A stretch of DNA of 38,533 nucleotides from the IMG/VR virus record IMGVR_UViG_2721755643_000003, positions 1 to 38,533 of that record; one strand, 5' to 3'. The stretch is from a virus (taxonomy: Duplodnaviria > Heunggongvirae > Uroviricota > Caudoviricetes). The number at the start of each line of letters is the position of its first letter. Positions within the stretch are counted from its first letter, which is position 1. The notes beneath the pieces were generated by a model. That model saw nothing but the letters and a program-made list of their open reading frames with translations. It did not search any database and was not told the origin of the DNA. Below are positions 1-38,533 of the stretch, piece after piece. The position numbers were made by a program, and so were the translations under genes.

Positions 1-50
1 TCGTTTCGGCGTAATTTTCAGCAAACGATCAAAAGTGGTGAAAAATATCG

Positions 51-78
51 TTGACTCATCGCGCCAGGTAAGTAGAAT
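51..78 (+). promoter_or_regulatory. Sigma70-type promoter of the tRNA operon (-35 TTGACT, 16-bp spacer, -10 TAGAAT, A-rich upstream region)
   Basis: Hexamers read directly at 51-56 and 73-78, about 70 nt upstream of the first tRNA; A-rich UP-like stretch at 30-48. Confidence 0.5.
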
Positions 79-151
79 GCAACGCATCGAACGGCGGCAC
101 TGATTGCCAGACGATAATAAAATCAAGTGATTAACTGATTGCTTGATGAAT

Positions 152-227
<76 letters not shown>

Positions 228-281
228 GTTTAAAAGACATCGGCGTCAAGCGGATGTCTGGCTGAAAGGCCTGAAGAATTT

Positions 282-355
282 GGCGCGTTAACAAAGCGGT
301 TATGTAGCGGATTGCAAATCCGTCTAGTCCGGTTCGACTCCGGAACGCGCCTCCA
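282..355 (+). tRNA. cysT: tRNA-Cys (anticodon GCA)
   Basis: 74-nt sequence GGCGCGTTAACAAAGCGG...GCGCCTCCA with anticodon loop ATTGCAAAT; matches cysT from memory. Confidence 0.95.
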
Positions 356-367
356 CTTTCTTCCCGA

Positions 368-454
368 GCCCGGATGGTGGAATCGGTAGACACAAGGGAT
401 TTAAAATCCCTCGGCGTTCGCGCTGTGCGGGTTCAAGTCCCGCTCCGGGTACCA
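368..454 (+). tRNA. leuZ: tRNA-Leu (anticodon UAA), long variable arm
   Basis: 87-nt sequence GCCCGGATGGTGGAATCGGTAGACAC...CCGGGTACCA with anticodon loop TTTAAAAT; class II tRNA with extra arm; matches leuZ from memory. Confidence 0.95.
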
Positions 455-497
455 TGGGAAAGATAAGCATAAAATCAAAGCAATAAGCAGTGTCGTG

Positions 498-522
498 AAA
501 CCACCTTCGGGTGGTTTTTTCG
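498..522 (+). terminator. Rho-independent terminator of the tRNA operon
   Basis: Stem AAACCACC / GGTGGTTT with loop TTCG followed by a T-run (GTGGTTTTTTCG). Confidence 0.7.
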
Positions 523-993
523 TATTTGTATTTTGTGCAATGGCGGTAGAGTGGCGATGGTGTGGCGATATGCAGAAACAATGGTAGTGCACGTGCTGTT
601 TAAACTCTAAGGATGAAGCAGAATTCTTCTGCAGCTCCTCCGTATTTCGCATAGTGAACCAGGACCTCTGTTAAACAAAAATTTTTTTGGGATTTTTCCA
701 CTCGACTTCATTTTTCCTCCTGCAATCCACCAACAGGTACCTGCGCTAATCTATCTTTTTTAATCTGACAACATCTTGGGAAAAGGCAAATTCGTCAGAT
801 TTACTGTTTTTCTGCTGCCTCGAATGCCGATGTCTGAAGCACTGATAAGAGTTCTATCTCTTTGATATAGATCTTTTTTTTGATGAATTGCACGACATAT
901 TATCGTTATGACACCTTCTTGTTAAAGGTATTGTACTCCTCATCTCGATTTTATGATGTGGGCTATGATTGGTTAGTAATAGAGTGTATCGGT

Positions 994-1275
994 ATGCGAT
1001 GTGGTTTATTAATGGCAATCTGCCTTTGTTTAGTATCTTTTAGTGGATATGCAGCAACAGGAAAGTCTGATGCTCAGATCAAAAAAGAAATAATTAAAGA
1101 ATCCATTGAATCTTATCCAGGCAATTGTGCGTGTCCTTATAATCATGCAAGGAATGGTAGTAGATGTGGTGGACGCAGTGCATATAGCCGTAATGGAGGG
1201 TATGACGTGGTATGTTATGAGGGTGATGTTACCGATGAAATGATCCGGCAATGGAAGCAGGAGAATGCTGAGTAA
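994..1275 (+). CDS. Small secreted Cys/Gly-rich protein of unknown function (N-terminal signal peptide)
   Basis: ORF track 880..1275; likely start at the internal Met giving MRCGLLMAICLCLVSFSGYA signal-like N-terminus; AT-rich gene preceded by AT-rich promoter-like DNA (660-880); no family recognised. Confidence 0.4.
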   Translation: MRCGLLMAICLCLVSFSGYAATGKSDAQIKKEIIKESIESYPGNCACPYNHARNGSRCGGRSAYSRNGGYDVVCYEGDVTDEMIRQWKQENAE

Positions 1276-1351
1276 TCTCTTTTAACAGGTTTGTTGTGCG
1301 AGCATTATGTGCCGTTAACGGTACACTAGCTAGTGATAGTTCCAAAAAGAA

Positions 1352-1383
1352 AACCCGCAGTTCTTACGCTGCGGGTTTGTTGT
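1352..1383. terminator. Bidirectional rho-independent terminator between convergent genes
   Basis: Stem CCCGCAG / CTGCGGG flanked by AAAAAGAAAA on one side and TTTGTTGTT on the other, giving a U-tract on either strand. Confidence 0.6.
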
Positions 1384-1463
1384 TCACGTCTGTGAGATAG
1401 GGTGCCACTTCAGCCAACCTTAGCAACCGATTGACGGGGGATTGTTCCCCCGTCGCGGTTTCC

Positions 1464-1604
1464 TTACTGTTTACACTGTAAGAACGCCGCAAACTCCGCT
1501 CCCCAGAAGCTCATCCGTATTTCACACAGCGAACCGTGCAGCATCCAGATGATGAGGATTGCCGTCACGCAGAACGTGATGGCCGTAAGCGATTTTTGCG
1601 ACAT
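1464..1604 (-). CDS. Hok/Gef-family type I toxin-like small membrane peptide (46 aa)
   Basis: Own translation MSQKSLTAITFCVTAILIIWMLHGSLCEIRMSFWGAEFAAFLQCKQ; hydrophobic TM segment then SLCEIR and EFAAF, resembling Hok (SLCEIR...EVAAF); AAGGAG Shine-Dalgarno 8 nt upstream of ATG; below the 60-aa cut-off of the ORF track. Confidence 0.55.
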   Translation of the reverse strand: MSQKSLTAITFCVTAILIIWMLHGSLCEIRMSFWGAEFAAFLQCKQ

Positions 1605-2548
1605 AGCGCTTGCTCCTTTGTTGGAGAGGCGCTAACCTATCACTTGCTTAAGGTAGATATGTTAGGGCCTCGGTTAAACAGAAATGTTTTCCGGGGCCTT
1701 TCCACATCCGGCCTTCGGGTATTCCCTCCGACCATCAGCCGAAAGGCACCCGCGATTATTCTACTGATTTCCCGCTTCTCTGCTACGTAAAGTTTCACGT
1801 CACCCGTTCGGTTCTCCGCGAAAGTTAAAATTTTGCCGCTTTTGTCGCTGCTTTCGTGAGCGGTTTTTGCTTGCGCCTGAAAATAGTTACACAGTGAAAC
1901 TGTGTAACGCTGCGCCAAAACGATCCTTGTCCAATGTTTTGTTTTTACCTTTTATTTCATTGTGTTATGTGGTTCCTGTATGTGGCACTTTGGCGGCATT
2001 CAGATCCTTTAAAATGACGAAAACAAAAAATGGTTTTGTTTTTCATATGGTTAATTTTCCTGTCAGATCCTTTTTTAACGTTAATCTGGCAAAGCCTGGC
2101 AATCTTTGACACTTTGTGCCAGATGGCTTTTTTGTAAAGCGCCAGTGCTGGCGCGGTCTGGAGTGTCGTTTTGCACAAATTTATTTGGCAAAAAATTTTT
2201 ATCGTAAAGAGTGCAAGCGCGGGGGGCTTGCGCCCGTGCCGTGTGTTGGGCTCATCATGCCGTGAAATATCCACGTAGCGTGCGTGTACGCTTTCAGGCG
2301 TTACGAGCTGAATTCAGGGGGACTCGCGCGTTTATTTGCTTAAAGCATGTCGCAGAATGCGATACAGCGCGTCTGGTGGGGGGTGTTTTTCTGGGGGAAT
2401 GCCCGTCGCGACGGGCTTTCGTCTGGTTCGATGAATGAAATTTATTGATATATGAATAATTTCACGAAAGGCTTATTTGTCTGTATTTTGTGGCATGATT
2501 CTTGAGTGGTAAACCGGGCTGCCTGTGCACCTCTTCTCATCTGTAAAC

Positions 2549-4237
2549 TTACTGCTTAATCACGGTACTGTACTTCGCTTTCAGGTTGCCTGCCATTGAT
2601 GCCACCGTGTCTATGCTGCCGCTGTTGGTGGGCTGTGACGACCCGTTGTTGGTATGAGTGTGTTGTGCGGTGAGCTGCGCCAGTTGCTGAACGGTGTCGC
2701 AAAGATCCAGCATGAGGTTAAGTGTGTTGATGGTATTGCTGCCAAACCAGACCTGCGGGGCGATGATCTGTTGCATCTGGCCAGCGACGGATTTTTTAAT
2801 CCGGCCAATCTTTTCTTCCAGCGTTTTCGCCACATTGTGGGTGGTGCTTTCTGTGCTGGTTTGCCACTGGTGAGTAACGTCGAGTTCAGCGCTGTCGGCG
2901 TGCTGTATCAGTTTCTTCGTGGCGGCTACGGCATAGTCACCGTCTGCGATGTGCTGTATGTGGCCGCTCATCAGCTTATGAGTGCCGAGCACCGTTATGG
3001 TGTTGTTGGCCTTTACGGTAATATTACGAGTGGTACTGGTGCGCGTTTCCGTTGTGTTCTGGATGATGCGGTCGGTGGATTTCTCACGAATAACCTGATC
3101 GGTTTCACGCTGCCATGTGCCATCTGTATGCACACGCTGGAATACCTCTGCGCGTTGCTGTTGTAGTTGTTCGCCGGGCTTTATTCCCGGCAGACTCTGG
3201 CCGCTGGCGTGAGTGCCGGTGATGATGGGTTTATCCGGCCTGCCGTCAACGTGGGCCAGTGTAACTATGGTTCCTGGGGGCGGGTACTGGAATATCCCGG
3301 ATTCATTGCCGGCCATTGGCACAGGAACGGGGACGGCGTTATATACCGGTGTGTTCTTATCGGGGGTGCCGTTCTCGTCGAGCAACTGCACATTGACGGC
3401 GTAGCGTGGGCGAAATTCATCATGCAAATCCCCCTGGGTTGTGTTTTCAGTTGGTGAGATCACGCGTCCCATGCGTGGAAGGTGGGTTTTGTTGCCTATC
3501 TCGGGGTAAAGGGTTTCGATCTGGCGTTGTACGGGCGACTGACGGCCATCACTCCAGCTAATGATCATGCTGTCGCCCTGTAGCTGTACCTGATTTATAC
3601 GGTGATCGTTCATGACCACGCCGGGGCGCATCATGGGAATCGTCTGTATTGTCCAGCCATTTGCTCCGTGATCACCTCTGGTGATATCGACCGGCAATCT
3701 GGCAGGGCGTTTTGCAAAACGGCAGTCAGCAAAGCTTCCGGCGTAGATGATGCCGTCAACCGACGGATACCAGACGTAATCCGGGATACTGAATATGCGG
3801 CCAAGCATGGCCATCAGCTGATAACCGTTGCCATTGTGGGTCAGATGAGGGACCGGAGTGGTGGTGTAGCCTGCCTTCGGGAGTTGTATGCGTAAACCTG
3901 TATTGCCTTCAATGTGTCCTGCGACCTGTTTCAGCGTCGGATGCTGCATGGAGATGTTGAGCGGGTATTGCAGAATAGCAGCAGCTTCGCGCACCATCAG
4001 CTTGTGCAGCCCTCTGCCTGTACAACTGTCACTTTCCACATATCCCGAAAACCACTTTACAGGCTGATCATTGTAACCGATGGACAGCTCTACGGGTTTG
4101 CCGCGTAGCGGGGGAGTATTGTCGGCGGCGTTAATGGTGATAAAGCCGGTTCCCGCGCCGTTGAGACGCAACATGATGTTTTCTTCCACGACAGGATAAC
4201 GCCTGCCGTTAATGCAGAGATCACGAATTGGTTTCAT
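2549..4237 (-). CDS. Baseplate hub / central spike protein (gpD- and gpV-like, VgrG-like)
   Basis: 562 aa; N-terminal CINGRRYPV...LNGAGTG resembles the P2 gpD TLNGRDIT region; central GIFQYPPPGTIVTLAHVDGRPDKPIITG resembles the gpV/gp5 OB-fold; C-terminal HxH (GHIQHI); last gene of the tail operon. Confidence 0.55.
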   Translation of the reverse strand: MKPIRDLCINGRRYPVVEENIMLRLNGAGTGFITINAADNTPPLRGKPVELSIGYNDQPVKWFSGYVESDSCTGRGLHKLMVREAAAILQYPLNISMQHPTLKQVAGHIEGNTGLRIQLPKAGYTTTPVPHLTHNGNGYQLMAMLGRIFSIPDYVWYPSVDGIIYAGSFADCRFAKRPARLPVDITRGDHGANGWTIQTIPMMRPGVVMNDHRINQVQLQGDSMIISWSDGRQSPVQRQIETLYPEIGNKTHLPRMGRVISPTENTTQGDLHDEFRPRYAVNVQLLDENGTPDKNTPVYNAVPVPVPMAGNESGIFQYPPPGTIVTLAHVDGRPDKPIITGTHASGQSLPGIKPGEQLQQQRAEVFQRVHTDGTWQRETDQVIREKSTDRIIQNTTETRTSTTRNITVKANNTITVLGTHKLMSGHIQHIADGDYAVAATKKLIQHADSAELDVTHQWQTSTESTTHNVAKTLEEKIGRIKKSVAGQMQQIIAPQVWFGSNTINTLNLMLDLCDTVQQLAQLTAQHTHTNNGSSQPTNSGSIDTVASMAGNLKAKYSTVIKQ

Positions 4238-4787
4238 TGCCTGCCGGGCCTATCCAGTTATTGAGTTTGTCTGACATTTTCCAGAACCAGCCATGCTCTT
4301 CGTTTTTTTCGCCTTTGCCACCTGATTTGACGGCCTGTGCGTGCTGTTCAGCACTCTGGCTGCCAGCCGGGCCGCGTCCTGTCGCCTTTTCGGCACTGCT
4401 GAGTTTTTCTTTCAGAGTGAAGTCAACTTTCCATGCCATCAGGCCTGTTTCAGGAGTTGCGCCCACGGCACCGGAAAAAATCCCTTGCTTCATATTGACC
4501 GCTTTGGCATCCATGTTGGCGATGCGGTAAACCTGTTGTGCACCGTTAGCGGCTCTGGCTTCAGCCAGACGAAATAAGCGTGTGAGTGCTTCCGGCTGGG
4601 TGAACGGAATCAGTCCGGAAATCTGCAGCTCCTTGGCTTTTACACCCTGTTCTGAAGTCGCTGTTGATGAGGATTTTCCGGAAGCGTCTTTGTCTTTGAT
4701 GGTCAGCTTCACGCTGACACTTAAGCGTTTTAGCGGGATTATCTGACCATTAAGGGCCAGCAGTGGCGTTGTCGTGTTCTGGCTCAT
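4221..4787 (-). CDS. Hypothetical phage tail-associated protein
   Basis: 188-aa ORF on the tail-operon strand between the fibre chaperone and hub/spike; Lys/Ala/Ser-rich; no family recognised; GC content similar to core genes. Confidence 0.35.
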   Translation of the reverse strand: MSQNTTTPLLALNGQIIPLKRLSVSVKLTIKDKDASGKSSSTATSEQGVKAKELQISGLIPFTQPEALTRLFRLAEARAANGAQQVYRIANMDAKAVNMKQGIFSGAVGATPETGLMAWKVDFTLKEKLSSAEKATGRGPAGSQSAEQHAQAVKSGGKGEKNEEHGWFWKMSDKLNNWIGPAGNETNS

Positions 4788-5493
4788 TTTCTGCCTTCGT
4801 TATCCAGTTCAGCATCCCGGAAAGATCGCCTGCGAACAGGTGTGCATATGTCAGTGAAGCTGTGGGGTGCGGAATATTTTTCATCATTTCCCGGCGGGCT
4901 AAAACGGCGTCGCCGGTGTGCACGAACGCAAATGCTTTTGCCACTTTATCGCCTGCTCCTGCCAGTTCAGCGATTATCTGTTGCTGCAACCGTTGACGTT
5001 GTGCCTGAAAACCGGATAACGCGTTTTTCAGTGAGTCGACAGAGTTCAGCCCTTCGGCCTTCATAGCGTTAAGCGCGGTGTGGTTACTGATGCTGTTCTG
5101 TAGTGTGCTGGCAATAAGTGGTTGCGGAGCGGGTAGTCCGTTCTGTGGTGTCGCCGGGATTTGCATTCTGGTGATTGCCTGGGTGAGCTGTGTTCTTGCG
5201 CGTCTTAGCGTCTGCGTCAGAGTGGGTAAAGGGAGTGTGTCTGCCAGTGCTGACAGTTGACGAATAAAATCGTTATTATTGCTGCCTGTTACCATTATGA
5301 TGGCGATATCGCTGTTTTCGGTCAGGCCCGGGAGTTTGCTGTTAAGGTGGTTTATTGCGTTGACGGGGCTTAAATACGCACCGTCTGGCGTAATGTGCCC
5401 CGCTTCAACATCCCACGGATGTACGGCCATAGCTGAACATGTTATGGGGGTGATATTACCTGTCGGAAGCATCAGTTTTGCCGGAAACCACAT
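4750..5493 (-). CDS. Hypothetical phage tail-associated protein
   Basis: ORF track 4750..5688, trimmed to the Met at 5493, which has a GAGAGG Shine-Dalgarno 8 nt upstream and avoids overlap with the upstream gene; no family recognised. Confidence 0.35.
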   Translation of the reverse strand: MWFPAKLMLPTGNITPITCSAMAVHPWDVEAGHITPDGAYLSPVNAINHLNSKLPGLTENSDIAIIMVTGSNNNDFIRQLSALADTLPLPTLTQTLRRARTQLTQAITRMQIPATPQNGLPAPQPLIASTLQNSISNHTALNAMKAEGLNSVDSLKNALSGFQAQRQRLQQQIIAELAGAGDKVAKAFAFVHTGDAVLARREMMKNIPHPTASLTYAHLFAGDLSGMLNWITKAENEPEHDNATAGP

Positions 5494-5629
5494 ATCTGTA
5501 CCTCTCTTGTCTGCTGTTTTCTGGAATAGCTGCCCGGTCAGAAATGTGCACGGACTGGTGCGTCGCAATTTGTTTCCACTCTGGCATGCCGGTGTATTCG
5601 CAAAAGGCCTGGCGTTCGGGCCTTGGTTT

Positions 5630-6157
5630 TCACCCGGGCTTTTGTGGCCATTCAGGTTTTGCAGTGTCCACACGGCTGACCAGAACACTGTAGCGTTCCC
5701 ATGCTTCCAGTCGTGTGCGTTCCTCGTCTGTTGCCATATTCAGCCTGACAGCGCGTTCCAGCGGCTGGATGACTGATTCAGCTTCGGAAAGTAACGCGGC
5801 CTTTTGTGATTCGGCCTGTTGTTGCTGCTCGCCTGCCGTATAAATCCGCTTAACCACAGCTCCGTCCTTAAACATCCACTTCCCGGAGTCATCAGCACGT
5901 CGGTTGGCGGTAATATCAGGAACTTCGACAACGCTGAAACCTTCAGGATTAAGCGTTGAGGTATCTTTGGTAATGGCAACAATAATATTATTTTCGTCGT
6001 AAACAATCTTTATTGTATCTGGCTGAAAGTTCTTCACTTCCTCATACCAGTTTTTCCCGTCTTCAGCGTAAAGCCAGATGACTCTGTGCTTCTTTGTTAA
6101 CTCATACTGTTCCGGCGTTTTAGCGTTACCCGCTTTTATGTTCTTTAAGTGCATCAT
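5630..6157 (-). CDS. Tail fibre assembly chaperone (P2 gpG / Tfa-like)
   Basis: 175 aa starting [10 protein letters not shown]; immediately downstream of the tail fibre gene; size and N-terminus typical of the Tfa family. Confidence 0.75.
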
Positions 6158-6158
6158 A

Positions 6159-8165
6159 TTAAATACTCGCTACGTTATACCAGGTGCCATTAATCAGTTT
6201 TTGCAGCGGTCGGTAATACACACCGTTGACGTTATCCGCTGAGTTACGGCCGGTATCCGATATCGATATCCCTGACAGCCCGTGTCCCGAAGGTGAGCGA
6301 AACGTCCATGAAACGGTGTTGCTGCCAGGGTTGTAATACATTTCATGGCCATACCGCACATCCTGTACCCCCTCAGTTCGATGTTTATAGCGGGCATCGA
6401 AGTTTCCGTAATTTAACGGAATTACCTGTCCGTTTACGGCGAACGTGATGCTGTTATCTGTATTCCTCTGGCTGAAAAAATGCCAGCCTGAATCATCACC
6501 AAGCTCTGCAACAACAGGCCTGGATGGATTACCCCACAAATAAAACGCTGCATTTTTCGTGGAGTTGTTGGCGCTGGATAACGTGAATTTTCTGGCAGTT
6601 CCGGCCTGAATATTCTTAAAAGCAATAGTCACACCATTCTGAAAACGGAATACTCGCTGACCATTCGCATAAACATCAAGCAGACCATCGCCATTTTGTT
6701 TAAACCCGGTATCGTTATCTCCTAAAACGATTGAACTTCCACCTAACGCATTCGTCGTACCAATTCCAAGACAACCATTAATGACGGCATTAACCAGAAT
6801 ATTTAGTGAATCCCATTTAAGATTCATCAGGTCTTTAACCCGGCCGCCAGCGAGGCGGTGTCTCCATTTGAAATATTCATTACCGTTATCCGCCGTTTCA
6901 AACCACATGTAGGAATCGGTGTCTGCATCCGAATCATTTTTAAATCCAATCTTCGCCCAGTCAGTATTCCGAATCCAGGCGAGGATTGAGTCGTTTTCAA
7001 AAGTCAGTCCACCGGACAAGGTATCGCCTGTCTTTTGGACAGCGTTATCAGCCTTGTTTACCGTTTCCTGTAAACCAACGTTCTGGATAAACAGCGGTTT
7101 ATCGGGAATATCTGCTCCGTTCTGATTTTTTTGCAGCGCTCCTGTGATGCGGATGTCGTCACCTGCGGCTACAGTGTCCTGCGCGGTGCCAACATTAAGG
7201 GTGGCGCTGTCGCCGAGGCCCATATGCTTTCTGGCATCAGACTGGGCCTGTTCACCTTTGTCAGCAATTTCTTTCAGGTTCCCGTTACGGGTCAGGTATT
7301 CGCCATCAAGGCGGTCATTTAATGGTTTGCGGGTTTTTCGTATATCGGTGATCTCGCCACTGTCTGATATTGTGGCGATGGGTTCGACATAATGGGCAAA
7401 TCCTGAACTGTCGGTATAGTCGGCTGTTTTCTGACTCGTCAGGCTGAATATGGCTTTATTTTCCCCGGTCAGGGTACCGGTTAATGCCGCGTCAACATAA
7501 ACAGTTTGTGAAATTCCGGTGGCGTATGTCAGTGTGCCTTGTTCATCCAGCTCCACACGTAATCCGCGCAGATAGGCAATACCCGGCGCGAAGGTCGCCT
7601 GCCCGGTAGCCTGAGCGGTGAGTTTAAAGGCGTTATTAAAGAACAGGCCAGGCCCGTAGATATCCAGCGCCGCTTTGCGGGTGGCCTCGTCCATGCCGTG
7701 AAGCCGTGCCGTAAAATCAATCTGCCAGGTGCTTACTGGCGTGGTGATGCCGGTTGCGGCGCTGGCTCCGGCGTATTCCATAATTTCAGAATAAATCAGG
7801 GTATTACCCTGTTTGCCGTCTGCGGTTTTTATTTTTTTCTGAGGGTGAAGATATACCACCATACAAAGTGTATTTGTGGTGCTGCTTACCAGACCCAGCC
7901 AGTTAAAAGTAAAATCACCCGTGGACTCCGGCAGGGTAACGGAGTAGGCGACGGTGTTCTCATTTACCATTCCGTTGCGATCAACGTTCTGGCGGTGAAC
8001 TATCTGTGCATCGGGGGGCAATGGTTCGTTTTCAGACGGCGTGTCGGCAATGTTCAGATCCGGGATATTTGCAAATACAAACTGATCAATGATGATACGG
8101 TTGCCGCCTGCGGCTTCCTGCGCTTTCAGGCGCTCAAATGCTGAAGTGATAGCGCTCTGGGTCAT
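6159..8165 (-). CDS. Tail fibre protein (P2 gpH-like C-terminal receptor-binding region)
   Basis: 668 aa; C-terminal ~300 aa ([48 protein letters not shown]...[11 protein letters not shown]) closely matches the remembered P2 gpH C-terminus; N-terminal part differs. Confidence 0.85.
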
Positions 8166-8706
8166 TTTTCATCTCCGGTGCATAAAAATAGTGATAGCTG
8201 CCATGCCAGTATCCGTGTCCGATAACACAATCCGTGGATGTGATTATCTGAAGATGGTAACGGCGGCAGGTGCGACCGTACTGGCGAATTATCTGATTGA
8301 GTAATGTTGTATTTTCTGAGATCTGGTTGTCTGTCAGGCGCAAAAGAACAACATCCCAGTCTGTGCCTGGCTGGCGCTCCTGAATCTCCACATAACCGAT
8401 CCCCAGTCGTTCAAAAATTGCCCTGAATCCCGCCACGCTGCCCGCGTCCTGTGCGTTGATAAAGGCATATTTGACACGCTTTCTGTACAGCGTGAGCGGT
8501 TCGCCGTCAAAACGGGCTATATCATATTGCCAGGCTGTCAGGTTCAGAATGGATTCCGCACATGTCAGTGGGTCGGTCTGGCTCAGTGGCCATGTTACCC
8601 AGTCGTGCACCTTTCCCCAGAAACGGATAAAGGTGTTTTTCAGGCGGAGCACATCGCCGCGATTCAGCCATGACGGCAACTTAATGTCCGGTGATTTATC
8701 AGGCAT
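8134..8706 (-). CDS. Tail/baseplate protein I-like
   Basis: 190 aa; between baseplate J-like and tail fibre genes as in P2 (J-I-H); size matches gpI. Confidence 0.6.
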   Translation of the reverse strand: MPDKSPDIKLPSWLNRGDVLRLKNTFIRFWGKVHDWVTWPLSQTDPLTCAESILNLTAWQYDIARFDGEPLTLYRKRVKYAFINAQDAGSVAGFRAIFERLGIGYVEIQERQPGTDWDVVLLRLTDNQISENTTLLNQIIRQYGRTCRRYHLQIITSTDCVIGHGYWHGSYHYFYAPEMKNDPERYHFSI

Positions 8707-9877
8707 TCTTCACCTCAACTGTCAGTGTGTTCAGGCGGGGTACGTTCAGATCGCTGATGATATCCTCAAGGGAAAACGTCACGGATCCCACCAGAGGAAA
8801 GGTGTCATGCAGTTCGCGTCCCAGTTGCGAGAATGAAAAGCGACTGTATGGCCATGTGCGGGTTACGTCGTAGTTACTGTTTTCACGGAATGCACAACGA
8901 ATCAGGTTTTCAGTGCCTGATTTCAGGGCGTCGATATCGTTTTTGCTGATATTGGAAAGGTTTTCAACATACACCGTAACCGCCAGATCGTGGCGGGTTT
9001 CCGGCATGGCAAAACAACGCATATCATCGCCGTGGCCGTGATGTCCCTGTGCCATGATGTAATCATTCACGCTGTCAACCCAGGGTTGCGAAATAACCCC
9101 GGTATCCAGCAGCAGGTAGGCATTAGTTGTACCAGGTCCTCGCGGGGCGTCATGTAAAAAGAAGATGCGATCGATGGTCAGTCCGGCCTGTGCAGCTATC
9201 AGGCTGCGGTAAACTGCGTCAGTGTGATAACTGCCGGCAAGGTTAAACTGGTTACGGCAACGATCTTTTAGTTCGTCGTCACTTTCGCGGTTTGCGCCCG
9301 GTATGGTCAGCCAGTTATCACCGTTACGTACAGACGCAATTCCGTTAATCGCTTTGGGGAGTATCTGGTAATAGCCTGGTGCCAGATTGAATGCCGTACC
9401 GCTGTCGGTGGCGATCACATCAATAAGGGTGCTTTGCGTGCCTGCGGGGATAATTACCTGCTCGCGGGTCGCCATGGAATAAATCACACCGTTAATACGC
9501 TCCGTCTGAATCAGTGTGCCAGCCGGTACGGTCACACTGTCATTCTGGTTGTTTTTGGTAAAAATGATTTTACCGATCGCACGCGTGGCTTCCTTGCGGG
9601 TAAGCTTGAGGGCGGCAGCGAACAGGTCAACGAACGGCCCTCTGGCAGTCATCAGAAACAGATTATGCAGTACATTGTCAGCCAGTGTGTCAACAATCCA
9701 CACATACGGCGTGATAACCAGCAACTGAATCAGCCGCCAGAATGGCGACATGCGCGACGTATTGGTGATGAGTTTTTCATCATCTGCCACCTGTTGCAGG
9801 GTGTCACGTACGGTCTGTTCATCAACCGGCATTCCGCTTTCGCGCAGTATGTTTTTGAAGTCGATATTATTCTGCAT
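8699..9877 (-). CDS. Baseplate J-like protein
   Basis: 392 aa; order W-J-I-H as in P2/Mu baseplate wedge modules; 8-nt overlap with the downstream gene. Confidence 0.65.
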   Translation of the reverse strand: MQNNIDFKNILRESGMPVDEQTVRDTLQQVADDEKLITNTSRMSPFWRLIQLLVITPYVWIVDTLADNVLHNLFLMTARGPFVDLFAAALKLTRKEATRAIGKIIFTKNNQNDSVTVPAGTLIQTERINGVIYSMATREQVIIPAGTQSTLIDVIATDSGTAFNLAPGYYQILPKAINGIASVRNGDNWLTIPGANRESDDELKDRCRNQFNLAGSYHTDAVYRSLIAAQAGLTIDRIFFLHDAPRGPGTTNAYLLLDTGVISQPWVDSVNDYIMAQGHHGHGDDMRCFAMPETRHDLAVTVYVENLSNISKNDIDALKSGTENLIRCAFRENSNYDVTRTWPYSRFSFSQLGRELHDTFPLVGSVTFSLEDIISDLNVPRLNTLTVEVKNA

Positions 9878-10205
9878 AGCGCATCCCCTGGCTTAACTGA
9901 CCAAAATCGTAGGTATCGGCGGTAACAAGGAGCTGGCCGCGTTGCTCTTCGTCAATAAATACGGAGCCGGGAATGAGGCGTTCATCCTCCTCCAGGAGTA
10001 TCACCATTTGCGTGAACAGGTCGGCCCTGAGTGTGGGGCTGTTCTCCGCAATCAGACGACAGGGCAGACCACTTTCAATCAGGGCGTGAATCATGTCCTG
10101 AGCAATACTCTGGCGGTTGTCACACAAGACCGGCTCACTGGCGGAGTTGAACGTAAGATCGCCGTCAGTAATGAGCAGGTCGATATAAAGTGATTTCGTA
10201 CTCAT
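9867..10205 (-). CDS. Small baseplate protein (gpW/gp25-like, putative)
   Basis: 112 aa; immediately precedes J-like gene and follows tape measure; assignment by size and position only. Confidence 0.4.
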   Translation of the reverse strand: MSTKSLYIDLLITDGDLTFNSASEPVLCDNRQSIAQDMIHALIESGLPCRLIAENSPTLRADLFTQMVILLEEDERLIPGSVFIDEEQRGQLLVTADTYDFGQLSQGMRYAE

Positions 10206-10208
10206 TTG

Positions 10209-12290
10209 TCACCCCGCTGCCAGTTCGCTGTATTCCGCCAGTTGTCCCGGTGTCGCCAGGGTGTCAACGTGCAGTGTGATATCCTGCTTAACGTTGTTAT
10301 TGGTGACTTTGTCGCCCCGGTTGTTGCTTATCTGGTGACTTACCGGCCCGCCCTGGATGGCGGCGCTACGGTTGCCAGTGATAAGCTCCGGGGCGGGTGT
10401 CGGTGCGACGGTCTGTTGTGCGGTGCTGATATTGACACCGGGGATTTTGTTGAGCTTCTCTGCTATCCAGTTCCATGTCCCGGTAAAGGCGCTCTTAATG
10501 GAATCCCATATGCCGTCAAAGAGCTTGCCAATTCCAGCTGTGATATTGCCGAATGTGTCGGCCAGCGAGAAATTTTTAAACCAGTTCGTCAGATTGTCCC
10601 ATCCGGCTTTAATGCTGTTCCATGCATCATCAAACCAGCCCACCACAGCGTTAATGACTTTTAGCAGGGCACTGAAAGCTTCCGTGTCCATGATGGCGGC
10701 TTTAATACTGTCCCAGTATTTGATAGCCAGACAGATCCCTACGGCAAGTGCGGCAATGGCGAGAATAATCAGGGTTATGGGACTTATCAGGAGTTGAAGC
10801 GCACCGCCTGCGAATGCCGTCGCCACGCCCCACAGGCGCATTGCAACCGCGCCCGCACGTAACACTACGTTCCAGGCTACGATCGCTGCTTTACAGATCC
10901 CTGCCCAAAGAGCGACCAGCTTTGACCACACCCAGACGGCTTTTTCCTGAATCCATAGCCCCATCAGGCCAAGACGGGTTGAAAGCAGGGAGGGGCGTAA
11001 TAAATCCAGGGTGAAGATTAGTCCTTTCCATGCGCCTTTCAGCACGCCAGCAATTCCGCTGAGCCCGGTCATGATAAAGCCGAAGGCCCCCATCGTGATA
11101 CTGGCAAGCGCCCCTGCTGCGGCAAAGGCGAGGGTCATTGCAGTGATATATCCCAGCCAGCGGGCAATATTGGGGAACGTATCCAGCCATTTCATGAAGG
11201 CTTTCCCGCCGGTGATGATTTTTTGCAGGAACGGGGCAAAGACGGGATCGAGCCGCAGACCAATGCTGACGCGAACCTGCTCCAGTAAAGAATTAACCTG
11301 ATCCCACGGGTCAACCATCTTTTTCGCCATTTCGATGGCTTTATCCATGCCTTTGATGTTACCTAATGTATTGATGTTCCGTTTCAGCCCGTCAACATCT
11401 CCGGCCAGTAGTTTAATCATGGACACCGCTTCATCGCTGCCAAAGGCTTTTTTCAGCAGGTCTGCATCTGCCACTTTTGACAGATCGCCAAACTTTCCTT
11501 TAATCAGGTCGATGATACCGGTAATGCTTCTGGCACTGCCGTCCCGGTTGGTAAAGTTCAGCCCCAGCACTTTTTGCGCATTCCCAATCCCCGCCAGGAA
11601 TGATTTATATTTGGTTCCCGCCTCGCTGCCTGACATGGTGGACTGGAGCTGTCCCAGTACGGCGAACTGTTCAGCGGCAGATACCTTCATTGCCTGCGCG
11701 TTGGCACCCAGCGCAGTAAAGGCAGCAGACATTTCATTACCGGTAGTTTTGAACACCTGAACGGCGGTTGCGGTCTGCCCGGCAATTTGTTCAACCCACT
11801 GCGTGCGCCCCATCTTCTCTGCGGTATTTTTAAAAACACCGTACATGGTGCCCATATAGTTAGTAATGGTGGCCGTGTCTGATTTGGTGGCTTTGGCGAG
11901 AATGGCGGATGCTTCAGTAAATTTTGGCAGTTCGTCACCCTGAAGTCCTGCGATGGCGGACTGGATATCGTAGGCGCTGCGGACGAAATTGCTGGCGCTT
12001 TCGCCGTAGTTAATGGCAAACGTCTGTGAAGTTTTACGCAGCTGATCGAGTGTTTTATTTGCCACATCCAGCGAGCTGACTTCGGCCAGCGCGGCTTCCA
12101 TGTCGCGGGCGGGGTTGACCAGTCCTTTTATTCCCTGAGCAGCCCCCCATAACCCGGCCACACCAAAACCGAGACGTTTAAAGTCGGCTGTTGCCTTGTC
12201 AGCAAATCCGGTCACAGCCGATTGCGCCTGTTTTAAGGGTCTCGTCAGCTTATCAACCAGACTTAGCGTAAAATCAAGTTCAGCAGCCAT
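10209..12290 (-). CDS. Tail tape measure protein
   Basis: 693 aa, Ala/Gly-rich with long hydrophobic segments in the C-terminal half; directly follows the chaperone frameshift pair; start ATG overlaps the stop of the frameshift extension. Confidence 0.8.
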   Translation of the reverse strand: MAAELDFTLSLVDKLTRPLKQAQSAVTGFADKATADFKRLGFGVAGLWGAAQGIKGLVNPARDMEAALAEVSSLDVANKTLDQLRKTSQTFAINYGESASNFVRSAYDIQSAIAGLQGDELPKFTEASAILAKATKSDTATITNYMGTMYGVFKNTAEKMGRTQWVEQIAGQTATAVQVFKTTGNEMSAAFTALGANAQAMKVSAAEQFAVLGQLQSTMSGSEAGTKYKSFLAGIGNAQKVLGLNFTNRDGSARSITGIIDLIKGKFGDLSKVADADLLKKAFGSDEAVSMIKLLAGDVDGLKRNINTLGNIKGMDKAIEMAKKMVDPWDQVNSLLEQVRVSIGLRLDPVFAPFLQKIITGGKAFMKWLDTFPNIARWLGYITAMTLAFAAAGALASITMGAFGFIMTGLSGIAGVLKGAWKGLIFTLDLLRPSLLSTRLGLMGLWIQEKAVWVWSKLVALWAGICKAAIVAWNVVLRAGAVAMRLWGVATAFAGGALQLLISPITLIILAIAALAVGICLAIKYWDSIKAAIMDTEAFSALLKVINAVVGWFDDAWNSIKAGWDNLTNWFKNFSLADTFGNITAGIGKLFDGIWDSIKSAFTGTWNWIAEKLNKIPGVNISTAQQTVAPTPAPELITGNRSAAIQGGPVSHQISNNRGDKVTNNNVKQDITLHVDTLATPGQLAEYSELAAG

Positions 12291-12487
12291 TACCCACCTT
12301 TAAATGCTCTCGCAATGCCGTTATTGACGGCAATACTCATGTTTTCGAAATAACGGTTGTCCAGCCAGACCGCAGCGGCAATGTCTTCCGGTGTGTCCTC
12401 GCCATCCGGTAGCCAGTGGCGGCGTAATACCAGATATTGCGCGTAGCCGTTGCGCTCAATGCCGGACAGTGCCGCCTTTATTTTTTT
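12290..12487 (-). other. -1 programmed frameshift extension of the tail assembly chaperone (E' analogue)
   Basis: The chaperone ORF ends ...GTA AAA AAA TAA; a slippery A7 run (+ strand T7 at 12481-12487) sits just before the stop; the -1 frame is open for about 62 codons to a TAA that overlaps the tape measure ATG. Confidence 0.65.
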
Positions 12488-12777
12488 ACGGTGATATCCA
12501 GATTGACGGCAAAATCTTCATTGAGTTTTGCTGCCATCTGAAGGGCTGCTCCCGGGCGGTGAATGAGCTTCTCCAGTTTCTCTTTGTCTTCCGGGTGTAC
12601 ACAGCGCATCAGGTAGTTTTTGGCTGGCGCCACCTTGTTATCCATCGTTATTTCATTCACGAACTTGTTGTAGACAGCTTCGGTCGGGGCGAAGCGAATG
12701 TCCTCGCCTGCGACGGTCAGGGTGATGATGGTGGTATTTTCGTCTTTCATGCTATTTTCCCCGGTGAGTGGTGCCAT
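12478..12777 (-). CDS. Tail assembly chaperone (gpE / lambda G analogue)
   Basis: 99 aa immediately upstream of tape measure; ends in slippery poly-A; canonical position for the G/GT or E/E+E' pair. Confidence 0.6.
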   Translation of the reverse strand: MAPLTGENSMKDENTTIITLTVAGEDIRFAPTEAVYNKFVNEITMDNKVAPAKNYLMRCVHPEDKEKLEKLIHRPGAALQMAAKLNEDFAVNLDITVKK

Positions 12778-12780
12778 TTT

Positions 12781-13245
12781 TTAATGACATTGTTCAGTAA
12801 TGTACTGTTGCAGGCCGTTCACTTGTGCAACGACGGCTTTCGCTTCGGCTCTGAGATGCTGATAATCCCGTTCAGCGTCCGGAGTAAGTCGGGCGGCGGT
12901 TGCATCAGTTGAGCCGGTGGCGGTGGTATCACGCGTGGCGGCGGGCATACAGACGGCGTGGAGCTGCAACCGGCGACGGCCAGAAGCAAGATCGGCGCGT
13001 AACTTTTCGGATTCAGCTTTTGCATTGGCGAGCTCCTTTGTGTATTTCGCATCAAGCGCGGCGTTCTGGCGCTGACGCAGTGTCATGTCGTCAATGGTCT
13101 GCTGTCGGGTGTCGGCAAGATTTACGGCTTTCTGGCGGGCTTTTTCTGCCCTGGTGAAGCGGTTGTGCCAGTAGTCAGCTGTGAAGCCGAGCACGGCCAC
13201 GGCGACGACCATGAAGACGATAAAGGCGAGTGTTGCGCGTTTCAT
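12781..13245 (-). CDS. Rz-like i-spanin (lysis protein)
   Basis: 154 aa with N-terminal TM (MKRATLAFIVFMVVAVAVLG) and Ala/Arg/Glu-rich coiled-coil-like remainder; follows the endolysin; contains an embedded lipoprotein ORF. Confidence 0.7.
   Translation of the reverse strand: MKRATLAFIVFMVVAVAVLGFTADYWHNRFTRAEKARQKAVNLADTRQQTIDDMTLRQRQNAALDAKYTKELANAKAESEKLRADLASGRRRLQLHAVCMPAATRDTTATGSTDATAARLTPDAERDYQHLRAEAKAVVAQVNGLQQYITEQCH
12819..13025 (-). CDS. Rz1-like o-spanin (outer-membrane lipoprotein) embedded in Rz, +1 frame
   Basis: Within track ORF 12819..13055; from the internal Met: MQKLNPKSYAPILLLAVAGCSST with lipobox LAVAGC, then Pro-rich stretch; embedded architecture as in lambda Rz/Rz1. 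Confidence 0.6.
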   Translation of the reverse strand: MQKLNPKSYAPILLLAVAGCSSTPSVCPPPRVIPPPPAQLMQPPPDLLRTLNGIISISEPKRKPSLHK

Positions 13246-13251
13246 GTGGCC

Positions 13252-13695
13252 TTACCTCTGTCCCAGAAACATTGCCCGCTCACGTCCGCGACGCGGGGCC
13301 AGAATTGTCGGGTTACTGCCTGCGCGGCTCCATTTCAGGAAAGCATCAGCGGCGGCGGTGTAGTTGCCGGCGTTTAACTGACGGCGAACGGTGGAACCGA
13401 TAAAAGCGTCAGCGCCGATATTGAAAATCAGGCTACACAACGCGTCATACTGACTCTGGTTCAGCGGAACTGTTACCCGTTCAGCGATGCAGTGCTCCAC
13501 CCATGACAGATCGTCGCGTAGCAGTCTGTCGGCGGTGTCCTGGGTGATGGTCATGCCTTTGTGAACTGCGACACCATCAACCTTTCCTGTGTGACCTGTA
13601 CCAATGGTCCATACGCCGCGCGGATCGGGGTAAGCGGTCAGTTTGCAGTTTTCTTCGCGTTTAAGTGCGGCCAGCCCGTTGTCTGAAATTTTCAT
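13252..13695 (-). CDS. Endolysin (phage lysozyme/muramidase, GH24-like)
   Basis: 147 aa; N-terminal LKREENCKLTAYPDPRGVWTIGTGHT matches the T4-lysozyme-type E...D...T catalytic region; 4-nt overlap with the holin. Confidence 0.85.
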   Translation of the reverse strand: MKISDNGLAALKREENCKLTAYPDPRGVWTIGTGHTGKVDGVAVHKGMTITQDTADRLLRDDLSWVEHCIAERVTVPLNQSQYDALCSLIFNIGADAFIGSTVRRQLNAGNYTAAADAFLKWSRAGSNPTILAPRRGRERAMFLGQR

Positions 13696-14030
13696 TCGTC
13701 ACTTTTCCCTGCAAATTTCTTTGTGATGAACACACCCAGTGCCCGGATATGTTCAACACCAATAAGGCCAATTGCGGCACCGATACCGACGCGCCAGTCT
13801 TCGGTCAGCCATGCGACGGGGACCGGCTTAATGAGGGTGAATGCCGCCACGGCCAGCAGGCAACACAACGGCACCTCAAGCAAAAGACGACGCCAGCTGC
13901 GGCCTGTGTAAAACACTCTGAGTGCTGCAATGACGGCAGTCATCAGCAGACTGTCAAGAGGGATATCACCACGTAACCAGTCTTTGATTATCGCCAGCCA
14001 GTCGCTCCAGTTGTGGGGGGTGCTTTGCAT
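13692..14030 (-). CDS. Holin (putative)
   Basis: 112 aa with 2-3 predicted TM segments and charged C-terminus; immediately upstream of and overlapping the endolysin start. Confidence 0.6.
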   Translation of the reverse strand: MQSTPHNWSDWLAIIKDWLRGDIPLDSLLMTAVIAALRVFYTGRSWRRLLLEVPLCCLLAVAAFTLIKPVPVAWLTEDWRVGIGAAIGLIGVEHIRALGVFITKKFAGKSDE

Positions 14031-14038
14031 TGTCTTTC

Positions 14039-14500
14039 CTATTGGTTCATGATGTCCCGAACATCGGTGGCGCTGAGAACCGGAACACCGTCAATTTTGA
14101 CGAACTCCGGCGAAGTCACCATAAATTTGATTTTATGGCTTATGTTGTCACCGCCCTTGCTGTCGATATTCAGCAGGTTACTGATCAGCAGTTTGCAACC
14201 AAAGGCTTCCACCCTGAGTTCTGTCTTTGCTGCACGGGCAAAGAAGAGAAAGTCGGCTTCTTCGATGTCGCGCCAGCTCCCTGCTTCACGCGCGGCTTCA
14301 CCAAGAAGCTGGAAGTTAACGGTATCCAGTTCAATTTCACCGCCGGCTTCCACGTCGCCGCGTACCCAGCCATCAGGTACACCGCGCTCCTGAATGGCTT
14401 TGGTGTTGTCGGTAATATCAAGGGTGGCGGTTTTTACGTGAACGATGCGGCCATTAAATGACGTGTCAAAGCTCATACCACTGATGCGTTCGGTGTTCAT
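14039..14500 (-). CDS. Tail tube protein (putative)
   Basis: 153 aa directly after the putative sheath gene and upstream of chaperone/tape measure; size and position typical; no motif verified. Confidence 0.5.
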   Translation of the reverse strand: MNTERISGMSFDTSFNGRIVHVKTATLDITDNTKAIQERGVPDGWVRGDVEAGGEIELDTVNFQLLGEAAREAGSWRDIEEADFLFFARAAKTELRVEAFGCKLLISNLLNIDSKGGDNISHKIKFMVTSPEFVKIDGVPVLSATDVRDIMNQ

Positions 14501-14503
14501 GGG

Positions 14504-15628
14504 TTACTCTCCGCTTTCGTCCAGCATGATGCTGATGGTGATTTCTTTCGGGCAGTTATACGGGCGAACCACGATCGCAATCTGCACTTTGTCTTTTTCC
14601 GGCCATGAGATTTTTACGTCGCCGTCGTGCGGTGACATGCAAAGGCCAGGGAATACCGTGCCGTTGATTTTCAGGCTCTTTGCGCCGTCGCGCATGGGCT
14701 TCGCGAAAAGCTGTTGGTGCGCGGCCACACTTGCCGGGGTGGAGTTCAGTGAGCGATTGGCGATTTTTGGGATAGCCAGCAAACGCACCTGACGGGCCAT
14801 TTCATCGGCAACGCGCAGATATTCGATAGCCTGATAATCGCCACCGTCCACATCGAGCGTGACGCCGTCGGCCCAGTAGTAACCTTCGTAGTCGGGATAC
14901 CACGTTGGTACGCTGAAACGCGCCCTGTTCAGGGCCCTGATGGTGGCAATGTCCAGTTCGCGCTTGTCGCTGTCCTGCGGTTTATCGTTGCGGCCCATAT
15001 TGACCAGTGCGCCGGTTGCAACACGGGCGGGGGAATCAGCAATCGTCACTGATGGATTGCAAAGGCGACCGGCCAGTATCCCCGGTTCATTGCCGAACAG
15101 CATCGGGGTAAGCTGCACCGCGTAAGCGGCAATGCCTTTCTGTAGTCCGGTCATGACGGTGACGTATTCTGACCACTTCTCGCCTGTTCCGCAGCCGCGA
15201 ACAGCCAGGATAAACCATGTCCAGCGCTGGAAGGTGTTATTGAGTTCGCTGCGCAGTTGCTGCGCTTTGTCGATATCGTTACCTGAGGCGTTAGCGCGAA
15301 CAACGACAACGCCTTCCACCGAGAGGGTGGCCTGTGCATCCATAACCACATCAGCCCACGTTCGGGTCTGACCAGAAGGCTGGGGTGTCTGCACGGTTGC
15401 CAGCCAGATCATGGCATTTTGTCCGGCATTATCCAGAAACGCCTGCACGTTACTGCGTAACAATGAATCCTTTGTTCCTAACAGCGAGTCAAGATCGGTT
15501 TGTGCTGTAACCGGTGTCGGGAGAATGGCTTTTGTATGCTCGCCCACCATCAGCAGGGTGCAGGCGATCCCACGCTTGCTTCCGCTGTGGGTGTTGAGCT
15601 GATTAATTGTGACCTGTGGAAACGTCAT
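14504..15628 (-). CDS. Tail sheath protein (putative)
   Basis: 374 aa; first large gene of the tail block, followed by a tube-sized gene; positional and size inference. Confidence 0.5.
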   Translation of the reverse strand: MTFPQVTINQLNTHSGSKRGIACTLLMVGEHTKAILPTPVTAQTDLDSLLGTKDSLLRSNVQAFLDNAGQNAMIWLATVQTPQPSGQTRTWADVVMDAQATLSVEGVVVVRANASGNDIDKAQQLRSELNNTFQRWTWFILAVRGCGTGEKWSEYVTVMTGLQKGIAAYAVQLTPMLFGNEPGILAGRLCNPSVTIADSPARVATGALVNMGRNDKPQDSDKRELDIATIRALNRARFSVPTWYPDYEGYYWADGVTLDVDGGDYQAIEYLRVADEMARQVRLLAIPKIANRSLNSTPASVAAHQQLFAKPMRDGAKSLKINGTVFPGLCMSPHDGDVKISWPEKDKVQIAIVVRPYNCPKEITISIMLDESGE

Positions 15629-15631
15629 GGG

Positions 15632-16360
15632 TTATTTCCTCTTAATGTCCTGCGGCTTTGTCTGCCAGCCATAATTGATGCCCTGCAACTGGCGGGACAG
15701 TATCCGTGCAAATTCCTCGTTACTGACACCAAGGAACTGACGGGGTGGGATGGTTATCGTCCAGCAGCTTTTGGATGGTATGCCTTCCATGCTGCGGATA
15801 ATCACGCCTGCCTGCCCTTTCGTGAGCGACGTCCGGATATCTGCCGTTGATGGTTTGCGGCGCGTCCCCCTTTTTTTGCCGCTCACCGTATAGCCCAGCT
15901 TGCGCAGCTTTATCGCCTGACGGCGGGAGCAGGGTTCCTTGCTGGCTTTTTCCATCGCGTCGGTTTTCAGCTGCGATGCGTTCACTGTGAACGTAACGCC
16001 ATGGCTCTGGATATATCCCACTGCACCCACGCTGATTTCCCTGTGGTTGTGGGGCTGGCGATAGCTCCTGCCTGCTGCGTATATACGCACCGATTTCGCT
16101 GATGGCATGTCGTGCACTTTCAGAAATTTAGGGAGCCCCTTCAGCAGCGGTCTGTTGCCATAGCGGCGTTCTGCAAAACTGCTGCCATCAACATTCTTTT
16201 GTTCGCGAACATGGCGCTTTGCGGCCGGAATAACGCCGCGTTTTGCGATACGCTGCAGCAGACGCTGTTGTTTTGCCGGGGGGAGCTCACCGTTGGCCAG
16301 CATTGTCTGCAGCTGCTTAAGCTGTGTCCGGTTAAGTTCGCCGTGCAGGGAGATGTCCAT
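15632..16360 (-). CDS. Virion morphogenesis / tail completion protein (gpS-like, putative)
   Basis: 242 aa between head completion and sheath genes, where P2 has R and S; basic C-terminus. Confidence 0.4.
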   Translation of the reverse strand: MDISLHGELNRTQLKQLQTMLANGELPPAKQQRLLQRIAKRGVIPAAKRHVREQKNVDGSSFAERRYGNRPLLKGLPKFLKVHDMPSAKSVRIYAAGRSYRQPHNHREISVGAVGYIQSHGVTFTVNASQLKTDAMEKASKEPCSRRQAIKLRKLGYTVSGKKRGTRRKPSTADIRTSLTKGQAGVIIRSMEGIPSKSCWTITIPPRQFLGVSNEEFARILSRQLQGINYGWQTKPQDIKRK

Positions 16361-16363
16361 TGT

Positions 16364-16843
16364 TTATTTCCCTGCCCTGATGGTGGATACAGTGATATTT
16401 TCTGCCACCCAGATCTCTGGCTTATCCAGCCGGTAACGGATGCCGCCCATCATGATAAAACCGGCCTCGTCCGGGATCAGAATGATGGGGTCAGCGAGCG
16501 GCATACTGACAGTCACTTCTGCAATGTTGTCGTCCGTGGGTTCGATGTTGACATCCGGCGCATCAAGCTCAAGCTGGCTGTAGTAGTCATTAGCCTGTTC
16601 GTCCCGCCAGACAAGCAGGGCGCATAACAGCAAATCAGGGTCAACCTGACGCCATGGCCAGCGCTGCCAGTCGAACACGGCGTTGTACTGGCGAATACCC
16701 ATTCTTATCTGTCCAAGCCCCATGTCTTTCTCTGCGGGCAAAAGACGAATATCACTCATCCACGAATCAAAGCCGGTATTGTCAAACACGGAAATGTCAA
16801 ACACCTGCCGCAGATATGCATAAAGGCTGTCGAACTGGCTCAT
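16364..16843 (-). CDS. Tail completion protein (gpR-like, putative)
   Basis: 159 aa; segment LLLCALLVWRDEQAND resembles the remembered P2 gpR LLIVPVLAWLRENQPD; follows L with a 4-nt overlap. Confidence 0.45.
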   Translation of the reverse strand: MSQFDSLYAYLRQVFDISVFDNTGFDSWMSDIRLLPAEKDMGLGQIRMGIRQYNAVFDWQRWPWRQVDPDLLLCALLVWRDEQANDYYSQLELDAPDVNIEPTDDNIAEVTVSMPLADPIILIPDEAGFIMMGGIRYRLDKPEIWVAENITVSTIRAGK

Positions 16844-17310
16844 AAGATGTACACTCCCACACGGCCTGCGCCCTGGATAGCACGCAGCACAAAGGCCGCT
16901 TCAGCAAGCAGGGTTTCGCGGGTGTCATTACTGTCGATATTGCTGTCGGCGTGGCGGGTGTTCACCGCCGTAAACTCACCGAGAAGATCGGCTTTGGCGC
17001 GGGCAAAGACCGCTTTTTTGTACTGTGCGCAAAGGGCGCTTTCGCCGTTAAGTTGCGGGCCTTCCACGTCCGCCGCCTGCGCTATTCCCTGCACTACGTA
17101 GCGGGATTTCACACCGGTCAGTGCGGTGTTCACCTCAAAGACGGCAGACAATAACGCCTGTTCTGCCAGTGATGCAGGGATATCCAGTGGGATAGTTCGG
17201 CTTCTGCGAAAATCAGCCATGACCAGATCCGGCCAGAAGCCATCATTTTTAAGCATGCCTGTAGCAGTGTCTGTGTTCTGGTCTGTGCTGTAGCCTGGTT
17301 TCAGGTTCAT
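16840..17310 (-). CDS. Head completion/stabilisation protein (P2 gpL-like)
   Basis: Track ORF 16840..17511 trimmed to the Met at 17310 (MNLKPGY...); C-terminal ...AAFVLRAIQGAGRV resembles the P2 gpL end; an alternative start at 17379 is possible. Confidence 0.55.
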   Translation of the reverse strand: MNLKPGYSTDQNTDTATGMLKNDGFWPDLVMADFRRSRTIPLDIPASLAEQALLSAVFEVNTALTGVKSRYVVQGIAQAADVEGPQLNGESALCAQYKKAVFARAKADLLGEFTAVNTRHADSNIDSNDTRETLLAEAAFVLRAIQGAGRVGVYIL

Positions 17311-17414
17311 GACTGATTCTCTGTGTAGGTCAGGTCGGGCGAACGGTTCCGTGGCATGACTGACGCTTGTGCGTGTCATCCTCACCGTGCCCGCCTGAAG
17401 CCGTGGGGCTTTCG

Positions 17415-18116
17415 TTATACCGCCCGTAATGCGCGCAGACGGGCGGCTATTTTGTTTTGTATGGCGCGAACACCTGCTTTGGGGGTGGTGCTGTGCGCAC
17501 GGGCCATCCACTCATCGGCGCTACGTAGTTTCGCCACGTCGTAAATGGCGGCCGGGGTTGTCGGTTTGCCATCGCTGTCCCGTAACAGGTTAAGACCGGC
17601 GAATTTGTACCATCTGGCAACTATATCTTCGTGCAGTGTCCAGTCTTTTTCGATATGGCTCATCACGCGGCTGAAATAGGGCTCGACGGAAAGGCCTTTA
17701 TCAAACTGAATCTGTGCCCACTGCATGACCTCATCGGCAACGAACGTTGGCAAATCACGGTCAAAGCGTGGTGGCATGGGTTGATTCTGCCCGATGGCGA
17801 TATCGGCCCATTCCAGGGCTTTGTCCATTTCGCCGGTATCAAACAGCCAGACGATGCACCAGGTAAACGGGATGTATTTGTACTCCTCGCCGCTTTGCAG
17901 CCACGCCTCAATCGTCGGCATCCAGCGCGGCAGCAGGGATTCACGCTTGAATGCCACACGATCGGCGTTGGTGGCGCAACTGCTCACAGCCCTGCAGTCG
18001 ATTTCCAGTTGCGCCAGTTGCAGATGAAGACTGTCGCGTACGGTCAGTGCCTCGTGGCGTTCCATCGCCTGCTGCGCGGCCAGTCTGGCTCTGAACTTTT
18101 GCGCCGGAGTCTGCAT
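17415..18116 (-). CDS. Terminase small (endonuclease) subunit, P2 gpM-like
   Basis: 233 aa between capsid and head-completion genes, in the P2 order O-N-M-L. Confidence 0.6.
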   Translation of the reverse strand: MQTPAQKFRARLAAQQAMERHEALTVRDSLHLQLAQLEIDCRAVSSCATNADRVAFKRESLLPRWMPTIEAWLQSGEEYKYIPFTWCIVWLFDTGEMDKALEWADIAIGQNQPMPPRFDRDLPTFVADEVMQWAQIQFDKGLSVEPYFSRVMSHIEKDWTLHEDIVARWYKFAGLNLLRDSDGKPTTPAAIYDVAKLRSADEWMARAHSTTPKAGVRAIQNKIAARLRALRAV

Positions 18117-18127
18117 ACGTCAGACCG

Positions 18128-19177
18128 TTATGCTACCTGGTTTGGTTTCGCATGTTCAGGTGATGGCAGTCCCGCCAGTTCAATGTTGTCAAATGAACCG
18201 TAGAGTGCGTCATATTCCACGGCGCAACCCTGCATACGCAGCCAGTTGTTTTCGAAGCGTTTGCGGTCATCAATCCATTCAGCACGGCGTTGCTGTGTTC
18301 CGCGCTGGAAGTACATATGCAGATTCCAGAGCGTGGTGACAACCAGGCGGTTATCCGGCATAAATGGCGGACTGAATGACTTGCGTCCGGCGATCTCACG
18401 GTTGATAAGCTGGGCGGCGACTTTTTCTGTCGGGCGGTCGATGCGGTTCAGCATACTGACCGTATCTGCTGCGATAATGTTCTGTGATACCAGTACAACC
18501 AGATCCGGGTGTTGACGGAATTCGGGTGGAATGCAGGTATTAATTACATCGGCGGCAATAGCATCAACAGACGTAAAATCAGCCCCGGTTCCTGTACGGT
18601 TCAATACGACCTTGTCAGTAATGATCTGTTTTGGTGTGCGCGCTTTAACAATCTGATGCCATCCCGGGTGAATATCTTCCCCGTTCGGGCAGGTATCAGG
18701 ATTGGTTTCATCTGCGGCATGCGTACCGTTCAGTGCCACGCGTAACAGGTCGTTGGTGACTGACTTGTAAAAGAACGCCTGAAGACGGTTATAGAACTCG
18801 TTTTCGGTGCCTGCGTTTGCCCAGTTGGTCAGGGTGGTGTAGTCCAGGAATGAACCGGAATCCACTTCGTAAAGCTTGTACTCGTTGCCTTCACTCCCCA
18901 GCGCTTTATTGAAGCGTCCGTCTTTCTTGCGCCCGGTATACAGCCCCGGAATTCCGGTACTGACTACCTGGCCGACAAGCTGTTCGACCAGCATGACGGT
19001 GATCTTGCCCATGAACGGGTCGGCATTCTCAATCAGGGCATCGCGTAGCAGGGTTTCACGTGGTGGGCTGATGGTAAAAAACTGTTGTGCTGTAAATACG
19101 CCATTGGCTTTTGCCATCGAAATGGCGTAATTACGCAAAAACTTTTGCGCCTGTGGTGATAACATCTGTGCGGCCAT
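18128..19177 (-). CDS. Major capsid protein (P2 gpN-like)
   Basis: 349 aa after the scaffold gene; C-terminal region resembles the remembered P2 gpN; GGAG ribosome-binding site upstream. Confidence 0.8.
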   Translation of the reverse strand: MAAQMLSPQAQKFLRNYAISMAKANGVFTAQQFFTISPPRETLLRDALIENADPFMGKITVMLVEQLVGQVVSTGIPGLYTGRKKDGRFNKALGSEGNEYKLYEVDSGSFLDYTTLTNWANAGTENEFYNRLQAFFYKSVTNDLLRVALNGTHAADETNPDTCPNGEDIHPGWHQIVKARTPKQIITDKVVLNRTGTGADFTSVDAIAADVINTCIPPEFRQHPDLVVLVSQNIIAADTVSMLNRIDRPTEKVAAQLINREIAGRKSFSPPFMPDNRLVVTTLWNLHMYFQRGTQQRRAEWIDDRKRFENNWLRMQGCAVEYDALYGSFDNIELAGLPSPEHAKPNQVA

Positions 19178-19224
19178 TGGTTTTTCTCCGGTTGGTCCTT
19201 TTGTCTGTTTTTCTCAACGACCGC

Positions 19225-20337
19225 TTACAGCGGTTCAAACTGCGCGGGTTGTTCGCCGGGGGCTGCGCCCGGCGTCGGTGTGCGCTGGCTTTCAATGACC
19301 GAAAAACGCTGGCTCAGATTTTCGATTGCACTGGTAAGCGTTGTCAGTGTGGCGGCGTCGGCCTCATCATCTTTTTCCGTCTTCCGGGTACTGAAATTCT
19401 GCGCTGCGGCTGGCGCTGGCTGTTGTCCGCCATTACGGGCGGCGATACGTGCCTGGAGTTTTGCGGTTTCAGCATCCTGTGGCTGCACCGTAAAGGTGTT
19501 AAGTGCGGTCTGTAGCTCCGTCACGGCGGTGGTGTAGTTCTGGCGTGCCGTGTCGTCTTTCGGGTTGATGGCCAGTGTGTCAGTGGCAACGGAAAGCTTT
19601 TCACTCAGCTCCGCAACGTGATTAGCGTGAGCGCTGAAATCCCCGGTTACTGGCTGTGTGTCTGCTGTTGCGGATGCCGTGGGCTGCGCCGGTGCGGGTT
19701 GCTGTGCCTGTGGTTGCGTGTTCGCCTGCGCGTCAATTTTTGCCGTCAGAGTGACAATCTGGGCTAGCAACTGGTTCGCCTGTTCTTTAGTCATGGATTT
19801 ATCCTCATGATGGTTTGTTGGGGTGTCAGCGACCAGCGTCAGACGCCCAAGACTGAACATTTCAATATTTCCAGCGGCGGCATACTGCGGACGTGAGCCC
19901 TGTGTGTTGTTTTCCACTGATTTGATTTCCATGCGCTGGGTTCCCAGACTTGCCGGACTGTCGGTTGCTGCCAGCCCGTACAGATAGGTTTGCCCGGTGT
20001 TGGCATAGTTCTCCCAGAACTCGCACGAGGTAAAGAGCTTCTGGCCGCGATCGTTAAGGTTAACCAGCGCCTGGTTAGGCTCCAGCTTCGCCATAAGGCG
20101 CAGTCTTCCGGCGTCTTCTTTAGCCGCCAGCTCGGAAACAAGCCCCAGATTGGGGGTAAATTCTCGCTCCTGAAGACTGTATACGGGGTGATTAGGCCAG
20201 ATCATCGCTGTGTATCTGGCGGTGCTGTAGTTGTCAGCGGCCTGCTGGATCATTTCGCGGGTAATGGGGCGACCGTCGATGGCGTAGCCTTCGGTTGCTA
20301 TGCATATCCAGTCAGTGGTGTATTTCTGCTTTGCCAT
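19225..20337 (-). CDS. Capsid scaffold protein (P2 gpO-like)
   Basis: Track ORF 19225..20397; the start at 20337 (MAKQKYTT...) aligns with P2 gpO MAKKVSKF...; internal YANTGQTYLYGLAATDSPASLGTQ matches gpO FANTGKCYLVGLAVTDDPASLGTE; Gln/Ala-rich C-terminus. Confidence 0.8.
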   Translation of the reverse strand: MAKQKYTTDWICIATEGYAIDGRPITREMIQQAADNYSTARYTAMIWPNHPVYSLQEREFTPNLGLVSELAAKEDAGRLRLMAKLEPNQALVNLNDRGQKLFTSCEFWENYANTGQTYLYGLAATDSPASLGTQRMEIKSVENNTQGSRPQYAAAGNIEMFSLGRLTLVADTPTNHHEDKSMTKEQANQLLAQIVTLTAKIDAQANTQPQAQQPAPAQPTASATADTQPVTGDFSAHANHVAELSEKLSVATDTLAINPKDDTARQNYTTAVTELQTALNTFTVQPQDAETAKLQARIAARNGGQQPAPAAAQNFSTRKTEKDDEADAATLTTLTSAIENLSQRFSVIESQRTPTPGAAPGEQPAQFEPL

Positions 20338-20494
20338 TTCATTACCGCTTTTTGATGTATCTGGCGGTATTATTGCGGCTGTTTTCGCGGGTTTCATTCG
20401 TTCTGAATCCGGGCTTTTCGTATATGATTTTATGTGCGAAAAATGCCAAAATTTAACGATATTTCAGAGTGTTATTGCTCTTTATGATGGGCGA
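20338..20494. promoter_or_regulatory. Divergent late-promoter region between scaffold and terminase operons
   Basis: 157-bp AT-rich intergenic region between divergently transcribed O and P, where P2 has its Ogr-dependent late promoters; no TGT-N12-ACA box could be confirmed by eye. Confidence 0.4.
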
Positions 20495-22318
20495 ATGAAA
20501 TATACCGAAGAAGTCAGGGACGCTGCCCGCGCCCTGTATCTGAAATTCAGTACACCAAAAGAGATAGCGGCCACGCTGGGGCTTCCTGTGCGTACCGTTT
20601 ATAACTGGGCTGTCCGGGGGCAATGGAATGAAATGTTACCAGCTGAGTCGGTGGAAGTGGCTGTCGCCCGGCGAGTGGAACGACTGACCTGCAAGGATGG
20701 TAAAAGCGAGCTTGAGCTTGAAGAGCTGCGCTTCCTGATATCCCAGCACGTCAGGCTGATGGCGCAGAAGAACAAACATGCTGAACGGATGGAAGAGATC
20801 CGGGCGATGGTCAATACCGGCGTGGTGGTCAATGATGGCCGACAGGGTAGCAGTGAAGAAGGGAATGACGAAGGTGGTAAAAAAAGGAAGCGACTACGTA
20901 AAAATGATGTCGGCGGACTGACAAAAGAAATATTTGATGAAAAAGCGAATGGTCATCTGTTTGAATATCAGCAATATGTGCGTGAGCACGGCGACGAACT
21001 GTTCCGCTTCATTCTGAAAGGGCGACAGGAAGGATTTACCTACTATTTTGCATGGGAAGGGTTTGAAAAGGCCGTTCTCACGGGCAAGAATCAGATATTC
21101 TTTTCCGCCAGTAAACCCCAGGCGGAAGTTTTCCGTTTCTATATTCTCAGTATTGCGCAGCAATTCTTTGGTGTCGAGCTTAAAGGCAACCCGATTCGCC
21201 TCAGCAATGGTGCGATACTGCGTTTTCTGGCGACCAATCCCAATACGGCGCAGTCCTACAGTGGCGACCTGTACGGGGATGAGGTCTTCTGGATACCGAA
21301 ATTTGCCCGCCTGCATGAAGTGGCGTCAGCGATGGCGACGCATGACGAATTCCGTATTACCTACTTTTCAACCCCCAGCGCTAAAACGCACCAGGCTTAC
21401 AGGCTGTGGACAGGGGATGAATGGAAGGGCGACGATCCGAAACGTAAGGCGGCGGAGTTCCCGACCAGCAAGGAATTGCGTAAAGGTGGACGGGTCTGCC
21501 CTGACGGGATCTGGCGCTATGTCATCACTATGGAGGATGCGTGCGCTAAGGGACTCAGTGCCAGAGTTAACATTGAGAAGCTGCGTAACCGCTACAGCGC
21601 CACGGCGTTTGCCATGCTGTACATGTGTGAGTTCACTGACTCCCGCGACACAGTATTTAAATTCTCAGACCTTGAAAAATGTGAGGTTGAGTTCGGCATC
21701 TGGCAGGACTTCGACCCCTCCGCATTACGGCCTTTTGGTAATCGTGAGGTGTGGGGCGGTTTTGATCCGTCACGAACGGGTGATAACTCAACATTTGTTA
21801 TTGTGGCCCCGCCTGTTGAGTCTAAAGAAAAATTTCGCGTGCTGGCTGTCTACCAGTGGGTGGGGCTTAACTTCACCTGGCAGGTTAAGCAGATTGAAGA
21901 ATTAATGAAACGCTACCGGTTTACGCATATCGGGGTGGATATCACGGGTATTGGCCGGGGTGTTTATGATCAACTGGTACGCTCCGCACCGCGTGAGGTG
22001 ATGGGGATTAACTACAGTGTTGATAATAAAAATAAACTGGTGCTTAAGATGATTGACCTCATTGAGCGGCGACGTATCCAGTGGGTGAAAGATGCGGTTG
22101 ATGAGGTGACAAAAGAACGTGCCGATATCCCGCTGGCATTTATGGCCATCCGCCGTGTAATGACTGCCAGTCAGAACGCAATGACGTTCGCCGCCGAACG
22201 CAGCGAAACGACCGGTCACGCGGACGTATTTTTTGCCATATCGCACGCGGTCTGTAATGAACCGCTCGACTATGAATATGACCGCCCCTCGGTGTGGGCA
22301 TTCGGGAAGGCTGCATGA
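20495..22318 (+). CDS. Terminase large (ATPase) subunit, P2 gpP-like
   Basis: Track ORF 20300..22318 trimmed to MKYTEEV at 20495 (607 aa); divergent from the capsid operon and followed by portal with ATGA overlap, as in P2. Confidence 0.8.
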   Translation: MKYTEEVRDAARALYLKFSTPKEIAATLGLPVRTVYNWAVRGQWNEMLPAESVEVAVARRVERLTCKDGKSELELEELRFLISQHVRLMAQKNKHAERMEEIRAMVNTGVVVNDGRQGSSEEGNDEGGKKRKRLRKNDVGGLTKEIFDEKANGHLFEYQQYVREHGDELFRFILKGRQEGFTYYFAWEGFEKAVLTGKNQIFFSASKPQAEVFRFYILSIAQQFFGVELKGNPIRLSNGAILRFLATNPNTAQSYSGDLYGDEVFWIPKFARLHEVASAMATHDEFRITYFSTPSAKTHQAYRLWTGDEWKGDDPKRKAAEFPTSKELRKGGRVCPDGIWRYVITMEDACAKGLSARVNIEKLRNRYSATAFAMLYMCEFTDSRDTVFKFSDLEKCEVEFGIWQDFDPSALRPFGNREVWGGFDPSRTGDNSTFVIVAPPVESKEKFRVLAVYQWVGLNFTWQVKQIEELMKRYRFTHIGVDITGIGRGVYDQLVRSAPREVMGINYSVDNKNKLVLKMIDLIERRRIQWVKDAVDEVTKERADIPLAFMAIRRVMTASQNAMTFAAERSETTGHADVFFAISHAVCNEPLDYEYDRPSVWAFGKAA

Positions 22319-23370
22319 GTAAACGTAAAAGCGCACGCCTGCGTAAACGGGCACAGACAGAAAATTTTACTCCCGGACGCGGCAATATTATCACTTTCGG
22401 GGAGCCGGAACCGATACTGACTACCGGCACGGAATACATCAACGTCTGGTATAACGGTAGCTACAACTACTGGACACTACCAATAGACAGACTTGCGCTC
22501 GCGCAGTTGCCGAATCTTAACGCCCAGCATGGCGGCGTACTGTATGCACGCAAAAATATGGTGTGTGCCAGCTACCAGGGGGGTGGACTGACGACCGATC
22601 AGATGGAAATGGCTGTCTTTGACTACCTGCTGTTTGGTGATGTGGCCATTCTGAAGGTCCGTAACGGGTGGGGACGGGTGGTGGCGCTGGCACCATTACC
22701 GTCTTTGTATCTGCGTCGCAGCAAGCAACTTGATTTTATCGTGTTACAGGAGGGCGAGCCGCTGGTCTATTCGCCGTCTGATGTTGTGTTTTTACGTATG
22801 CATGATCCGCGACAGCAGATTTATGGACTGCCTGATTATATCGGTGGTATTCATTCAGCGTTACTGAACAGTGAGGCGACCATTTTCAGACGTCGCTACT
22901 ATCACAACGGTGCGCATATGGGGTTCATCATGTACGCGTCCGACCCGAATATGTCTGTTGAGGCTGAAGAAGCTATACGTAAAAAAATAGAGAGCGGTAA
23001 CGGGCTTGGGAATTTCCGTAACATGTTTATCAGTATCCCAAAAGGGCAACCGGACGGGATTAAAATTATTCCGGTTGGGGATATTCAGCAAAAAGATGAG
23101 TTTTCAAATGTGAAGAATATCAGCGCTCAGGATGTTCTTACGGCGCACCGCTTTCCGGCTGGTCTTGCCGGTATTATCCCGCAAAATGCGAGCGGACTTG
23201 GCGATCCCGATAAGGCAAGGACAACCTATGGACGGGATGAAGTGACACCTGTCTGCCGTAAATTCATGCAGGCTGTGAACAGCGATCCCGAAATCCCCCC
23301 GTCGTTACACCTTAATTTTACGCTGGAAGATGTGGAAAATGTGGTGTCTGCGCTGGCTGATGAAAAATAA
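22315..23370 (+). CDS. Portal protein (P2 gpQ-like)
   Basis: From MSKRKSARL; strong similarity to remembered P2 gpQ (LNSEATIFRRRYYHNGAHMGFIMY vs LNESATLFRRKYYENGAHAGYIMY; GNFRNMFISIPKGQPDGIKIIP vs GNFRNLFLYSPNGKKDGIQIMP). Confidence 0.9.
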   Translation: MSKRKSARLRKRAQTENFTPGRGNIITFGEPEPILTTGTEYINVWYNGSYNYWTLPIDRLALAQLPNLNAQHGGVLYARKNMVCASYQGGGLTTDQMEMAVFDYLLFGDVAILKVRNGWGRVVALAPLPSLYLRRSKQLDFIVLQEGEPLVYSPSDVVFLRMHDPRQQIYGLPDYIGGIHSALLNSEATIFRRRYYHNGAHMGFIMYASDPNMSVEAEEAIRKKIESGNGLGNFRNMFISIPKGQPDGIKIIPVGDIQQKDEFSNVKNISAQDVLTAHRFPAGLAGIIPQNASGLGDPDKARTTYGRDEVTPVCRKFMQAVNSDPEIPPSLHLNFTLEDVENVVSALADEK

Positions 23371-23420
23371 CCCGAAAAAGACTATATTACCCCTGCAACC
23401 GGTCAGATTGTGGGGGGGTT

Positions 23421-23696
23421 ATGGCGGGTGTGATGAAAATTGAATGTCCGGCGTGTCACTGCCGGGCGGCTATACGCAAAACTGCATGGCAGGATGACGC
23501 AAAAACGCTGGCGGTAGTTTATTGCACCTGCACTAATTCTGACTGCAATATGCGTTTTTCGCTCAATCTTTCCGATCTTCGCGTGATTTCACCCAGTGAC
23601 CTGCAGACTGATGGTGTCGTTAAAGCATTGCTCCAGCGCCTTAAACCAGACGAAAGGCAAATGGCACTGGATATTCTGCTCAGTGATGGCGCGTAA
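23421..23696 (+). CDS. Ogr/Delta-family zinc-finger late transcription activator
   Basis: 91 aa; CPAC...(24 aa)...CTCTNSDC is the C-x2-C...C-x4-C spacing of P2 Ogr (CPLC...CQNVNC); G-rich ribosome-binding site. Confidence 0.7.
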   Translation: MAGVMKIECPACHCRAAIRKTAWQDDAKTLAVVYCTCTNSDCNMRFSLNLSDLRVISPSDLQTDGVVKALLQRLKPDERQMALDILLSDGA

Positions 23697-23830
23697 GTGC
23701 CATTCTGTGGGGCGGTGGATCTTCCGCTTCCTCGCCCTGACAGACTCACCGCTATGCGGTTCGCTAATCAGGGGCTGCGGCGAGCGGTTTTGCACAATAT
23801 GATCCAGTACAGCAACAGAGAGATTTAGTT

Positions 23831-24349
23831 TTATTCGAAGCTGGCAAGAATCTGTTCTCGAACAGAAGATTTCATCGTTAACCCACGATCCAGGAAAAAT
23901 TGGAAATGCATTAAGGCTTGTTGTTTGTGGATAAATCTCCTGCGCACAGCCTCCTGGAGTAGCCCTCCGTGGCGGGCGGCTTTTACACCGCGTTCCGCAC
24001 ACGTTTTATAAACCGCATTATCCGCCGAAAGACATGTTGCATCATGTATTCTCGCGTTAACAACGCAGCTTATGTCCGCATACTTCAATGCTCTCCTGCG
24101 ATTTTTTATCTCAGCCATTTCAATAAAATGTTCAGGTTCGTAATCATTGGTGAAATTGTATGGAAGTTGCAGGCGTGTAAGCTGTTCCTGAACATCAAGA
24201 TTGTATTTAGCTTTTAGTTCCTCGCAGACATAGGGGTCAATCCACACACCACCCGGGTAAATTTGCCAGATAAGATCTAAGCATTTACCTTCGTAAAAAT
24301 CAGACAGTACATTCGTATCGATAACACATCTGGGGCATTCAAACGGCAT
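23831..24349 (-). CDS. PIN-like nuclease domain protein (DUF4411-like, candidate toxin/effector)
   Basis: Track ORF 23831..24382; probable start at 24349 (MPFECPRCVIDTNVL) with AGGAGG 9 nt upstream; PIN-type acidic positions in VIDTNVL, VCEEL and IHDATCLSADN; overlaps the upstream gene stop by 11 nt; AT-rich. Confidence 0.6.
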   Translation of the reverse strand: MPFECPRCVIDTNVLSDFYEGKCLDLIWQIYPGGVWIDPYVCEELKAKYNLDVQEQLTRLQLPYNFTNDYEPEHFIEMAEIKNRRRALKYADISCVVNARIHDATCLSADNAVYKTCAERGVKAARHGGLLQEAVRRRFIHKQQALMHFQFFLDRGLTMKSSVREQILASFE

Positions 24350-25484
24350 CCTCTCCGGCCTCCTGTTCGTCGTACCATTCATCCAGAAGATTGCTGAGAG
24401 CTTTTCTGTCTAATTCTAAAAGTTCAGATATGAAGGTTTCCGACGCGGAACCGGCTTCCCATGCTTTACGCGATAAGACGGTTAGGCGACCTTTATAATT
24501 TAGTGCTTCCCTTATGGGATTTGGCTCGTGTCTCTTCCAGCCTTTACGATTGGCGGTTGCCCATAGGTATCTAGTGTTTTGCTGATTAATTAAATTACAT
24601 TTACTAAGACGCTCAATGATGCAAGTGGCTGATACTCTGAAAATGCTTTTTAGTCTAAGGACGGTTTCCTCATACGCCCATCCACCACCTTGCATGACGA
24701 ATTGTTTTCGCAACGCGCTTTCTGGTACCAAAAAACAAGCAGCAAAGTGATTAGCAACTTTTTCTTCCGGTGAAATTGCTTTGCCATTAGTTTTATAGCT
24801 TTTAGCAGGGCCATCATACTCATCACGGTGGAAGATAAGATGAGCATATTCATGGCAAATACTGAAGATTTGACGTTCTATTGAAATGCTGTCGTGAACA
24901 TTTACATAAATCGCGGTACCGTATTTGTTCGAAAACGCAGAAAATCCGAATACCATCCCTTTATCGGTTTCCTCGCGATTGAACGGGATCACTCGAATAT
25001 CCGATGCTTCCAAAATGGCTACAATGTCACCAACGCAAGTAGCGTTTCCCATACCAAGACGGAAACGTTCTTCCATAGCCTTATCTTCGACTCTTCGCAA
25101 ATCTTCTGCTTTGGCGGTAAAAACAGGCATTGAGTTAGGAAGATCTTCTGGCAAATTAGCATCAGCAGCTTCCTCAATTGCATTGATATTTTTTAACTTT
25201 TCAATCAACTCATTGCGAAGTCTGGCATCCAACAAATCCGGACTATCTGCTCGCATTGCAAAACGAAACTCGCCATCATCTTGCTCATAAAAATACCCGA
25301 CAGGCTTATCGAAAATCTTGCAGAGCATGATGAGTTGGGTAACGCTTGGGACGCCTAGCGCCTGCTCAAACTTACTGTAGGTTTGACGAACAACACCGAT
25401 CGCATCTGCGACGGCGCTTGCACTCATTCCTGCGTCGTTTCTGGCCTGAACCAAGCGTTCTGCTATACGCTGTTGAATGTTCAT
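24339..25484 (-). CDS. Fused XRE-family HTH / ImmA-IrrE (M78) zinc metallopeptidase regulator
   Basis: 381 aa; N-terminal HTH (AERLVQARNDAGMSASAVADAIGVVRQTYSKFE); HExxH as HEYAH and downstream E...ANHFAACFLVPE, the ImmA/IrrE signature; GGTGA ribosome-binding site. Confidence 0.8.
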   Translation of the reverse strand: MNIQQRIAERLVQARNDAGMSASAVADAIGVVRQTYSKFEQALGVPSVTQLIMLCKIFDKPVGYFYEQDDGEFRFAMRADSPDLLDARLRNELIEKLKNINAIEEAADANLPEDLPNSMPVFTAKAEDLRRVEDKAMEERFRLGMGNATCVGDIVAILEASDIRVIPFNREETDKGMVFGFSAFSNKYGTAIYVNVHDSISIERQIFSICHEYAHLIFHRDEYDGPAKSYKTNGKAISPEEKVANHFAACFLVPESALRKQFVMQGGGWAYEETVLRLKSIFRVSATCIIERLSKCNLINQQNTRYLWATANRKGWKRHEPNPIREALNYKGRLTVLSRKAWEAGSASETFISELLELDRKALSNLLDEWYDEQEAGEDAV

Positions 25485-25600
25485 ACGTCACCTGAATTTA
25501 ACAATGGTGGCTCTTATGGGTTTAGATTGGTTAATTATTACTAACATTATGAATGGAGAGTTGCAAAAATCATAATTAAATTATGCAAATTTCATGGAGT
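25485..25600 (-). promoter_or_regulatory. Promoter/operator region of the HTH-peptidase/PIN operon
   Basis: AT-rich; on the - strand TTGCAA, 17 nt, TAGTAAT upstream of the GGTGA site; imperfect palindrome GTTAATTATTACTAAC near the -10 as a possible operator. Confidence 0.4.
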
Positions 25601-25868
25601 GTGATGTGGTGTGGGTTCACACTCTCTGCTGATTACATCCAGGGCGGTTTCCGCCCTGGCTCTGCTTACTCAGGAAATAACGCCCGGATATTTCCGGCCA
25701 TCTGACTGGTTATCTGTGCGGTTGGTACTGGCTGTGGCGTGGGCGTTCTGCCCTGTTTGCGCCCTGACCTATGCAATCCGCGCCGGATTCATATGGCACA
25801 TGTTTGAGGTAGCCTGAGTTTAACGGACACTCCTTCCTGAAATAGAATGGCATCAGAAGGAGCTAATA

Positions 25869-26171
25869 ATGAGCAGAAAAACCCAACGTTACTCTAAAGA
25901 GTTCAAAGCCGAAGCTGTCAGAACGGTTCTTGAAAATCAACTTTCGATCAGTGAAGGCGCTTCCCGATTATCTCTTCCTGAAGGCACTTTAGGACAATGG
26001 GTTACCGCCGCCAGAAAAGGGCTCGGTACTCCTGGTTCCCGCACGGTGGCTGAACTGGAATCTGAAATTCTGCAACTGCGTAAGGCGTTAAATGAAGCTC
26101 GCCTTGAGCGAGATATATTAAAAAAAGCAACAGCGTATTTTGCACAGGAGTCGCTGAAAAATACGCGTTAA
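25869..26171 (+). CDS. IS3-family transposase OrfA (HTH DNA-binding part)
   Basis: 100 aa ending ...LERDILKKATAYFAQESLKNTR; slippery A_AAA_AAA then G at about 26120-26127 near the 3' end. Confidence 0.85.
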   Translation: MSRKTQRYSKEFKAEAVRTVLENQLSISEGASRLSLPEGTLGQWVTAARKGLGTPGSRTVAELESEILQLRKALNEARLERDILKKATAYFAQESLKNTR

Positions 26172-26206
26172 TCGAACAATGGCGACAACAATTTCCCATT
26201 GAAGCG

Positions 26207-27025
26207 ATGTGTCAGGTATTTGGTGTATCCAGGAGCGGTTATTACAACTGGGTACAGCATGAACCCTCAGACAGAAAACAAAGTGATGAGCGGCTAAAAC
26301 TGGAGATTAAGGTGGCACATATCCGCACTCGCGAAACATATGGAACCCGGCGGCTCCAGACGGAGCTGGCAGAGAATGGCATCATCGTTGGTCGTGACCG
26401 ACTGGCACGTCTTCGTAAGGAGCTAAGGCTACGCTGTAAGCAGAAACGCAAGTTCAGAGCGACTACGAACTCGAACCACAATCTGCCAGTTGCGCCAAAT
26501 CTGCTGAACCAGACGTTCGCTCCTACAGCACCAAATCAGGTCTGGGTGGCGGACCTGACGTATGTTGCCACACAGGAGGGATGGTTGTACCTCGCTGGCA
26601 TCAAAGATGTTTATACGTGCGAAATTGTCGGCTACGCCATGGGAGAGCGCATGACAAAAGAGCTGACAGGTAAAGCCCTGTTTATGGCGCTCAGGAGCCA
26701 GCGCCCACCTGCCGGGCTAATCCACCACACCGATCGAGGTTCACAGTACTGCGCATACGATTACCGGGTCATACAGGAGCAGTTTGGTCTGAAAACATCA
26801 ATGTCGCGTAAAGGTAACTGTTACGACAACGCTCCGATGGAAAGCTTCTGGGGAACGCTGAAAAATGAGAGCCTGAGCCACTATCGTTTTAATAACCGGG
26901 ATGAAGCCATCTCAGTAATACGGGAATACATTGAGATTTTCTACAATCGTCAGCGTCGTCACTCTCGTCTGGGGAATATCTCCCCGGCAGCCTTCAGGGA
27001 AAAATATCATCAGATGGCTGCTTAA
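26207..27025 (+). CDS. IS3-family transposase OrfB (DDE catalytic part; expressed as OrfAB by -1 frameshift)
   Basis: 272 aa in the -1 frame relative to orfA; DDE context VWVADLTYV, HHTDRGSQY, ESFWGTLKNE; the frame is open back to the slippery site. Confidence 0.85.
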   Translation: MCQVFGVSRSGYYNWVQHEPSDRKQSDERLKLEIKVAHIRTRETYGTRRLQTELAENGIIVGRDRLARLRKELRLRCKQKRKFRATTNSNHNLPVAPNLLNQTFAPTAPNQVWVADLTYVATQEGWLYLAGIKDVYTCEIVGYAMGERMTKELTGKALFMALRSQRPPAGLIHHTDRGSQYCAYDYRVIQEQFGLKTSMSRKGNCYDNAPMESFWGTLKNESLSHYRFNNRDEAISVIREYIEIFYNRQRRHSRLGNISPAAFREKYHQMAA

Positions 27026-27065
27026 AAAAAGAACAAATGGTAGTGTCCGCTATTGCCAGTACACC

Positions 27066-27368
27066 TCAGTTGTGTCTTTTTTCTGCATGGTAATGAGCTT
27101 TGTTCTCGTTAAACGGTAACACCTCATTCAGCCCGGCACTTCTGAAATCAGCGTGTAATTGCTCCAGTACTGTTTCTTTATCAGCACCCGTTAATTCGAG
27201 ATAATCCCAGAGGCTGGCGCATAAACCACAGTTTCGCGAAAATATTCTGCCTGGATTTGCTCCGTTTTTCAGCCACAAATCATAAGTAATATAAAATCCG
27301 TGAAGTTGTTGCCTGATACTTTCTTTGATTTCCTGCGCTGGCACGGTGCCTGGTAATTGCTCTCTCAT
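27066..27368 (-). CDS. Hypothetical early-operon protein, C-terminus truncated by the IS insertion
   Basis: Track ORF 27066..27404; its stop codon is supplied by the last 3 nt of the IS; without the IS the frame would continue about 10 codons (..MCHMNPARIA) into the left flank. Confidence 0.4.
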   Translation of the reverse strand: MREQLPGTVPAQEIKESIRQQLHGFYITYDLWLKNGANPGRIFSRNCGLCASLWDYLELTGADKETVLEQLHADFRSAGLNEVLPFNENKAHYHAEKRHN

Positions 27369-27796
27369 TGTGAATCTCTCCTGTGTTGTGCCGGTCTGGC
27401 GCATGAATGGCGCTGCGGTAAAAAGACCCTTTGCGTCAGTGCGGCCTTGCGATTGACGGCAGTCAGCGTTCTGGCCAGCGCGACATTGTGTTTGCGGGTC
27501 TGCTCTTCGTGGTACTTCTGCATGATTTTCCCGGCCGGCGTGAGTGGTTCCGGCTCTTCCGGTGAACGGCGCGGACGAACGGCAACTATCCAGCTCTGAT
27601 ATTCACTGCCCGGTCGCCTGTTAAGTATGTCGGTGATGGTGGTTGTGGTGGTGCGATCGGGGCTGGCCACCGTGATTTCCAGTTCGTCCCCGGGCTGTGG
27701 TCTTGTGGCTACGCCTCTCAGTGTCATGGCTGGCGTGCGCTGGCGCATAACGGCGTCGAACTGCTGACGCTGCATGGTGCAGTGAAATCGCGTCAT
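27365..27796 (-). CDS. Hypothetical protein downstream of the replication gene
   Basis: 143-aa ORF overlapping the stop of gene A by 4 nt; no family recognised. Confidence 0.35.
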   Translation of the reverse strand: MTRFHCTMQRQQFDAVMRQRTPAMTLRGVATRPQPGDELEITVASPDRTTTTTITDILNRRPGSEYQSWIVAVRPRRSPEEPEPLTPAGKIMQKYHEEQTRKHNVALARTLTAVNRKAALTQRVFLPQRHSCARPAQHRRDSQ

Positions 27797-30285
27797 GATC
27801 TTACCTCCGCTGACGACTCCTGTGTGATGACGATGCGGCGGGTTGTGGCGCTCCAGTACGCGATACGCCCGTCGCCCGGGCGAACGCGGGCACCGTTACT
27901 CACGGAAATAATGGCTGCGTCAGGCAGCTGCACACCCAGCGCGTCGAGTTCGCGGGTGATTTGTGCGATGGTCGTGGTGTCGACAGGCACGACAACCTCC
28001 ACCCTGACAGGGGTGTCTGATGCTGGTCTGGTGTTATTTTGTCCGGTATCCGTGGCGGGCGGCTGATTTTTAAGCTGTCTGATGAGCTGTTTCCGCTCGT
28101 AATGGCTCAATCCCTGCAACCATTGTGTCAGGCCATTTTCCGGAAGTGTCAGACGTTTCTCCTGCTGCCTGTTTTCTGTGCCGGTTCCGGCTGTTTTTTC
28201 GTCGCCGGGACAGTTATTGCCACGAGTCCAAGGGGCGGCAGGGCCGCCCTGAAGGTCAAAACCATTTTCGTGGGTGCTGTCTTCCGCTTCCGGTTTACGT
28301 CTTACCAGCTTCCAGTTATCCGGGTGCGTGCACACACGGGAGGATTCCCCGATGAGTGGCGACCAGATCCCGTAAATCTGTACGCTCTGTTCGCCGTAAT
28401 CGTTCAGCTCATCTGCGAGGTCGTAGGCGGTGCGAATCAGGTAGTCTTTGCGTGGAACAAGTACGCCGCCCTGTTTCTCTATGTAGGTGGCAAAACATCC
28501 GGCATCAGCGGCAGCAAGAACCGCATCCATTGCGTCATCCTTCAGCCGTTGCGGACCTTCCGGGTTGCGTGCCATCTGGCTGGCAAGGCGGCGCAGTTCA
28601 CGCCATACCTGACGGGAGGGGATGCCAAAGAACTGGAACTGGCGGACCCGGTGAAGGCGCGCCCAGCCGATGGCGCGTTCCACGCTTTCTGCCATCGTCT
28701 TTCCTGATTCGTCGTCGATGCGCGGTTTGCCTGTTTTCGGGTCAATGCCATCCACGGAGTGGCTGTCCAGGTTCTTTCCGATGTAGGTGGCGATGTAGCT
28801 GGTCGGCGTACCTTTCGAACCGTCGACGTACTCCGCCTTAAAGCGCGGAGTTATGTCATCGCCCAGCTCGTGGCGGTCTTCACGAATGGCAATATCGCGG
28901 GCGATGGTCACGATGCTGTCGATTTCTTCAGGATGTGCAAAGACCATCATATGCCAGTGCACGGTGCCGTCATGGTGAGGCTCCACCGTGCGGATGCCAT
29001 ACCAGCGCAGGCCCTTGCGGTCCAGTCTGTTACGAACGGCTTTAAAAAAAGTGTTAACCAGATAATCACTGGAATCGCGCATGGTAGCCCCGTTCCATTT
29101 GGGGTTCGGATGACCGTTCTCCGTTGTTGCGTGGTATTTTGACGGGCAGGTGACAGTCAGAAACACCGCTTTGTCGCCACGGGATTCGGCTATAAGTTCC
29201 GCCCCTTTCATGGTGGCCATCATTTCTGCCTTACGGTGAACCGGGTTACTTACTCCCGCGTAATACACTGTCTCGAGATCAATCGTGAACCCGTCTTCGT
29301 TTTCCAGCATGAAACTTTTCAGGAAATCGCGTGTTTTCTCGCGCTGTGCGCGAAACTCGCTCAACGCGTCCTGGCTCAGATAGGGCGATGTTTTTCTGGA
29401 AACCAGACAGGCGGCGCGGAGTTGTTCTTCCCGCCACTCGCAACGTAACAGCCACAGTTTGCGTTTCCACCATTCCGCACAGGTCAGGCGAAGGATTGCG
29501 CCCGGCAGCAGCTCCGTGTCCGGTTCGTTCTTCCGGTCTTTGTCTGTTGTCAGTGCGTCATAATGTGGAGGCATGGTGTGCAGATGTAGCGCCATGCGTG
29601 CCAGCATCTGATATGCCTTCAGCGCCACCTCCATGGTCAGCTCGCCATCTCTGGCGCCAAAGCCATCGCAGAGTGTCTCGAAGGTGCTGCTGAACATTGC
29701 CGCCGTCATGGTGGCCAGCGTCTGTATCTGGTGTTTGTTGAGCTGCGGCAGGTACAGCAAATCGTCCAGGCGTTCACGTCCGGCAAGGGAGCAATAACCC
29801 GGTGTCAGCCAGCGTCCGTCAGTGCGTTTCAGACGTTTGAATATTTTGCGCAGGGTTCTGCGCGCGTAGCCCTCTGCTGGTCGACTCTTTTTGCCTTTCT
29901 GGCGGTCAGATTCCTGCTTCTTACGCAAAAAAGAGAGGCGGCGGCTCAGTGGTTCACGCAGATAAACAGGTAGTGCCTTTAATGTGGCAAAGGCACGGGC
30001 CACCGGGTCTTGCTTTATTTCCTGGCGTTTACTGATGATGTTTTTTATCAGTCTTTCGCGTTGCCCGGCTTCCTCAAGGGATGCCATGAGTTTTTTACCT
30101 GTATCGGATTGTGCGAAAAAGGCTTCCTCCTTCGCTTCCTGTTCTTCCCGGGCCTTTTTGTCCGCCTCAAAGTAGTAACGGATGACGTGTTGCAGTCCGG
30201 TTTTTGGCAACCGGCTGAAGTTCGCGAAGTCATCCGGATTAATAGCTGGCTGCGGTTCATTCCAGCTCCATGCAAACTCACTCAT
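27793..30285 (-). CDS. Replication initiation endonuclease (P2 gpA-like rolling-circle initiator)
   Basis: About 830 aa from MSEFAWSW (ATGA overlap with the upstream gene); HUH motif in GTVHWHMMVFAH and paired catalytic tyrosines in PTSYIATYIGKN. Confidence 0.85.
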   Translation of the reverse strand: MSEFAWSWNEPQPAINPDDFANFSRLPKTGLQHVIRYYFEADKKAREEQEAKEEAFFAQSDTGKKLMASLEEAGQRERLIKNIISKRQEIKQDPVARAFATLKALPVYLREPLSRRLSFLRKKQESDRQKGKKSRPAEGYARRTLRKIFKRLKRTDGRWLTPGYCSLAGRERLDDLLYLPQLNKHQIQTLATMTAAMFSSTFETLCDGFGARDGELTMEVALKAYQMLARMALHLHTMPPHYDALTTDKDRKNEPDTELLPGAILRLTCAEWWKRKLWLLRCEWREEQLRAACLVSRKTSPYLSQDALSEFRAQREKTRDFLKSFMLENEDGFTIDLETVYYAGVSNPVHRKAEMMATMKGAELIAESRGDKAVFLTVTCPSKYHATTENGHPNPKWNGATMRDSSDYLVNTFFKAVRNRLDRKGLRWYGIRTVEPHHDGTVHWHMMVFAHPEEIDSIVTIARDIAIREDRHELGDDITPRFKAEYVDGSKGTPTSYIATYIGKNLDSHSVDGIDPKTGKPRIDDESGKTMAESVERAIGWARLHRVRQFQFFGIPSRQVWRELRRLASQMARNPEGPQRLKDDAMDAVLAAADAGCFATYIEKQGGVLVPRKDYLIRTAYDLADELNDYGEQSVQIYGIWSPLIGESSRVCTHPDNWKLVRRKPEAEDSTHENGFDLQGGPAAPWTRGNNCPGDEKTAGTGTENRQQEKRLTLPENGLTQWLQGLSHYERKQLIRQLKNQPPATDTGQNNTRPASDTPVRVEVVVPVDTTTIAQITRELDALGVQLPDAAIISVSNGARVRPGDGRIAYWSATTRRIVITQESSAEVRS

Positions 30286-30671
30286 GGCTGGTATCCCGTT
30301 ACGCGTTGCCACTCCTGCGAGAAGAGGGCAGAAAGGCGGTTAAACTCAGTGGTGTATTCACTCAGGGAAGCGCAGCCGCCAGCAGTGCGATGCGTCAGCA
30401 TCGCTGCAAATAAGGAGACCGGGGAGTTGTAATACGCCAGCAGGGAGTTGCCGTGTGGCGTCAGGGTGTACAGGGCCAGACCGTGTGGTGTGAAGTCCAC
30501 GCGGTAGCAGTCGTCCACGATGAAATAAAGGGGGCCTGCGTTCTCCGGTTTTGTGGTGCGTGCCTGGCTGGCACGGGCACGGAGATAGAAATCAAGCATT
30601 GCCTGAAGTTTTGGAGCCAGACGGGTGTCCTGTGTGCGCACCCATTTTACGAAGTCATGACGGTCAATCAT
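30282..30671 (-). CDS. Hypothetical early protein
   Basis: 129-aa ORF translationally coupled to gene A; no family recognised. Confidence 0.35.
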   Translation of the reverse strand: MIDRHDFVKWVRTQDTRLAPKLQAMLDFYLRARASQARTTKPENAGPLYFIVDDCYRVDFTPHGLALYTLTPHGNSLLAYYNSPVSLFAAMLTHRTAGGCASLSEYTTEFNRLSALFSQEWQRVTGYQP

Positions 30672-30743
30672 GCTGCACCTCGCTTTGTTAAAGATGTGCG
30701 AAGGCCTCCCGCCGCAAAGTGCAGGAGAGACCTGGTACCGTAA

Positions 30744-30974
30744 TTAATGGAGTTTGTTTTGCTGCTGGATGAGCTGCTGAAGCCCGCGCAGATCATCCGC
30801 CAGATAGCTGAAAACAGCGGCGGAATAGGTGTTTGACAGTGCGTGACTGCGCTCATGCAGCATATTGATGTGCATGATATGCGCGACGCGGAAGGCGCGG
30901 AAAAGTCTGCGGTTGATTTCAGTCTGGATGTGACGACGCGCAGCGTATGCGCGCTGTTGTTTGCGGTTTGCCAT
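30744..30974 (-). CDS. Hypothetical small basic protein
   Basis: 76-aa ORF with Arg-rich N-terminus; lies downstream of a 320-nt non-coding spacer. Confidence 0.3.
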   Translation of the reverse strand: MANRKQQRAYAARRHIQTEINRRLFRAFRVAHIMHINMLHERSHALSNTYSAAVFSYLADDLRGLQQLIQQQNKLH

Positions 30975-31294
30975 GGTGTGGCCTCTACGTGTGTAAGTTT
31001 TGAAAACTCACCATCCAGAGGTCTCAAACTCGGGGTGGTGAGACGTACAGGGTTGAGACTACCGGCAAACGCAGAACCCGGCCCGACCGAAGTCGGCCCT
31101 GTACGCCCCACCATAATTCTGATGCGAAAAAGGTGTGACGATACGGTACGCACAAAAAAACCGCTGGCGCGGTTGTGCGCTACGTTTGTCAGCGGGGTCT
31201 CAATCCCGGCACCCGTTTTATGAGGTGCAGCAGAAATGTAACCTGACTGATTGCGGCATGGCAAGCGGTTTTTTTGTGTGTGCATGATGATCAC

Positions 31295-31849
31295 TCAGTT
31301 CGGCAGCAGTTCGTACAACAGGGCGTCGGCGGCGGTCCGGCGGTTGTAGAGGTGAAACGCCGTATCATCGCTGATGTGCATTTGCATCGTGATGTTGATG
31401 TGTTTCGCGATCATGCAGAACGTCATGTTGCGTCTGTCGCGTAGCTCCGTAACCAGCTCAGTCAGACGATCGCTGTATCTGGCACAATGGTGGCTCTCGC
31501 CGCATTTCTTAAGGCTGTAACCCCGTTTATGCAGTGTGTACCTCACGGTGCACTCGCTGCGTCCCACCTTCCGGGCCAGTTCCCGTGCGGTTTTTGCGTG
31601 ACGGTTTTTGGTGAGAAAGGCGATGGCTTCTGCACTCAGCGGTGCTTTTCTCTTGCGACCAATCAACCCGCGATTACGTAAAAAAAGAATCCGGTGCATC
31701 ACTGCGCTGCGGGTTCGCTGAAGTCGTTCAGCCATTTGCCATGTGCTGTGATCCTGATAAAGCGAGATAAGCAGTTCGTCTTCCTGTTGTGTCCAGGCAC
31801 TGACGTGCTTCGGTGCTTTACCTGGTCCCCCCATTGGTTTCAGAAACAT
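31295..31849 (-). CDS. Hypothetical DNA-binding-like protein
   Basis: 184 aa; WTQQEDELLISLYQD resembles a Myb/SANT-like helix; basic; function unknown. Confidence 0.35.
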   Translation of the reverse strand: MFLKPMGGPGKAPKHVSAWTQQEDELLISLYQDHSTWQMAERLQRTRSAVMHRILFLRNRGLIGRKRKAPLSAEAIAFLTKNRHAKTARELARKVGRSECTVRYTLHKRGYSLKKCGESHHCARYSDRLTELVTELRDRRNMTFCMIAKHINITMQMHISDDTAFHLYNRRTAADALLYELLPN

Positions 31850-32151
31850 GATTTGGCCTCCTTACGGCTTTCTGGTGTGGAGATGATCAGATTCAGTTTC
31901 AGGGCGGTGGCGTGTTCCTCTTTTGCCCCCGGCGAGTCCTCCCAGCCATCCAGCAGGTAAATCACATCGGCACAGTGCAGCATGGCGCTCCCGATAAGCA
32001 TGTAGTCCCTGTATCTCAGCCCGTCAGGGAGTGTTGCGGGGTTGAGTACGGTATGACCCTGCATCCTCAGGCGGGTCGCCGTCATGGTGAAGGCGGTGCG
32101 GTTGAAATCAGGCTTCCCCGTCATGGGGCCAGCGATATAGATAACGGCCAT
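31840..32151 (-). CDS. DUF4406-like protein (nucleoside deoxyribosyltransferase-like fold, putative)
   Basis: 103 aa beginning MAVIYIAGPMTG with ...DVIYLLDGWEDSPGA, matching my recollection of the DUF4406 pattern; directly downstream of the Dam gene. Confidence 0.5.
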   Translation of the reverse strand: MAVIYIAGPMTGKPDFNRTAFTMTATRLRMQGHTVLNPATLPDGLRYRDYMLIGSAMLHCADVIYLLDGWEDSPGAKEEHATALKLNLIISTPESRKEAKSCF

Positions 32152-33110
32152 TACATGATCTCCGTGGTGGGGTGTGGAGCGGGAATGTGAGACAGCCAGC
32201 CCGCATTGACATCCCGGATCCGGACCTCACGGGCTGGCGGATAAACACCAATCACCTCTTTTGCCTGCTGGCGTGCACTGCTGCTGGCAGCCACAGCGCG
32301 GCGAACGCTCAGGGTGTGCAGCTCAAACGAGGAATAGATCTGCCGGGTTTCGGAGGTGTCACTGTTGGAGACCACCGGGTGGATACCGTAACGCTGCCAG
32401 GCGTTCATCATGAGCGCCGCAAGGTCACGGTGGTCTTTGCGGGTAAATGCCCGGCCGTTGTAGTGAGTGAACGCCTCTTTACCGTCCGGTGGCAGGTAGG
32501 GCGGATCGCAGTAAATGGCGATATCGCCGTGCACCGAAGAAAAACGGCGGATCTCAGCCGGCATTGTGAAGGCTGTACGGAAATCCGCGTGAATAAAGCG
32601 GGTCCGGGTCTCGTTGGCTTTATCAGCAAACAGGCGCATTTCCTGGCAGGGGAAATAAGGCATGCGGTGTTTGCCGAATGGCACATTGAATTCGCCTTTT
32701 TGGTTGGTGCGGTACAGGCCGTTAAAGCAATGGCGGTTCAGGTACAGAAACAGCGCTGCCCATTCCAGGGATTCGCCGCGTAATCTGTCGGTGGCCAGCG
32801 CGATGGTGTTAAATGCCCCGCGATGGCGTTTGTAGGCTTCCGGTGTGCCGCCATCCTTAAAGAGCGACCATGCACGATCCATTAATTCCGTGGTGTTGGT
32901 CGTCAGTTGCTGGTAGAAATTAATCAGCGCGGGGTTGCTGTCACACAATACGTAATAGTCATAATCCGTGTTCATGAAGACCGAGCCGCCGCCCACGAAG
33001 GGTTCGATCAGGCAGGCGGCTTTGGGTAAATATTCGCGCAGCTGCGGCATGATACTGAATTTGCCGCCCGCCCATTTGAGCGGTGAGCGCTGGTTCAGAA
33101 TACCTTTCAT
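32151..33110 (-). CDS. DNA adenine methyltransferase (Dam-like N6-adenine MTase)
   Basis: 319 aa; N-terminal PLKWAGGK and EPFVGGGSVF (SAM-binding motif I) plus catalytic DPPY (IYCDPPYLP). Confidence 0.85.
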   Translation of the reverse strand: MKGILNQRSPLKWAGGKFSIMPQLREYLPKAACLIEPFVGGGSVFMNTDYDYYVLCDSNPALINFYQQLTTNTTELMDRAWSLFKDGGTPEAYKRHRGAFNTIALATDRLRGESLEWAALFLYLNRHCFNGLYRTNQKGEFNVPFGKHRMPYFPCQEMRLFADKANETRTRFIHADFRTAFTMPAEIRRFSSVHGDIAIYCDPPYLPPDGKEAFTHYNGRAFTRKDHRDLAALMMNAWQRYGIHPVVSNSDTSETRQIYSSFELHTLSVRRAVAASSSARQQAKEVIGVYPPAREVRIRDVNAGWLSHIPAPHPTTEIM

Positions 33111-33346
33111 GCGTCACTCTCCGGTTTTTTCCCGCGTGTGAATGGGGTGGGTTCGAGCGTGATTTCGCGCCGGATATTGCGCACGCGTAACTGCGAGCCG
33201 TCGTTCAGGCAGATCACGCGTTCATCATCCGGGCCGGTGATGTTGTCCAGCAGCGAACGGTCAGGGTTGATGTGGCGTTCCCTGATGCGGTAATGGTCGC
33301 CGGTGACAGTGCTCTCGCACAGAATGCAGATAATGGCGGGTTTCAT
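33107..33346 (-). CDS. Hypothetical small protein with CxxC motif
   Basis: 79-aa ORF (CILCES) with ATGA coupling to the Dam gene. Confidence 0.3.
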   Translation of the reverse strand: MKPAIICILCESTVTGDHYRIRERHINPDRSLLDNITGPDDERVICLNDGSQLRVRNIRREITLEPTPFTRGKKPESDA

Positions 33347-33873
33347 GCGTCAGCCCTCCACTGCGACAACATCACGATGTGGGTGAAGGTGTACCGCCAG
33401 TAGGTTTCGTTTTTGGGGTTTTCTATGTGGCAGGTGTCCCGCATGAATGCAAAGAGTTCGTCGCGGGGATGGTTTTCAGGGTTAAAGCCGTCCCTGACGG
33501 CCACTTCATCGGTTATCTGGCGGCCCTGTATTACACCGATATCGGCAATGAAGGCCACGGCGAACGGCACGGTTTCGCCGTTCTTGTTTTCTGTGACCAG
33601 ATGAATGTTGTCATACTGCCGGTAGGGCTGTCTTTTCAGGAGTCCGGCAAAGTCTGATGCGCGGGTAAATGTGGTTCCCTCCTCAAAAACCAGGGTACCG
33701 CCGGCGCTGTAATCGGGAAGAACGATGTTGCGGGTCAGGGTGTCTTCATGAAAATATTCTGCTGACTCCTGGCCCGCCTGGTAGCAATCAAACCCCGTCG
33801 GGCGAAGGGATGTGGTCTTGCGTCCGTTGCGGAATGCGTCAATAAAGCAGGGCTTAAATTTCATCTGTAACAT
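33343..33873 (-). CDS. Hypothetical protein (possible ASCH/PUA-like fold)
   Basis: 176 aa; N-terminal FKPCFIDAFRNGRKTTSLR loosely resembles the ASCH GxKxxTxR region; weak assignment. Confidence 0.3.
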   Translation of the reverse strand: MLQMKFKPCFIDAFRNGRKTTSLRPTGFDCYQAGQESAEYFHEDTLTRNIVLPDYSAGGTLVFEEGTTFTRASDFAGLLKRQPYRQYDNIHLVTENKNGETVPFAVAFIADIGVIQGRQITDEVAVRDGFNPENHPRDELFAFMRDTCHIENPKNETYWRYTFTHIVMLSQWRADA

Positions 33874-33937
33874 CGTCTTATCCTCTTCACGTATTCGTTA
33901 TGGTTAAGCAGTACCCATGTCCGGCCTTCGTCCAGAC

Positions 33938-34114
33938 TTAACAGCCGGTAACGGTACATGACGTTGATGACGCGGGCGGTACCCGCTCCAGCCGTCGCAC
34001 GTGTGACCGGTCCCCCTTCAGCAGGCGACGGTATGCCGCCCTTGCTGCCCGCTCCGGCTTTCCCCCTGGCTTCATCCGGTTTTTGCGGTGTCGCGCAGGG
34101 ATAATCAGCTTCAT
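33938..34114 (-). CDS. Hypothetical small basic protein (58 aa)
   Basis: Own translation MKLIIPARHRKNRMKPGGKPERAARAAYRRLLKGDRSHVRRLERVPPASSTSCTVTGC; ATG overlaps the TGA of the upstream gene (ATGA); below the ORF-track threshold. Confidence 0.3.
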   Translation of the reverse strand: MKLIIPARHRKNRMKPGGKPERAARAAYRRLLKGDRSHVRRLERVPPASSTSCTVTGC

Positions 34115-34533
34115 TTGTCGGGGGTTATTTCCAGGTTTCTGGTCTTTACCCAGCGGTCTTCCTCGAAGGGGGAATCGAAACGGACGAAAACCCGGTCAAT
34201 GGCGGGGCTACTGGTGCGGGTGTCAACGACCGTTCCGCGTTGCTGCGGACTGTTTTTCAGACATACGCGGGTCCCTTTGATGAATGTGGTGTGGCAGGTG
34301 TGTTCAGCACTTTCCTTTGCCGGGTCAGCTGCTGTCTGAAGGGTGGCAAGCTGATTTCTCAGACAGGTGTTTTCCTGTACCACCTGTTCAATTGCGTCTG
34401 CGGCGATAAGGTGAGGCTCCACTGACAGCACCATCATCGGGTTGTCAGTGTCAGCCATCATTGCGGCGTAGTTGCGTAAAAACATTGCGCCCGCAAGGGC
34501 TTTATCTTTGAGGGTGAGTGTCGGATTAATCAT
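34111..34533 (-). CDS. Hypothetical early protein
   Basis: 140-aa ORF in the early operon; no family recognised. Confidence 0.35.
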   Translation of the reverse strand: MINPTLTLKDKALAGAMFLRNYAAMMADTDNPMMVLSVEPHLIAADAIEQVVQENTCLRNQLATLQTAADPAKESAEHTCHTTFIKGTRVCLKNSPQQRGTVVDTRTSSPAIDRVFVRFDSPFEEDRWVKTRNLEITPDK

Positions 34534-34629
34534 TTTTATTTCCCTTATTCAGATTGTGCGAATCCCGCCGCGTGAGCGGTGTATTAACGAAACCGGTTAA
34601 TTAACTAAAGAGGCGGCGTGCTTTACGCT

Positions 34630-34815
34630 CTACGTCTTCTTTGTGCTGAATGAATGCGTTGTATGCATCCCGTTTTTTTTCTGGCGACGTCTGTCGCGTA
34701 TTTCCCGCCATGTATCAATAAGTGTCAGTATGCAGATGGCAAAAAACATTGCGGCTGCAATCAGTGTGATAACAAATAACGACTCCGGTACACTGAATGA
34801 ATAACTGAAATTCAT
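34630..34815 (-). CDS. Small membrane protein (single TM helix)
   Basis: 61 aa with hydrophobic segment LFVITLIAAAMFFAICILTLI followed by RDRRRQKK. Confidence 0.3.
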   Translation of the reverse strand: MNFSYSFSVPESLFVITLIAAAMFFAICILTLIDTWREIRDRRRQKKNGMHTTHSFSTKKT

Positions 34816-34820
34816 CGTGA

Positions 34821-35063
34821 TTACTCCGTAATTATTGCGGGTTCGGGAACCATGCCATCCGTTAATTGTTTCGCCATCCGGTTAAGTTCTTTAAGGTCCT
34901 CGCTGGCTCCCGTATCTTTTGAACAAAACAGGGTGTTGCGGACGCTGAATATTCCGCACTTCATTACTTCGAAGTGTGTTTTTCTGGCGCGGGGATTAAT
35001 TTCGTTATCGAAGTAATATCCCTGCAGAAATTCGTTTACCTGTTCTGCTGTGTGTTTTCTCAT
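34821..35063 (-). CDS. Hypothetical early protein
   Basis: 80-aa ORF in the early operon. Confidence 0.35.
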   Translation of the reverse strand: MRKHTAEQVNEFLQGYYFDNEINPRARKTHFEVMKCGIFSVRNTLFCSKDTGASEDLKELNRMAKQLTDGMVPEPAIITE

Positions 35064-35104
35064 AACGGAGTCCTCGTTAAAAATAACCGGTGATAAACCC
35101 GCTG

Positions 35105-35455
35105 TTATAACTCAGCCTGTTTAATAAAATTTTCTCCGTAAAGAAGGCGATCAACTGTGCGTAGCGCTTCGTACAACGTGAAATCCTGCCCGAACTGATT
35201 GTCGCCGCAGCTCAGAGCAAAAATGCGGTTTCCGGTAAACGGATTGCGCGGGTATTTGTGGACCACTATTCCAGCTTTCTCAATCATCCAGGTATGCTCG
35301 CCAATTTGTTTTACTGTATGGCCATCTGGTGTTGCGTGCGTCTCGTTCAGGTTATAGCGACTGTTACTACGTGATGCACTGGTAGCGACGTGGTGTACAT
35401 GGCGTTCTACGCCATTACGAAATTTGGAGTATGGATTATTAGTGTTTTTTTTCAT
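35105..35455 (-). CDS. Hypothetical early protein
   Basis: 116-aa ORF in the early operon. Confidence 0.35.
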   Translation of the reverse strand: MKKNTNNPYSKFRNGVERHVHHVATSASRSNSRYNLNETHATPDGHTVKQIGEHTWMIEKAGIVVHKYPRNPFTGNRIFALSCGDNQFGQDFTLYEALRTVDRLLYGENFIKQAEL

Positions 35456-35476
35456 GATGATGCTCTGTTCATTGTT

Positions 35477-35680
35477 TTAGCTGTTAGCCAAAGCGTCTTT
35501 TAACATCGCCACAAGGTTTACTTCAGGCTTTTCCATTTTGGCGCGTTTGGGGCGGATAATAATTCGACCGTCAGCCAACATCTTTTTGCATGTATTAAGA
35601 GGGATACCTGTTATCTCTGCATATTTCTGCAGGGATACATAGGGGGCATTCACATTGATATTGATGGTTATACCTGACAT
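35477..35680 (-). CDS. Cox-like HTH excisionase/regulator (putative)
   Basis: 67 aa; YVSLQKYAEITGIPLNTCKKMLADGRIIIRP resembles P2 Cox YQEFAKLIGKSTGAVRRMIDKGKLPVI; second gene of the early operon. Confidence 0.5.
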   Translation of the reverse strand: MSGITININVNAPYVSLQKYAEITGIPLNTCKKMLADGRIIIRPKRAKMEKPEVNLVAMLKDALANS

Positions 35681-35696
35681 CCCACTAACCTCCTGA

Positions 35697-35903
35697 TCAG
35701 GAAGATTTGTTTTGTTCTTTCTGGGTTAGCTCTAGGCCGCGAAGGAAGATCATGCGCGCCATGTTAGAGGATGAGCGTTGTTCTTTAGCTGCCATCTCAT
35801 CAATAAAGGCGCGCTCCTCCGCTGACAGTCGAAGTGCCAGTCTTTGACCTGTGGCGGTGTTACGCGGAATGCGTGACTTGGTGTCGTGACTAACTTGATT
35901 CAT
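35697..35903 (-). CDS. Ribbon-helix-helix-like DNA-binding protein, first early gene (Cro/Apl-like role, putative)
   Basis: 68 aa; RLALRLSAEERAFIDEMAAKEQRSSSNMARMIFLRGL fits an RHH pattern; divergent from the repressor gene. Confidence 0.45.
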   Translation of the reverse strand: MNQVSHDTKSRIPRNTATGQRLALRLSAEERAFIDEMAAKEQRSSSNMARMIFLRGLELTQKEQNKSS

Positions 35904-35970
35904 AGTGGTACATTGTGATCATCTAATGGTTCGTGAAATTACTTTAGGGAACAAAACTTCCTATGTCAAC
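35904..35970. promoter_or_regulatory. Lysis-lysogeny switch region (early promoter; repressor promoter nearby)
   Basis: 59-bp divergent intergenic region; on the - strand a perfect -35 TTGACA (overlapping the repressor start codon), 17-nt spacer, -10 TAAAGT; layout as in P2/186 face-to-face switches. Confidence 0.45.
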
Positions 35971-36376
35971 AGAAAAAGAGGAACTAAGCGTCATTATTGG
36001 CCGTCGATTACGGGAGGAGCGAGAGAAAATTGGCATGACCCAAGATGATATGGCGTCGATTTTTGAAGTTTCTACAAAGACTTGGGGGAAGTATGAAAGA
36101 GGGGTGACTACACCGGATGCAGTTATGTTGAATCTCTTGGGAGGGCGCTGCGGAGTAGATGTCTATTACATACTTTCTGGTAGTCGTGCACATGGCATCC
36201 CTAATGCTACTGAAGATGAGATTGAGCTAATTAAAATATATCGTTCTGCACCTTTGGCTGTTAAGGCGGCAGCTTTGGCAGCCTTGACTGCTGGTAGTTT
36301 GTCTCTAGGTACAATAAGAGCTTCTGGCAAAGGCCATCGTATTGCAGGTCGTGACTATAACGAAACGAAGGGTTAG
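35963..36376 (+). CDS. Prophage repressor (XRE/CI-family HTH)
   Basis: 137 aa; HTH in LREEREKIGMTQDDMASIFEVSTKTWGKYERG; divergent from the early operon and on the same strand as the integrase. Confidence 0.75.
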   Translation: MSTEKEELSVIIGRRLREEREKIGMTQDDMASIFEVSTKTWGKYERGVTTPDAVMLNLLGGRCGVDVYYILSGSRAHGIPNATEDEIELIKIYRSAPLAVKAAALAALTAGSLSLGTIRASGKGHRIAGRDYNETKG

Positions 36377-36394
36377 TGATAGTAGGGAGGTGAC

Positions 36395-37042
36395 ATGGCT
36401 GTCAACTCAAACGGTTCAGACAATCGCGTTTCTGGGCGTGATTACCACGAAAAGAACATTCGGATAGAGCGGTATGATGGTCGTCATACAGTCAACATTG
36501 CAATCCCTTCCTGTGGGGCTGATGAGCGCCCATTAGTCAAGGCTCAGCGCCATCAACTGAAGTTGTTGGTTGATAAGATTGTTGATGTCAGCAAGGAAGA
36601 ATCGTTTGTTGTCTGGCGTAAACTTCATGCTGAAATCGGTGTTGATAGCATCGATAAGATGACGGTGAATCAGTATCCAACCGCAATTAGCTTCCTCAAT
36701 GCGATGCTTGACCGACATAAAGAGCGCGACGCCTGCAAATCACTTGTAAGTCTCCTTCTTCGCAATAGTGAGAATAATGAAGCTAGACAAAAACTTCTTC
36801 GATATTGTCATATCAATTTTGGAACAGGGCGCTTAAATGATCTTACTCGCTCTCAGCTTCAGATGGCTCTTTCATGGTTAGATCAGCAAACAACAGACTG
36901 TGAAAATAATTTGCCCTCAGATAATTCTAAATTTGTCGATAAACAATCGCGATTAGTGTTTCAGCAAATAATTAAAACATATCCAAAAGAAATGGGGGTA
37001 TGTTTTGTTATTGGTGTTTTATTAGGCATGATTCTTTTCTGA
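36395..37042 (+). CDS. Repressor-linked membrane-anchored protein of unknown function (candidate lysogeny-expressed exclusion/defence gene)
   Basis: 215 aa, 18 nt downstream of the repressor on the same strand; C-terminal TM helix GVCFVIGVLLGMILF; 3' half AT-rich; N-terminus repeats the GRDY(N/H)E motif of the repressor C-terminus. Confidence 0.5.
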   Translation: MAVNSNGSDNRVSGRDYHEKNIRIERYDGRHTVNIAIPSCGADERPLVKAQRHQLKLLVDKIVDVSKEESFVVWRKLHAEIGVDSIDKMTVNQYPTAISFLNAMLDRHKERDACKSLVSLLLRNSENNEARQKLLRYCHINFGTGRLNDLTRSQLQMALSWLDQQTTDCENNLPSDNSKFVDKQSRLVFQQIIKTYPKEMGVCFVIGVLLGMILF

Positions 37043-37247
37043 TAGATCGTTGTTGGAGAAATCAATTATGGCAAAAGCTTGCTTTAACGACTTTGAAAGA
37101 AATAAAAAAGATAAATTAAGCGAGCTGACAAAGGTGAGATAAGGGGGAGTGCAACTAGTAATGTAAAAAATGGTGTGAGTTACTTGTCATAGTCTTAAAG
37201 TGAAGTAATTCCTTGTTCACTAGGAAGTTCAAAGAGGTAAATGAATT

Positions 37248-37505
37248 ATGGTAACTAATCCGCAAATTCCATTGACTGGCTTATATGTATCCAAAGTTAA
37301 TCCATCTAATCGTATAGTTGTTACTGATGTTCATATTGTTTAGGATGATGACGATGAGCCAGGAGAGCTTCCTTTCTATTTGGTTACTTTTGTAAATGAG
37401 GGGGATGAGGATGATATGTTGGCTCCTTCTTGGGAGCTAGATCCTGAGGAATGGGAGCAGTTAGTTGATGAAGAGCGCTTTATGCGCGTGGAGCAACCAT
37501 CTTAA
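37248..37505 (+). pseudogene. Small acidic ORF interrupted by an in-frame TAG (nonsense-disrupted gene or readthrough candidate)
   Basis: MVTNPQIPLTGLYVSKVNPSNRIVVTDVHIV-TAG-DDDDEPGELPFYLVTFVNEGDEDDMLAPSWELDPEEWEQLVDEERFMRVEQPS; the frame stays open through the amber at 37341-37343 to a TAA at 37503-37505; AAGAGG upstream. Confidence 0.35.
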
Positions 37506-37531
37506 TTTATCCTTGGTGTGCACTTTTTAAG

Positions 37532-38533
37532 ATGTCTGTTCGTAAATTACCTACTGGCAAATGGCTCTGTGAATGCTACCCCTACGGAGCAGCAGGAAAA
37601 CGCATTCGTAAACAGTTTGTTACTAAGGGTGAGGCGCTCTCTTATGAGCGCCGTTTAATGAACAGTAATTTGGGGAGCGAGTTTCAGGATGGTTCTGGCC
37701 CCCGCCTTTCCGAGTTGGTTGCTCGCTGGTTTGAGATGTACGGTAAGACACTGTCTTCCGGTGAAGAGCGAAGGGCTAAACTTGAGGCGATTTGCTCCCG
37801 GTTGGGGGATCCGCTTGCTTCTCAATTTGATAAAAACATGTTTGCCACCTACAGGGAACGGCGATTATCAGGTGAATGGAATCCAAAGGGGAAGAGGAAG
37901 CTTAGCGAAGCAACCGTTAATCGTGAGCAGTCATATCTACATGCTGTTTTTGCCGAACTGAAGCGCCTTGGGGAGTGGTCTGGTGAAAACCCCTTAACTG
38001 GCATTCGCAAATTTCGTGAGGAAGAAAAGGAACTGGCGTTTCTGTATGTAGATGAGATTGAACGCCTTCTGATTGCGTGTGATGAGTCACGGAATAAAGA
38101 TTTGGGGGTTGTTGTCCGTATTGGGCTTGCGACTGGTGCTCGGTGGAGTGAAGCAGAAGGATTAAAGCAATCTCAAGTACTGCCCGGTCGAATCACATTT
38201 GTTAAAACTAAAGGAAAGAAGAACCGCACTGTACCGATTTCACCTCAATTGCAGGCTATGCTTCCTAAAAAACGAGGAGCGCTATTTTCACCATGTTATG
38301 AGGCTTTTGACGCTGCAATTAAGAGAGCGAAGATCGAGCTTCCTGATGGGCAATTAACTCATGTGCTACGTCACACGTTTGCCAGTCATTTTATGATGCG
38401 GGGCGGAAATATTCTTGTGTTGCAAAAAATACTGGGGCATAGCGATATAAAAATGACTATGCGTTATGCGCATTTTGCTCCAGGTCATTTAGAGGCTGCT
38501 GTTGAATTGAACCCTTTTGACAATAGAGGGTAA
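37532..38533 (+). CDS. Tyrosine integrase (P2-family)
   Basis: 333 aa; ATGARWSEA, RITFVKTKGKKNRTVPIS and LRHTFASHFMMRGGNILVLQKILGHSDIKMTMRYAHFAPGHL align with remembered P2 Int motifs (catalytic R...H-x-x-R...Y); its stop is the last codon of the window. Confidence 0.9.
   Translation: MSVRKLPTGKWLCECYPYGAAGKRIRKQFVTKGEALSYERRLMNSNLGSEFQDGSGPRLSELVARWFEMYGKTLSSGEERRAKLEAICSRLGDPLASQFDKNMFATYRERRLSGEWNPKGKRKLSEATVNREQSYLHAVFAELKRLGEWSGENPLTGIRKFREEEKELAFLYVDEIERLLIACDESRNKDLGVVVRIGLATGARWSEAEGLKQSQVLPGRITFVKTKGKKNRTVPISPQLQAMLPKKRGALFSPCYEAFDAAIKRAKIELPDGQLTHVLRHTFASHFMMRGGNILVLQKILGHSDIKMTMRYAHFAPGHLEAAVELNPFDNRG

Follow-up and report, generated by a model that had tools for sequence, protein, structure and literature searches.

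A hok/sok-type toxin–antitoxin module without a mok frame beside leuZ in a P2/HP1-family prophage

In plasmid R1's hok/sok system, the antisense RNA Sok blocks translation of the mok frame, and Hok is made only if mok is translated up to the hok Shine-Dalgarno sequence, while pairing of the two mRNA ends through the tac and fbi elements is the defining trait of hok mRNAs (PMC9841398). Prophages also carry such modules, as exemplified by hokW-sokW of the Stx2 prophage Sp5, which aids lysis upon induction and encodes a 51-residue toxin that is 44% identical to R1 Hok (PMC8621323). The preprint of Escalera-Maurer et al. (bioRxiv 10.1101/2025.08.07.668861) describes hok as enriched in prophages, reports that 42 of 45 tested Hok homologs were toxic and names the three non-toxic exceptions; it leaves the mok frames, Sok RNAs and mRNA structures of the homologs unanalysed. 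Its table of tested homologs includes entry 72_1621 (plasmid pAZ3::72_1621), which is identical to the peptide considered here and is other than the three exceptions, so that, judging from the preprint text, this peptide was presumably toxic upon over-expression of the bare CDS. The closest described phage gene is gp52 of phage P88 (Xuanwuvirus, Peduoviridae), annotated as 'MokW-like host killing', whose protein is 98% identical to ours and whose transcribed region is 97-98% identical.

Here, we analysed a window, by which we mean the whole stretch of 38,533 nucleotides, and with high confidence we interpret one of its loci as a hok/sok-type type I toxin–antitoxin module that encodes a 46-aa toxin of the Hok cluster numbered 72 by Escalera-Maurer et al. 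and forms a moron in a P2/HP1-family prophage of an E. coli chromosome, at the prophage end nearest to att (leuZ). This interpretation rests on the peptide's membership in the Hok family, on an mRNA architecture that is conserved and covaries, and on the genomic context. The coding part of the locus comprises two features:

1464..1604, minus strand: CDS of the hok-family toxin, 46 aa (MSQKSLTAITFCVTAILIIWMLHGSLCEIRMSFWGAEFAAFLQCKQ), supported by the ORF list, profile matches and RefSeq WP_000078916.1
1613..1618, minus strand: Shine-Dalgarno sequence AAGGAG (1618-1613), separated by an 8-nt spacer from the ATG at 1604-1602; read from the sequence and conserved in relatives

A reading made from the sequence alone (hereafter the sequence-only reading) had proposed a Hok/Gef-like toxin ORF of 46 codons at this position, preceded by AAGGAG at good spacing, and both proposals were borne out. 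The peptide contains a single hydrophobic N-terminal helix, as well as LCE and AEFAAF motifs, and its similarity to Hok exceeds chance: residues 7-44 matched Pfam PF01848 (HOK_GEF) with 29.9 bits against a gathering cut-off of 22 (E=4.1e-7), and the full length matched PHROG 251 'MokW-like host killing' (E=1.3e-22, 80.6 bits). Moreover, M1, C12-V-T14, L26-C27-E28 and E37 account for seven of the seven residues listed as more than 80% conserved in Hok (bioRxiv 10.1101/2025.08.07.668861), and they are kept across 20 members of the cluster. The best curated NCBIfam match was HokA (NF007290), at 34 bits far under the equivalog cut-off of 89, and the threshold of the Hok subfamily NF007279 was likewise missed (21.6 vs 73 bits). 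By these profile scores, the peptide is a Hok-family member that is neither HokA nor of the R1-like subfamily, although it has the N-terminal M-x-QK and the C-terminal AAFL-x-CK in common with HokA of E. coli K-12. Taken with the control region described below, these results strongly support the core identification, namely a Hok/Gef-like toxin of type I that is accompanied by a Sok-like antisense control region.

The frame is very short and two more ORFs overlap the region, which could point to a chance ORF, with function residing only in a structured non-coding RNA or in a terminator region flanked by convergent genes. This explanation has a practically negligible probability and is already refuted by the pattern of conservation, as the profile matches are significant in three libraries and the peptide keeps 59-100% identity in E. 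coli, Shigella, Salmonella and Klebsiella alongside numerous synonymous substitutions, while the overlapping ORFs are broken in relatives. In particular, the ORFs at 1536..1790 (plus strand) and 1640..1918 (minus strand) produced zero family matches in the Pfam and NCBIfam profile searches, and stop codons break them even in relatives that are ~98% identical over the transcribed region. Both are non-coding, in agreement with the sequence-only reading, which had taken them for shadows of the toxin locus.

The boundaries of the hok transcript were located by a covariance-model match, alignments and a terminator scan:

1752..1795, minus strand: hok promoter region, with a -10 box TAGAAT at 1758-1763 and no good -35; read from the sequence and alignments
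1737..1751, minus strand: predicted 5' end of the hok mRNA, with the tac-like element GGGUGCCUUUCGGCU; position 1 of the RF01794 model falls at 1751, and the element pairs with 1400-1415
1400..1415, minus strand: fbi-like 3' element GGCUGAAGUGGCACCC, partner of the 5' end in consensus helices 1 and 2
1343..1378, minus strand: intrinsic terminator, consisting of a hairpin (1351-1378) and a T-run; terminator scan, conserved in P88 and E. coli 55989

The Rfam model RF01794 (sok antitoxin / CssrC), which covers the sok/hok-leader region, was matched over its full length at 1594-1751 on the minus strand with E=4e-8 and 44.8 bits, which makes the locus a significant relative under the curated gathering score of 59. 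By this match, G1751 is assigned as the mRNA 5' end, which lies six bases past the TAGAAT box. With the conserved transcript start at this position, as indicated by both the Rfam match and the alignments, the leader is 147 nt long, about half of the ~300 nt that had been supposed from the sequence alone. Sequence homology with the promoters of other cluster members extends to ~1795, and 1796-1950 is unrelated, rare prophage-junction sequence. Upon inspection of the sequence upstream of TAGAAT, no recognisable -35 was found. At the opposite end, the terminator had been described as acting both ways. The minus-strand hairpin at 1351-1378 was called by the scan, whereas the plus-strand T-run TTTGTTGTT is weaker and was left uncalled; bidirectional termination is hence plausible but half supported, and the element may also end the convergent plus-strand gene at 994..1275.

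The 407-nt RNA extending from 1751 to the terminator is predicted to fold with -181 kcal/mol (z=-9.3) and with its 5' and 3' ends paired, nt 1-15 pairing in the minimum free energy (MFE) fold with GGCUGAAGUGGCACCC at 1415-1400. This corresponds to the tac/fbi arrangement introduced above. To follow the structure across the family, we drew related loci from phage, plasmid and E. coli genome sequences and from exact-protein look-ups; 17 full-length transcripts with protein identities of 59-100% were aligned and submitted to RNAalifold. The resulting consensus comprises 73 pairs, and none of 500 shuffles equalled the observed values; since the 17 sequences are related and the structure was predicted from the same alignment, the meaningful part of the test lies in the slid controls, in which 37-40% of cells were paired when partners were slid by 1-3 columns compared with 98.3% in the consensus, and in the compensatory double changes, found at 17 consensus pairs compared with 1-7 in the slid controls. 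Helices 1 and 2, which join the two ends, were 99-100% paired in the 17 loci. Four of four pairs in helix 2 displayed compensatory double changes between loci of the E. coli type (UUUCGGCU / GGCUGAAG) and of the Salmonella/Klebsiella type (UUCGAC / GUCGUAA).

Within the transcript, the consensus further revealed structures around the translation start and the stop codon:

1605..1633, minus strand: hairpin sequestering the Shine-Dalgarno sequence, with an outer stem AGCGC / GCGCU and an inner stem CUCC / GGAG; MFE fold and consensus
1589..1604, minus strand: start codon and first codons, paired with 1484-1499; consensus helix 7
1484..1499, minus strand: downstream partner of the start-codon helix, in the AEFAAF codons; consensus of 17 loci
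1433..1454, minus strand: 3'-UTR hairpin right past the stop codon; consensus helix 13, with 9 pairs, 5 of them compensatory

The Shine-Dalgarno hairpin (alignment columns 122-126/146-150) was paired in 97.6% of cells across the 17 loci, while the 14 pairs of helix 7 were 100% paired in 17 of 17 loci, with G-U/G-C switches at 4 pairs. By analogy with R1 (PMC9841398), the hairpin at 1433..1454 is the likely stop for 3' trimming and would form the end of the active truncated mRNA. When the fbi box was removed in silico, the 5' end refolded onto nt 19-35, and the Shine-Dalgarno sequence, whose opening was sought in the MFE fold of the truncated mRNA, stayed paired. The sequence-only reading had suggested a search for hok fold-back elements; R1-style elements are indeed present, but the mok frame that accompanies them in R1 is absent (see below). 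Single-sequence folds also added a long-range pairing between ~1640-1655 and 1418-1432, which is missing from the consensus.

A Sok-like antisense promoter had likewise been anticipated in the leader, and a corresponding sequence was found on the plus strand:

1610..1638, plus strand: predicted Sok-like promoter, with -35 TTGCTC at 1610-1615, a 17-nt spacer and -10 TAACCT at 1633-1638
1645..1705, plus strand: predicted Sok-like RNA of ~60 nt, with a single-stranded 5' tail, a hairpin at 1664-1699 and a UUUCC tail; its ends are approximate and deduced from the sequence

In position and form, TTGCTC-17-TAACCT mirrors the R1-type TTGCGC-17-TATCCT of one related locus (L026) and lies, as there, inside the Shine-Dalgarno hairpin. 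The promoter is conserved in the 17 loci, with the exact TATCCT in some relatives. However, it matches the sigma-70 consensus at 6 of 12 positions and was left uncalled by the generic promoter scan. Because of this weak match, we infer the Sok-like antisense RNA by homology. As predicted, the RNA would begin ~7 nt past TAACCT, fold with -25.2 kcal/mol (z=-3.1) and be complementary to nt 47-107 of the hok mRNA; the hok-sense helix facing it is conserved, with one covarying pair among the 17 loci.

The same observations leave room for a functional Hok toxin whose regulator is something other than a Sok-like RNA from 1610-1705, control being exerted by mRNA folding and processing or by an RNA encoded elsewhere. 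Besides the weak consensus match, the conserved promoter bases double as both strands of the Shine-Dalgarno hairpin, so that this hairpin alone could explain their conservation, and the predicted antisense RNA overlaps no translation start, given that mok is missing. We nevertheless consider such an arrangement unlikely, as the position, spacing and hexamers mirror an R1-type Sok promoter, down to an identical TATCCT in some relatives, a hairpin with a U-tail follows directly downstream, and the targeted segment of the leader matches the Rfam sok family model. The preferred reading retains a predicted Sok-like RNA as the antitoxin.

Where the locus departs from R1 most clearly is in the mok frame. 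We searched all three frames of the locus, and no ATG, GTG or TTG opens a frame that reaches the hok Shine-Dalgarno sequence: stops occur at -46, -35 and -30 nt from the hok ATG, one per frame, with no start after them, and the position of the mok AUG reads AUA. The same search in 22 related loci recovered no consistent mok frame, the few canonical starts being sporadic and at non-conserved positions. Without a mok frame, the coupling mechanism of R1 cannot apply as described, and Hok translation would have to start directly at its own Shine-Dalgarno sequence, with the antisense RNA acting at a distance. The predicted pairing site of the Sok-like RNA is located at least 29 nt upstream of the hok Shine-Dalgarno sequence.

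These findings lead us to a tentative proposal, to which we assign somewhat less than an even chance, that the whole 46-aa Hok cluster, spanning E. coli, Shigella, Salmonella, Klebsiella, and P2-like and Stx phages, is devoid of mok, that Hok is initiated at its own strong Shine-Dalgarno sequence, and that the Sok-like RNA silences it without touching a translation start. If so, silencing would operate through RNase III-type decay, a block of a ribosome standby site or a block of refolding, and the module would resemble tisB/IstR-1 more than R1 hok/sok. An abundant Hok cluster that keeps the tac/fbi architecture and the antisense unit while mok is absent would offer a natural test case for hok/Sok regulation without translational coupling, and this cluster-wide absence of mok is the sole aspect of the locus that is of interest at the specialist level.

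In other respects, the likeness to R1 is extensive, comprising a membrane toxin of small size, a stable and long mRNA that tac/fbi pairing closes, a protective 3' hairpin, a predicted antisense promoter within the region that sequesters the Shine-Dalgarno sequence, and a predicted antisense RNA with a 5' tail and a terminator hairpin; for the leader, R1-type sequences and ours aligned poorly in MAFFT, and the elements were mapped by eye. Apart from the missing mok frame, the differences concern the size of the toxin (46 aa vs 52), the length of the leader (147 nt vs ~170) and the residence in a chromosomal prophage instead of a plasmid.

We propose that the module works as follows. A weak promoter (-10 at 1758-1763) would drive synthesis of a stable mRNA of ~350-410 nt from 1751, whose 5' end would pair with the fbi-like box at 1400-1415 and whose Shine-Dalgarno sequence and AUG would be locked in helices, rendering the full-length RNA inert. 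Slow 3' trimming to the 3'-UTR hairpin would strip the fbi box and allow the 5' end to refold locally. The short, unstable antisense RNA (promoter 1610-1638, RNA ~1645-1705) would then pair with the processed mRNA at leader nt 47-107 and bring about its destruction, in which the duplex, per the R1 paradigm, would be degraded by RNase III. Should the level of the antisense RNA drop, as when the element is lost, the prophage is induced or phages attack, Hok would be translated, enter the inner membrane and kill the cell. We infer the transcript ends, antisense expression, processing and biological role by homology, and the candidate roles, by the same analogy, may be prophage maintenance, abortive defence or help in lysis.

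The genomic context places the module at the edge of a prophage. The first 455 bases of the window encode tRNA-Gly(GCC), tRNA-Cys and tRNA-Leu(UAA), and five complete E. coli chromosomes are 99.7-100% identical over the locus (four of them at 100%), with the gene order uvrC-pgsA-glyW-cysT-leuZ. The remainder of the window belongs to a P2/HP1-family prophage, in which genes for baseplate, tail, lysis, capsid, terminase, replication and integrase functions are present. E. coli 55989 carries a complete P2-like prophage between yecA and leuZ; in this prophage, hok follows D and ogr in the final position, and the integrase adjoins a 124-bp duplicate of the 3' part of leuZ (window 400-523). This att duplicate is visible solely in the comparison with 55989; a search for att direct repeats that the hok flank shares with other parts of the window gave none that were significant. 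Identity of the window to 55989 is 99% over 1-1763 and ~93% again at 35089-35956 and 37528-38533, which correspond to the immunity-side region and the integrase of the 55989 prophage; the sequence between these 55989-like segments is that of another, HP1-like phage genome, which has an integrase of its own.

The P88 gene and the 55989 leuZ-prophage gene occupy the same place as ours, forming the last module beside ogr/D and att in a P2-like genome; other Peduoviridae likewise carry the gene at the genome end, adjacent to ogr/D. Relative to P88 and 55989, the window differs upstream of the -10, where another promoter segment is followed by rare sequence over ~750 bp, and it has an HP1-like baseplate module in place of ogr and D. 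The segment upstream of 1763 belongs to a lineage unlike that of P88 and 55989, and the same type of promoter occurs in K. oxytoca (L011) and Salmonella (L012 and L019). The sequence from 1752 to 2548 was found in five E. coli genomes only and in zero phage records. On the sequence comparisons, the junction at 1763 is most simply read as the product of an exchange between the genomes of two hok-bearing P2-family phages, which recombined within the conserved beginning of the hok transcript. We also considered that a prophage insertion had removed the hok -35, given that megablast identity to the common locus ends at 1763; this was rejected on the grounds that intact cluster members have promoters homologous to the replacement segment (to ~1795).

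The junction nevertheless bears on whether the module is alive in this strain. It could be a silent relic, in which recombination has replaced the promoter -35, mok is lacking and the native RNA never yields toxin. The identity with the common E. coli/P88 version does end right at the -10, an acceptable -35 is absent, and the Shine-Dalgarno sequence and AUG are paired in every predicted fold; in addition, a clearly dead hok remnant at ~600-755, 800 bp from the locus, shows that such loci do decay at this site. We regard a relic as quite improbable, however, considering that the replaced segment, with its TAGAAT -10, is homologous to promoters of intact members including those of K. oxytoca and Salmonella, and that the ORF, the Shine-Dalgarno sequence, the antisense promoter and all helices are intact and visibly constrained, with compensatory changes. 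Hok promoters are, moreover, characteristically weak, a general feature of the R1 system.

The locus is a real and intact hok/sok-type module, yet an ordinary one that is already annotated and catalogued. Although the sequence-only reading had called the gene unannotated, the five E. coli genomes mentioned above annotate the exact CDS as Hok/Gef family protein WP_000078916.1, the protein of the abundant cluster 72 whose tested representative, 72_1621, is identical in protein and differs from the window at a few synonymous nucleotide sites. Close copies of the locus were found in 1538 of 5426 complete E. coli genomes (~28%), as well as in phage P88, other Peduoviridae, Stx phages and some plasmids. 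As a discovery, the locus has little importance, in view of its RefSeq annotation, its PHROG and Pfam family, its occurrence in over a quarter of the complete E. coli genomes and the testing of its peptide. It does help to annotate the window, as a marker of both a recombination junction and the att-proximal end of a P2-family prophage, and it accounts for two spurious overlapping ORFs.

The names given to relatives require some care. The annotation of P88 and the PHROG name 'MokW-like' might suggest that the window toxin is hokW, an assignment we rejected: hokW-sokW of Sp5 is likewise prophage-borne and belongs to the same PHROG 251, but its 51-aa toxin falls into another cluster (PMC8621323). 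Stx phages do carry a 46-aa relative (L021) that is 74% identical to the window toxin, and this is a separate gene. In the large protein database, relatives with an NCBI name were all called 'Hok/Gef family protein', and one JGI record was called HokA. The scan of a contig database returned 6 loci only, and the diversity of the set was then drawn from exact-protein look-ups; 3 of these 6 loci were on contigs labelled Planococcaceae, Vagococcus and Xanthomonas pisi and look like enterobacterial contamination.

The 3′ part of leuZ, the tRNA-Leu gene at the start of the window, corresponds at 400–523 to the segment duplicated as att by the P2-like prophage that has integrated at leuZ in E. coli 55989. 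Both ends of this 55989-type prophage are kept in the window, one carrying hok and the other the integrase (35089–35956 and 37528–38533, ~93% identity), and the region between them is occupied by an unrelated HP1-like phage genome that possesses its own integrase (34586–35641). The arrangement of these sequences is that of a nested or recombinant prophage.

Inspection of the leuZ-proximal flank further revealed a dead second hok/sok-like locus on the minus strand (600–755), ~150 bp downstream of leuZ, in which the tac-like element of the hok mRNA 5′ end, GCAGGTACC, is still present along with the following features:

633–660, mid-CDS codons, resembling window 1508–1535
661–687, Sok-hairpin region, resembling window 1664–1690
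748–753, plus strand, retained −10-like TAGATT

Neither the antisense promoter nor the Shine-Dalgarno sequence survives in this remnant, and hok has lost its N-terminal half, all through an internal deletion of ~128 bp; the 34-aa ORF at 607..711 containing 'SLCEIR' is a fusion artefact of that deletion.

The intact hok is convergent with a plus-strand gene, with which it may have a terminator in common, and three minus-strand genes, annotated in RefSeq as 'hypothetical proteins', match phage baseplate profiles on its other side; listed with them is a toxin-like gene of the prophage's early region:

994–1275, plus strand, 93-aa Cys-rich protein with a signal-like segment at its N-terminus (WP_001303543.1, PHROG 27544)
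2549–5430, minus strand, baseplate matches (PHROG 2258 'baseplate protein', E=6e-196; Pfam HP1_ORF34, E=1e-48; PHROG 1677)
~30544–30801, minus strand, ParE family toxin-like protein, annotated in an identical genome in the early region of the prophage

By these profile matches, the three genes at 2549–5430 encode baseplate components and are structural, not cargo, and the annotation at ~30544–30801 indicates that the prophage element may carry a second, ParE family toxin-like toxin besides Hok. The segment of ~800 bp that separates the first baseplate gene from the hok promoter (1764–2548) contains no annotated genes and no Rfam matches, and displays several hairpins (e.g. 1886–1908 and 2401–2416). 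This segment was found in just 5 of 5426 complete E. coli genomes, and a sequence search returned it from none of the phage records.

Among the related loci, tandem pairs of complete hok/sok units belonging to the same 46-aa Hok cluster, ~490 bp apart, were identified in several Salmonella and STEC loci:

L016, 701–841 and 1195–1335
L017, 701–841 and 1191–1331
L024, 531–671 and 1005–1145

Copies of this enterobacterial hok (72–98% identity) were also located on contigs labelled Planococcaceae, Vagococcus, and Xanthomonas pisi (L005, L006, and L009), most likely reflecting assembly contamination or mis-binning. In the R1-type hok variant of an IncFII plasmid (L026, 294–509), the ATG of mok, the reading frame overlapping hok in plasmid R1, precedes that of hok by 57 nt, and mok is thus in frame with hok, such that 'Mok' is a 71-aa Hok extended at its N-terminus; the RefSeq annotation of this locus holds only a truncated CDS (408–509).

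What the first reader, a model, noticed from the sequence alone, without database searches (positions are those of the whole stretch)
12290..12777. Programmed -1 frameshift site joining the tail assembly chaperone to a downstream extension that ends at the tape measure start codon
The chaperone ORF ends in GTA AAA AAA TAA. From the A7 run the -1 frame is open for about 62 codons (..KKIKAALSGIERNGYAQYLVLRRHWLPDGEDTPEDIAAAVWLDNRYFENMSIAVNNGIARAFKGG) and terminates in the TAA that overlaps the tape measure ATG, while the other alternative frame stops immediately. This is the conserved G/GT (lambda) or E/E+E' (P2) arrangement, and the ORF track cannot show it because the extension has no start codon.
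Basis: seen in the sequence. Interest (0 to 1): 0.5.

Follow-up and report, generated by a model that had tools for sequence, protein, structure and literature searches.

The report
Tail chaperone -1 frameshift, HP1-type prophage
An E. coli prophage makes a longer version of its tail assembly chaperone when ribosomes slip back one base on a run of seven A's, which is the ordinary, widely conserved phage trick, although public annotation miscalls the extension as a separate gene of unknown function.

Summary
On the minus strand the chaperone ORF (12777/12750..12478) ends ACC GTA AAA AAA TAA. The -1 frame then runs 63 sense codons to a TAA (12292..12290) that shares one base with the tape measure ATG (12290..12288). 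The +1 frame is closed.

The window alone is weak evidence: A7 runs and long open off-frames are common there. Comparison settles it:
- All 76 related phage records (HP1, HP2, K139, phiO18P, F108, ESSI-2, phi3, ACA1 and others) carry chaperone and extension homology in two frames.
- In every one of the 28 loci inspected the extension is in the -1 frame.
- The phased heptamer A_AAA_AAA/C/G is present in 19 of 19 lineages and abuts the stop in 17.
- Substitutions fall on third positions of the -1 frame (1/0/15 and 5/2/26).
- No in-frame start codon is conserved.
- In three phages the two frames overlap by only the heptamer.
- No conserved downstream RNA structure exists.

This is a G/GT- or E/E+E'-type programmed -1 frameshift in the HP1-type tail module of a P2-like prophage, and no experiment has tested it. 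The extension equals Pfam DUF6890 and phrog_7050, both labelled "unknown function". RefSeq calls it a separate CDS with an ATA start. It is a new member of a known kind, of low interest apart from the annotation fix.

The parts
12478..12777 (-). Tail assembly chaperone ORF, 0-frame. It is 99 aa from ATG 12777. The probable true start is ATG 12750 (M10), giving 90 aa. Stop TAA is at 12480-12478.
12481..12487 (-). Slippery heptamer A_AAA_AAA, phased X_XXY_YYZ in the 0-frame (GT[A AAA AAA] TAA) and immediately followed by the 0-frame stop.
   Evidence: Sequence. A homologous heptamer A_AAA_AAA/C/G is present in 19 of 19 lineages and abuts the stop in 17. These are the only invariant run of columns in alignment A2. 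In ESSI-2, ev239 and YenM_324 the -1 frame opens only 3 codons before the 0-frame stop, which confines the shift to this heptamer.
12290..12481 (-). -1 frame extension: 63 sense codons (ATA 12481-12479 to GGG 12295-12293) plus TAA 12292-12290. It encodes IKAALSGIERNGYAQYLVLRRHWLPDGEDTPEDIAAAVWLDNRYFENMSIAVNNGIARAFKGG, which equals Pfam DUF6890.
   Evidence: Translation. Pfam DUF6890 E 4e-23. phrog_7050 E 4.9e-24. It is in the -1 frame in every one of the 28 loci inspected. Third-position substitution bias is 1/0/15 and 5/2/26. No conserved start codon exists. AF2 predicts a helical hairpin with pLDDT 92.
10209..12290 (-). Tail tape measure protein gene (693 aa). Its ATG 12290-12288 overlaps the extension's TAA by one base (TAATG), and an AAGGTGG Shine-Dalgarno-like sequence lies inside the last extension codons.
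   Evidence: ORF list. Pfam PhageMin_Tail E 1.7e-28. phrog_28 E 4.4e-90. Junction sequence.
14039..15628 (-). Context: HP1-type tail sheath (14504-15628) and tail tube (14039-14500) genes lie upstream. They are separated from the chaperone by a holin-endolysin-Rz cassette (12781-14030).
   Evidence: Pfam DUF2586, Phage_HP1_Orf24, Phage_holin_3_1, Phage_lysozyme and Phage_lysis. phrog_907 tail sheath and phrog_1182 tail protein. HP1, K139 and others have the same order.

Best explanation
This is a programmed -1 ribosomal frameshift in the tail assembly chaperone gene of an HP1-type (Peduoviridae) prophage of E. coli.

Most ribosomes read ...ACC GTA AAA AAA and terminate at TAA, making the roughly 10 kDa chaperone. 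A minority slip back one base on A_AAA_AAA. This happens either as a tandem slip of the two lysyl-tRNAs, or as a slip of the P-site lysyl-tRNA while the adjacent stop codon waits in the A site. These ribosomes then read ATA AAG GCG... and add a 63-residue helical domain, giving a fused product of about 17-18 kDa (153 or 162 aa). It ends one base into the tape measure start codon.

By analogy with lambda gpG/gpGT and P2 gpE/gpE+E', the short and long forms are made in a fixed ratio from one mRNA. Both would bind the tape measure protein through the shared N-terminal part. The extension would recruit the tail tube subunit to start polymerisation, and neither would stay in the virion.

Shown here: the two-frame coding arrangement, the slip motif and its phasing, purifying selection on the extension, and the absence of an independent start. 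Inferred: that slippage is ribosomal, its frequency, and the assembly role.
For: - Anatomy: the 0-frame ends GTA AAA AAA TAA, the -1 frame is open 63 codons to a TAA overlapping the tape measure ATG, and the +1 frame is closed.
- The N-terminal part is Phage_TAC_10 (E 4.5e-31) and the extension is DUF6890 (E 4e-23).
- tblastn with the fused product finds 76 phage records. All match in two pieces and cover at least 93% of the query.
- In every one of the 28 loci inspected the extension is in the -1 frame, down to 33% chaperone identity.
- The heptamer A_AAA_AAA/C/G is present and phased in 19 of 19 lineages. Elsewhere in these genes GTA is 17% of Val codons and AAA is 66% of Lys codons.
- In three phages the frame overlap is only 3 codons, which pins the shift to the heptamer.
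- Substitutions fall on third positions of the -1 frame: 1/0/15, 5/2/26 and 3/1/14.
- No conserved in-frame start codon exists. The window has only an ATG at codon 47 of 63, while residues conserved across the family begin at extension residue 8.
- The extension is predicted to be a confidently folded helical hairpin, pLDDT 92.
- A_AAA_AAA, A_AAA_AAG and A_AAA_AAC frameshift above 0.1% in E. coli without any stimulator, and IS elements use them (PMC4066793).
- G/GT-type frameshifting is widely conserved in long-tailed phages (PMC5009743).
- The ACA1 record already carries a projected joined CDS.
Against: - There is no protein-level or reporter evidence for this lineage in the searchable literature.
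- The window shows no stimulatory RNA structure (z -0.9 and +1.2), and none is conserved (0 pairs; 46% paired, equal to shuffles). The efficiency therefore cannot be predicted and may be low.
- A_AAA_AAC, used by most relatives, is a poor shifter in E. coli.
- Two metagenomic relatives (L011, L012) lack a strict heptamer and have only A_AAG-type tetramers.
- There is no detectable sequence homology to the proven P2 or lambda proteins, so the assembly role is analogy only.
- The extension has no structural neighbour.
Confidence: 0.88

Rival explanations
1. Transcriptional slippage. RNA polymerase adds one extra A on the A7 template run, so a fraction of mRNAs read GTA AAA AAA ATA AAG... in frame. 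This gives exactly the same fused protein without any ribosomal slip.
For: The window has a homopolymeric A7 run. AAAAAAA is noted as under-represented in E. coli genes, possibly because of transcriptional slippage (PMC4066793). The product would be identical, so protein data alone cannot separate the two.
Against: Ten of 19 lineages have A6C and one has A6G. These runs of six are shorter than the runs usually associated with productive polymerase slippage (own knowledge). In all 19 the run is phased as X_XXY_YYZ in the 0-frame, which matters for tRNA re-pairing but not for polymerase. L011 and L012 have only A3-A4 runs.
Confidence: 0.05
2. Independent gene. The extension is translated on its own as a small 'DUF6890 family protein', as RefSeq annotates it. 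Translation would start from a non-canonical start (ATA at 12481) or by termination-reinitiation after the chaperone stop.
For: RefSeq NZ_CP065615 carries such a CDS. 302 database proteins of 45-76 aa carry only PF21830, and none of the 120 listed is fused to a chaperone domain. In HP1, F108 and SI7 a GTG lies at extension codon 4, preceded in HP1 by GGAG.
Against: The annotated starts are ATA (window) and CTG (Serratia), placed exactly on the slip site with no Shine-Dalgarno. Annotated N-termini vary from 45 to 76 aa, as expected of arbitrary calls. No start position is conserved across the 20 lineages. The window has no ATG/GTG/TTG before codon 47. This rival would leave unexplained the conserved, phased heptamer and the constant -1 relation to the chaperone frame.
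Confidence: 0.04
3. Decayed gene or sequencing error. An originally continuous ~153-aa gene carries a one-base deletion in a mutable A-run, so the two-frame arrangement is a defect of this prophage.
For: Homopolymer runs are indel hotspots, and the element is a prophage found in only 5 of 5426 complete E. coli genomes.
Against: The same frame break is present in all 76 phage records, including isolated plaque-forming phages (HP1, K139, ACA1, phiA051). It is also present in independently assembled genomes that are 100% identical here. None of the 120 database hits listed is an in-frame fusion. Both frames are under purifying selection.
Confidence: 0.01

Closest known systems
Phage P2 gpE / gpE+E' (Christie et al. 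2002, PMID 12426340; annotated in NC_001895)
   Same: Both are myovirus-type (contractile tail) modules of the same family, Peduoviridae. In both, a ~90-aa chaperone gene sits just upstream of the tape measure gene. A -1 shift on a homopolymeric heptamer adds a ~55-63-aa extension whose end overlaps the tape measure start, with no start codon for the extension. P2's shift is experimentally proven according to the record's annotation.
   Different: No detectable sequence homology: hhalign probability is 0.4%. The Pfam families differ: Phage_TAC_7 plus Phage_P2_GpE in P2, against Phage_TAC_10 plus DUF6890 here. P2 slips on T_TTT_TTG 21 nt before the E stop, whereas here A_AAA_AAA abuts the stop. 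In P2 the chaperone directly follows the tube gene, whereas here a lysis cassette intervenes. The HP1 and P2 tail modules are reported as deeply diverged (PMC10612066).
Phage lambda gpG / gpGT (Levin et al. 1993; Xu et al. 2004, 2013, 2014, as summarised in PMC5009743)
   Same: [quoted passage not shown] In lambda the long form's extra domain acts in tube recruitment. No downstream RNA structure was found here (for the lambda model).
Pseudoalteromonas phage ACA1 gp36/gp36a (OR438928) and the HP1 orf26 family (Phage_TAC_10)
   Same: These are true homologues: tblastn identity is 37-42% over both frames. They have the same gene order and the same -1 relation. ACA1 is deposited with a joined CDS noted as a 'projected programmed frameshift analogous to that in phage P2'.
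   Different: In ACA1 and Pseudomonas phi3 the heptamer lies 28 nt before the 0-frame stop instead of abutting it. HP1, K139, ESSI-2, phiO18P and others use A_AAA_AAC rather than A_AAA_AAA. Most records leave the extension unannotated or call it a separate hypothetical ORF.
IS-element and dnaX A_AAA_AAG/A frameshift sites in E. coli
   Same: They use the same lysyl-tRNA slippery heptamer class. A_AAA_AAA and A_AAA_AAG make up 72% of IS heptamers, and A_AAA_AAC is also used there (PMC4066793).
   Different: dnaX and many IS sites rely on a downstream stem-loop or pseudoknot and/or an upstream Shine-Dalgarno-like stimulator. No such element is found or conserved here. The only adjacent feature is the 0-frame stop codon.

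Membership tests
G/GT-type tail assembly chaperone frameshift (lambda G/GT, P2 E/E+E' class) | The gene pair lies between the major tail (tube) gene and the tape measure gene, immediately upstream of the tape measure gene. | tested here: met
   The order on the minus strand is sheath 15628-14504, tube 14500-14039, lysis cassette, chaperone 12777-12478, extension, then tape measure 12290-10209. The lysis cassette insertion is shared with HP1, K139 and others.
G/GT-type tail assembly chaperone frameshift (lambda G/GT, P2 E/E+E' class) | The second ORF overlaps the 3' end of the first in the -1 frame and lacks its own translation start. | tested here: met
   The -1 frame is open from 12 codons before the stop to 63 codons after it. 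The only canonical start is at codon 47. No start is conserved in 20 lineages.
G/GT-type tail assembly chaperone frameshift (lambda G/GT, P2 E/E+E' class) | A slippery sequence, phased X_XXY_YYZ, lies inside the overlap and is conserved in relatives. | tested here: met
   A_AAA_AAA at 12487-12481. A homologous heptamer is present in 19 of 19 lineages. The overlap is restricted to the heptamer in three phages. L011 and L012 have only A_AAG tetramers.
G/GT-type tail assembly chaperone frameshift (lambda G/GT, P2 E/E+E' class) | The extension is a real coding sequence under selection in the shifted frame. | tested here: met
   Substitutions by codon position are 1/0/15, 5/2/26 and 3/1/14. Pfam and PHROG profile hits are at E 4e-23 and 4.9e-24. 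The AF2 model has pLDDT 92.
G/GT-type tail assembly chaperone frameshift (lambda G/GT, P2 E/E+E' class) | The fused protein is actually produced at a low fixed ratio and is required for tail assembly. | not testable with these tools
   This needs a reporter assay, mass spectrometry or genetics. No such data for HP1-type phages were found in the library.
Tail assembly chaperone fold (HK97 gp10 / lambda gpG-like) | The N-terminal domain adopts the chaperone fold. | tested here: inconclusive
Pfam Phage_TAC_10 (HP1 orf26 family) | The sequence matches the family profile above the gathering threshold. | tested here: met
   107.3 bits against a cut-off of 25.7, E 4.5e-31, covering the full profile 1-82.
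P2 gpE / gpE+E' (Pfam Phage_TAC_7 + Phage_P2_GpE) | Sequence homology to P2 gpE and to the E' extension. | tested here: not met
   hhalign of the 15-sequence fused family profile against P2 gpE+E' gives probability 0.4%, E 0.14. There is no cross-hit between the Pfam families even at E up to 10. An HWxP-13-W motif shared by eye is not statistically supported.
dnaX / IS3-type stimulated -1 frameshift | A downstream stem-loop or pseudoknot 5-9 nt after the heptamer. | tested here: not met
   Window folds give z -0.90 (91 nt) and +1.16 (51 nt). RNAalifold finds 0 pairs in 16 sequences. The ESSI-2-type hairpin is 46.1% paired against a shuffle mean of 46.4%.

The most novel reading that the evidence does not exclude
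In the HP1-type lineage the frameshift may be a 'shifty stop' event rather than a classical stimulated tandem slip. The heptamer abuts the 0-frame stop in 17 of 19 lineages and no RNA stimulator is conserved. The short:long chaperone ratio could therefore be set by competition between release-factor binding at the stop and -1 slippage of the P-site Lys/Asn-tRNA. This would tie tail-assembly stoichiometry to the host's termination capacity. A related unexcluded reading is that only frameshifted ribosomes arrive directly at the tape measure start (TAATG), which would couple part of tape measure translation to the long form.
Probability: 0.25. Interest if true: 0.35.

Novelty: new member of a known kind. 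Interest (0 to 1): 0.2.

Why it matters
Biologically this is the expected arrangement. Nearly all long-tailed phages make two chaperone forms by a -1 frameshift, and a relative of this prophage is already deposited with that prediction.

The practical value lies in annotation:
- Pfam DUF6890 and PHROG 7050, both labelled "unknown function", are the frameshift-encoded C-terminal domain of HP1-type tail assembly chaperones. They are not free-standing proteins.
- RefSeq currently represents the domain by CDSs with ATA or CTG starts placed on the slip site.
- At least 302 database entries share this artefact.

Correcting them to joined ribosomal-slippage CDSs would assign a function to a DUF and remove spurious small genes from many enterobacterial, Vibrio, Aeromonas, Pasteurellaceae and Pseudomonas prophages. 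The family also offers a clean natural series (A_AAA_AAA, A_AAA_AAC, A_AAA_AAG, with or without an adjacent stop) for studying unstimulated -1 frameshifting.

Tried and rejected
- Megablast of the region against the phage collection found nothing.
- The genome-contig scan with the chaperone alignment confirmed no relatives.
- Downstream stimulatory RNA: two window folds were not significant. Per-phage folds showed hairpins in some relatives. RNAalifold found no consensus, and the named ESSI-2-type hairpin is no better than shuffles and is absent from the window. I rejected it as a family feature.
- Homology to P2 gpE+E': an HWxP-13-W motif seen by eye was not supported by hhalign or by Pfam cross-hits.
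- Natural in-frame chaperone-extension fusions: none among the 120 hits listed. The remaining 182 hits were not inspected.
A first mixed alignment was misaligned and discarded. The two parts were modelled separately instead.
- The extension model has no significant neighbour in BFVD. The PDB sequence search found nothing, and NCBIfam has no model.
- The P2 paper (PMID 12426340) is not held. Literature searches for DUF6890, and for HP1 or K139 with frameshift, gave nothing relevant.
- A second heptamer with an open -1 frame (A_AAT_TTT near 35132) is simply a neighbouring gene with its own ATG.
- The naive probability (5e-19) ignores shared ancestry, and the pattern was used to locate the site, so it should not be quoted as a P value.
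Full report
**1. What is in the sequence**

The feature lies on the minus strand.
- The ORF 12777..12478 (99 aa) ends ACC GTA AAA AAA TAA. GTA is 12489-12487, the A7 run is 12487-12481 and TAA is 12480-12478.
- Read one base back, the -1 frame is open from 12 codons upstream of that stop. After the A-run it continues ATA AAG GCG GCA..., giving IKAALSGIERNGYAQYLVLRRHWLPDGEDTPEDIAAAVWLDNRYFENMSIAVNNGIARAFKGG. That is 63 sense codons.
- The extension ends at TAA 12292-12290, which shares base 12290 with the ATG of the 693-aa downstream ORF 12290..10209 (TAATG).
- The +1 frame has a TAA inside the slip site and is open for only 7 codons past the 0-frame stop.

The only differences are that there are 63 rather than "about 62" codons, and that the chaperone probably starts at the second ATG (12750), where all homologues begin.

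**2. Is it more than chance?**

From the window alone, barely.
- A7 runs occur 20 times against 11.7 expected.
- A shuffled extension stays open in the required frame 5.6% of the time.
- Of 109 mechanical ORFs of 80 aa or more, 34 have a -1 frame open for at least 60 codons beyond their stop.

The case rests on homology and comparison, described below.

**3. Identity of the parts**

- The 0-frame ORF is Pfam Phage_TAC_10 (E 4.5e-31). The extension is Pfam DUF6890, a "family of unknown function" (E 4e-23). The downstream gene is a tape measure protein (PhageMin_Tail).
- Upstream lie an HP1-type tube gene (Phage_HP1_Orf24), a sheath gene (DUF2586, phrog_907 tail sheath) and a holin-endolysin-Rz cassette.
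- The element is a P2-like prophage next to tRNA-Leu/Cys/Gly-pgsA-uvrC. It is present, 100% identical here, in 5 of 5426 complete E. coli genomes.
- RefSeq annotates the extension as a separate "DUF6890 family protein" CDS. Its first codon is ATA, made from the last A of the run plus the TA of the stop.

**4. Comparative evidence**

- *Two-frame homology.* tblastn with the hypothetical fused product finds 76 phage records. They include HP1, HP2, K139, Kappa, phiO18P, F108, ESSI-2, SI7, PV94, SMHB1, Pseudomonas phi3 and Pseudoalteromonas ACA1. Every one matches in two pieces covering at least 93% of the query.
- *Frame relation.* In every one of the 28 loci inspected the extension homology is in the -1 frame relative to the chaperone, down to 33% chaperone identity.
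- *The slip site.* It reads GTA (CTA in K139) AAA AAN in 19 of 19 lineages. It is A_AAA_AAA in 8, A_AAA_AAC in 10 and A_AAA_AAG in 1. The 0-frame stop follows directly in 17 of them, and in ACA1 and phi3 the heptamer lies 28 nt upstream of the stop.
- *Codon usage.* Elsewhere in the same genes GTA is only 17% of Val codons and AAA 66% of Lys codons. The synonymous positions of the heptamer are therefore constrained. No P value should be attached, because the lineages are related and the pattern was used to locate the site.
- *Shift window.* In ESSI-2, ev239 and YenM_324 the -1 frame is closed until 3 codons before the 0-frame stop. The shift can then only occur on the heptamer.
- *Selection.* Substitutions between close relatives concentrate on the third positions of the -1 frame. 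Counts are window vs L008 1/0/15, window vs L009 5/2/26, phiO18P vs A051 3/1/14 and Vcyc F8 vs B12 2/3/17.
- *No own start.* No in-frame ATG/GTG/TTG is conserved and none has a convincing Shine-Dalgarno. The window's only one is at codon 47, whereas conserved residues begin at extension residue 8 (the I of GIERNG).
- *Exceptions.* Two metagenomic relatives lack a strict heptamer but keep A_AAG-type tetramers at the homologous place. Sharma et al. rank that motif among the most shift-prone tetramers (PMC4066793).

**5. Stimulators**

The results were as follows.
- The window's 91-nt and 51-nt downstream segments fold no better than shuffles (z -0.90 and +1.16).
- Several relatives do have a local hairpin 6-9 nt after the heptamer.
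- RNAalifold finds no consensus pairs across 16 sequences.
- The specific ESSI-2/ev239 hairpin is 46.1% paired against a shuffle mean of 46.4%, and the window forms none of its pairs.
- There is no GGAG/AGGA-type element within about 20 nt upstream in the window (sequence).

The only conserved neighbour of the heptamer is the stop codon. Stops next to a shift site are the classical "shifty stop" context of Weiss et al. 1987 (listed in PMC5009743). That they stimulate -1 shifts in E. coli is my own knowledge and was not tested here.

Sharma et al. report that A_AAA_AAA, A_AAA_AAG and A_AAA_AAC shift above 0.1% without any stimulator. IS elements use all three although A_AAA_AAC is inefficient in E. 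coli.

**6. Mechanism proposed**

Most ribosomes terminate at TAA and release the roughly 10 kDa chaperone. A minority slip -1 on A_AAA_AAA, either as a tandem slip or as a P-site slip while the stop occupies the A site. Both routes give the same protein. These ribosomes add the 63-residue domain, producing a 153-aa product (162 aa if the first ATG is used).

The extension is predicted with high confidence to be a helical hairpin (pLDDT 92). It has helices 2-23 and 31-61, joined at the conserved LPxxxD loop.

The assembly role is inferred from lambda G/GT as summarised by Atkins et al. (PMC5009743). There the shared domain binds the tape measure protein, the extension recruits the tube protein, a fixed ratio of about 30:1 is essential, and neither form is present in virions. 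The same review says the efficiency is 2-3 times higher in P2-type phages.

**7. Rival explanations**

- *Transcriptional slippage* would give the same protein. It is disfavoured because most relatives have only A6 followed by C or G, and because the run is always phased for tRNA re-pairing.
- *An independent small gene*, as annotated, is disfavoured by several observations. Its starts are non-canonical (ATA here; CTG in a Serratia genome). Annotated N-termini vary from 45 to 76 aa among database hits. No start is conserved.
- *A decayed gene or sequencing error* is excluded, because the frame break is present in all relatives, including isolated plaque-forming phages.

**8. Comparison with known systems**

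- *Organisation.* It matches P2 E/E+E'. NC_001895 annotates a -1 shift at GGT TTT TTG, and the E' end overlaps the T gene start. It also matches lambda G/GT.
- *Sequence.* It is not detectably homologous to P2. hhalign gives probability 0.4%, and the Pfam families are Phage_TAC_7 plus Phage_P2_GpE against Phage_TAC_10 plus DUF6890. This agrees with the reported deep divergence of HP1-type and P2-type tail modules (PMC10612066).
- *True homologues.* These are HP1 orf26 and its relatives. Among them only ACA1 was seen to carry a joined CDS, noted as a [quoted passage not shown]. Most other records leave the extension blank or call a truncated hypothetical ORF.

**9. Novelty and value**

The phenomenon is textbook and has already been projected for a homologue, so this is a new member of a known kind with low intrinsic interest.

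The useful by-product is an annotation finding. Pfam DUF6890 and phrog_7050 are the frameshift extension of HP1-type chaperones. In the 5.8-billion-protein collection, 302 entries match the extension profile at E of 0.001 or better. All 120 listed are stand-alone fragments of 45-76 aa, and RefSeq's pipeline places their starts on the slip site.

No experiment on this lineage was found in the searchable literature. The fused product therefore remains a strongly supported prediction, not a demonstrated fact.

Noticed in passing
window 12819-13055 (-), inside Rz 12781-13245 (-): An embedded o-spanin gene (Rz1) lies in the +1 frame of the Rz-like i-spanin gene. The ORF has a lipobox (LLLAVAGC) and a proline-rich tail, and matches Pfam Rz1 at E 2.8e-10, above the cut-off. 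The RefSeq record annotates only the 'lysis protein' (Rz) here.
   Followed up: partly
window 12750-12777 (-): The longest chaperone ORF, which is also the RefSeq CDS, starts at ATG 12777 directly after the Rz stop, with no Shine-Dalgarno. All homologues start at the second ATG, 12750 (M10), which is preceded by GGGGAAAA. The first 14 residues are also disordered in the AF2 model. The annotated start is probably 9 codons too early.
   Followed up: partly
L001 20420-20611 (equals window 12481-12290); L029 1501-1692: RefSeq/PGAP represents the frameshift extension as a separate 'DUF6890 family protein' CDS starting at ATA (E. coli) or CTG (Serratia sp. root2), exactly on the slip site. 302 such database entries of variable length exist. 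Pfam DUF6890 and phrog_7050 appear to be built from these fragments.
   Followed up: yes
L017 (ESSI-2), L026 (ev239), L022 (PV94), L023 (SMHB1), L024/L025 (Vibrio cyclitrophicus phages), L019 (F108): 6-9 nt after the heptamer: Some relatives have a stable local hairpin just downstream of the slip site (z -2.5 to -4.4 in several). ESSI-2 and ev239 show an apparent compensatory change (GAGUCCA/UGGACUC against GAGUCCG/CGGACUC). It is not conserved family-wide and is absent from the window. It may be a lineage-specific stimulator.
   Followed up: partly
L011 3220-3245; L012 3240-3272 (IMG/VR metagenomic relatives): Two distant relatives keep the -1 extension but lack a strict X_XXY_YYZ heptamer. 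L011 has G_GTA_AAG, one AAA codon shorter than phi3's GTA AAA AAG. L012 has ATA AAA ATA AAG before its stop. They would have to shift on A_AAG/A_AAA tetramers.
   Followed up: no
window 12293-12400 (-) compared with L028 (P2) 745-850: The extension (RHWLPDGEDTPEDIAAAVW) and P2 E' (FHWPPSELYPMSLTELITW) share an HWxP motif followed by a W exactly 13 residues later. hhalign against the single P2 sequence gives no support (probability 0.4%). A profile-against-profile test with a P2-type E' family was not done.
   Followed up: partly
window 12293-12305 (-): The last codons of the extension (AAA GGT GGG, giving K G G) form a Shine-Dalgarno-like AAGGTGG just upstream of the tape measure ATG. The conserved C-terminal F-K/N-G of the family (AAAGG/AACGG in most relatives) may therefore be constrained by tape measure translation initiation as well as by protein function.
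   Followed up: no

Follow-up and report, generated by a model that had tools for sequence, protein, structure and literature searches.

The lysis genes that lie between the tail tube and tail assembly chaperone genes of the prophage analyzed here occupy the normal, long-known position for the HP1 branch of the P2-like phages. The genome of HP1 was sequenced in 1996. The window, i.e., the whole 38,533-nucleotide stretch of viral DNA that was analyzed (IMGVR_UViG_2721755643_000003), is very probably an HP1-subgroup prophage of the Peduoviridae, in which the cassette position is ancestral and clade-wide and does not reflect a P2 genome that gained a cassette locally. Because the order is standard for the HP1 branch, the presence of lysis genes among tail genes is in itself ordinary. 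The literature distinguishes a P2 and an HP1 subgroup within the Peduoviridae, the difference between their tail modules being ancient, and describes the lysis genes as usually forming an inserted module within the tail gene region (PMC10612066, PMC2771037).

Gene order and expression of the tail and lysis genes

Read from the head side, the minus-strand order is L, R, S-like, sheath, tube, holin, endolysin, Rz/Rz1, tail chaperone, and tape measure, followed by W-like, J, I, fiber, Tfa, two small baseplate genes, and hub (Table 1). Every ORF of the original prediction is present on the minus strand where it had been placed, its labels are backed by family searches, and NCBI's annotation of an identical E. 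coli sequence agrees with these gene calls. The claim that the tube-chaperone adjacency is broken was also correct: the chaperone is split from the tube by the intervening lysis genes, with a gap of 8 nt between tube and holin and of 3-30 nt between Rz and chaperone.

Table 1. Tail, lysis, and frameshift features of the prophage, listed from the head side
Feature	Position	Strand	Evidence
gpR-like tail terminator	16364..16843	-	Pfam P2_Phage_GpR E 3.7e-13; PHROG 65 'tail terminator'
S-like tail completion/neck protein, 242 aa	15632..16360	-	PHROG 26 'tail completion or Neck1' E 9e-19; weak Phage_tail_S match
Tail sheath, HP1 orf23 homolog, 374 aa	14504..15628	-	Pfam DUF2586 E 9.5e-114; PHROG 907 'tail sheath' E 5.9e-125
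Tail tube, Phage_HP1_Orf24 family, 153 aa	14039..14500	-	family match
Class I holin, lambda S family, 112 aa	13692..14030	-	Pfam Phage_holin_3_1 (PF05106) E 1.4e-15; PHROG 126
Soluble GH24 endolysin, P22 gp19-like, 147 aa	13252..13695	-	Pfam Phage_lysozyme E 1.8e-39
Rz i-spanin, 154 aa	12781..13245	-	Pfam Phage_lysis (PF03245) E 8e-33; PHROG 13
Rz1 o-spanin, 68 aa	12819..13025	-	+1 frame inside Rz; ORF starts MQKLNPKSYAPILLLAVAGC
Tail assembly chaperone (TAC_10)	12478..12777	-	Pfam Phage_TAC_10 E 4.5e-31; NCBI start 12750
Slippery heptamer A_AAA_AAA, putative -1 frameshift site	12481..12487	-	GTA AAA AAA TAA, just ahead of chaperone stop
-1 frame extension DUF6890, about 63 codons	12290..12481	-	Pfam DUF6890 E 6e-24
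Tape measure, 693 aa	10209..12290	-	Pfam PhageMin_Tail; PHROG 28 E 4e-90
W-position baseplate protein	9867..10205	-	Pfam DUF2590 E 1.3e-38
Baseplate J-like protein	8699..9877	-	Pfam Baseplate_J E 7e-27
gpI-like baseplate protein	8134..8706	-	Pfam Tail_P2_I E 7.7e-7
Tail fiber	6159..8165	-	Pfam Phage_tail_fib (N-terminal)
Tail fiber assembly protein (Tfa), P2 G-like	5630..6157	-	Pfam Caudo_TAP
Unknown tail/baseplate protein, HP1 orf33 homolog	4750..5430	-	35% aa to ESSI2_ev239 gp03, HP1 orf33
HP1 ORF34-type baseplate complex protein	4221..4787	-	Pfam HP1_ORF34 E 1.2e-48
Baseplate hub/spike, Vgr-like, HP1 orf35 homolog	2549..4237	-	weak Phage_base_V OB domain match

In the HP1 subgroup, the late genes form one long, tightly packed array that runs from O-N-M-L through the R/S-like, sheath, tube, lysis, chaperone (with its -1 extension), tape measure, baseplate, and fiber genes to the hub. 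A search of the coding strand at the cassette found no promoter- or terminator-like site, and because the cassette appears to be without a promoter or terminator of its own, it would be co-transcribed with the tail genes from one or more Ogr-dependent late promoters, as the gene packing suggests. The candidate late-promoter motif TGT-N12-ACA occurs no more frequently than expected by chance, and no late-promoter motif was found. With such packing, the lysis proteins would build up alongside the virion parts, and the timing of lysis would be set by the holin.

Lysis, tail, and chaperone proteins

As judged from its predicted products, the cassette is a complete three-step lysis system composed of a holin, a muramidase, and an Rz/Rz1 spanin pair. 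The holin has three hydrophobic segments (23-41, 49-67, and 83-101) and a charged C-terminus, and it is only about 34-42% identical to lambdoid holins; no homolog was found in HP1, ESSI2, or P2. The start of the endolysin gene and the holin stop overlap by 4 nt. The endolysin shares 65-66% amino acid identity with P22 gp19 and the ES18 lysozyme, possesses the Glu-8-Asp-5-Thr catalytic motif (E15-X8-D24-X5-T30), and is without an N-terminal membrane segment; a soluble muramidase of this P22 gp19-like kind would depend on the three-TMD holin to get to the wall. Rz contains an N-terminal TMD at 4-22 and cysteines at positions 99 and 153, and the 3′ half of its gene is 67-68% identical in DNA sequence to lambdoid Rz/Rz1 and to rzpD/rzoD. 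The Rz1 ORF was left uncalled in NCBI's annotation; it encodes a lipobox (VAG|C), and 15 of its 68 residues are proline. The lambda/P22 cassette (S/13, R/19, Rz/Rz1) follows the same three-component scheme with proteins of the same families, but it is located downstream of the Q antiterminator and before the terminase genes, whereas the window cassette is found inside a myovirus tail operon. The window holin also differs in the absence of the Met-Lys-Met dual-start (holin/antiholin) motif, its only methionines being at positions 1 and 30.

On the head side of the cassette, the gpR-like terminator is 35% identical at the amino acid level to its ESSI2_ev239 counterpart and 28% to HP1 orf21, and the S-like protein is 43% and 28% identical to those of ESSI2_ev239 and HP1 (orf22). 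The sheath is 50% identical to HP1 orf23 and 53% to ESSI2_ev239, the tube is 52% identical to its HP1 homolog (orf24), and both the DUF2586 sheath and the Phage_HP1_Orf24 tube families are present, as in the HP1 subgroup. The original prediction had named one circumstance that would restore a conventional gene order, namely that the sheath and tube were misassigned and are really lysis-associated or tail completion proteins. Such a misassignment, which could draw on the fact that the sheath family is still named DUF2586 in Pfam, is extremely unlikely: the predicted tube model fits tail-tube and Hcp folds, DUF2586 proteins are labelled tail sheath by both PHROG and RefSeq, a published HHpred analysis connects tail proteins of ACA1, an HP1-subgroup phage, with the sheath and tube of P2 (PMC10612066), and the prophage contains no other gene of sheath or tube size. 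For the sheath itself, profile comparison with P2 FI gave no match, no link to a solved structure was found by sequence, and the AF2 model was poor (pLDDT 38), giving no structural confirmation of the label; in hhalign comparisons of the sheath and tube with P2, the probability was below 1%.

The chaperone is 45% identical to HP1 orf26 and 57% to its ESSI2_ev239 homolog at the amino acid level. Of 83 related loci, 79, HP1 among them, have an A_AAA_AAC/A heptamer directly against the stop codon of the chaperone. The window combines, as in the G/GT type, an X_XXY_YYZ heptamer near the 3′ end of the chaperone gene with a -1 ORF that overlaps this gene and extends to the tape measure; this DUF6890 extension was called by NCBI's annotation from a non-canonical ATA start, and its TAA stop overlaps the tape measure ATG. 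Slippage by -1 at A_AAA_AAA would yield two chaperone forms, including a chaperone-DUF6890 fusion. The model for this putative frameshift is provided by lambda G/GT and P2 E/E', where two chaperone forms are produced by -1 slippage.

Beyond the cassette, the genes of the window follow the HP1-type order (chaperone, tape measure, DUF2590, J, I, fiber, Tfa, two small genes, and hub). Amino acid identities are 50% to HP1 orf27 for the N-terminal half of the tape measure, 58-62% to HP1 orf28 and ESSI2 for the DUF2590 protein, 50-62% to HP1 orf29 and ESSI2 for the J-like protein, 51-57% to HP1 orf30 and ESSI2 for the gpI-like protein, and 34% to HP1 orf35 and 44% to ESSI2 gp01 for the hub, which carries the NCBI name 'T6SS Vgr family protein'. 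A Pfam search with the HP1 orf33 homolog gave no match. The fiber has an HP1-type N-terminus (40-45% identical to HP1 and ESSI2) and a P2 H-like C-terminal half, the C-terminal 51% of the protein being 65% identical to P2 H; Tfa is 88% identical to P2 G across 99% of its length.

Relationship to HP1, ESSI-2, and P2

Across the tail genes, amino acid identity to the HP1 and ESSI2_ev239 homologs is 28-62%. HP1 (Hpunavirus, Peduoviridae; NC_001697) has the same L-to-hub order gene for gene, with hol, lys, and the spanin-like orf25 between tube orf24 and chaperone orf26 in a run of genes from orf20 to orf35, and it shares the slippery site at the chaperone stop and integration at tRNA-Leu. It differs from the window in having a Phage_holin_2_3 family holin, a 186-aa lysozyme only 28% identical to that of the window, an orf25 without BLAST similarity to the window Rz, no P2-like fiber tip or Tfa, and a major capsid identity of only 25%. 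The closest sequenced phages overall are those of the ESSI-2 group (Evevirus; ESSI2_ev239, NC_049392; Escherichia/Cronobacter), with amino acid identities between ESSI2_ev239 and the window of 53% for the sheath, 62% for J, 65% for the portal, and 56% for the terminase. Their gene order is identical and ogr likewise follows the portal gene; their holin, however, is of the Phage_holin_3_2 type, their endolysin is an M15 peptidase of 113 aa, their spanin is unlike that of the window, and their replication module contains a primase where the window has a gpA-type nickase.

The order is also shared by phiO18P, F108, and SI7, with annotated lysis genes inside the tube-to-chaperone interval, and by yong1 and C5a, which have an insert there without lysis annotation. 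In a survey of 78 prophage loci, each a species representative from a different bacterial species, an 860-1430 bp insert of holin, endolysin, and spanin genes lies between tube and chaperone in 71; of the seven exceptions, six are tail clusters of Xenorhabdus that are headless. Since the same order recurs in the HP1 subgroup, the cassette site between tube and chaperone is considered to be, very probably, ancestral and clade-wide.

P2 resembles the window in its divergent Q-P / O-N-M-L head block (25-39% amino acid identity), its Ogr-type activator, its gpA-type replication nickase (30% identity), and the embedding of lysis genes in a late morphogenetic operon. In P2, however, the lysis genes are flanked by L/X on one side and R/S on the other, the baseplate genes form an operon (V-W-J-I-H-G) ahead of FI-FII-E-T-U-D, and E/E' directly follows the tube. 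The original prediction was right that the head, terminase, and portal are related to those of P2 and that the order is unlike that of P2, and it took the broken tube-chaperone adjacency to indicate a modular recombinant. Synteny bears out the difference from P2 but not that the order is peculiar to this element, as HP1 and ESSI2_ev239 match it gene for gene, together with the 71 surveyed loci. That this is an unusual recent recombinant, formed when a tail operon of the P2 type received a lysis cassette and had its tail blocks reshuffled, is therefore very improbable, even though the fiber tip and Tfa identities to P2 H and G indicate some exchange with P2-type phages. A tblastn comparison (E ≤ 1e-3) of the tail genes with P2 gave no match except for the fiber C-terminus and Tfa; thus none was obtained for FI, FII, E, T, V, W, J, I, U, or D, J and I being linked to P2 at the Pfam family level only. 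Without detectable similarity to those of P2, the tail genes cannot have arisen by reshuffling of a P2 tail region. The cassette borders of 3-8 nt contain no repeats or remnants and leave no space for the recombination scars that had been proposed as a check.

The HP1-subgroup assignment extends to integration and to the head. The integration site is the tRNA-Leu(UAA) gene, used by an HP1-like integrase (59% identical to that of HP1 at the amino acid level), and the att repeat begins in the tRNA-Leu anticodon loop, as HP1 attP does. Portal and large terminase genes are divergent from those of scaffold, capsid, small terminase, and gpL, forming a P2-family head block, and Q, P, O, N, M, and L are 25-65% identical to their HP1, ESSI2, and P2 homologs in an identical arrangement. 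The window, an E. coli prophage, is present in 5 of 5426 complete genomes and is common in Salmonella. According to NCBI's annotation, an IS600 copy sits within it.

Exchange of cassette content

Lineages keep the slot, and it is the cassette within it that is swapped. The E. coli/Shigella/Salmonella lineage possesses a lambdoid-type cassette, and HP1, ESSI-2, and other relatives possess unrelated holin and endolysin families; the occupants of the slot represent four or more families of holin and four or more types of endolysin. Recombination is seen in the slot content, where relatives whose flanking tail genes are 71-82% identical have cassettes of different types, in the P2-like fiber tip and Tfa, and in mosaicism of head versus tail modules among the Salmonella relatives. 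The abundant Salmonella relatives have the same architecture and the same cassette.

As an addition to the HP1-subgroup explanation, it is reasonably probable that the cassette of the lineage's ancestor was replaced, by horizontal exchange, with a lambdoid (lambda/P22-type) one. The lambda S-family holin, the similarity of the lysozyme to P22 gp19 (65%), and that of the Rz/Rz1 DNA to lambdoid Rz (67-68%) are consistent with this, as is the lack of BLAST matches to the cassette genes in HP1, ESSI2, and the 78 loci, bar one weak lysozyme match. A Klebsiella relative with 71-82% identity in sheath, tube, chaperone, and tape measure has another holin family and a lysozyme only 36% identical, and in one Salmonella relative (L090) the holin and Rz are retained, with a different second gene plus a methyltransferase. 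Against a recent replacement, the window holin reaches only about 34% identity with any phage holin of the collection, and divergence of the cassette across the Salmonella lineage equals that of its flanks (79-90%).

More tentatively, and with some doubt, the HP1-type tube-chaperone junction could be a dedicated exchange slot where whole lysis cassettes are swapped between unrelated phage groups, lambdoid phages included, while the tail flanks remain fixed and extra genes are gained. The variety of holin and endolysin families in the slot, and the differing cassettes of relatives with 71-82% identical flanks, speak for this idea. DNA methyltransferases and DksA/TraR zinc-finger proteins may be such extra cargo, and the defence-gene hotspots of P2 offer a comparison. 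If the junction is such a slot, cassette type should follow the host envelope rather than phage phylogeny.

Position of the lysis genes in the tail array

All ORFs listed in the original prediction were recovered on the minus strand with unchanged coordinates, and their families were assigned by Pfam and PHROG. The tail gene order had been regarded as unusual, a view contradicted by the Haemophilus phage HP1 and the Escherichia phage ESSI2_ev239, which carry the identical order at the level of whole-gene synteny. In the HP1 RefSeq record, orf20 (adaptor), orf21 (terminator), orf22, orf23 (sheath), and orf24 (tube) come first, followed by hol, lys, and orf25 (spanin-like), then by orf26, orf27, orf28, orf29, and orf30, and the array ends with orf31 (fibre), orf32 (Tfa), orf33, orf34, and orf35 (baseplate). 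When the window proteins were compared with HP1 and ESSI2_ev239 by tblastn, every tail gene was matched, collinearly, with 28-62% identity. Phages of five further Peduoviridae genera were also examined: annotated holin, endolysin, or spanin genes lie between tube and chaperone in phiO18P, F108, and SI7, and yong1 and C5a have an insert in this interval with no lysis annotation.

Features of the prophage, with their family assignments
Feature	Coordinates	Strand	Basis
gpL head completion	16840-17310	minus	Pfam/PHROG
gpR tail terminator	16364-16843	minus	Pfam/PHROG
S-like tail completion	15632-16360	minus	Pfam/PHROG
DUF2586 / PHROG 907 "tail sheath"	14504-15628	minus	E 6e-125
Phage_HP1_Orf24 "tail protein" (tube)	14039-14500	minus	E 2e-54
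lambda-family holin	13692-14030	minus	Pfam/PHROG
phage lysozyme	13252-13695	minus	Pfam/PHROG
Rz	12781-13245	minus	Pfam/PHROG
Rz1 lipoprotein ORF	13025-12819	minus, +1 frame within Rz	68 aa, lipobox VAG|C, 15 prolines
Phage_TAC_10 chaperone	12478-12777	minus	Pfam/PHROG
tape measure	10209-12290	minus	Pfam/PHROG
DUF2590	9867-10205	minus	Pfam/PHROG
Baseplate_J	8699-9877	minus	Pfam/PHROG
Tail_P2_I	8134-8706	minus	Pfam/PHROG
fibre	6159-8165	minus	Pfam/PHROG
Tfa	5630-6157	minus	Pfam/PHROG
unknown	4750-5430	minus	ORF listing
HP1_ORF34 baseplate protein	4221-4787	minus	Pfam/PHROG
Vgr-like hub	2549-4237	minus	Pfam/PHROG
PIN-domain gene	23831-24349		NCBI's annotation
HTH protein gene (381 aa)	24339-25484		NCBI's annotation
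IS600 copy	25869-27025		
integrase	37532-38533		

Since the HP1 genome was sequenced in 1996, this gene order has been textbook knowledge for HP1-like phages, and lysis genes amid tail genes are an already known arrangement, not an unusual one. Of the adjacency of tube, chaperone, and tape measure genes, held to be broken, the first junction is indeed interrupted but the second is intact. That P2-like phages fall into a P2 and an HP1 group is established (PMC2771037); the tail proteins of the HP1 group are very distant from those of P2, and the two tail modules have been read as paralogs of ancient origin, with one of them gained at the separation of the clades (PMC10612066). In this deep sense modularity applies to the family as a whole; it is already known for the clade and is not peculiar to this prophage.

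With P2, tblastn gave matches only for the head genes, gpA, the integrase, the C-terminal half of the fibre (65% amino acid identity), and Tfa (88%). The latter two, P2 H/G-like and contained in 5630-7200 on the minus strand, stand among tail genes otherwise without P2 similarity and look like the exchange of a host-range module. A 199-nt gap follows Tfa. For gpL, the mechanical ORF (16840-17511) extends 67 codons further upstream, to a GTG, and so runs into the gpM gene; its match to the family starts at residue 87, and NCBI's annotation has the gene start at the ATG at 17310.

Sheath and chaperone assignments

No independent confirmation of the sheath label was obtained. Sheath and tube profiles gave no meaningful match to PDB sequences, alignment of HP1-type profiles of both proteins (built from 7-8 and later from 83-85 sequences) to P2 FI/FII with hhalign gave a probability below 1%, and Pfam at E <= 10 found no sheath family for the DUF2586 proteins. 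The distant homology of HP1-group tail proteins reported from HHpred (PMC10612066) was therefore not reproduced by hhalign here. The AlphaFold sheath model had a pLDDT of only 38, because the alignment contained near-identical homologs only (12 sequences, all >=86% identical), and a literature search for "DUF2586" returned no papers. The gene is directly upstream of the tube gene, and there is no other sheath candidate in the prophage. We consider the DUF2586 protein a putative tail sheath on the basis of the PHROG and RefSeq labels, its position and size, the lack of another candidate, and the published HHpred homology.

The chaperone gene ends in GTA AAA AAA TAA, so that a slippery heptamer, A_AAA_AAA, abuts the stop codon (12290-12487 region, minus strand). 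From the heptamer the -1 frame is open for 63 codons and matches Pfam DUF6890 (E 6e-24), and its TAA stop overlaps the tape measure ATG; in NCBI's annotation this ORF is called as a separate gene with an ATA start. Of 83 related loci, 79, HP1 among them, have A_AAA_AAC or A_AAA_AAA at the chaperone stop and a -1 ORF of 60-64 codons. The arrangement matches programmed frameshifting of the G/GT and E/E' type, putative here, and it also supports the chaperone assignment.

Lysis cassette and its exchange among relatives

The cassette in this lineage is of the lambdoid type. Its holin, lysozyme, and Rz had no BLAST match in HP1, ESSI2_ev239, P2, or 78 surveyed loci, the only exception being the lysozyme, which was matched at 28-32%. 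The holin belongs to the lambda S family and has three hydrophobic segments, with no dual-start motif in its sequence. The lysozyme shares 65-66% identity with those of P22 (gp19) and ES18 and has the E-X8-D-X5-T motif; no signal-anchor was found in its sequence. At the DNA level, lambdoid Rz genes and rzpD/rzoD share 67-68% identity with the 3' half of Rz/Rz1. As shown by sequence, the cassette comprises a complete system of holin, soluble endolysin, and two-component spanin. The Rz1 o-spanin gene is missing from the RefSeq annotation of the prophage.

The intergenic gaps are tight: 8 nt between tube and holin, -4 nt between holin and lysozyme, 6 nt between lysozyme and Rz, and 3-30 nt between Rz and chaperone, the largest gap in the array from O to Tfa being <=104 nt. 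A scan for sigma-70 and terminator consensus sequences found nothing above chance and no coding-strand site at the cassette borders, and TGT-N12-ACA, the dyad of P2 late promoters, occurs 8 times where 10 occurrences were expected, never in an intergenic position. An Ogr/Delta-type gene comes after the portal gene, as also described for K139 (PMC8537503). Because of the tight gaps, the lack of promoter- or terminator-like coding-strand sites, and the position of the Ogr/Delta-type gene, we infer that the cassette would be expressed within the late morphogenetic transcript.

With the sheath profile as query against one genome from each bacterial species, 80 loci from Enterobacterales and Pasteurellales were recovered; a single tube protein as query found no relative. 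Tube and chaperone homologs were both present in 78 of the 80, and the interval between them, the slot, measured 860-1430 bp in 71 of these 78 and there contained a small hydrophobic protein, an endolysin, and a spanin-like protein. Surveyed holins were Phage_holin_3_2 or Phage_holin_2_3, and endolysins were M15 peptidases, GH24 lysozymes, GH108 enzymes, or unclassified. The remaining seven loci, which had no insert, were one Citrobacter prophage and six Xenorhabdus clusters (L040, L042, L044, L046, L047, and L049), the latter with HP1-type sheath, tube, chaperone, and tape measure genes and a slot of 150-225 bp devoid of a lysis cassette. No N, M, L, or S-like homologs were found upstream of the sheath gene in these six, and since head genes are missing too, the clusters look like headless tailocin (xenorhabdicin-like) loci. 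Complete Xenorhabdus prophages (L045, L048, and L050) keep the cassette in the slot.

Closer relatives are abundant in Salmonella enterica, with tube and holin proteins 70-91% and 74-92% identical, respectively. A common Salmonella prophage (L094) has the same order and the same cassette with one extra ORF; its proteins from portal to baseplate I are 76-94% identical, the fibre 79% over the N-terminal 60%, and Tfa 34%. In another Salmonella locus (L096), identity to the window is 33-51% for head and neck genes, versus 66-90% from sheath through gpI, lysis cassette included; this comparison places a mosaic breakpoint at the S-like/sheath boundary. A Klebsiella locus (L091) has sheath, tube, chaperone, and tape measure proteins 71-82% identical to those of the window, and its cassette consists of a holin of another family, Phage_holin_2_1, with lysozyme and Rz 36% and 43% identical. 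A third Salmonella locus (L090) keeps holin and Rz, with a different second gene and an added DNA methyltransferase. The slot holds Phage_holin_2_1, lysozyme, and Rz in Edwardsiella (L092), and a DksA/TraR-type zinc-finger gene, a small ORF, lysozyme, and Rz in Pseudomonas putida (L093). From this per-gene comparison with relatives, which shows both stability and exchange, the position of the slot is therefore fixed and its content mosaic.

Passenger genes also occur in the slot. DNA methyltransferases are found in L090 (5722-6675) and phiO18P (passengers in L005 6579-8227), and DksA/TraR-type zinc-finger genes in phiO18P (same interval), yong1 (L008 6618-6836), and P. putida (L093 4950-5168). 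At the same slot position C5a has an ORF (L009 6581-6781) annotated only as "transcriptional regulator".

Prophage identity and significance

Among 5426 complete E. coli genomes, 5 carry a chromosomal prophage that matches the window at 99.6-100% identity, and the window's gene list is that of NCBI's annotation of E. coli strain RMDEC364. The prophage adjoins a Gly-Cys-Leu tRNA cluster. A direct repeat (68 + 52 nt) starts in the anticodon loop of tRNA-Leu(UAA); one copy is at 400-520 and the second just past the integrase gene, outside the window, at 48141-48261 of the longer locus L003 (window coordinates 38640-38760). These repeats constitute the att sites of the prophage. Its integrase and HP1 Int share 59% identity, and the annotated attP region of HP1 contains the same 15-nt anticodon-loop sequence. 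A tailocin or defective remnant was rejected, since the element carries genes for the head, for packaging, and for replication as well as an integrase gene.

Between attL and the hub gene, at 994-1604, NCBI's annotation has a small hypothetical gene and a Hok/Gef family toxin gene. Downstream of ogr, the PIN-domain gene overlaps the HTH protein gene, beyond which are a truncated "plasmid partitioning/stability" pseudogene and the IS600 copy; this region (23831-27025) may be an accessory or defence island in which the IS has landed in a cargo gene.

A Megablast search with the region found no match in a phage collection, and the nearest sequenced phages there have only ~50% protein identity. 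The gene order described in the original prediction is thus correct, and the reading placed on it holds in part. The element belongs to the HP1 subgroup of Peduoviridae, in which it is an ordinary case, and its lineage is common as a Salmonella prophage, with no isolated phage in the collection closer than ~50% protein identity. The importance of the gene order is slight, as it is standard for HP1-like phages and common to hundreds of prophages. It does have value for annotating E. coli, Shigella, and Salmonella prophages of this lineage, in which "DUF2586" is the putative tail sheath, "DUF2597/phage protein" the tube, and "DUF6890" a putative frameshift extension of the tail chaperone, and in which the Rz1 gene goes unannotated. 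A minor evolutionary point is that the tube-chaperone slot is conserved and the lysis cassette within it exchangeable.

Follow-up and report, generated by a model that had tools for sequence, protein, structure and literature searches.

What are two overlapping minus-strand genes doing in the cargo region of a P2-like prophage of E. coli CFSAN029787? According to the RefSeq annotation the pair has portal/ogr-like genes on one side and the replication endonuclease on the other, which places it in the gpA-gpQ hotspot, which comprises the variable genes between the endonuclease gpA and the portal gpQ. A first interpretation made from the DNA letters (the sequence-only reading) had put it at this position, between portal/ogr and the early region, and had described it as AT-rich. 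The GC content is indeed 0.41-0.46 across 24001-25500 compared to 0.50-0.56 for the structural genes. Table 1 lists the features of the cassette and its surroundings in the window, by which we mean the whole stretch of 38,533 nucleotides analysed. The two genes, designated A and B, are probably a toxin-antitoxin (TA) or phage-defence module. With a probability of roughly 0.6 we regard them as a self-contained, horizontally mobile two-gene TA-type cassette of the RosmerTA or 'Xre-COG2856 + PIN' kind, carried as cargo of the P2-like gpA-gpQ hotspot and working by the mechanism proposed below.

Table 1. The gene A-gene B cassette, its upstream elements and its neighbours in the window.
Feature	Position	Strand	Description
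Gene A	24339..25484	-	381-aa ORF; XRE-HTH fused to M78 (ImmA/IrrE, COG2856) zinc peptidase and all-helical C-terminal domain; putative RmrA-like antitoxin/autorepressor
Gene B	23831..24349	-	172-aa PIN-fold protein, COG2405/DUF3368-type by precomputed hits on homologues; putative toxin/effector nuclease
Gene A/gene B overlap	24339-24349 (11 nt)	-	Gene A TGA 24341-24339, gene B ATG 24349-24347; read from sequence
Gene B Shine-Dalgarno AGGAGG	24359..24364	-	Within 3' end of gene A, 9 nt upstream of gene B ATG; read from sequence
Gene A ribosome-binding site AGGTGA	25488-25493	-	
GTTAA	25498..25502	-	Just upstream of gene A ribosome-binding site; invariant columns in upstream alignment
Operator-like palindrome TGTTA-N8-TAAC(C), TGTTAGTAATAATTAACC	25529..25546	-	45-62 nt upstream of gene A ATG; conserved block in upstream-region alignment
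-10-like CATAAT	25546..25551	-	Abuts palindrome; candidate promoter element, -35 weak; relaxed scan
ParR-like 'plasmid partitioning/stability' gene, 3' remnant	25666..25743	-	RefSeq pseudogene; neighbour, outside cassette
IS600 transposase (IS3 family)	25869..27025	+	Truncates par locus ~275 nt upstream of gene A

The longest ORF of gene B extends over 23831..24382 on the minus strand (183 aa), but RefSeq WP_001115690.1 and every homologue start with the internal ATG (MPF..., 172 aa). Because of this RefSeq entry and the conservation of the MPF N-terminus we assigned the start to 24349. The overlap of both genes and the AGGAGG in front of the PIN start, as pointed out in the sequence-only reading, follow directly from the sequence, and the overlap of 11 nt recurs in Rahnella and metagenome loci.

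The product of gene A contains an HTH_3 domain (Pfam, residues 13-65, 33 bits) and a Peptidase_M78 domain (residues 193-294, 45.9 bits), fused in one ORF here as well as in all 26 aligned homologues. None of the peptidase residues H211, E212 and E241 varies in these homologues and H215 hardly does, so that both HExxH and the Glu ligand are conserved. Fifteen PADLOC models of RmrA, the RosmerTA antitoxin, matched gene A with E values of 3.2e-35 to 5.3e-13, mostly over residues ~4-321. The NCBIfam model 'spr1629 family repressor/antitoxin' reached 86 bits, which is below its cutoff of 335. A comparison by sequence to PDB chains yielded a weak match (E 0.0015) to 9vzy_A, a 393-aa 'HTH cro/C1' protein, and our literature search found no paper naming this PDB entry.

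Gene B exhibits a PIN domain (PF01850) at residues 20-127 of the 183-aa ORF, scoring 24.6 bits against a cutoff of 23.6. The domain calls for both genes therefore agree with those of the sequence-only reading, and the motifs quoted there (HEYAH, ANHFAACFLVPE, VIDTNVL, CEEL and HDATCLSADN) are all found in the ORF translations. The COG2405-subgroup assignment of gene B derives from precomputed hits on its homologues (PF11848/DUF3368 and COG2405), whereas the current Pfam scan reports PF01850 alone for gene B and, for five homologues, weak PIN matches alone without reproducing DUF3368. A search of PDB chains with the PIN profile gave nothing meaningful (best E 0.24), and because this sequence search was uninformative a fold search was required. 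The AF2 model of gene B (pLDDT 94.1, pTM 0.88) was most similar to the VapC-type PINs 1y82, 5h4g and 3h87 in Foldseek (E 6.5e-5 to 5e-4, target-normalised TM 0.61-0.69), so that structure prediction bears out the PIN-like fold claimed for the 172-aa protein. All 16 close homologues share the acidic residues D11, E43/E44, D92 and D110. D11 and D92 do not vary in the more distant partners either, where the other two acidic positions are conservatively maintained. These four conserved acidic residues, as found in active PIN nucleases, argue for gene B being a predicted nuclease of this type. Further database matches were scarce: among the PADLOC models PDC-S70 alone was hit, weakly (E 5e-4), and gene B matched neither NCBIfam nor PHROGs. 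No homologue was detected in 50,697 deposited phage records.

Genes A and B constitute an autonomous cassette travelling jointly across very different genomes. A PIN partner was present in 10 of 10 contexts with a readable downstream gene, mostly in overlapping frames, with antitoxin identity ranging between 70% and about 25-27%; in an eleventh context (L020) the downstream gene is a 58-aa fragment not assigned to a family. These contexts include Rahnella and Enterobacter chromosomes, Lamprobacter, a Mu-like prophage and metagenomes. In E. coli, 32 of 5,426 genomes carry the cassette, in each case with both genes at full length. Its neighbours are frequently defence genes (MmeI RM, the Bil system, HsdR, patatin and the P2 hotspot).

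Classically, plasmid-stability loci place a TA module next to partition genes. The main role of the cassette might accordingly be that of an addiction module, stabilising the P2-like element by post-segregational killing rather than defending against other phages. Upstream of gene A there is a remnant of a par locus, and at this position relatives such as NZ_CP124495 possess an intact parM-parR pair, which in IS-free relatives directly adjoins the cassette. Such a ParM/ParR partition system is carried by many relatives, and these par genes have been suggested to let the prophages persist as plasmids (Rousset et al. 2022). However, the cassette also resides on chromosomes far from par genes or any mobile replicon and beside RM, Bil and patatin genes, and none of 72,556 plasmids searched carries it. 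Furthermore, in the prophage studied here IS600 destroyed the par locus (similarity to an IS-free relative stops near 25759), but spared both the cassette and the conserved block upstream of it. We therefore consider addiction unlikely to be the main role. Addiction and defence roles are not mutually exclusive.

According to the sequence-only reading, no named system has this architecture. This can no longer be maintained in view of the RmrA matches (E 3e-35) and of three published descriptions. A fused HTH-ImmA protein beside a variable toxin is the layout of RosmerTA, which guards against phages and whose delta-rmrA form was not transformable (Millman et al. 2022). Gene A-gene B shares with RosmerTA the two-gene operon, the antitoxin combining an HTH with an ImmA/M78 zinc peptidase, the carriage in prophages or defence islands and the varying toxin partner. 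No RmrT model of PADLOC matched gene B at E <= 0.1, RmrT being heterogeneous by definition. The toxin is a different one, a COG2405/DUF3368-type PIN protein (from precomputed homologue hits), whereas RmrT of Gordonia phage Kita is a membrane depolariser (Ernits et al. 2023). The same authors associated the ImmA hub antitoxin with PIN-like toxins, suggested HTH cleavage as a means of regulation and drew the link to Rosmer.

PIN-like genes (COG2405/DUF3368, DUF4411, PIN_14/20/26) preceded by a fused HTH-DUF955(COG2856) gene had already been described as a three-component TA with predicted toxins (Matelska et al. 2017). The layout of gene A-gene B is identical, including the 11-nt overlap, the PIN fold and, by precomputed hits on homologues, the DUF3368/COG2405 type; the description of 2017 is a computational one, without operator, trigger or phenotype. 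The Xre-COG2856 proposal itself is attributed to Makarova et al. 2009 by later papers. Finally, the gpA-gpQ locus of P2 is a validated defence hotspot with 169 genetic systems catalogued, and Table S5B of that work lists, without a note, 'System #53, Peptidase_M78/HTH_31 | DUF4411/PIN' with 77 occurrences (Rousset et al. 2022). Apart from a few substitutions System #53 consists of the same two proteins at the same locus. The tested systems in Table S2 of Rousset et al. 2022 include no M78 or PIN term, and System #53 is absent from that table.

With VapBC and COG2886(UPF0175)-COG2405 modules the cassette has in common the PIN fold with its acidic tetrad, the antitoxin gene in first position and the overlap of the genes, and COG2405/DUF3368 is a recognised class of VapC-like toxins (Geobacillus TA survey). 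In contrast to these modules a 381-aa HTH-metallopeptidase takes the place of the small antitoxin of VapB or UPF0175 type; gene B can hence be grouped with the VapC-like PIN-domain nucleases by fold and acidic residues, but the small antitoxin of type II VapBC (AbrB, RHH, Phd or short HTH) with a C-terminal toxin-binding tail is missing.

Of 8 independent loci, 7 have TGTTA-N8-TAACA with at most one mismatch upstream of gene A; the remaining one has a perfect N7 version. The chance expectation is 0.4-3% per locus, and within the 38.5-kb window the motif is unique to the position given in Table 1. At the position of CATAAT, locus L009 exhibits TTGTCA-18-AATAAT (10/12). A strict scan for the sigma-70 consensus revealed no minus-strand promoter. 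From the promoter of its own with a palindromic operator proposed in the sequence-only reading, the conserved palindrome and the abutting CATAAT can be retained, but not a consensus sigma-70 promoter. The operator candidate had been named there without coordinates and may or may not coincide with our palindrome. Judging from its invariance, GTTAA might be a third half-site of the operator. Inverted repeats of AT-rich 8-mers (I2 and I5) were set aside because other loci do not conserve them, in contrast to TGTTA-N8-TAACA. An Rfam search of 23300-27200 gave no match at E <= 0.1, and terminator-like matches did not exceed chance level.

For a RosmerTA-type cassette of this composition we propose the following mechanism. 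A dimer of protein A would bind TGTTA-N8-TAACA next to the -10 element and thus repress the operon. Protein A would also keep the PIN nuclease inactive, with the helical C-terminal domain specific to its family as the probable means. The peptidase would be turned on by a cue from the phage or by another stress, whereupon protein A would cut itself. The conserved hydrophobic-Arg pair M77-R78, in a predicted disordered linker right after the HTH, is a candidate for the site of this cut; R78 is invariant and the surrounding stretch has a pLDDT < 50. Cleavage would both derepress the operon and free the PIN nuclease, which would degrade RNA (tRNA, rRNA or mRNA), so that growth stops before the phage cycle ends (abortive infection/superinfection exclusion). 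The neutralisation of PIN by protein A, the self-cleavage and the RNA target are steps that we infer. A literature search yielded no experimental report on this pair or on any PIN-partnered Rosmer-like system. It appears doubtful that the cassette is in every respect the first PIN-effector RosmerTA-type defence, with repressor, protease and antitoxin in a single chain, a self-cut at M77-R78 upon a phage cue that derepresses the operon and frees an RNA-cleaving PIN, and a sensing mode unlike GAF/ssDNA.

The sequence-only reading had pointed to a switch of the CapH/CapP kind. In its pure form, self-cleavage upon DNA damage or ssDNA would lead to expression of PIN, and no neutralisation would take place at the protein level. 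Such a switch would be in line with the conserved operator candidate and with ImmA, IrrE and CapP, which all act through cleavage of a repressor (Ernits et al. 2023; PMC13228613). CapH is cut at F82-R83, likewise a hydrophobic-Arg site (PMC13228613). Gene A resembles CapH/CapP, ImmR/ImmA and DdrO/IrrE(PprI) in combining an XRE-HTH repressor with M78 chemistry: the PADLOC capP model matched (E 2e-15), and in the AF2 model (pLDDT 85) Foldseek related the peptidase to CapP 7t5t, IrrE 3dte and PprI 8slm and the HTH to SinR, P22 c2 and DdrO. The capH model match, however, was marginal (E 0.023), and instead of a separate repressor and peptidase there is one fused chain. In CapP and IrrE, ssDNA is recognised in a groove that the peptidase and GAF domains form between them (PMC13228613). 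Residues 272-380 of the gene A model consist of helices only and lack such a C-terminal GAF domain (DSSP assignment; the AF2 model has a pLDDT of about 90 here), and the H215-E241 loop is devoid of a cysteine switch. Since the ssDNA groove needs a GAF domain and the model has none, sensing of the trigger in the CapP/IrrE mode is unlikely. This weakens the damage-sensing label; a defence function as a toxin/effector module is still consistent with the evidence. Moreover, the known repressor-protease pairs control a downstream operon, but here there is a single co-translated PIN. Due to the tight translational coupling PIN would be made whenever protein A is, which is a better fit to stoichiometric neutralisation, and in validated Rosmer systems deletion of RmrA is lethal. 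A purely transcriptional switch is thus improbable.

The polarity of toxin and antitoxin is not certain, because the Xre-peptidase fusion of PD-lambda-2 is itself toxic. PD-lambda-2 originates from a screen with many new systems in P2-like prophages and also features an Xre-HTH + peptidase fusion, but it has three genes and a HigB-like partner, which rescues the toxicity that the fusion protein PD-lambda-2B exerts alone (Vassallo et al. 2022). By analogy the toxicity or effector function might reside in the HTH-peptidase, with the PIN-like protein neutralising it or serving as a co-factor. Where the Geobacillus TA survey relays the original proposal of Makarova, COG2856 is the putative toxin of Xre-COG2856 pairs. 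We nonetheless regard this reversal as very improbable: the conserved acidic tetrad of PIN argues for an active nuclease and not a mere binder, gene A matches the 15 RmrA models but none of the PADLOC PD-Lambda-2 models at E <= 0.1, and RmrA was the antitoxin in tested Rosmer systems (Millman 2022; Ernits 2023).

An ImmR/ImmA-type regulator of the prophage's own lysogeny switch, which the HTH + M78 pairs governing the induction of ICEBs1 and some phages (Ernits 2023) and the full-length match of gene A to the PHROGs family phrog_2439 'transcriptional regulator' (2.5e-45) could suggest, and which the sequence-only reading had itself considered as a routine immunity-region regulator in syntenic phages, is already effectively refuted and was rejected, as the integrase (37532-38533), an HTH repressor (35963-36376) and a cox-like DNA-binding gene are all >10 kb away from the cassette, which lies in a variable cargo hotspot outside the lysogeny/integration module, is restricted to 32 of the 5,426 E. 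coli genomes and also occurs at non-phage chromosomal sites with the PIN gene always attached.

Much of this is already known: the design was described in 2017, the pair was catalogued in 2022 as P2 cargo and the link to Rosmer was made in 2023. The thinking of the field is left unchanged, because earlier publications had anticipated architecture, locus and likely role alike. What we add to the RosmerTA-type reading is that the pair is kept together in unrelated contexts, often near defence genes, that an operator-like palindrome is conserved upstream, that the predicted catalytic residues of peptidase and PIN are invariant or nearly so among homologues, and that gene A, as modelled, lacks the GAF domain of CapP/IrrE. 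If validated, the cassette would extend RosmerTA by a branch with a nuclease effector and would move one of the 169 catalogued P2-hotspot systems to the tested ones. With two genes and one 18-bp operator, it would also provide a compact model for infection sensing by fused HTH-M78 antitoxins without a GAF/ssDNA module.

The window matches NZ_CP011416.1 at 100% identity and represents a P2-like prophage of E. coli CFSAN029787, whose integration site adjoins yecA/tyrP. It contains gene A, encoding a fused XRE-HTH and M78 peptidase (protein A), followed by gene B, encoding a PIN protein; the two are termed the cassette here. In RefSeq and in all homologues gene B starts with the ATG at 24349 (MPFECPR..., 172 aa). 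Direct reading shows an 11-nt overlap of this ATG with the TGA of gene A, and an AGGAGG 9 nt ahead of it. Pfam domains are HTH_3 (residues 13-65) and Peptidase_M78 (193-294) in gene A and PIN in gene B (24.6 bits, cutoff 23.6). The GC content of the pair (0.41-0.46) is lower than that of the structural genes (0.50-0.56). The cassette is flanked on one side by the portal and an ogr/Delta-like gene; on the other side follow what remains of a ParR-like gene, then IS600, then two hypothetical genes and gpA, which encodes the replication endonuclease. Judged by ORFs, overlap, AGGAGG, Pfam, GC and flanks, the sequence-only reading of the pair was right wherever it could be checked, the promoter apart.

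Features of the cassette and its surroundings in the window
Feature	Position	Strand	Remarks
ogr/Delta-like zinc-finger gene	23421-23696	+	between portal and cassette; phrog_603, 3.6e-24
Gene B, longest ORF	23831..24382	-	up to 183 aa
Gene A	24339..25484	-	381-aa ORF
Palindrome	25529-25546		only TGTTA-N8-TAACA site in the whole window
Hairpin	25639-25659		perfect, 9 bp, GC-rich, no T-run; CCAGGGCGG-TTT-CCGCCCTGG
IS600 transposase	25869-27025	+	within disturbed stretch 25666-27060
Two hypothetical genes (112 and 143 aa)	27066-27796	-	between IS600 and gpA; phrog_6418/2510 and phrog_14984

The IS600 insertion, some 275 nt upstream of gene A, spared the conserved block in front of the cassette. 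It reduced the ParR-like gene to a 78-nt 3' remnant, and ParM is absent from the window; IS-free relatives (NZ_CP124495) carry an intact parM-parR between cassette and gpA, and homology to them stops near 25759. The hairpin, situated between the ParR-like remnant and the upstream block and kept in an IS-free relative, may be a terminator or insulator separating the par operon from the cassette. The two hypothetical genes could be further cargo of the hotspot. Between P2-like backbones, homology around the module is confined to about 23792-25759. The related locus L002 has about 530 nt of intergenic DNA without an annotated gene in place of the ogr/Delta-like gene; the P2-like backbones that carry the cassette are therefore of two kinds or more.

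In an alignment of 16 homologues of the PIN protein (56-88% identity) D11, E43/E44, D92 and D110 are invariant. Distant partners (20-37% identity) retain D11 and D92 invariantly and the other two acidic positions conservatively. The AlphaFold2 model (pLDDT 94.1, pTM 0.88) has its best PDB matches in 1y82, VapC4 (5h4g), Rv0301 (3h87) and HARP (7og5), all of them VapC-type PIN domains or PIN-like RNase P (E from 6.5e-5, target-normalised TM 0.61-0.69). The PIN profile also matches 18 separate stretches of P0122, a protein of 3,106 aa in the representative library (E 1.9e-10); either this is a mis-called ORF or it could be a giant protein built of PIN repeats.

Among 26 homologues of protein A, down to 24% identity, H211, E212 and E241 never vary, and H215, N245 and F247 vary little or not at all; the conserved residues correspond to the HExxH motif and Glu zinc ligand. 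The predicted model (pLDDT 85) begins with the HTH at residues 1-66; a disordered linker follows (pLDDT <50 at residues 70-73), then an alpha/beta peptidase core and finally an all-helical C-terminal region (272-380). Foldseek matched the peptidase part to CapP (7t5t), IrrE (3dte), PprI (8slm) and the M. tuberculosis regulator 6cz6, and the HTH part to SinR, P22 c2, C.BclI, DdrO and CapH. The solved 393-aa 'HTH cro/C1-type domain-containing protein' 9vzy_A gives weak alignments with the HTH part as well as the M78 part and thus shares the fusion. Possibly no RmrA-like protein had been solved before it; no citing paper was found in the literature searched.

Homologues of either protein were traced back to their contigs. 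Throughout these contexts a PIN gene of about 165-175 aa (precomputed Pfam DUF3368) comes directly after the HTH-M78 gene, and in most of them the two reading frames overlap. This applies for a Rahnella chromosome (between housekeeping genes), Enterobacter (adjoining cpxRA), Lamprobacter (adjoining an MmeI-type RM), soil and other metagenome contigs, a Mu-like prophage with PIN shortened to 139 aa, and four more contigs with 27-33% antitoxin identity, of which two have a Bil (ubiquitin-like) system and a patatin gene as neighbours. On a further contig, adjoining a type I HsdR gene, the partner is unreadable because the contig ends in a 58-aa fragment of no assigned family. The contigs with distant copies next to Bil (BilA/B/D, ubiquitin-like; L018, 1-2326), MmeI-family RM (L010, 1-1526) and type I HsdR (L020, 1-1830) look like defence islands. 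Of 5,426 complete E. coli genomes, 32 have the cassette, always on the chromosome and with both genes at full length. A search of 72,556 plasmids did not find it, and homologues of the PIN protein are absent from the deposited phage records. The two genes thus form a conserved unit that stands on its own, and their modular mobility and long-conserved pairing are proven.

When loci that cannot be aligned elsewhere were compared over their upstream regions, a conserved block in front of gene A emerged. Within it, seven of eight independent loci contain TGTTA-N8-TAACA with at most one mismatch, and the eighth a perfect N7 form. Four of the eight had no part in deriving the pattern, which shuffles place at 0.4-3% per 160-nt region by chance. 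We infer an autoregulatory operator for the HTH domain. The promoter proposed earlier for the pair is partly borne out: a -10-like CATAAT abuts the palindrome, but a strict consensus scan detected nothing on this strand. Enterobacter has a good promoter (TTGTCA-18-AATAAT) at the equivalent position.

The analysis thus shows a fused HTH-peptidase and a co-translated PIN, both with conserved catalytic residues and strictly co-inherited, a conserved palindrome upstream and frequent defence-gene neighbours. In the most likely mechanism, proposed by analogy with RosmerTA, ImmA-hub antitoxins and ImmA/IrrE/CapP, protein A would repress the operon and neutralise PIN; a cue would switch on proteolysis of protein A, and the freed PIN would degrade RNA and abort infection. 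M77-R78 is a candidate cleavage site because R78 is invariant among homologues, preceded by a hydrophobic residue and located in the predicted disordered linker. RosmerTA confers defence, and its delta-rmrA version could not be transformed (Millman et al. 2022). CapP and IrrE bind ssDNA between peptidase and GAF domains (PMC13228613). Unlike these, protein A has neither a GAF domain nor a cysteine-switch residue in model and alignment, weakening the earlier label of DNA-damage sensing.

Alternatively, the cassette might serve as an addiction module, the prophage perhaps being maintained in plasmid form; the adjoining parM-parR of relatives speaks for this. It might also be a pure expression switch, PIN not being neutralised at protein level. 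Polarity could even be reversed, the HTH-peptidase being the toxic part as is the Xre-peptidase of PD-lambda-2 (Vassallo et al. 2022). The distance of more than 10 kb to the lysogeny module led to rejection of a prophage immunity regulator.

Among known systems, RosmerTA, defined as Zn-peptidase antitoxin and toxin of unknown function (Millman et al. 2022), resembles the cassette: 15 PADLOC RmrA profiles match gene A (best 3.2e-35). In contrast, no RmrT profile matches gene B, so that the pair would escape a 'Rosmer' call by current PADLOC models. Fused HTH-DUF955/COG2856 genes with downstream PIN-like genes (COG2405, DUF4411, others) were predicted as TA systems by Matelska et al. (2017). PIN-like toxins adjoining the ImmA/Rosmer hub antitoxin were described by Ernits et al. 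(2023), who suggested HTH cleavage as regulatory mechanism. That the gpA-gpQ locus is a defence hotspot was established by Rousset et al. (2022), who list 'System #53, Peptidase_M78/HTH_31 | DUF4411/PIN' with 77 occurrences (Table S5B), absent from their tested systems; its proteins differ from those of the window by a few residues. The literature searched yielded no experimental work on systems of this type with a PIN partner. The dissection of a real, intact cassette is upheld; the architecture is not new.

The cassette adds a member to a known kind of system. Added here are a putative conserved operator, modular mobility, long-kept pairing, structural support for both folds, the predicted absence of a GAF sensor and a candidate cleavage site. 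It would not surprise a specialist and is a reasonable target for the bench.

Follow-up and report, generated by a model that had tools for sequence, protein, structure and literature searches.

In this study, we found that an insertion sequence in the cargo hotspot of a P2-like prophage is a complete copy of IS600. The window, which is the whole 38,533-nucleotide stretch of viral DNA that was analysed, very probably records a single recent, and probably near-neutral, transposition of this element into the 3' end of an accessory gene in the interval from gene A to the portal gene. The site before insertion is preserved in copies of this prophage that lack the IS, and these bear out the finding.

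A complete IS600 copy

The element occupies 25805..27068 (plus strand, 1264 bp) and matched copies in E. coli genomes annotated as IS600 with 99.8% identity over positions 1-1264. The initial annotation had described it as a complete 1264-bp insertion of the IS3 family, IS600-like, with these same limits. The coordinates were exact, and the element is IS600 itself. In a nucleotide comparison, at least 80% of the 1264-bp element was covered at one place in each of 1748 records, and the RefSeq copies among the matches listed were annotated 'IS3-like element IS600 family transposase'; the window copy shares with RefSeq copies full-length near-identity, both ends and the 1264-bp length. Three independent IS600 copies with unrelated flanks (L008-L010) differed from the window copy at two adjacent nucleotides, and their similarity to it stopped at the identical two terminal bases. 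Since the similarity ends at the same terminal bases, the copy is complete and not truncated. A search elsewhere in the window found no further IS600 copies or fragments.

At the left junction the sequence reads ...CACAT-GTT and then TGAGGTAGCC, and at the right junction GTACACCTCA and then GTT-GTGTC.... In a longer reading, ...GGCACAT-GTT is followed by TGAGGTAGCCTGAG on the left, and CAGTACACCTCA is followed by GTT-GTGTCTTTTTT... on the right. The terminal inverted repeats are IRL, TGAGGTAGCCTGAGTTTAACGGACACT (25805..25831, plus strand), and IRR, AGTGTCCGCTATTGCCAGTACACCTCA (27042..27068, plus strand). They are 27 nt long and imperfect, with 19/27 positions complementary (70%), and they form the longest inverted repeat of the region. 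The TGAGGT termini and the GGACACT block, from which imperfect inverted repeats had been proposed earlier, both fall within this 27-nt pair. The ends fit the 5'-TG...CA-3' rule of the IS3 family (TGAGGT...ACCTCA).

IS600 was first described in Shigella sonnei and is common in Shigella, EIEC and STEC. The element is active in E. coli, as seen from lacZ insertions and from IEE-mediated excision in O121:H19 (PMC9397093). Copies of IS600 also recombine on pINV plasmids, and the coordinates of one such copy, 72898-74161, correspond to 1264 bp (PMC7283534).

Transposase genes and frameshift signal

The orfA gene (25869..26171, plus strand) encodes a 100-aa protein with an HTH_Tnp_1 DNA-binding domain (Pfam PF01527, E = 1.5e-20) and a leucine-zipper-like C-terminus; sources of this exact protein call it 'IS600 ORF1-like'. 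The orfB gene (26207..27025, plus strand), in the -1 frame relative to orfA, encodes 272 aa from its first ATG and has Pfam matches to HTH_21 (E = 1.5e-13) and to the rve DDE catalytic core (E = 2.9e-26; also rve_2 and rve_3). A -1 frameshift signal is predicted at 26120..26166 (plus strand), where the slippery run A-AAA-AAA (26120-26126) is followed by a hairpin (26129-26169). The core arms of this hairpin, at 26133-26144 and 26155-26166, are 12 nt long and 92% complementary, with a fold of -13.1 kcal/mol (z = -2.15). Translation with a -1 slip on A-AAA-AAA gave an open 385-aa OrfAB fusion that scored 413 bits against NCBIfam NF033516, 'IS3 family transposase' (cut-off 160), so that the earlier impression of an intact orfA/orfB pair with a slippery site was borne out. 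The fusion carries the motifs ADLTY, HHTDRG and PMESFW. No solved structure was related to OrfAB by sequence at E <= 0.001. The copy at the same site in E. coli RMDEC332 (L001; IS 99.8% identical) is marked 'programmed frameshift' by PGAP.

The window OrfAB is the same as that of L008-L010 (same slip; PGAP WP_085948186.1) except for S288T. This rare variant (ACC at 26729-26731) lies beside the second catalytic Asp and was otherwise seen on large plasmids of a few strains; the substitution is a conservative one. With its ORFs and ends intact, the copy is apparently transposition-competent. Elements of the IS3 family transpose by copy-out/paste-in via a circular intermediate. A promoter-like sequence that would serve the transposase, TTAACG-17-TAGAAT (25820..25848), lies partly within the IRL.

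The prophage and its cargo hotspot

The window represents a P2-like E. coli/Shigella prophage, with a terminase gene (20300..22318), a portal gene (22294..23370; Pfam Phage_portal), an Ogr-like gene (23421..23696), replication gene A (27793..30312; Pfam Phage_GPA, E = 4e-129) and a Dam methylase gene (32151..33110). A tRNA Gly-Cys-Leu cluster lies at the left end, and the ORF at the right end (37532..38533) is a putative integrase gene, as read from its C-terminal sequence. Both the IS and an RmrA-like/PIN gene pair were found between gene A and the portal gene Q, that is, in the A-Q hotspot. IS600 is on the plus strand, opposite in orientation to the phage early genes. It had been placed between the early operon and an HTH-peptidase/PIN pair, and it does lie between the distal genes of that operon and the module. 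No Rfam family was found in 23000..29000 at E <= 0.1. The cargo at this position differs among relatives, one of which carries parM/parR (L002) while the module is absent from another (L003). Rousset et al. (PMC9122126) regard the A-to-Q interval of P2-like phages as a hotspot for anti-phage cargo. Transposable elements are described as infrequent in the genomes of phages (PMC13586616), which makes the presence of an intact IS within the hotspot somewhat unusual, but it is not new in kind.

The first gene of the module (24339..25484, minus strand) encodes a 381-aa HTH and M78 peptidase protein that is RmrA-like, of the RosmerTA antitoxin family. It matched 16 PADLOC RmrA models (best E = 3.2e-35) as well as Pfam HTH_3 and Peptidase_M78, and its score of 86 bits against the NCBIfam 'spr1629 family repressor/antitoxin' falls short of the 335-bit cut-off. 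Its start codon is 320 bp from the IS, which lies upstream. The second gene (23831..24382, minus strand) encodes a putative toxin with a PIN domain of the DUF3368 type (Pfam PIN, E = 4e-5), and the PIN gene in relatives has a precomputed PF11848 match. PADLOC gave no RmrT model match for this partner. The pair may be regarded as a candidate defence module of the toxin-antitoxin type. In about 28 other E. coli genomes, the order is gpA, ParM, ParR, RmrA-like, PIN. There, the module together with the 274 bp corresponding to window positions 25485..25758 is 96-98% identical to the window and stands behind parM/parR.

The interrupted gene

The gene hit by the element is at 27066..27368 (minus strand) and now encodes 100 aa when read from the PGAP start; with the upstream ATG at 27404, the product has 112 aa. 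The gene falls into the phage families phrog_6418/phrog_2510, to which no function is assigned. The IS-free allele has 110 aa and ends in RHN followed by MCHMNPARIA, while the window allele ends in RHN. A loss of about 10 C-terminal codons had been proposed; comparison of the IS-free proteins P0026 and P0030 (...RHNMCHMNPARIA) with the window allele P0024 (...RHN) puts the loss at exactly 10 codons, from 110 aa to 100 aa. The last three bases of the IRR, TCA, give TGA as reverse complement, which is the new stop of the minus-strand gene. Through its terminus, the insertion has exchanged the final 10 codons of the 110-aa gene for a stop codon.

The displaced 3' end of the gene was found on the other side of the element. 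Nine of the lost codons (CHMNPARIA) and the TAG stop lie at 25772..25801 (minus strand), and this displaced end matches P0026 and P0030 exactly. The tenth lost codon, Met (CAT on the plus strand), is at 25801-25803 and has two bases in common with the left GTT. The 110-aa and 122-aa alleles P0026, P0028, P0030 and P0033 (Shigella flexneri, S. boydii) end in ...AEKRHNMCHMNPARIA, and they share the restored-ORF cluster with P0024, the 100-aa allele of the window. In lambdoid prophages, the homologues of the interrupted gene have 158 aa. The 115-aa cluster representative P0001, which reads into the IS, was rejected as a genuine C-terminus. It comes from the K3392 assembly, which has many indels relative to the window, and its odd C-terminus is therefore best read as a frameshift artefact.

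The empty site and the target duplication

Two copies of GTT flank the element, at 25802..25804 and at 27069..27071. For a 3-bp repeat alone, the chance expectation is 1 in 64. The claim of a GTT target duplication was therefore compared with IS-free relatives, and it held: all five IS-free loci of the same prophage (L011-L015) have a single GTT at the site, which identifies the repeat as a target duplication. Across the empty site, all five read ...GGCACATGTTGTGTC... or, in an alternative extent, ...CATATGGCACATGTTGTGTCTTTTTT.... In each of them, the alignment splits into two pieces, one ending at window position 27069 and the other at 25804, with an overlap of exactly 3 nt.

The flanks agree closely. 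Over 12.3 kb of flanks (6300 + 6036 bp), the two closest IS-free loci (L011 and L013) shared 99.93-100% identity with the window. L013 matched 6300/6300 bases in one flank and 6035/6036 in the other, and L011 was 99.98% and 99.93% identical in the two flanks. The insertion site was also gapless in an independent 555-bp ENA contig (L006) and in homologues from two lambdoid prophages, L004 and L005, which were 82.6% and 82.3% identical across the junction over 321 and 322 bp. Contigs encoding P0026 show the IS-free order gpA, 143-aa gene, 110-aa gene, HTH-peptidase, PIN, ogr, portal.

The empty site was reached by a protein route, from the restored ORF to its 90% cluster, then to the 110-aa allele and to the contigs that encode it. 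The reconstructed empty site was found in no complete E. coli genome searched. The exact 28-mer across it was absent from genome_contigs and the JGI metagenome contigs, and the right flank had no match in the phage collection; these three collections lack within-species variants. The alignments identify the event as a simple transposition in which 3 bp of target were duplicated.

Distribution and age of the insertion

The same insertion was found in three complete E. coli genomes, RMDEC332, RMDEC364 and VL46; RMDEC332 (human stool, Thailand) shares 99.97% identity with the window across 10.6 kb. The exact truncated protein P0024 is encoded on 52 contigs. A further 81 contigs encode P0025 and P0027, partial copies of the truncated protein cut off by the ends of contigs, which suggest the IS in many more draft genomes. 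The 110/122-aa IS-free alleles were on 25 contigs among those listed, with 16 counted for P0026. Near-identity of the flanks with the IS-free relatives, together with an IS that departs from the common copy by no more than 2 nt, marks the insertion as recent. In the related strain K3392, a 527-bp deletion takes out 89 bp of flank together with the left end of the IS.

The truncated gene and the orfB variant have consecutive accessions (AKH22518.1 and AKH22519.1), in a range that we take to be that of an enteroinvasive O96:H19 strain. The O96:H19 enteroinvasive clone has IS600-flanked rearrangements on its pINV plasmid (PMC7283534). We infer that the insertion was fixed by descent in a lineage with many IS600 copies.

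Possible effect of the insertion on the module

The initial annotation had suggested that the IS probably uncouples the module from early-operon read-through. In the IS-free relatives, the module is preceded by a 287-bp untranslated spacer with a strong hairpin. In the window, this is a perfect 9-bp GC-rich hairpin at 25637..25661 (minus strand; fold -24.2 kcal/mol, z = -5.1), just past the stop of a parR remnant and upstream of the module. The hairpin is not a canonical intrinsic terminator because a U-tract is absent. A consensus scan of the minus strand at 25485-25640 gave no convincing sigma-70 promoter; the best site had 9/12 positions and a poor -35 hexamer. Since the scans gave no good sigma-70 site and the hairpin is without a U-tract, the module's own promoter is one that we infer. 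A prophage defence module must be expressed while the early promoter is repressed, and P2 cargo genes, old and tin among them, do not need that promoter for their expression in the lysogen. The module's own 274-bp upstream region, the pre-existing spacer hairpin and the P2 analogy together suggest that it would be independent of early-operon read-through. Its own upstream region most likely drives its expression, and the effect of the IS on it is accordingly expected to be small; the insertion is probably neutral or nearly so. A genuine insulating effect, of modest size, is less likely. Any transcription that reads from the early operon into the module should be lowered further by the 1.26 kb of untranslated antisense sequence.

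The strongest competing view, which we consider unlikely, is that the IS insulates the RmrA/PIN module by polarity or termination from lytic co-transcription with gene A and the two small genes, so that the dosage of the module would change on induction. The gene order in the IS-free relatives is compatible with such co-transcription, as A, orf143 and orf110 are packed or overlapping on the same strand as the module and no canonical terminator stands between the early genes and the module. Three minus-strand terminator-like sites were also found within the IS, but such sites are not above shuffle expectation (5 against 2.2 +/- 1.4 for the whole region). Against insulation also stand the conserved 274-bp upstream region, which accompanies the module in unrelated contexts, the strong hairpin and the 287-bp untranslated spacer, which are older than the IS, and the expression of P2 cargo such as old and tin in the lysogen without the early promoter.

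It is very unlikely that the IS drives its neighbours through an outward or hybrid promoter, either switching the module on or producing antisense RNA to orf143 and gene A by read-out of the transposase. The promoter-like site for the transposase in the IRL does point antisense toward the early genes, and no plus-strand terminator-like site was found from the orfB stop to the flank; IS3-family transposase promoters, however, are known to be weak. Toward the module, a relaxed scan (at least 8/12 positions) gave no minus-strand site within 25805-25900. In the IRR, a -35-like TTGCCA stands without a -10 partner at a spacing of 16-18 nt in the flank. A promoter reaching from the IS ends toward the module was thus rejected as a candidate, as the scans gave none.

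We also give little credence to a non-neutral role of the IS, in which the module, severed from transcription in the lytic cycle, would have become a host-controlled, lysogen-only defence, or antisense read-out of the transposase into orf143 and gene A would dampen prophage replication, as a domestication step in an IS600-rich enteroinvasive lineage. If this were true, the 52 + 81 contigs with the truncated gene against 25 IS-free contigs could reflect selection and not the sampling of one clone.

An older recombination scar beside the element

A C-terminal remnant of a ParR-like partition gene, about 32 codons long, lies at 25666..25764 (minus strand), and its translation is identical to the C-terminus of the strain 165 protein. 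A PGAP pseudogene in RMDEC332 covers part of it (window 25666..25743). The remnant is 41 bp from the IS and is also present in the IS-free loci L011-L015. The similarity of the approximately 28 genomes to the window runs from the module up to 25758 and then stops, while the tail of the 110-aa gene is similar to its lambdoid homologues down to about 25749. The two similarity blocks join at a short microhomology, CA(A/G)ACAGGGCA. Since the IS-free relatives share the scar, it is older than the IS and was not made by it. Intense recombination at such loci has been described as leaving small intergenic pseudogene remnants behind (PMC13586616), an account that the parR scar fits.

The parR pseudogene called by PGAP beside the IS had raised an IS-mediated deletion as a candidate, which was rejected as the remnant is already present in the IS-free relatives. 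More generally, a junction made by IS-mediated deletion or by recombination between two IS600 copies, with a coincidental GTT, has a negligible probability: the locus is mosaic, with the parR remnant 41 bp away, and K3392 has its deletion at the left end of the IS, but the five IS-free relatives equal the window minus the IS and one GTT. The region had also been called a recent rearrangement site, and it does combine a recombination mosaic older than the IS with a secondary deletion at the IS in one strain.

Implications and comparison with known systems

The preferred explanation remains that IS600 jumped into a small accessory gene, at its 3' end, in the cargo hotspot of a P2-like prophage. 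As the element is host-derived mobile DNA and not phage cargo, its 1264 bp should be masked when the module is analysed, and the 100-aa ORF beside it should be taken as a truncated allele. The prophage occurs both with and without the IS, at up to 100% identity in the flanks, which makes the IS a clean lineage marker. The same pair of versions would be a natural control for the dependence of hotspot cargo on early-operon read-through in P2-like phages.

The element is already known, the locus is known to be variable, and the insertion is ordinary. The window copy shares with IS600 the 1264-bp length, the termini and the orfA/orfB organisation with a -1 frameshift. It differs from the common IS600 by TCT to ACC, giving S288T in OrfAB, and its insertion site is specific to this prophage lineage. 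In the module, the architecture of the RosmerTA antitoxin RmrA, an XRE-type HTH with an M78/ImmA-type zinc peptidase, is present in the window protein, and a small overlapping gene follows it as in two-gene toxin-antitoxin operons. The partner differs, being a PIN/DUF3368 protein that matched no RmrT model and had only weak PADLOC matches (PDC-S70, E = 5e-4). The parR scar resembles the small intergenic pseudogene remnants of the A-Q hotspot (PMC13586616), and the location that holds the window IS and the RmrA/PIN module is the same as that of the old/tin cargo locus of P2.

Interrupted small gene and its flank

The gene interrupted by IS600 (window 25805..27068, plus strand) lies on the minus strand and is 110 aa long in its IS-free allele. 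The TAG stop of this allele is at window 25772..25774 (minus strand). In the ENA contig L006, TGG (Trp) was found in place of this stop, and Trp also occupies this position in the 143/144-aa alleles and in the 158-aa lambdoid homologues. Because Trp replaces the stop in all of these sequences, their comparison indicates that the small gene was shortened by a nonsense change already before the arrival of the IS.

Next to the small gene, the C-terminal ~32 codons of a ParR-like partition gene remain at 25666..25764 (minus strand), and a short microhomology around window 25749-25758 marks the junction of this remnant with the tail of the 110-aa gene. In relatives, an intact parM/parR pair occupies the position of the remnant, upstream of the same RmrA/PIN module, and in P0031 and P0034, proteins of 143 aa from some relatives, the small gene is joined in frame to the ParR tail. 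Immediately after the stop of the parR remnant, we found a perfect 9-bp GC-rich hairpin at window 25637..25661 (CCAGGGCGG-AAA-CCGCCCTGG on the minus strand), which folds at -24 kcal/mol (z = -5.1) and is not followed by a U-tract.

Variation of the IS600 copy and its surroundings

At window 26729..26731 (plus strand), the IS600 copy of the window has ACC (Thr), whereas the common copy has TCT (Ser). This codon leads to S288T in the fused transposase OrfAB, adjoining the second catalytic Asp. The same-site IS600 copy in the chromosome of E. coli RMDEC332 (L001) has the common codon, not ACC. Among the matches listed, the exact ACC variant was found on plasmid-sized records (155-297 kb), and the strains carrying it were RMDEC332, RMDEC364, VL46, VL40, VL7S7, and FDAARGOS_943/944. 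Over 10.6 kb, the window and L001 differed at three positions, all of them inside the IS. These results suggest either that one IS copy was altered by gene conversion from another or that repeats were mixed up when the reads were assembled.

In the related strain E. coli K3392 (L007, CP091384.1), a 527-bp deletion around locus 5128-5131, corresponding to window 25716..26242, has taken out 438 bp at the left end of the IS, orfA among them, together with 89 bp of the flank beside it. This is a secondary rearrangement at the IS, a reading that deserves caution because the K3392 assembly contains numerous small indels.

In a sister prophage, that of E. coli FDAARGOS_943 (L003), the small gene occurs in an 82-aa form (locus 3993..4241) and is directly followed by ogr, and the RmrA/PIN module is absent. 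This arrangement is an example of cargo turnover at the hotspot between replication gene A and the portal gene.

At the left edge of the window is a tRNA Gly(GCC)-Cys(GCA)-Leu(TAA) cluster (window 152..454). The other end coincides exactly with the stop codon of a putative tyrosine integrase gene (window 37532..38533), called by eye from C-terminal sequence only.

Comparison of the RmrA/PIN module with RosmerTA

In the module at window 23831..25484 (minus strand), the HTH-peptidase matched models for RmrA, from the RosmerTA defence/TA family (E = 3e-35), and its PIN/DUF3368 partner gave no match to any RmrT model. The module was found in ~30 complete E. coli genomes at 96-100% identity. Judged by these matches, it may be a RosmerTA variant with a PIN toxin.

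Follow-up and report, generated by a model that had tools for sequence, protein, structure and literature searches.

The spacer at positions 30975-31294 of the window, by which we mean the whole 38,533-nt stretch of DNA analysed, very probably encodes on its minus strand an RNA immunity cassette of the type known from P1 immI, P4, N15 and Gifsy-1. Judged from sequence comparison, its repeated motifs are most likely antisense recognition sites that would silence an anti-repressor gene and the replication genes in the prophage. The E. coli prophage that carries the cassette is P88-like (Xuanwuvirus, P2-family), P88 representing a mitomycin-inducible P2-family prophage group (PMC5285337); the cassette itself is part of the early operon. 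The spacer itself, to which a first-pass annotation had drawn attention, is real: it falls between the stop codon of a 184-aa ORF (31297-31295) and the start of a 76-aa ORF (30974), and RefSeq annotates nothing between these two ORFs in a 100%-identical genome. What appeared to be a gap in the early operon would become a defined regulatory node, an RNA immunity checkpoint directly ahead of an anti-repressor homologue and a replication gene. A 1.3-kb query around the cassette has a partial match in 1519 of 5426 complete genomes. In Table 1, we report the features of the interval and its surroundings. An IS600 insertion is also present in the prophage. A tRNA scan finds none in the interval, the only tRNAs of the window being at 152-454.

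Table 1. Features of the cassette and of the genes around it, in window coordinates.
Feature	Position	Strand	Basis and remarks
Ash/Eta-like ORF, 208 aa	30668..31294	-	Pfam PF10554 Phage_ASH
sigma-70-type promoter	31235..31264	-	promoter scan; -35 TTGCCA (31264-31259), 18-nt spacer, -10 TACATT (31240-31235)
IsrK-type sRNA (P4 seqA region), 75 nt	31154..31228	-	Rfam RF01394
IsrK hairpin 1	31228-31209	-	
IsrK hairpin 2	31208-31193	-	a1 in loop
a1, UUGAGAC	31197..31203	-	putative upstream target/decoy in IsrK loop
b1, CAAACGUAG	31180..31188	-	complementary to b' loop of C4
IsrK terminator, hairpin + U7	31154..31174	-	terminator scan; 3' end of IsrK model match
C4-type antisense RNA (P1/P7 C4, P4 CI RNA, N15 CA RNA), 88 nt	31031..31118	-	Rfam RF01695
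C4 closing stem, 17 bp	31113-31097 with 31052-31036	-	
C4 internal hairpins	31096-31083 and 31082-31061	-	
b', (UU)CUGCGUUUG	31066..31076	-	loop of C4 hairpin 2; complementary to b1 and b2
a', GUCUCAA	31053..31059	-	single-stranded, between hairpin 2 and closing stem of C4; unpaired Rfam columns
Fourth GUCUCA copy	31039..31044	-	3' strand of C4 closing stem; pairs with 5' strand GGUGGGGC
a2, UUGAGAC	31021..31027	-	putative downstream target of a', leader of epsilon-like gene
Leader elements	31007..31021	-	CCUCUG (31021-31016), AUGGUGAG (31014-31007)
b2, CACACGUAG, with Shine-Dalgarno sequence	30982..30993	-	b2 (30993-30985) meets AGAGG (30986-30982) of epsilon-like gene
Epsilon-like gene, 76 aa ('derepression' family)	30744..30974	-	BLASTP, Pfam, PHROG
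129-aa ORF	30671-30282	-	first of the downstream genes
Downstream genes: 129-aa ORF and P2 gpA-type replication endonuclease	27793..30671	-	would be subject to polarity; Pfam Phage_GPA 4e-129; RefSeq, 100%-identical genome

Two RNAs are encoded in the interval, both above their Rfam gathering scores, which bears out the earlier suggestion of a regulatory RNA. The upstream one matches isrK (RF01394) with 67.3 bits against a gathering cut-off of 50, over model positions 1-77 of 77, and its fold has a z-score of -2.2. The promoter found by the scan lies directly upstream, the predicted transcription start at about 31228 is the IsrK 5' end, and a Rho-independent terminator (31174-31154) forms the 3' end. 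This terminator is the hairpin and U-tract that had been put forward as an attenuation-site candidate, the second of the three earlier suggestions to hold up; both are exact on the minus strand (AACCGC-GCCA-GCGGTT at 31174-31159, U7 to 31154) and occupy the position of P4 t1, an antisense-modulated attenuator. A promoter is present at the equivalent position in all 13 other phage loci, P4 included, and its hexamers are unchanged in 79 of 81 P88-type loci, the spacer between them being variable. The element b1 lies within a single-stranded stretch of IsrK. The Rfam c4-a1b1 model (RF03163) reaches 17.8 bits against a cut-off of 46.7 at 31241-31189, and we therefore file the region under isrK; over the 5' half of IsrK in P4, N15, phiKO2 and APSE-1 the same model gives 42-49 bits. 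Hfq binding and trans-activation of a downstream cistron by IsrK have been demonstrated only for Gifsy-1 (PMC4825925).

The second RNA, 35 nt downstream of IsrK, matches C4 (RF01695) with 81.8 bits against a gathering cut-off of 45, over model positions 1-87 of 87, and has a fold z-score of -5.0. RNAs of the C4 family mature from a longer precursor, with RNase P acting at the 5' end, and repress in trans. Among 18 diverse sequences, 486 of 486 pair cells of the C4 consensus are paired (100%), compared with 32-46% in slid controls, and 14 of its 27 pairs have changed on both sides, a number as high in none of 500 shuffles. The single-sequence minimum-energy fold keeps the closing stem and has an interior unlike the Rfam consensus; we set this interior aside because it disagrees with the covariation-supported consensus. 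The tandem of IsrK followed by C4 recurs in 13 of 13 other phage loci, including P4, N15, phiKO2, D6 and APSE-1. Rfam matches to mir-3622, CRISPR-DR31 and Hrs13 that overlap C4 or IsrK are far below threshold and are chance matches.

C4 exposes two segments, a' and b', each complementary to one upstream and one downstream site. In the window, a' pairs with a1 and with a2 by 7 Watson-Crick pairs out of 7 each. The pairing of b' with b1 has 8 Watson-Crick pairs and one G-U (9 out of 9 in 18 of 20 related combinations), and that of b' with b2 has 7 Watson-Crick pairs, one G-U and one mismatch, and continues by A-U and G-U into the Shine-Dalgarno sequence. We collected 89 P88-type loci, of which 81 were fully parsed for element pairing, with the elements extracted in register by a stiff-gap alignment. 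The 76-aa protein as a single query gave 3 loci in genome contigs, and a profile scan of viral contigs gave 80 loci that were used. The 81 parsed loci contain 20 a'/b' combinations made from 5 a' types and 13 b' types. Both a' pairings are 7/7 in all 20 combinations, the two b' pairings are 9/9 in nearly all, and each of the 13 b' types in relatives is matched by its own targets. Between the window and P88, 21 of 31 differences fall in the six elements, which amount to 52 of 254 nt (Fisher p=8e-10).

The pairing is also specific. Across 14 diverse loci, the cognate a'/a1 and a'/a2 runs have 7-8 Watson-Crick pairs in 14 of 14, compared with a non-cognate mean of about 4.4; cognate pairing of a' is never surpassed by a non-cognate target, and that of b' is surpassed once against IsrK and once against the leader. 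Cross pairings with P88 and Shae_phiSM give less stable duplexes than cognate ones: the b'/b2 duplex of the window has -16.6 kcal/mol, versus -8.8 to -9.7 kcal/mol when the window b2 is paired with C4 RNA from P88 or Shae_phiSM. The window b' is nonetheless the weakest of its family, since relatives reach -20.7 to -24.3 kcal/mol. The 20 combinations would constitute a natural modular set of orthogonal antisense-target pairs, and a'/b' types would predict which prophages are hetero-immune.

The same elements account for most of the repeats that had been noticed. The reported clustering stands for the 6-mer GTCTCA, which occurs four times in the interval (plus strand 31021-31026 and 31197-31202; minus strand 31039-31044 and 31054-31059); it does not stand for four copies of the exact 7-mer GGTCTCA, which is found only twice (31020-31026 and 31196-31202), a count not above chance in the whole window. 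GTCTCA has six copies in the whole 38.5-kb window, where the shuffle mean is 14, and about 0.12 would be expected per 320 nt; by our own arithmetic, the Poisson probability of at least four is about 7e-6. The first three motif coordinates of the first-pass annotation were about 10 nt off. The copy it placed at about 31009 is a2, the one at about 31045 is a' of C4, and the one at about 31196 is a1, so that three of the four copies are functionally linked by complementarity. As a recognition element, the fourth is a coincidental look-alike: it is a stem strand and is unchanged where a' differs, its GTCTCACC being kept in P88, Shae_phiSM, mEp460 and others despite a different a'.

The downstream sites lie in the leader of the 76-aa gene, where b2 overlaps the ribosome-binding site. 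In the leader minimum-energy fold, CCUCUG pairs in cis with the Shine-Dalgarno region UAGAGG. The second leader element is a copy of the closing-stem 5' strand of C4, and this stem-mimic co-varies with the C4 3' strand in P4, N15, D6 and phiON-2011. The gene is related to an anti-repressor: its product is 29% identical to P4 epsilon over 66 aa (BLASTP, E=3e-7), covers phrog_3688 at full length (2e-44), and has a counterpart in P88 annotated as 'derepression protein'. With Pfam PF25738 (Derepression), whose cut-off is 27, the product falls just short at 26.1 bits, and a homologue 76% identical to it reaches 29.5 bits. The 129-aa ORF that follows has no similarity to P4 orf151, and for that reason the parallel with the P4 operon does not include it.

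A 208-aa frame crosses the whole cassette, from a GTG at 31294 directly after the stop of the upstream gene, or from an ATG at 31285; both starts lie upstream of the -35 hexamer, as in a P4-type eta-like arrangement. After IsrK and C4 it continues through the leader and, in the +1 frame, through the epsilon-like gene, to end in an ATGA over the start codon of the next ORF (30671); it stays open down to 30668 in the window, as it does in 89 of 89 P88-type loci. Residues 19-111 match Phage_ASH (PF10554) with 31.3 bits against a cut-off of 26, compared with 82 bits for P4 eta, and the ORF matches PHROG 'transcriptional regulator' families at 1e-18. Stop-codon avoidance in this frame has P=0.004 and P=0.0025, in post-hoc tests on related sequences, and the within-gene synonymous shuffle is weak (P=0.19-0.35). 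In PGAP annotation the equivalent ORF is a partial pseudogene of the 'ash family'. The earlier view that the spacer has no convincing ORF has to be qualified in view of a Phage_ASH score above the cut-off; to dismiss the 208-aa ORF as low-complexity noise was probably too quick, given that match, the open frame and the stop avoidance. The ORF may serve as a translational bypass of the cassette, an idea that reportedly goes back to work on P4 eta by Forti et al. in 1999. The remaining ORFs of the interval, of 126 and 50 aa on the plus strand and 43 aa on the minus strand, have no Pfam, NCBIfam or PHROG matches and are therefore taken as spurious.

Several other readings of the interval have to be considered. 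The first-pass annotation had listed a protein-binding iteron array among its candidates; such an array of iterons or operators on DNA could have the replication protein or an early DNA-binding protein as its ligand, and there is a 6-mer repeated four times within 182 bp near a replication gene, with a SANT/Myb-like DNA binder as the flanking gene. The copies, however, are in mixed orientation and irregularly spaced, and three of them fall in a loop of one RNA, an unpaired stretch of another and the leader of an mRNA, while the fourth is a stem strand. These three change jointly as complements through 20 combinations, whereas one would expect a site for a protein to retain a single sequence; in relatives, the motif is replaced wholesale and complementarity is retained. 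We reject the array because its copies complement one another as RNA segments and co-vary as base pairs in the 89 loci, and we regard it as hardly credible. It is highly improbable that the interval is primarily protein-coding for the Ash-family protein, with the RNA-family matches as by-products. Such a reading would account for the Phage_ASH and PHROG matches and for the conserved open frame, but changes in the a and b elements are compensatory as RNA and freely alter the encoded residues, C4 base-pairing is perfect with many two-sided pair changes, and over its C-terminal half the ORF reads a well-supported gene out of frame. In D6, APSE-1, phiON-2011 and PhiR46_1, both RNAs are present although each of the three frames is interrupted by stops, PGAP regards the ORF as a truncated pseudogene, and the P4 cI, initially read as a protein, is an RNA (PMC4825925, PMC3632133). 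Very unlikely, too, is a relic: an inert piece of an ash/eta-kil cassette that recombination left behind and that has lost its function. The PGAP label 'ash family protein, incomplete' on the equivalent region, the imperfect b'/b2 pairing in the window and the IS600 insertion would fit a relic. Against it, the a set of the window is itself perfect, and the three-way complementarity has been upheld through at least 20 specificity switches with the promoter hexamers conserved as described above, which requires ongoing selection in the lineage.

The most serious contender, which we consider unlikely though well within reach, keeps the same RNAs and places control mainly in premature transcription termination as in P4: C4-a1 pairing would boost the IsrK terminator, and a2/b2 pairing would trigger termination in the leader, or Rho. 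P4 CI does act by termination (PMC4825925), the IsrK terminator is at the t1 position, and the gene order is that of the P4 left operon (promoter, seqA/IsrK, CI/C4, seqC, epsilon, replication gene). On the other hand, the terminator scan finds no intrinsic terminator on the minus strand in the stretch from C4 to the start of the epsilon-like gene, and the leader hairpin is AU-rich and lacks a U-tract. Translational occlusion is favoured by the overlap of b2 with the Shine-Dalgarno sequence, seen in every P88-type locus. Occlusion and premature termination are not mutually exclusive.

With translational occlusion as the preferred reading, the cassette promoter would be constitutively active in the lysogen, the majority of transcripts would end as IsrK, and read-through transcripts would be processed to C4. 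By binding a2/b2, C4 would block ribosome binding at the epsilon-like gene, and the untranslated RNA would be prone to polarity, so that anti-repressor and replication protein would both remain off; the block would extend to superinfecting phages of matching a'/b' type. For a1/b1 of IsrK, C4 binding might enhance IsrK termination as at P4 t1, or IsrK might titrate C4 as in the activation by Gifsy-1 IsrK. In lytic growth, transcripts arriving from the early promoter upstream would include the start codon of the Ash/Eta-like ORF, and ribosomes crossing the cassette could melt the terminator and the target sites, so that lytic transcripts would escape the immunity RNA. Tentatively, and with somewhat less than even confidence, we propose that P88-like P2-family phages hold the complete P4-style design (constitutive internal promoter, IsrK, C4, targets and an Eta/Ash-like read-through ORF), with translation as the switch that blinds lytic transcripts to the immunity RNA. 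If so, ribosomes would cross two RNA genes and, out of frame, the epsilon-like gene, before an ATGA handover to the replication genes. The shared order of IsrK, C4, epsilon and replication gene would then suggest that the P4 immunity and helper-derepression module came from a helper-family phage, or the reverse.

The cassette has no annotation, yet it is an ordinary member of a well-studied system, the underlying biology of which is already known from P1, P4, N15 and Gifsy-1. New here are no more than the phage family that hosts it, its direct link to an epsilon-type gene, and the overlapping ORF, which is possibly translated. As RefSeq leaves the region unannotated or as a protein pseudogene, both RNAs are missed in many E. 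coli prophage annotations.

Each known system shares part of this layout. N15 and phiKO2 (CA RNA, icd, antA/B) have the IsrK and C4 tandem with matching a and b elements; unlike the window, they have an icd-like first gene, a linear plasmid prophage as host, and no ATG-initiated ORF spanning the cassette. P1/P7 immI has a C4-family RNA whose a'/b' pair with a2/b2 at the ribosome-binding site of the anti-repressor-leading gene, C4 blocking ant translation there (PMC12197685), as well as an upstream a1/b1 copy (Rfam RF03163 description). The target in P1/P7 is icd-ant rather than a 76-aa epsilon-type anti-repressor, and the immunity operon is a separate one, whereas the window cassette is embedded in the early replication operon. 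In the P1-like D6, a' (GUCUCAA) and a1/a2 are identical to those of the window, and no open frame crosses the RNAs. The Salmonella Gifsy-1 locus IsrK-orf45 (STnc1160)-anrP also has an IsrK sRNA with its own promoter, and there the terminator is leaky (PMC4825925). From its read-through transcript an RNA of about 80 nt is processed that is complementary to IsrK; the anti-repressor gene comes next, and its translation is blocked by default (PMC4825925), a layout like that of the window. Gifsy-1 IsrK is a trans activator through a 45-codon upstream ORF and translational coupling; the window epsilon-like gene has no such ORF.

A further close parallel is the immunity region of satellite phage P4, with the PLE promoter, seqA, cI (the CI RNA, with seqB), seqC and nested eta/kil, and then epsilon and alpha. 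The P4 CI RNA pairs with seqA and seqC (PMC4825925), IsrK being seqA and C4 being CI (PMC3632133), and Rfam places isrK and C4 at the seqA and cI positions of P4 as it does in the window. The IsrK-C4 spacer is 107 nt in P4, the first regulated gene there is an icd/kil-like peptide rather than the epsilon-like gene itself, and the replication protein is the alpha primase instead of the P2 gpA type. P4 kil is nested in frame within eta, whereas the window epsilon-like gene is out of frame with the long ORF. The window also belongs to a full P2-family phage with its own C/Cox-type switch, the C repressor being encoded at 35963-36376, unlike the satellite P4. Common to both are the order of promoter, IsrK with terminator, C4 and downstream target, an ORF of the Phage_ASH family that starts upstream of the promoter and crosses the cassette, and an epsilon-family gene and a replication gene downstream.

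The spacer at 30975-31294, picked out by the first-pass annotation, lies between two minus-strand ORFs. A 184-aa ORF ends on one side of it with a stop codon at 31297-31295, a 76-aa ORF begins on the other with its ATG at 30974, and the 100%-identical RefSeq genome of E. coli RMDEC364 carries no annotation within it. An Rfam scan of the whole window at the gathering threshold places isrK and C4 antisense RNA here on the minus strand, so the proposal of a regulatory RNA was right. The minus-strand hairpin AACCGC-GCCA-GCGGTT with its U7 tract is exactly as first described (31174-31154), and taking it for an attenuator was also right: it is the terminator at the isrK 3' end. The names of the pairing elements are our own assignment, by analogy with P1; a' and b' are recognition segments of C4, with complements in IsrK (a1, b1) and in the leader of the 76-aa gene (a2, b2). 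The Rfam c4-a1b1 model reaches only 17.8 bits in this cassette.

Features of the isrK-C4 cassette and its flanking genes
Feature	Position	Strand	Remarks
Sigma-70-like promoter	31264-31235	minus	TTGCCA, 18 nt, TACATT; predicted start at IsrK 5' end
isrK (RF01394)	31228-31154	minus	67.3 bits (cut-off 50); 3' end is the terminator hairpin
a1 UUGAGAC	31203-197	minus	exact complement of a'; loop of IsrK hairpin 2
b1	31188-80	minus	in IsrK; complementary to b'
C4 antisense RNA (RF01695)	31118-31031	minus	81.8 bits (cut-off 45)
b' CUGCGUUUG	31074-66	minus	C4 hairpin-2 loop
a' GUCUCAA	31059-53	minus	unpaired stretch of C4 consensus, hairpin 2 to closing stem
Fourth GTCTCA	31039-44	minus	within 3' strand of C4 closing stem
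a2 UUGAGAC	31027-21	minus	exact complement of a'; 4 nt past C4 3' end
Leader elements, conserved	31007-31021	minus	cis anti-Shine-Dalgarno CCUCUG and C4 5'-stem-strand mimic AUGGUGAG
b2	30993-85	minus	complementary to b'; overlaps Shine-Dalgarno AGAGG (30986-82) of 76-aa gene
Upstream genes, in transcription order		minus	Dam methylase, DUF4406 gene, SANT/Myb-like DNA binder
Downstream genes, in transcription order		minus	76-aa gene, 129-aa gene, P2 gpA-type replication endonuclease

The sequence repeats reported for the spacer hold up in part. The 7-mer GGTCTCA occurs twice in the whole window, not above chance. Of the 6-mer GTCTCA, the 38.5 kb contain six copies (shuffle mean 14). Four of them fall within 31021-31202, two on the plus strand (31021 and 31197) and two on the minus strand (31039 and 31054), a clustering that is real because only about 0.12 copies are expected per 320 nt (Poisson about 7e-6, by our own arithmetic). 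The first three coordinates originally given were about 10 nt off. The likeness of the fourth copy to the others is coincidental, since it is unchanged in relatives with a different a'. The suggested iteron array proves wrong: the other three copies are complementary RNA segments with mutually compensatory changes. The original observation is largely real.

Against phage P88, 31 of 254 positions differ, 21 of them in the six elements (52 nt; Fisher p=8e-10), where the differences compensate each other; against Shae_phiSM, 16 of 27 differences fall there (p=3e-6). Duplex energies are better for cognate pairings than for cross pairings with either phage. In all 14 diverse loci (the window and 13 fetched phage loci), each C4 matches its own IsrK and its own leader by 7-8 Watson-Crick nt, against a non-cognate mean of about 4.4; cognate a' pairings are never beaten by a non-cognate one, and those of b' are beaten once for IsrK and once for the leader. 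The P88-type loci, 89 in all, include 80 further loci from an IMG/VR profile search with the 76-aa gene and 3 from a genome scan. Among the 81 fully parsed ones, 5 a' types and 13 b' types occur in 20 different combinations; every combination has 7/7 pairs for a'/a1 and a'/a2, and 18 have 9/9 for b'/b1. The window's combination, found in 5 loci, is the weakest of the 20, with one G-U in b'/b1 and one G-U plus one mismatch in b'/b2. The C4 fold itself has 486 of 486 pair cells paired (100%) over 18 sequences, with 14 of 27 pairs changed on both sides; the shuffled and slid controls all fall far short of this. Promoter hexamers are identical in 79/81 P88-type loci despite a varying spacer between them. 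In the predicted leader fold, CCUCUG can pair in cis with the Shine-Dalgarno of the 76-aa gene, and the mimic repeats the closing stem's 5' strand; in P4, N15, D6 and phiON-2011, it and the 3' strand of C4 change together. These elements suggest an alternative fold of the unprocessed precursor. One comparison locus (IMG/VR UViG_2582580934_000004) has C4 hairpin 2 duplicated with two different b' loops, CTTTGCTCT and CTTGTGTAG, perhaps as an intermediate in recombination between one specificity type and another. Another, with the full cassette and a 92%-identical 76-aa gene locus, is on contig NZ_JBQPOM010000071.1 (226 kb), which bears the name of a Firmicute, Vagococcus sp., probably through contamination or mislabelling of an enterobacterial contig.

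The cassette recurs in other phages. BLAST matches in Stx-converting and other lambdoid phages cover the RNA part of the query only, at about 72% identity. All 13 fetched loci (P88, Shae_phiSM, PhiR49_2, cdtI, phiON-2011, mEp460, ST64B, N15, phiKO2, P4, D6, APSE-1 and PhiR46_1) carry isrK and then C4 on the same strand, 21-107 nt apart, with a promoter directly upstream of the tandem. In P4, the isrK match falls on the seqA region and the C4 match on cI (CI RNA); the equivalence of IsrK with seqA and of C4 with CI is already published (PMC3632133; PMC4825925). In Gifsy-1, a processed RNA of ~80 nt (STnc1160), complementary to IsrK, lies downstream of IsrK and ahead of the anti-repressor gene (PMC4825925). 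D6 has a second, sub-threshold C4-like match (40.2 bits; 1088-1167 of the fetched locus) some 470 nt upstream of the main one, and phiON-2011 an sRNA-Xcc1 match (79.6 bits; 2523-2606 of its locus) beside antB genes. In the lambdoid cdtI, mEp460, ST64B and PhiR49_2 loci, the cassette is flanked by cro and the replication genes and is annotated as the N-terminal part of a long 'antirepressor/Rha' ORF (Ash then Rha domain); therefore both RNAs are hidden inside a CDS.

The 208-aa ORF across the spacer (31294-30668) was probably set aside too quickly at first as low-complexity. Over exactly the RNA region this ORF matches Pfam Phage_ASH (31.3 bits, cut-off 26), it also matches several PHROG 'regulator' families, and its frame is open in 89/89 P88-type loci (68 unique sequences). 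Its GTG comes immediately after the stop codon of the preceding gene, there is an ATG at 31285, ahead of the -35 hexamer of IsrK, and at its 3' end the stop codon shares an ATGA with the start of the following gene. In P4, the Phage_ASH match (82 bits) likewise coincides with the RNA region of the long ORF spanning seqA-cI-seqC, and in lambdoid phages the domain makes up the N-terminal portion of the Rha-type ORFs annotated across the cassette. We take the P4 ORF to be eta. Its start reportedly lies upstream of PLE, only PLL transcripts are reported to support its translation, and this translation is said to prevent immunity-dependent termination. None of the 6 a-types and 13 b-types brings a stop codon into the ORF frame at the three sites (P about 0.004, base permutation). 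Of 144 observed substitutions in the 76-aa gene and its spacer, 143 would create no stop there on the consensus background (P=0.0025 for none); the exception does not interrupt the frame in any real sequence, all 89 loci being open. Shuffling codons conservatively within the gene gives unremarkable values for each sequence (P=0.19-0.35). The frame is closed across the RNAs in D6, APSE-1, phiON-2011 and PhiR46_1, the C-terminal half of the ORF reads a well-supported gene out of frame, and PGAP annotates the equivalent region as a truncated pseudogene. Because the stop-avoidance tests are post hoc and the sequences related, translation is at most plausible from sequence. This ORF leaves the RNA reading intact: within the a and b elements, changes compensate each other as RNA and alter the encoded residues freely. 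In E. coli JNEC-KY172 and 2013C-3033, the frame has no stop at the next ORF and is fused in frame with the 129-aa-gene homologue, giving an ORF of 343-345 aa whose terminal ATGA overlaps the replication gene.

The window is an E. coli prophage of P88-like type (Xuanwuvirus, Peduoviridae, P2 family). At its left end lies a cluster of tRNA-Gly(GCC), tRNA-Cys(GCA) and tRNA-Leu(UAA) (152-454), probably the chromosomal flank or attachment side, and at its right end a phage integrase gene (37532-38533). RefSeq annotation of the identical genome places an IS3-family IS600 transposase with a programmed frameshift (about 25869-27025) directly downstream of the replication block, adjoining a truncated 'plasmid partitioning/stability' pseudogene. 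The 76-aa protein is 29% identical over 66 aa to the P4 epsilon helper-derepression protein (E=3e-7) and scores 26.1 bits on Pfam Derepression, just below the cut-off of 27, which a homologue passes (29.5); its P88 counterpart carries the annotation 'derepression protein'.

In the lysogen, the internal promoter would yield IsrK, and read-through with processing would yield C4. C4 would pair with a2/b2 and occlude the Shine-Dalgarno of the epsilon-like gene; because untranslated RNA is subject to polarity, the anti-repressor and gpA would be kept off, with immunity specificity set by the a'/b' type. IsrK may either strengthen its own termination when bound by C4, for which P4 t1 is a precedent, or titrate C4; for the second, the parallel is Gifsy-1, whose IsrK activates translation about 140-fold in trans (PMC4825925). 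Translation of the Ash/Eta-like ORF may allow transcripts from the early promoter to escape.

The cassette is an unannotated member of a well-characterised phage RNA-immunity class. Three details are new: it lies in the early operon of a P2-family phage, it is coupled directly to an epsilon-type gene, and the ORF that overlaps it is conserved. The order IsrK, C4, epsilon-like gene, small ORF and replication gene resembles the P4 left operon, with the 129-aa ORF unrelated to P4 orf151.

Follow-up and report, generated by a model that had tools for sequence, protein, structure and literature searches.

The immunity repressor gene (rep) of a P2/186-like prophage in E. coli and the gene behind it, which encodes a 215-residue protein (ORF215), constitute a conserved two-gene immunity module, and ORF215 is a conserved core gene rather than mobile cargo. 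The disordered tail of the repressor and the N-terminus of ORF215 carry a common peptide motif that varies from one phage lineage to the next and remains matched within each pair. From these patterns in sequence we tentatively propose that ORF215, tethered in the membrane, is a partner or titrator of the repressor, a role that we consider plausible though short of probable.

Layout of the immunity region

The window, i.e., the whole stretch of 38,533 nucleotides that was analysed, derives from a prophage located at yecA. Rep (137 aa; 35963..36376, plus strand) was identified as the immunity repressor through Pfam HTH_19, HTH_31 and HTH_3 and through PHROG transcriptional repressor families. 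The tyrosine integrase (333 aa; 37532..38533, plus strand; Pfam Int_N, E 3.2e-32; Phage_integrase, E 2e-22) is annotated as 'phage integrase' in RefSeq and adjoins yecA. The minus strand encodes an Arc-like ribbon-helix-helix protein (68 aa; 35697..35903; phrog_3431, E 2.7e-27), which is the first gene of the divergent early operon and is kept in all related loci, followed by a Cox-like excisionase/repressor (67 aa; 35477..35680; phrog_575, E 1.2e-27). With Rep and Int on the plus strand and the Arc-like and Cox-like genes on the minus strand, the region displays the divergence of the P2/186 type, and the early operon starts 59 bp from the start of Rep.

In P2 and 186, the repressor gene is directly adjacent to int, whereas here the two are separated by 1.15 kb, which comprises ORF215 and an AT-rich slot. 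Direct adjacency of Rep and int was found among relatives only in one exceptional locus (L042). A sequence-only reading of this DNA had interpreted the entire interval as inserted cargo, and the features that it named are all present at the positions that it gave. Its interpretation held for the AT-rich slot, which varies in relatives, and failed for ORF215, which is conserved as described below.

A scan for promoters and terminators returned match counts at or below shuffle expectation, among them a sigma-70-like promoter on the minus strand (35969-35941) that overlaps the start of Rep. The scan revealed neither a plus-strand promoter nor a terminator between Rep and int, and its single terminator-like match sits inside Rep and is probably due to chance. 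Rfam yielded nothing meaningful over 35400-38533, and no match to the DNA of the interval turned up in 50,697 phage records.

ORF215 is conserved beside the repressor

ORF215 (36395..37042, plus strand) is a predicted tail-anchored inner-membrane protein of the Flk_N family. To sample related loci, we anchored on the integrase (Int identity of 69% or more), which leaves the sample unbiased regarding ORF215. Rep was followed by an ORF215 homologue in 46 of the 47 informative loci, which shows that ORF215 belongs to the core of these phages and overturns its reading as cargo. The conserved order runs leftward through Arc and Cox and rightward through Rep, ORF215, a variable stretch and Int, and the identical order was present in 9 genomes from other Enterobacterales genera. 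The lone exception, L042, encodes a repressor that lacks the C-terminal tail described below and also lacks ORF215. In one further locus (L011), we observed an extra partial repressor copy bearing its own tail, which shows that duplication happens at this site.

ORF215 begins 18 nt past the repressor stop, as the sequence-only reading had noted, and this short gap, the absence of a terminator match between the genes and their conserved adjacency suggest that ORF215 is very probably co-transcribed with Rep. However, L052, L058 and L060 tolerate insertions of 0.65-2 kb between the two genes, which indicates that tight coupling of their expression is not obligatory. The junction itself (36374..36394, plus strand) contains TAG TGA TAG TAG, after which the Shine-Dalgarno sequence GGAGG lies 4 nt upstream of the ORF215 ATG. 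Because the stop of Rep and the three further in-frame stops make four in succession, a read-through fusion of Rep and ORF215 is ruled out in this phage. No natural fusion of an HTH domain to Flk_N was found among 87 family representatives.

The repressor tail and the ORF215 N-terminus share a co-varying motif

The AlphaFold2 (AF2) model of Rep comprises an XRE-type HTH domain (residues 1-72), two helices (84-115) and a disordered C-terminal tail (116-137, pLDDT about 50). Within the tail lies the motif TIRASGKGHRIAGRDYNE (aa 117-134; 36311..36364, plus strand), which stays unchanged between repressors with an identity of only 44-49%. A tail of the form NR[VI]AGRD[YF]xExKK terminates 118 of 120 repressor homologues, and no other part of this family, which has an identity of 44-57% elsewhere, is as well conserved. 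Its counterpart in ORF215 is VNSNGSDNRVSGRDYHE (aa 3-19; 36401..36451, plus strand), and the two match over about 17 residues, with the motif taking up roughly the final 17-20 residues of the repressor and the initial 17-20 of ORF215. The sequence-only reading had reported the core of this match as a GRDY(N/H)E repeat, which proved to be real and larger than described; in a six-frame translation of the whole 38.5-kb window, GRDY(N/H)E occurs only twice, at 36344 and 36431. Residues N10, R11, G14, R15, D16 and E19 are conserved through the ORF215 family, and the motif is invariant among ORF215 homologues. Residues 1-40 of ORF215 are predicted to be disordered (pLDDT 49-58), such that both motif segments are low-confidence disordered termini in the AF2 models, as expected of short interaction peptides.

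Within the P2-like clade, a single version of the motif occurs throughout, which renders the comparison of cognate and non-cognate pairs uninformative there. Distant Flk_N proteins from Mu-like and other temperate phages are likewise encoded directly downstream of an HTH repressor. These pairs feature lineage-specific matched motifs, namely QQFxGxVxxVxxGD, QxFNxxIxxGxFAxRDIVN, QVFxxxVGQxxAG and QxxxGxVGNVxxGxVT, and the N-terminus matched the tail of the cognate repressor in 9 of 10 deep lineages. In one lineage, L099, the gene pair is present and a recognisable matched motif is absent. For 7 lineages, the cognate pairing gave the top score among all 5040 permutations; with 10 lineages, 2 out of 200,000 random permutations scored as high as the cognate pairing.

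A match of this kind could also be functionless, kept up by recurrent local duplication or gene conversion where the two genes meet, or left over from the fission of an ancestral gene, in which case ORF215 would do something unrelated to the repressor. The two copies share a reading frame and are separated by only 87 nt, which would favour slippage or conversion, and the partial repressor copy in L011 demonstrates that duplication does occur here. In two GC-rich lineages, codon identity within the motif is also higher (6/9 and 8/12), and some gene conversion may have taken place in those two. In the P2-like loci, however, identical motif residues are mostly encoded by different codons (shared codons 2/7, 1/11 and 2/9), and nucleotide identity between the copies is only about 50-57%. 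A search for DNA repeats came up empty at both copies of the motif, and it showed no structured element in the AT-rich stretch. Codon usage, the low nucleotide identity and the lack of a DNA repeat argue against gene conversion as the source of the match. The strong conservation of the tail within an otherwise divergent repressor family likewise runs counter to a functionless motif, which we regard as improbable. That the repeat is a recent scar of the duplication or recombination suggested by the sequence-only reading is contradicted by conservation at the protein level, the mostly different codons and the co-variation across distant lineages.

Another explanation is that a host factor, e.g., an FtsH-type protease of the membrane, recognises the shared peptide as a tag. 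ORF215 would then be a decoy or competitor at the membrane, shielding the repressor or setting the timing of its turnover, much like CIII of lambda. AAA+ proteases that initiate at a terminus require a disordered terminal handle, and both motifs lie on disordered termini of about 20-40 residues; furthermore, ORF215 would present the tag at the membrane. However, a conserved host factor predicts one tag, yet the motif varies by lineage and is matched within pairs, which points instead to a phage-encoded, co-evolving partner. We therefore give the protease tag only a slim chance.

ORF215 contains a Flk_N domain and a predicted C-terminal anchor

The family phrog_5825 covers residues 1-215 of ORF215 (E 1.8e-86), and PF27202 (Flk_N) is precomputed for a protein identical to ORF215 and for all its close homologues. 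Our local copy of Pfam was searched without the PF27202 model and returned only a sub-threshold match to DUF7032, which we dismissed. The NCBIfam model NF007987 (Flk) aligned residues 40-166 with Flk 25-150 (E 2.8e-15), and hhalign of ORF215 against Flk orthologues gave a probability of 98.8% (E 1.1e-16). The homologous region is a helical domain (aa 40-168; 36512..36898, plus strand; corresponding to Flk residues 25-153) that is predicted to be cytoplasmic and is modelled with a pLDDT above 96 over residues 45-171. At the C-terminus lies the hydrophobic segment MGVCFVIGVLLGMILF (aa 200-215; 36992..37039, plus strand), located by hydropathy within a terminal helix (187-214) predicted by AF2, which agrees with the transmembrane anchor proposed in the sequence-only reading. 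The hydropathy maximum of ORF215 falls in its last 16 residues, a maximum at the extreme C-terminus was found across the family, and the GxxxG of the anchor is invariant (G207, G211). A dN/dS of 0.19-0.29 indicates purifying selection on ORF215. GC content is 0.46-0.48, like that of the repressor, through the first two thirds of the gene and 0.32-0.42 in its 3' end and the adjoining slot.

Searches beyond this family gave few leads. ORF215 had no match among PDB sequences at E up to 10, and Foldseek against the PDB returned nothing below E 0.5. Over one unit of about 60 aa, there is a weak resemblance to the Red-beta CTD, to NinB, to the Sak CTD and to ORF6C modules; one of the PDB matches, 8tfu, is the Red-beta CTD bound to the SSB C-terminal peptide. 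Identity of ORF215 to the Red-beta CTD, lambda NinB (Orf) and the Sak CTD is 11-20%, and the fold is a small and widespread one; ORF215 has no recombination domain, and we treat this likeness as a lead, not a classification. The best BFVD match was an ORF6C-domain protein (E 6e-3), and a three-helix unit bears a weak fold likeness to ORF6C-domain and Bro-N-associated phage proteins and regulators. Among phage records, a protein search recovered an unannotated homologue in three pieces in Escherichia phage 520873 and otherwise only a weak match in a Ralstonia phage.

Flk (RflH, 'Fluke'), a regulator of flagella biosynthesis in Salmonella and E. coli, has a C-terminal anchor that fixes its cytoplasmic domain to the inner membrane (PMC13344023), and ORF215 is predicted to share this design. 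The homology and the common design raise the alternative that ORF215 is a phage-borne mimic of Flk, which would target FlhA/FlhB, the export gate of flagellar type III secretion, to alter flagellar assembly or the secretion of late substrates in lysogens, e.g., to resist flagellotropic phages or to lower flagellin exposure. However, ORF215 scored 56.4 bits against the 353-bit equivalog cut-off of NF007987, which places it outside the Flk orthologues. It has 215 aa and one Flk_N unit, compared with 333 aa and two units in Flk, and lacks the second repeat and the long linker of Flk; Flk-type representatives have 336-408 aa and two matched stretches, and ORF215 falls outside this group. Unlike Flk, ORF215 is encoded by a prophage, is always paired with a repressor and has an N-terminal peptide that copies the repressor tail, and the GRD-type motif is absent from Flk. 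A flagellar role would also fail to explain why, in several types of phage, the gene is strictly linked to a repressor, and we find such mimicry hard to credit.

An exclusion or defence role, the function suggested by the sequence-only reading, would make ORF215 a protein of the lysogenic operon that blocks DNA entry or aborts infection, as do Glo of K139, RexB of lambda and gp15 of HK97, with the motif match being incidental. The rexAB genes of lambda are repressor-linked accessory genes of the lysogen with a membrane- or envelope-associated product. In the phage K139, the glo gene, a 'K139 family immunity gene' that encodes a periplasmic protein, likewise lies beside the repressor, between cI and int, and thereby provides a precedent for a repressor-linked exclusion gene at this position (PMC4870250). 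ORF215 is comparably placed: it is co-oriented with Rep, 18 nt downstream with no terminator between, is predicted to be anchored in the membrane, and neighbours a slot that holds known or candidate defence genes in relatives. However, ORF215 has no sequence relationship to glo or rexAB, and unlike these genes it is conserved across P2-like and Mu-like phages and has a peptide that co-varies with the repressor. In contrast to periplasmic Glo, ORF215 is predicted to be almost wholly cytoplasmic, without a periplasmic part to meet an incoming phage. The gene is near-universal in the lineage rather than variable, and PADLOC found no defence-family match for ORF215, the small ORFs or the DUF8087 fragments at E up to 1. 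Finally, an exclusion function would explain neither the lineage-specific matching of the repressor tail nor the joint absence of tail and ORF215 in L042. An exclusion or defence role is thus no longer the best-supported reading of ORF215, and we consider it unlikely.

A proposed role for ORF215 in control of the repressor

We return to the reading that we favour, in which ORF215 is a membrane-tethered partner or titrator of Rep. The matched termini would reflect a physical or functional coupling of the two proteins, in which the two terminal peptides bind one another or else vie for a single co-evolving site, for which the Flk_N domain of ORF215 itself is the most obvious candidate. Located at the inner membrane, ORF215 could serve as a tether, a titrator or an anti- or co-repressor that sets the amount of free repressor, and the sign of this control could be either activating or inhibiting. 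ORF215 would then tune the lysis-lysogeny switch or immunity, rather than act as a transferable defence gene.

Conservation, lineage-matched co-variation, the codon pattern that disfavours gene conversion, disordered termini and purifying selection count in favour of this coupling, alongside the weak likenesses of the Flk_N unit to modules of phage regulators and of ORF215 to the Ant family. Counting against it are the unmatched pair of L099, the insertions between Rep and ORF215, the codon identity in two lineages and the behaviour of the ORF215 N-terminus, which AF2 does not dock onto the helical domain of the same protein (pLDDT about 50). In these models, the undocked peptide speaks against a strong pseudo-ligand in cis.

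Control of repressor availability, as proposed here, would be common to ORF215 and phage antirepressors (P22 Ant-like, PHROG 245), to which ORF215 has a weak sequence likeness (phrog_245, E 1.7e-6, over the 55 residues 51-105). Unlike antirepressors, ORF215 is predicted to be membrane-anchored, is probably co-transcribed with the repressor and has no Bro-N, KilA or ANT domain. ORF215 lies 18 nt downstream of Rep on the same strand, with no promoter or terminator match between them, an arrangement that speaks against the separate expression of an antirepressor. An anti-repressor that is co-transcribed with its own repressor would be unusual, which counts against our proposal. To our knowledge, terminal-peptide mimicry is not a described feature of antirepressors.

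A variable cargo slot lies between ORF215 and int

The 489 bp between ORF215 and int (37043..37531, plus strand) correspond to the roughly 490 bp of AT-rich DNA in the sequence-only reading and are a genuine variable cargo slot of the lineage. GC content is 0.32-0.35 over 36900-37400, compared with 0.45-0.51 on either side. In relatives, the interval ranges from 27 bp to about 2.3 kb and contains unrelated genes, including Abi_alpha/PDC-S47 (PDC-S47 match, E 5e-60), BRCT-domain, VasI-like and DUF2511 genes. In L058, RnlA/RnlB (Pfam) occupies a second slot, which separates Rep from ORF215. The slot next to int resembles the defence hotspots of P2-like prophages in its variable length and content (Rousset et al., 2022; PMC13586616), and its position is defined more precisely here, as following the Rep-Flk_N pair.

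In this window, the slot contains no recognised defence gene, only a nonsense-disrupted DUF8087 gene and a doubtful ORF of 24 codons. The DUF8087/phrog_17127 gene (85 codons; 37248..37505, plus strand), which encodes a small acidic protein and was delineated by PHROG matches and alignment with E. coli Bongo, is split into ORFs at 37248-37343 (phrog_17127 positions 1-31, E 3.5e-12) and 37380-37505 (positions 45-85, E 1.8e-14), and RefSeq names a 41-aa fragment as a DUF8087 domain-containing protein. Codon 32 (37341-37343) is an in-frame TAG here and CTG in Bongo. Relative to the intact 85-codon gene of Bongo there is no frameshift, and the TAG is the sole disruption, such that the gene is inactivated by one nonsense codon; the sequence-only reading had rightly taken it for a disrupted acidic ORF. 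Intact homologues are present in L002, L006, L009 and L041, the intact protein has a pI of 4.05, and dN/dS against Bongo is 0.14. DUF8087 had no match in phage records. The possible small ORF MAKACFNDFERNKKDKLSELTKVR (37068..37142, plus strand), whose status is uncertain, is preceded by GGAG 9 nt upstream and is retained in Bongo with four amino-acid changes and a slightly longer end.

Implications

By setting a conserved core gene apart from the true cargo slot beside int, these results refine the hotspot maps from which defence genes in P2-like prophages are mined, and they caution that genes adjacent to repressors are not all defence morons. Among temperate phages of Proteobacteria, including P2-like and Mu-like ones, the Rep-Flk_N pair might further represent a widespread and previously unrecognised module of lysogeny control. 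By mimicking the C-terminal peptide of the repressor, the tail-anchored protein would tether, titrate or compete with the repressor at the inner membrane and would thereby couple the switch to a signal from the membrane or envelope; we offer this broader idea as a possibility on the unlikely side. A search of the literature, mostly outside subscription journals, returned no description of such a module. Phage immunity regions rank among the genetic switches that have been studied in most detail. Known accessory controls of the switch are soluble antirepressors, RecA-linked proteolysis and small peptides, and a conserved partner in the membrane with a terminal peptide that co-varies with that of the repressor would, if true, wire the switch in a new way. 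By extension, the Flk_N domain would be a module that binds terminal peptides. This would provide the first functional handle on the domain, including that of the host protein Flk, whose action in the switching of flagellar secretion is still under study, and would supply a concrete, testable mechanism for this long-enigmatic protein.

Repressor and ORF215 form a conserved pair in related prophages

The window represents an Escherichia coli prophage of the P2/186-like type. Three complete E. coli genomes (RMDEC332, RMDEC364 and VL46) contain the queried interval at 100% identity, adjoining yecA, and the IMG/VR contig L013 is 100% identical to it gene by gene. A DNA-level search of isolated phage genomes returned no match to the interval. 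Among isolated phages, a close homologue of ORF215 occurs only in Escherichia phage 520873 (NC_049344.1, 2459-3065, minus strand), where it is in three pieces and unannotated. The features described in the sequence-only reading are all present: the immunity repressor Rep (35963-36376, plus strand; 137 aa with an XRE-type HTH domain), ORF215 beginning 18 nt past the Rep stop (36395-37042, plus strand), its hydrophobic C-terminus and the AT-rich 489 bp that precede the integrase gene int. That reading regarded both ORF215 and the AT-rich segment as inserted cargo, an interpretation that holds for the segment but not for ORF215.

Relatives were sampled by their integrases, an anchor that favours loci neither with nor without ORF215. 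This yielded 48 IMG/VR loci with integrases of at least 69% identity, and upstream sequence was included in 47. In 46 of the 47, leftward Cox-like and Arc-like genes are followed by rightward genes for Rep, an ORF215 homologue, a variable segment and Int; about 25 of the sampled loci represent one near-identical E. coli type, such that independent lineages number nearer a dozen. The same order occurs in nine genomes outside Escherichia (Enterobacter, Rosenbergiella, Izhakiella, Mixta, Erwinia, Symbiopectobacterium, Hafnia and Arsenophonus), and the whole module is absent from loci with integrases only 55-59% identical. We conclude that ORF215 is not cargo, since its position between repressor and integrase is conserved, an outcome that the sequence-only reading had itself set against its proposal. 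The sole related prophage without an ORF215 homologue, L042, encodes a 120-aa repressor (3630-3992) that has a different C-terminus, lacks the GRDY tail otherwise shared with the ORF215 N-terminus, and directly abuts int. The Arsenophonus prophage L011 carries an extra partial repressor copy (3697-3966; 89 aa) with its own GRDYNE tail, placed between the full repressor and the Flk_N-family gene that corresponds to ORF215.

Upstream of Rep, the first gene of the early operon encodes a 68-aa Arc-like ribbon-helix-helix protein (35697-35903, minus strand; phrog_3431, E 2.7e-27). This ORF is not annotated in RefSeq, where a 45-aa ORF or pseudogene is called on the opposite strand. A leftward sigma-70-like promoter (35941-35969, minus strand; TTGACA, 17 nt spacer, TAAAGT) overlaps the Rep start codon, which suggests that the early and lysogenic promoters lie face-to-face in the manner of P2/186; the promoter scan retained no rightward candidate. 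Synonymous divergence, computed for 35963-38533 against E. coli Bongo (L002) and the related locus L017, drops steeply along the operon, from saturation in Rep through approximately 1.1-1.3 in ORF215 to approximately 0.31 in int, which fits immunity-module swapping by recombination. Purifying selection acts on ORF215 (dN/dS 0.19-0.29).

The interval between ORF215 and int is a cargo slot

The true cargo slot is the interval between ORF215 and int. Its GC content in the window is 0.32-0.35, against 0.45-0.51 in the flanks, and among relatives its length ranges from 27 bp to approximately 2.3 kb and its genes are unrelated. These encode a DUF2511 secreted protein, VasI-like secreted proteins, BRCT-domain proteins with partial PDC-S48 similarity, Abi_alpha proteins (PDC-S47, E 5e-60) and, in five loci, DUF8087. 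Representative slots or insertions lie at L058 1437-2868 (minus strand), L052 3126-3971, L038 3125-4000, L039 3126-4004, L045 2805-3998, L040 3346-3990 and L014 3648-3995. Rep and ORF215 are separated by an insertion in a few loci, for example by the RnlA/RnlB toxin-antitoxin pair on the opposite strand in L058. Insertions of 0.9-1.1 kb also occur between the Arc-like gene and the repressor (L047 813-1738, L052 516-1455, L053 411-1560) and carry 160-184-aa ORFs and, in the reverse orientation, a conserved 91-aa ORF.

In the window, the slot holds only a nonsense-disrupted DUF8087 gene and a doubtful 24-codon ORF (37068-37142, plus strand) with GGAG 9 nt upstream. The latter is kept in Bongo (L002 4728-4799) with four amino-acid changes, and the sequence around its start is similar to that of DUF8087 (repeat D5). 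The sequence-only reading was right about a disrupted small acidic ORF: this is an 85-codon gene (PHROG 17127, named DUF8087 in RefSeq) that one in-frame TAG interrupts at codon 32 (37341-37343), where the intact Bongo allele has CTG, with no frameshift relative to that allele. The nonsense change appears to be recent, as suggested by a dN/dS of 0.14 against the Bongo allele, a downstream part still in frame, and the observation of the stop-carrying allele only in RMDEC332, RMDEC364, VL46 and L013.

ORF215 is a predicted tail-anchored member of the Flk_N family

After the Rep stop come three more in-frame stops and, beyond them, a GGAGG ribosome-binding site, which indicates that Rep and ORF215 are made as separate proteins. 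ORF215 matches PHROG 5825, of unknown function, over its full length (E 1.8e-86), and precomputed Pfam assignments place the identical protein and every close homologue in PF27202 (Flk_N). Host Flk is matched in its N-terminal domain by residues 40-166 (NCBIfam E 2.8e-15), and profile-profile comparison with Flk orthologues gave a probability of 98.8%. By these comparisons ORF215 belongs to the Flk_N family but is not a Flk orthologue, because it scores 56 bits against a cut-off of 353, has 215 residues where Flk has approximately 333 and a single unit where Flk has two, and is encoded by a phage. Host Flk proteins (P0151, P0160, P0167 and others) match the ORF215 domain in two stretches and hence carry the Flk_N unit as a tandem duplication. 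The shared domain might suggest a Flk-like modulator of flagellar type III secretion, which we consider improbable for this non-orthologous protein.

An AlphaFold2 model built with a 51-sequence alignment predicts disorder in residues 1-40 (pLDDT 49-58), a very confident helical domain at residues 45-171 (pLDDT >96), a linker and a terminal helix at 187-214. The C-terminal end comprises a 16-residue hydrophobic segment, and the anchor has an invariant GxxxG (G207, G211). The predicted architecture is that of a tail-anchored, mostly cytoplasmic protein. That ORF215 serves in exclusion or defence, like K139 Glo or lambda Rex, is unlikely. In K139 the same location is taken by glo, which is unrelated to ORF215. 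ORF215 had no match among the PADLOC defence families.

Repressor tails match the N-termini of their partners

The sequence-only reading noted a repeated motif and suggested a duplication or recombination junction. The repeat is real and spans approximately 17 residues, located at the very C-terminal end of Rep (TIRASGKGHRIAGRDYNE) and at the very N-terminal end of ORF215 (VNSNGSDNRVSGRDYHE), and six-frame translation of the whole window contains GRDY(N/H)E only at these two places. The tail is invariant across repressors otherwise 44-49% identical, NR[VI]AGRD[YF]xExKK ends 118 of 120 repressor homologues, and the N-terminal motif is invariant among ORF215 homologues. The Rep tail (116-137) is also predicted to be disordered by AlphaFold2. 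The matching termini could also be a common tag that a host protease recognises, ORF215 then acting as a decoy in the manner of CIII; we give this explanation little weight.

In the P2-like clade, the same residues are encoded mostly by different codons (same codon 2/7, 1/11, 2/9), nucleotide identity of the motifs is approximately 50-57%, and a DNA repeat search of the motif sites detected none. These features argue that the match is kept at the protein level and not by ongoing gene conversion. Codon identity is higher in two other lineages (6/9, 8/12), in which conversion may therefore contribute.

Flk_N proteins with differing N-termini were examined in nine further, distant lineages, some from Mu-like transposable phages and others from phages of different layout. 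An HTH repressor lies upstream on the same strand in eight, directly in seven and with an 88-codon gene between in L102; for the ninth, L103, upstream sequence is too short to judge. In seven of the eight, the repressor tail resembles the N-terminus of its own partner in a lineage-specific sequence, as in L093 (QQFNGPVGTVTTGDVVN and QQFHGAVEQVAAGDIKN), L094 (QTFNAPISGGEFAARDIVN and QEFNNQIHDGQFAGRDIVN) and L098 (QVIHGDVLGNVIKGNVTM and QTVNGEVGNVVSGDVTI); the sole exception is L099, a pair without such a match. When all tails were scored against all N-termini, the cognate assignment ranked first among the 5040 permutations possible for seven lineages and was reached by 2 of 200,000 random permutations for ten. 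Rep and Flk_N thus constitute a conserved gene pair with disordered termini that match within each pair and change together from one lineage to another. It is improbable that the motif is just a non-functional product of duplication or conversion, and a mere junction scar does not account for a co-varying, protein-level match. In two of these non-P2 phages, defence-like cargo comes after the pair: in L093 (3990-4862) it encodes a TIR_2 protein, and in L094 (1256-3569) a 468-aa protein and, separately, a D12 methyltransferase. Lysis genes lie beyond it.

A possible role in repressor control

Because the termini stay alike while diverging between lineages, the simplest reading is that they bind each other or the same co-evolving site, for which the Flk_N domain is the only lineage-specific candidate at hand. 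The three-helix unit of this domain bears a weak resemblance to modules that take C-terminal tail peptides as ligands, such as the Red-beta CTD with the SSB tail (PDB 8tfu). As the leading explanation, we tentatively propose that ORF215 tethers, titrates or competes with Rep at the inner membrane, which would tune the switch or immunity. Counting against this proposal, the N-terminal peptide is not docked on the domain in the AlphaFold2 model, L099 lacks the match, and insertions between Rep and ORF215 are tolerated. ORF215 may work like antirepressors or co-repressors, and its match to the Ant antirepressor PHROG is weak (E 1.7e-6); unlike antirepressors, which are usually separately regulated, ORF215 is probably not, and it has no Bro-N/KilA/ANT domain. 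A literature search, with most subscription journals outside its scope, found no description of terminal mimicry or of any pairing between a repressor and a tail-anchored Flk_N protein. The pairing of Rep and Flk_N, whose termini co-vary, would appear to be a new variation on phage repressor control, and it lends itself to direct testing.
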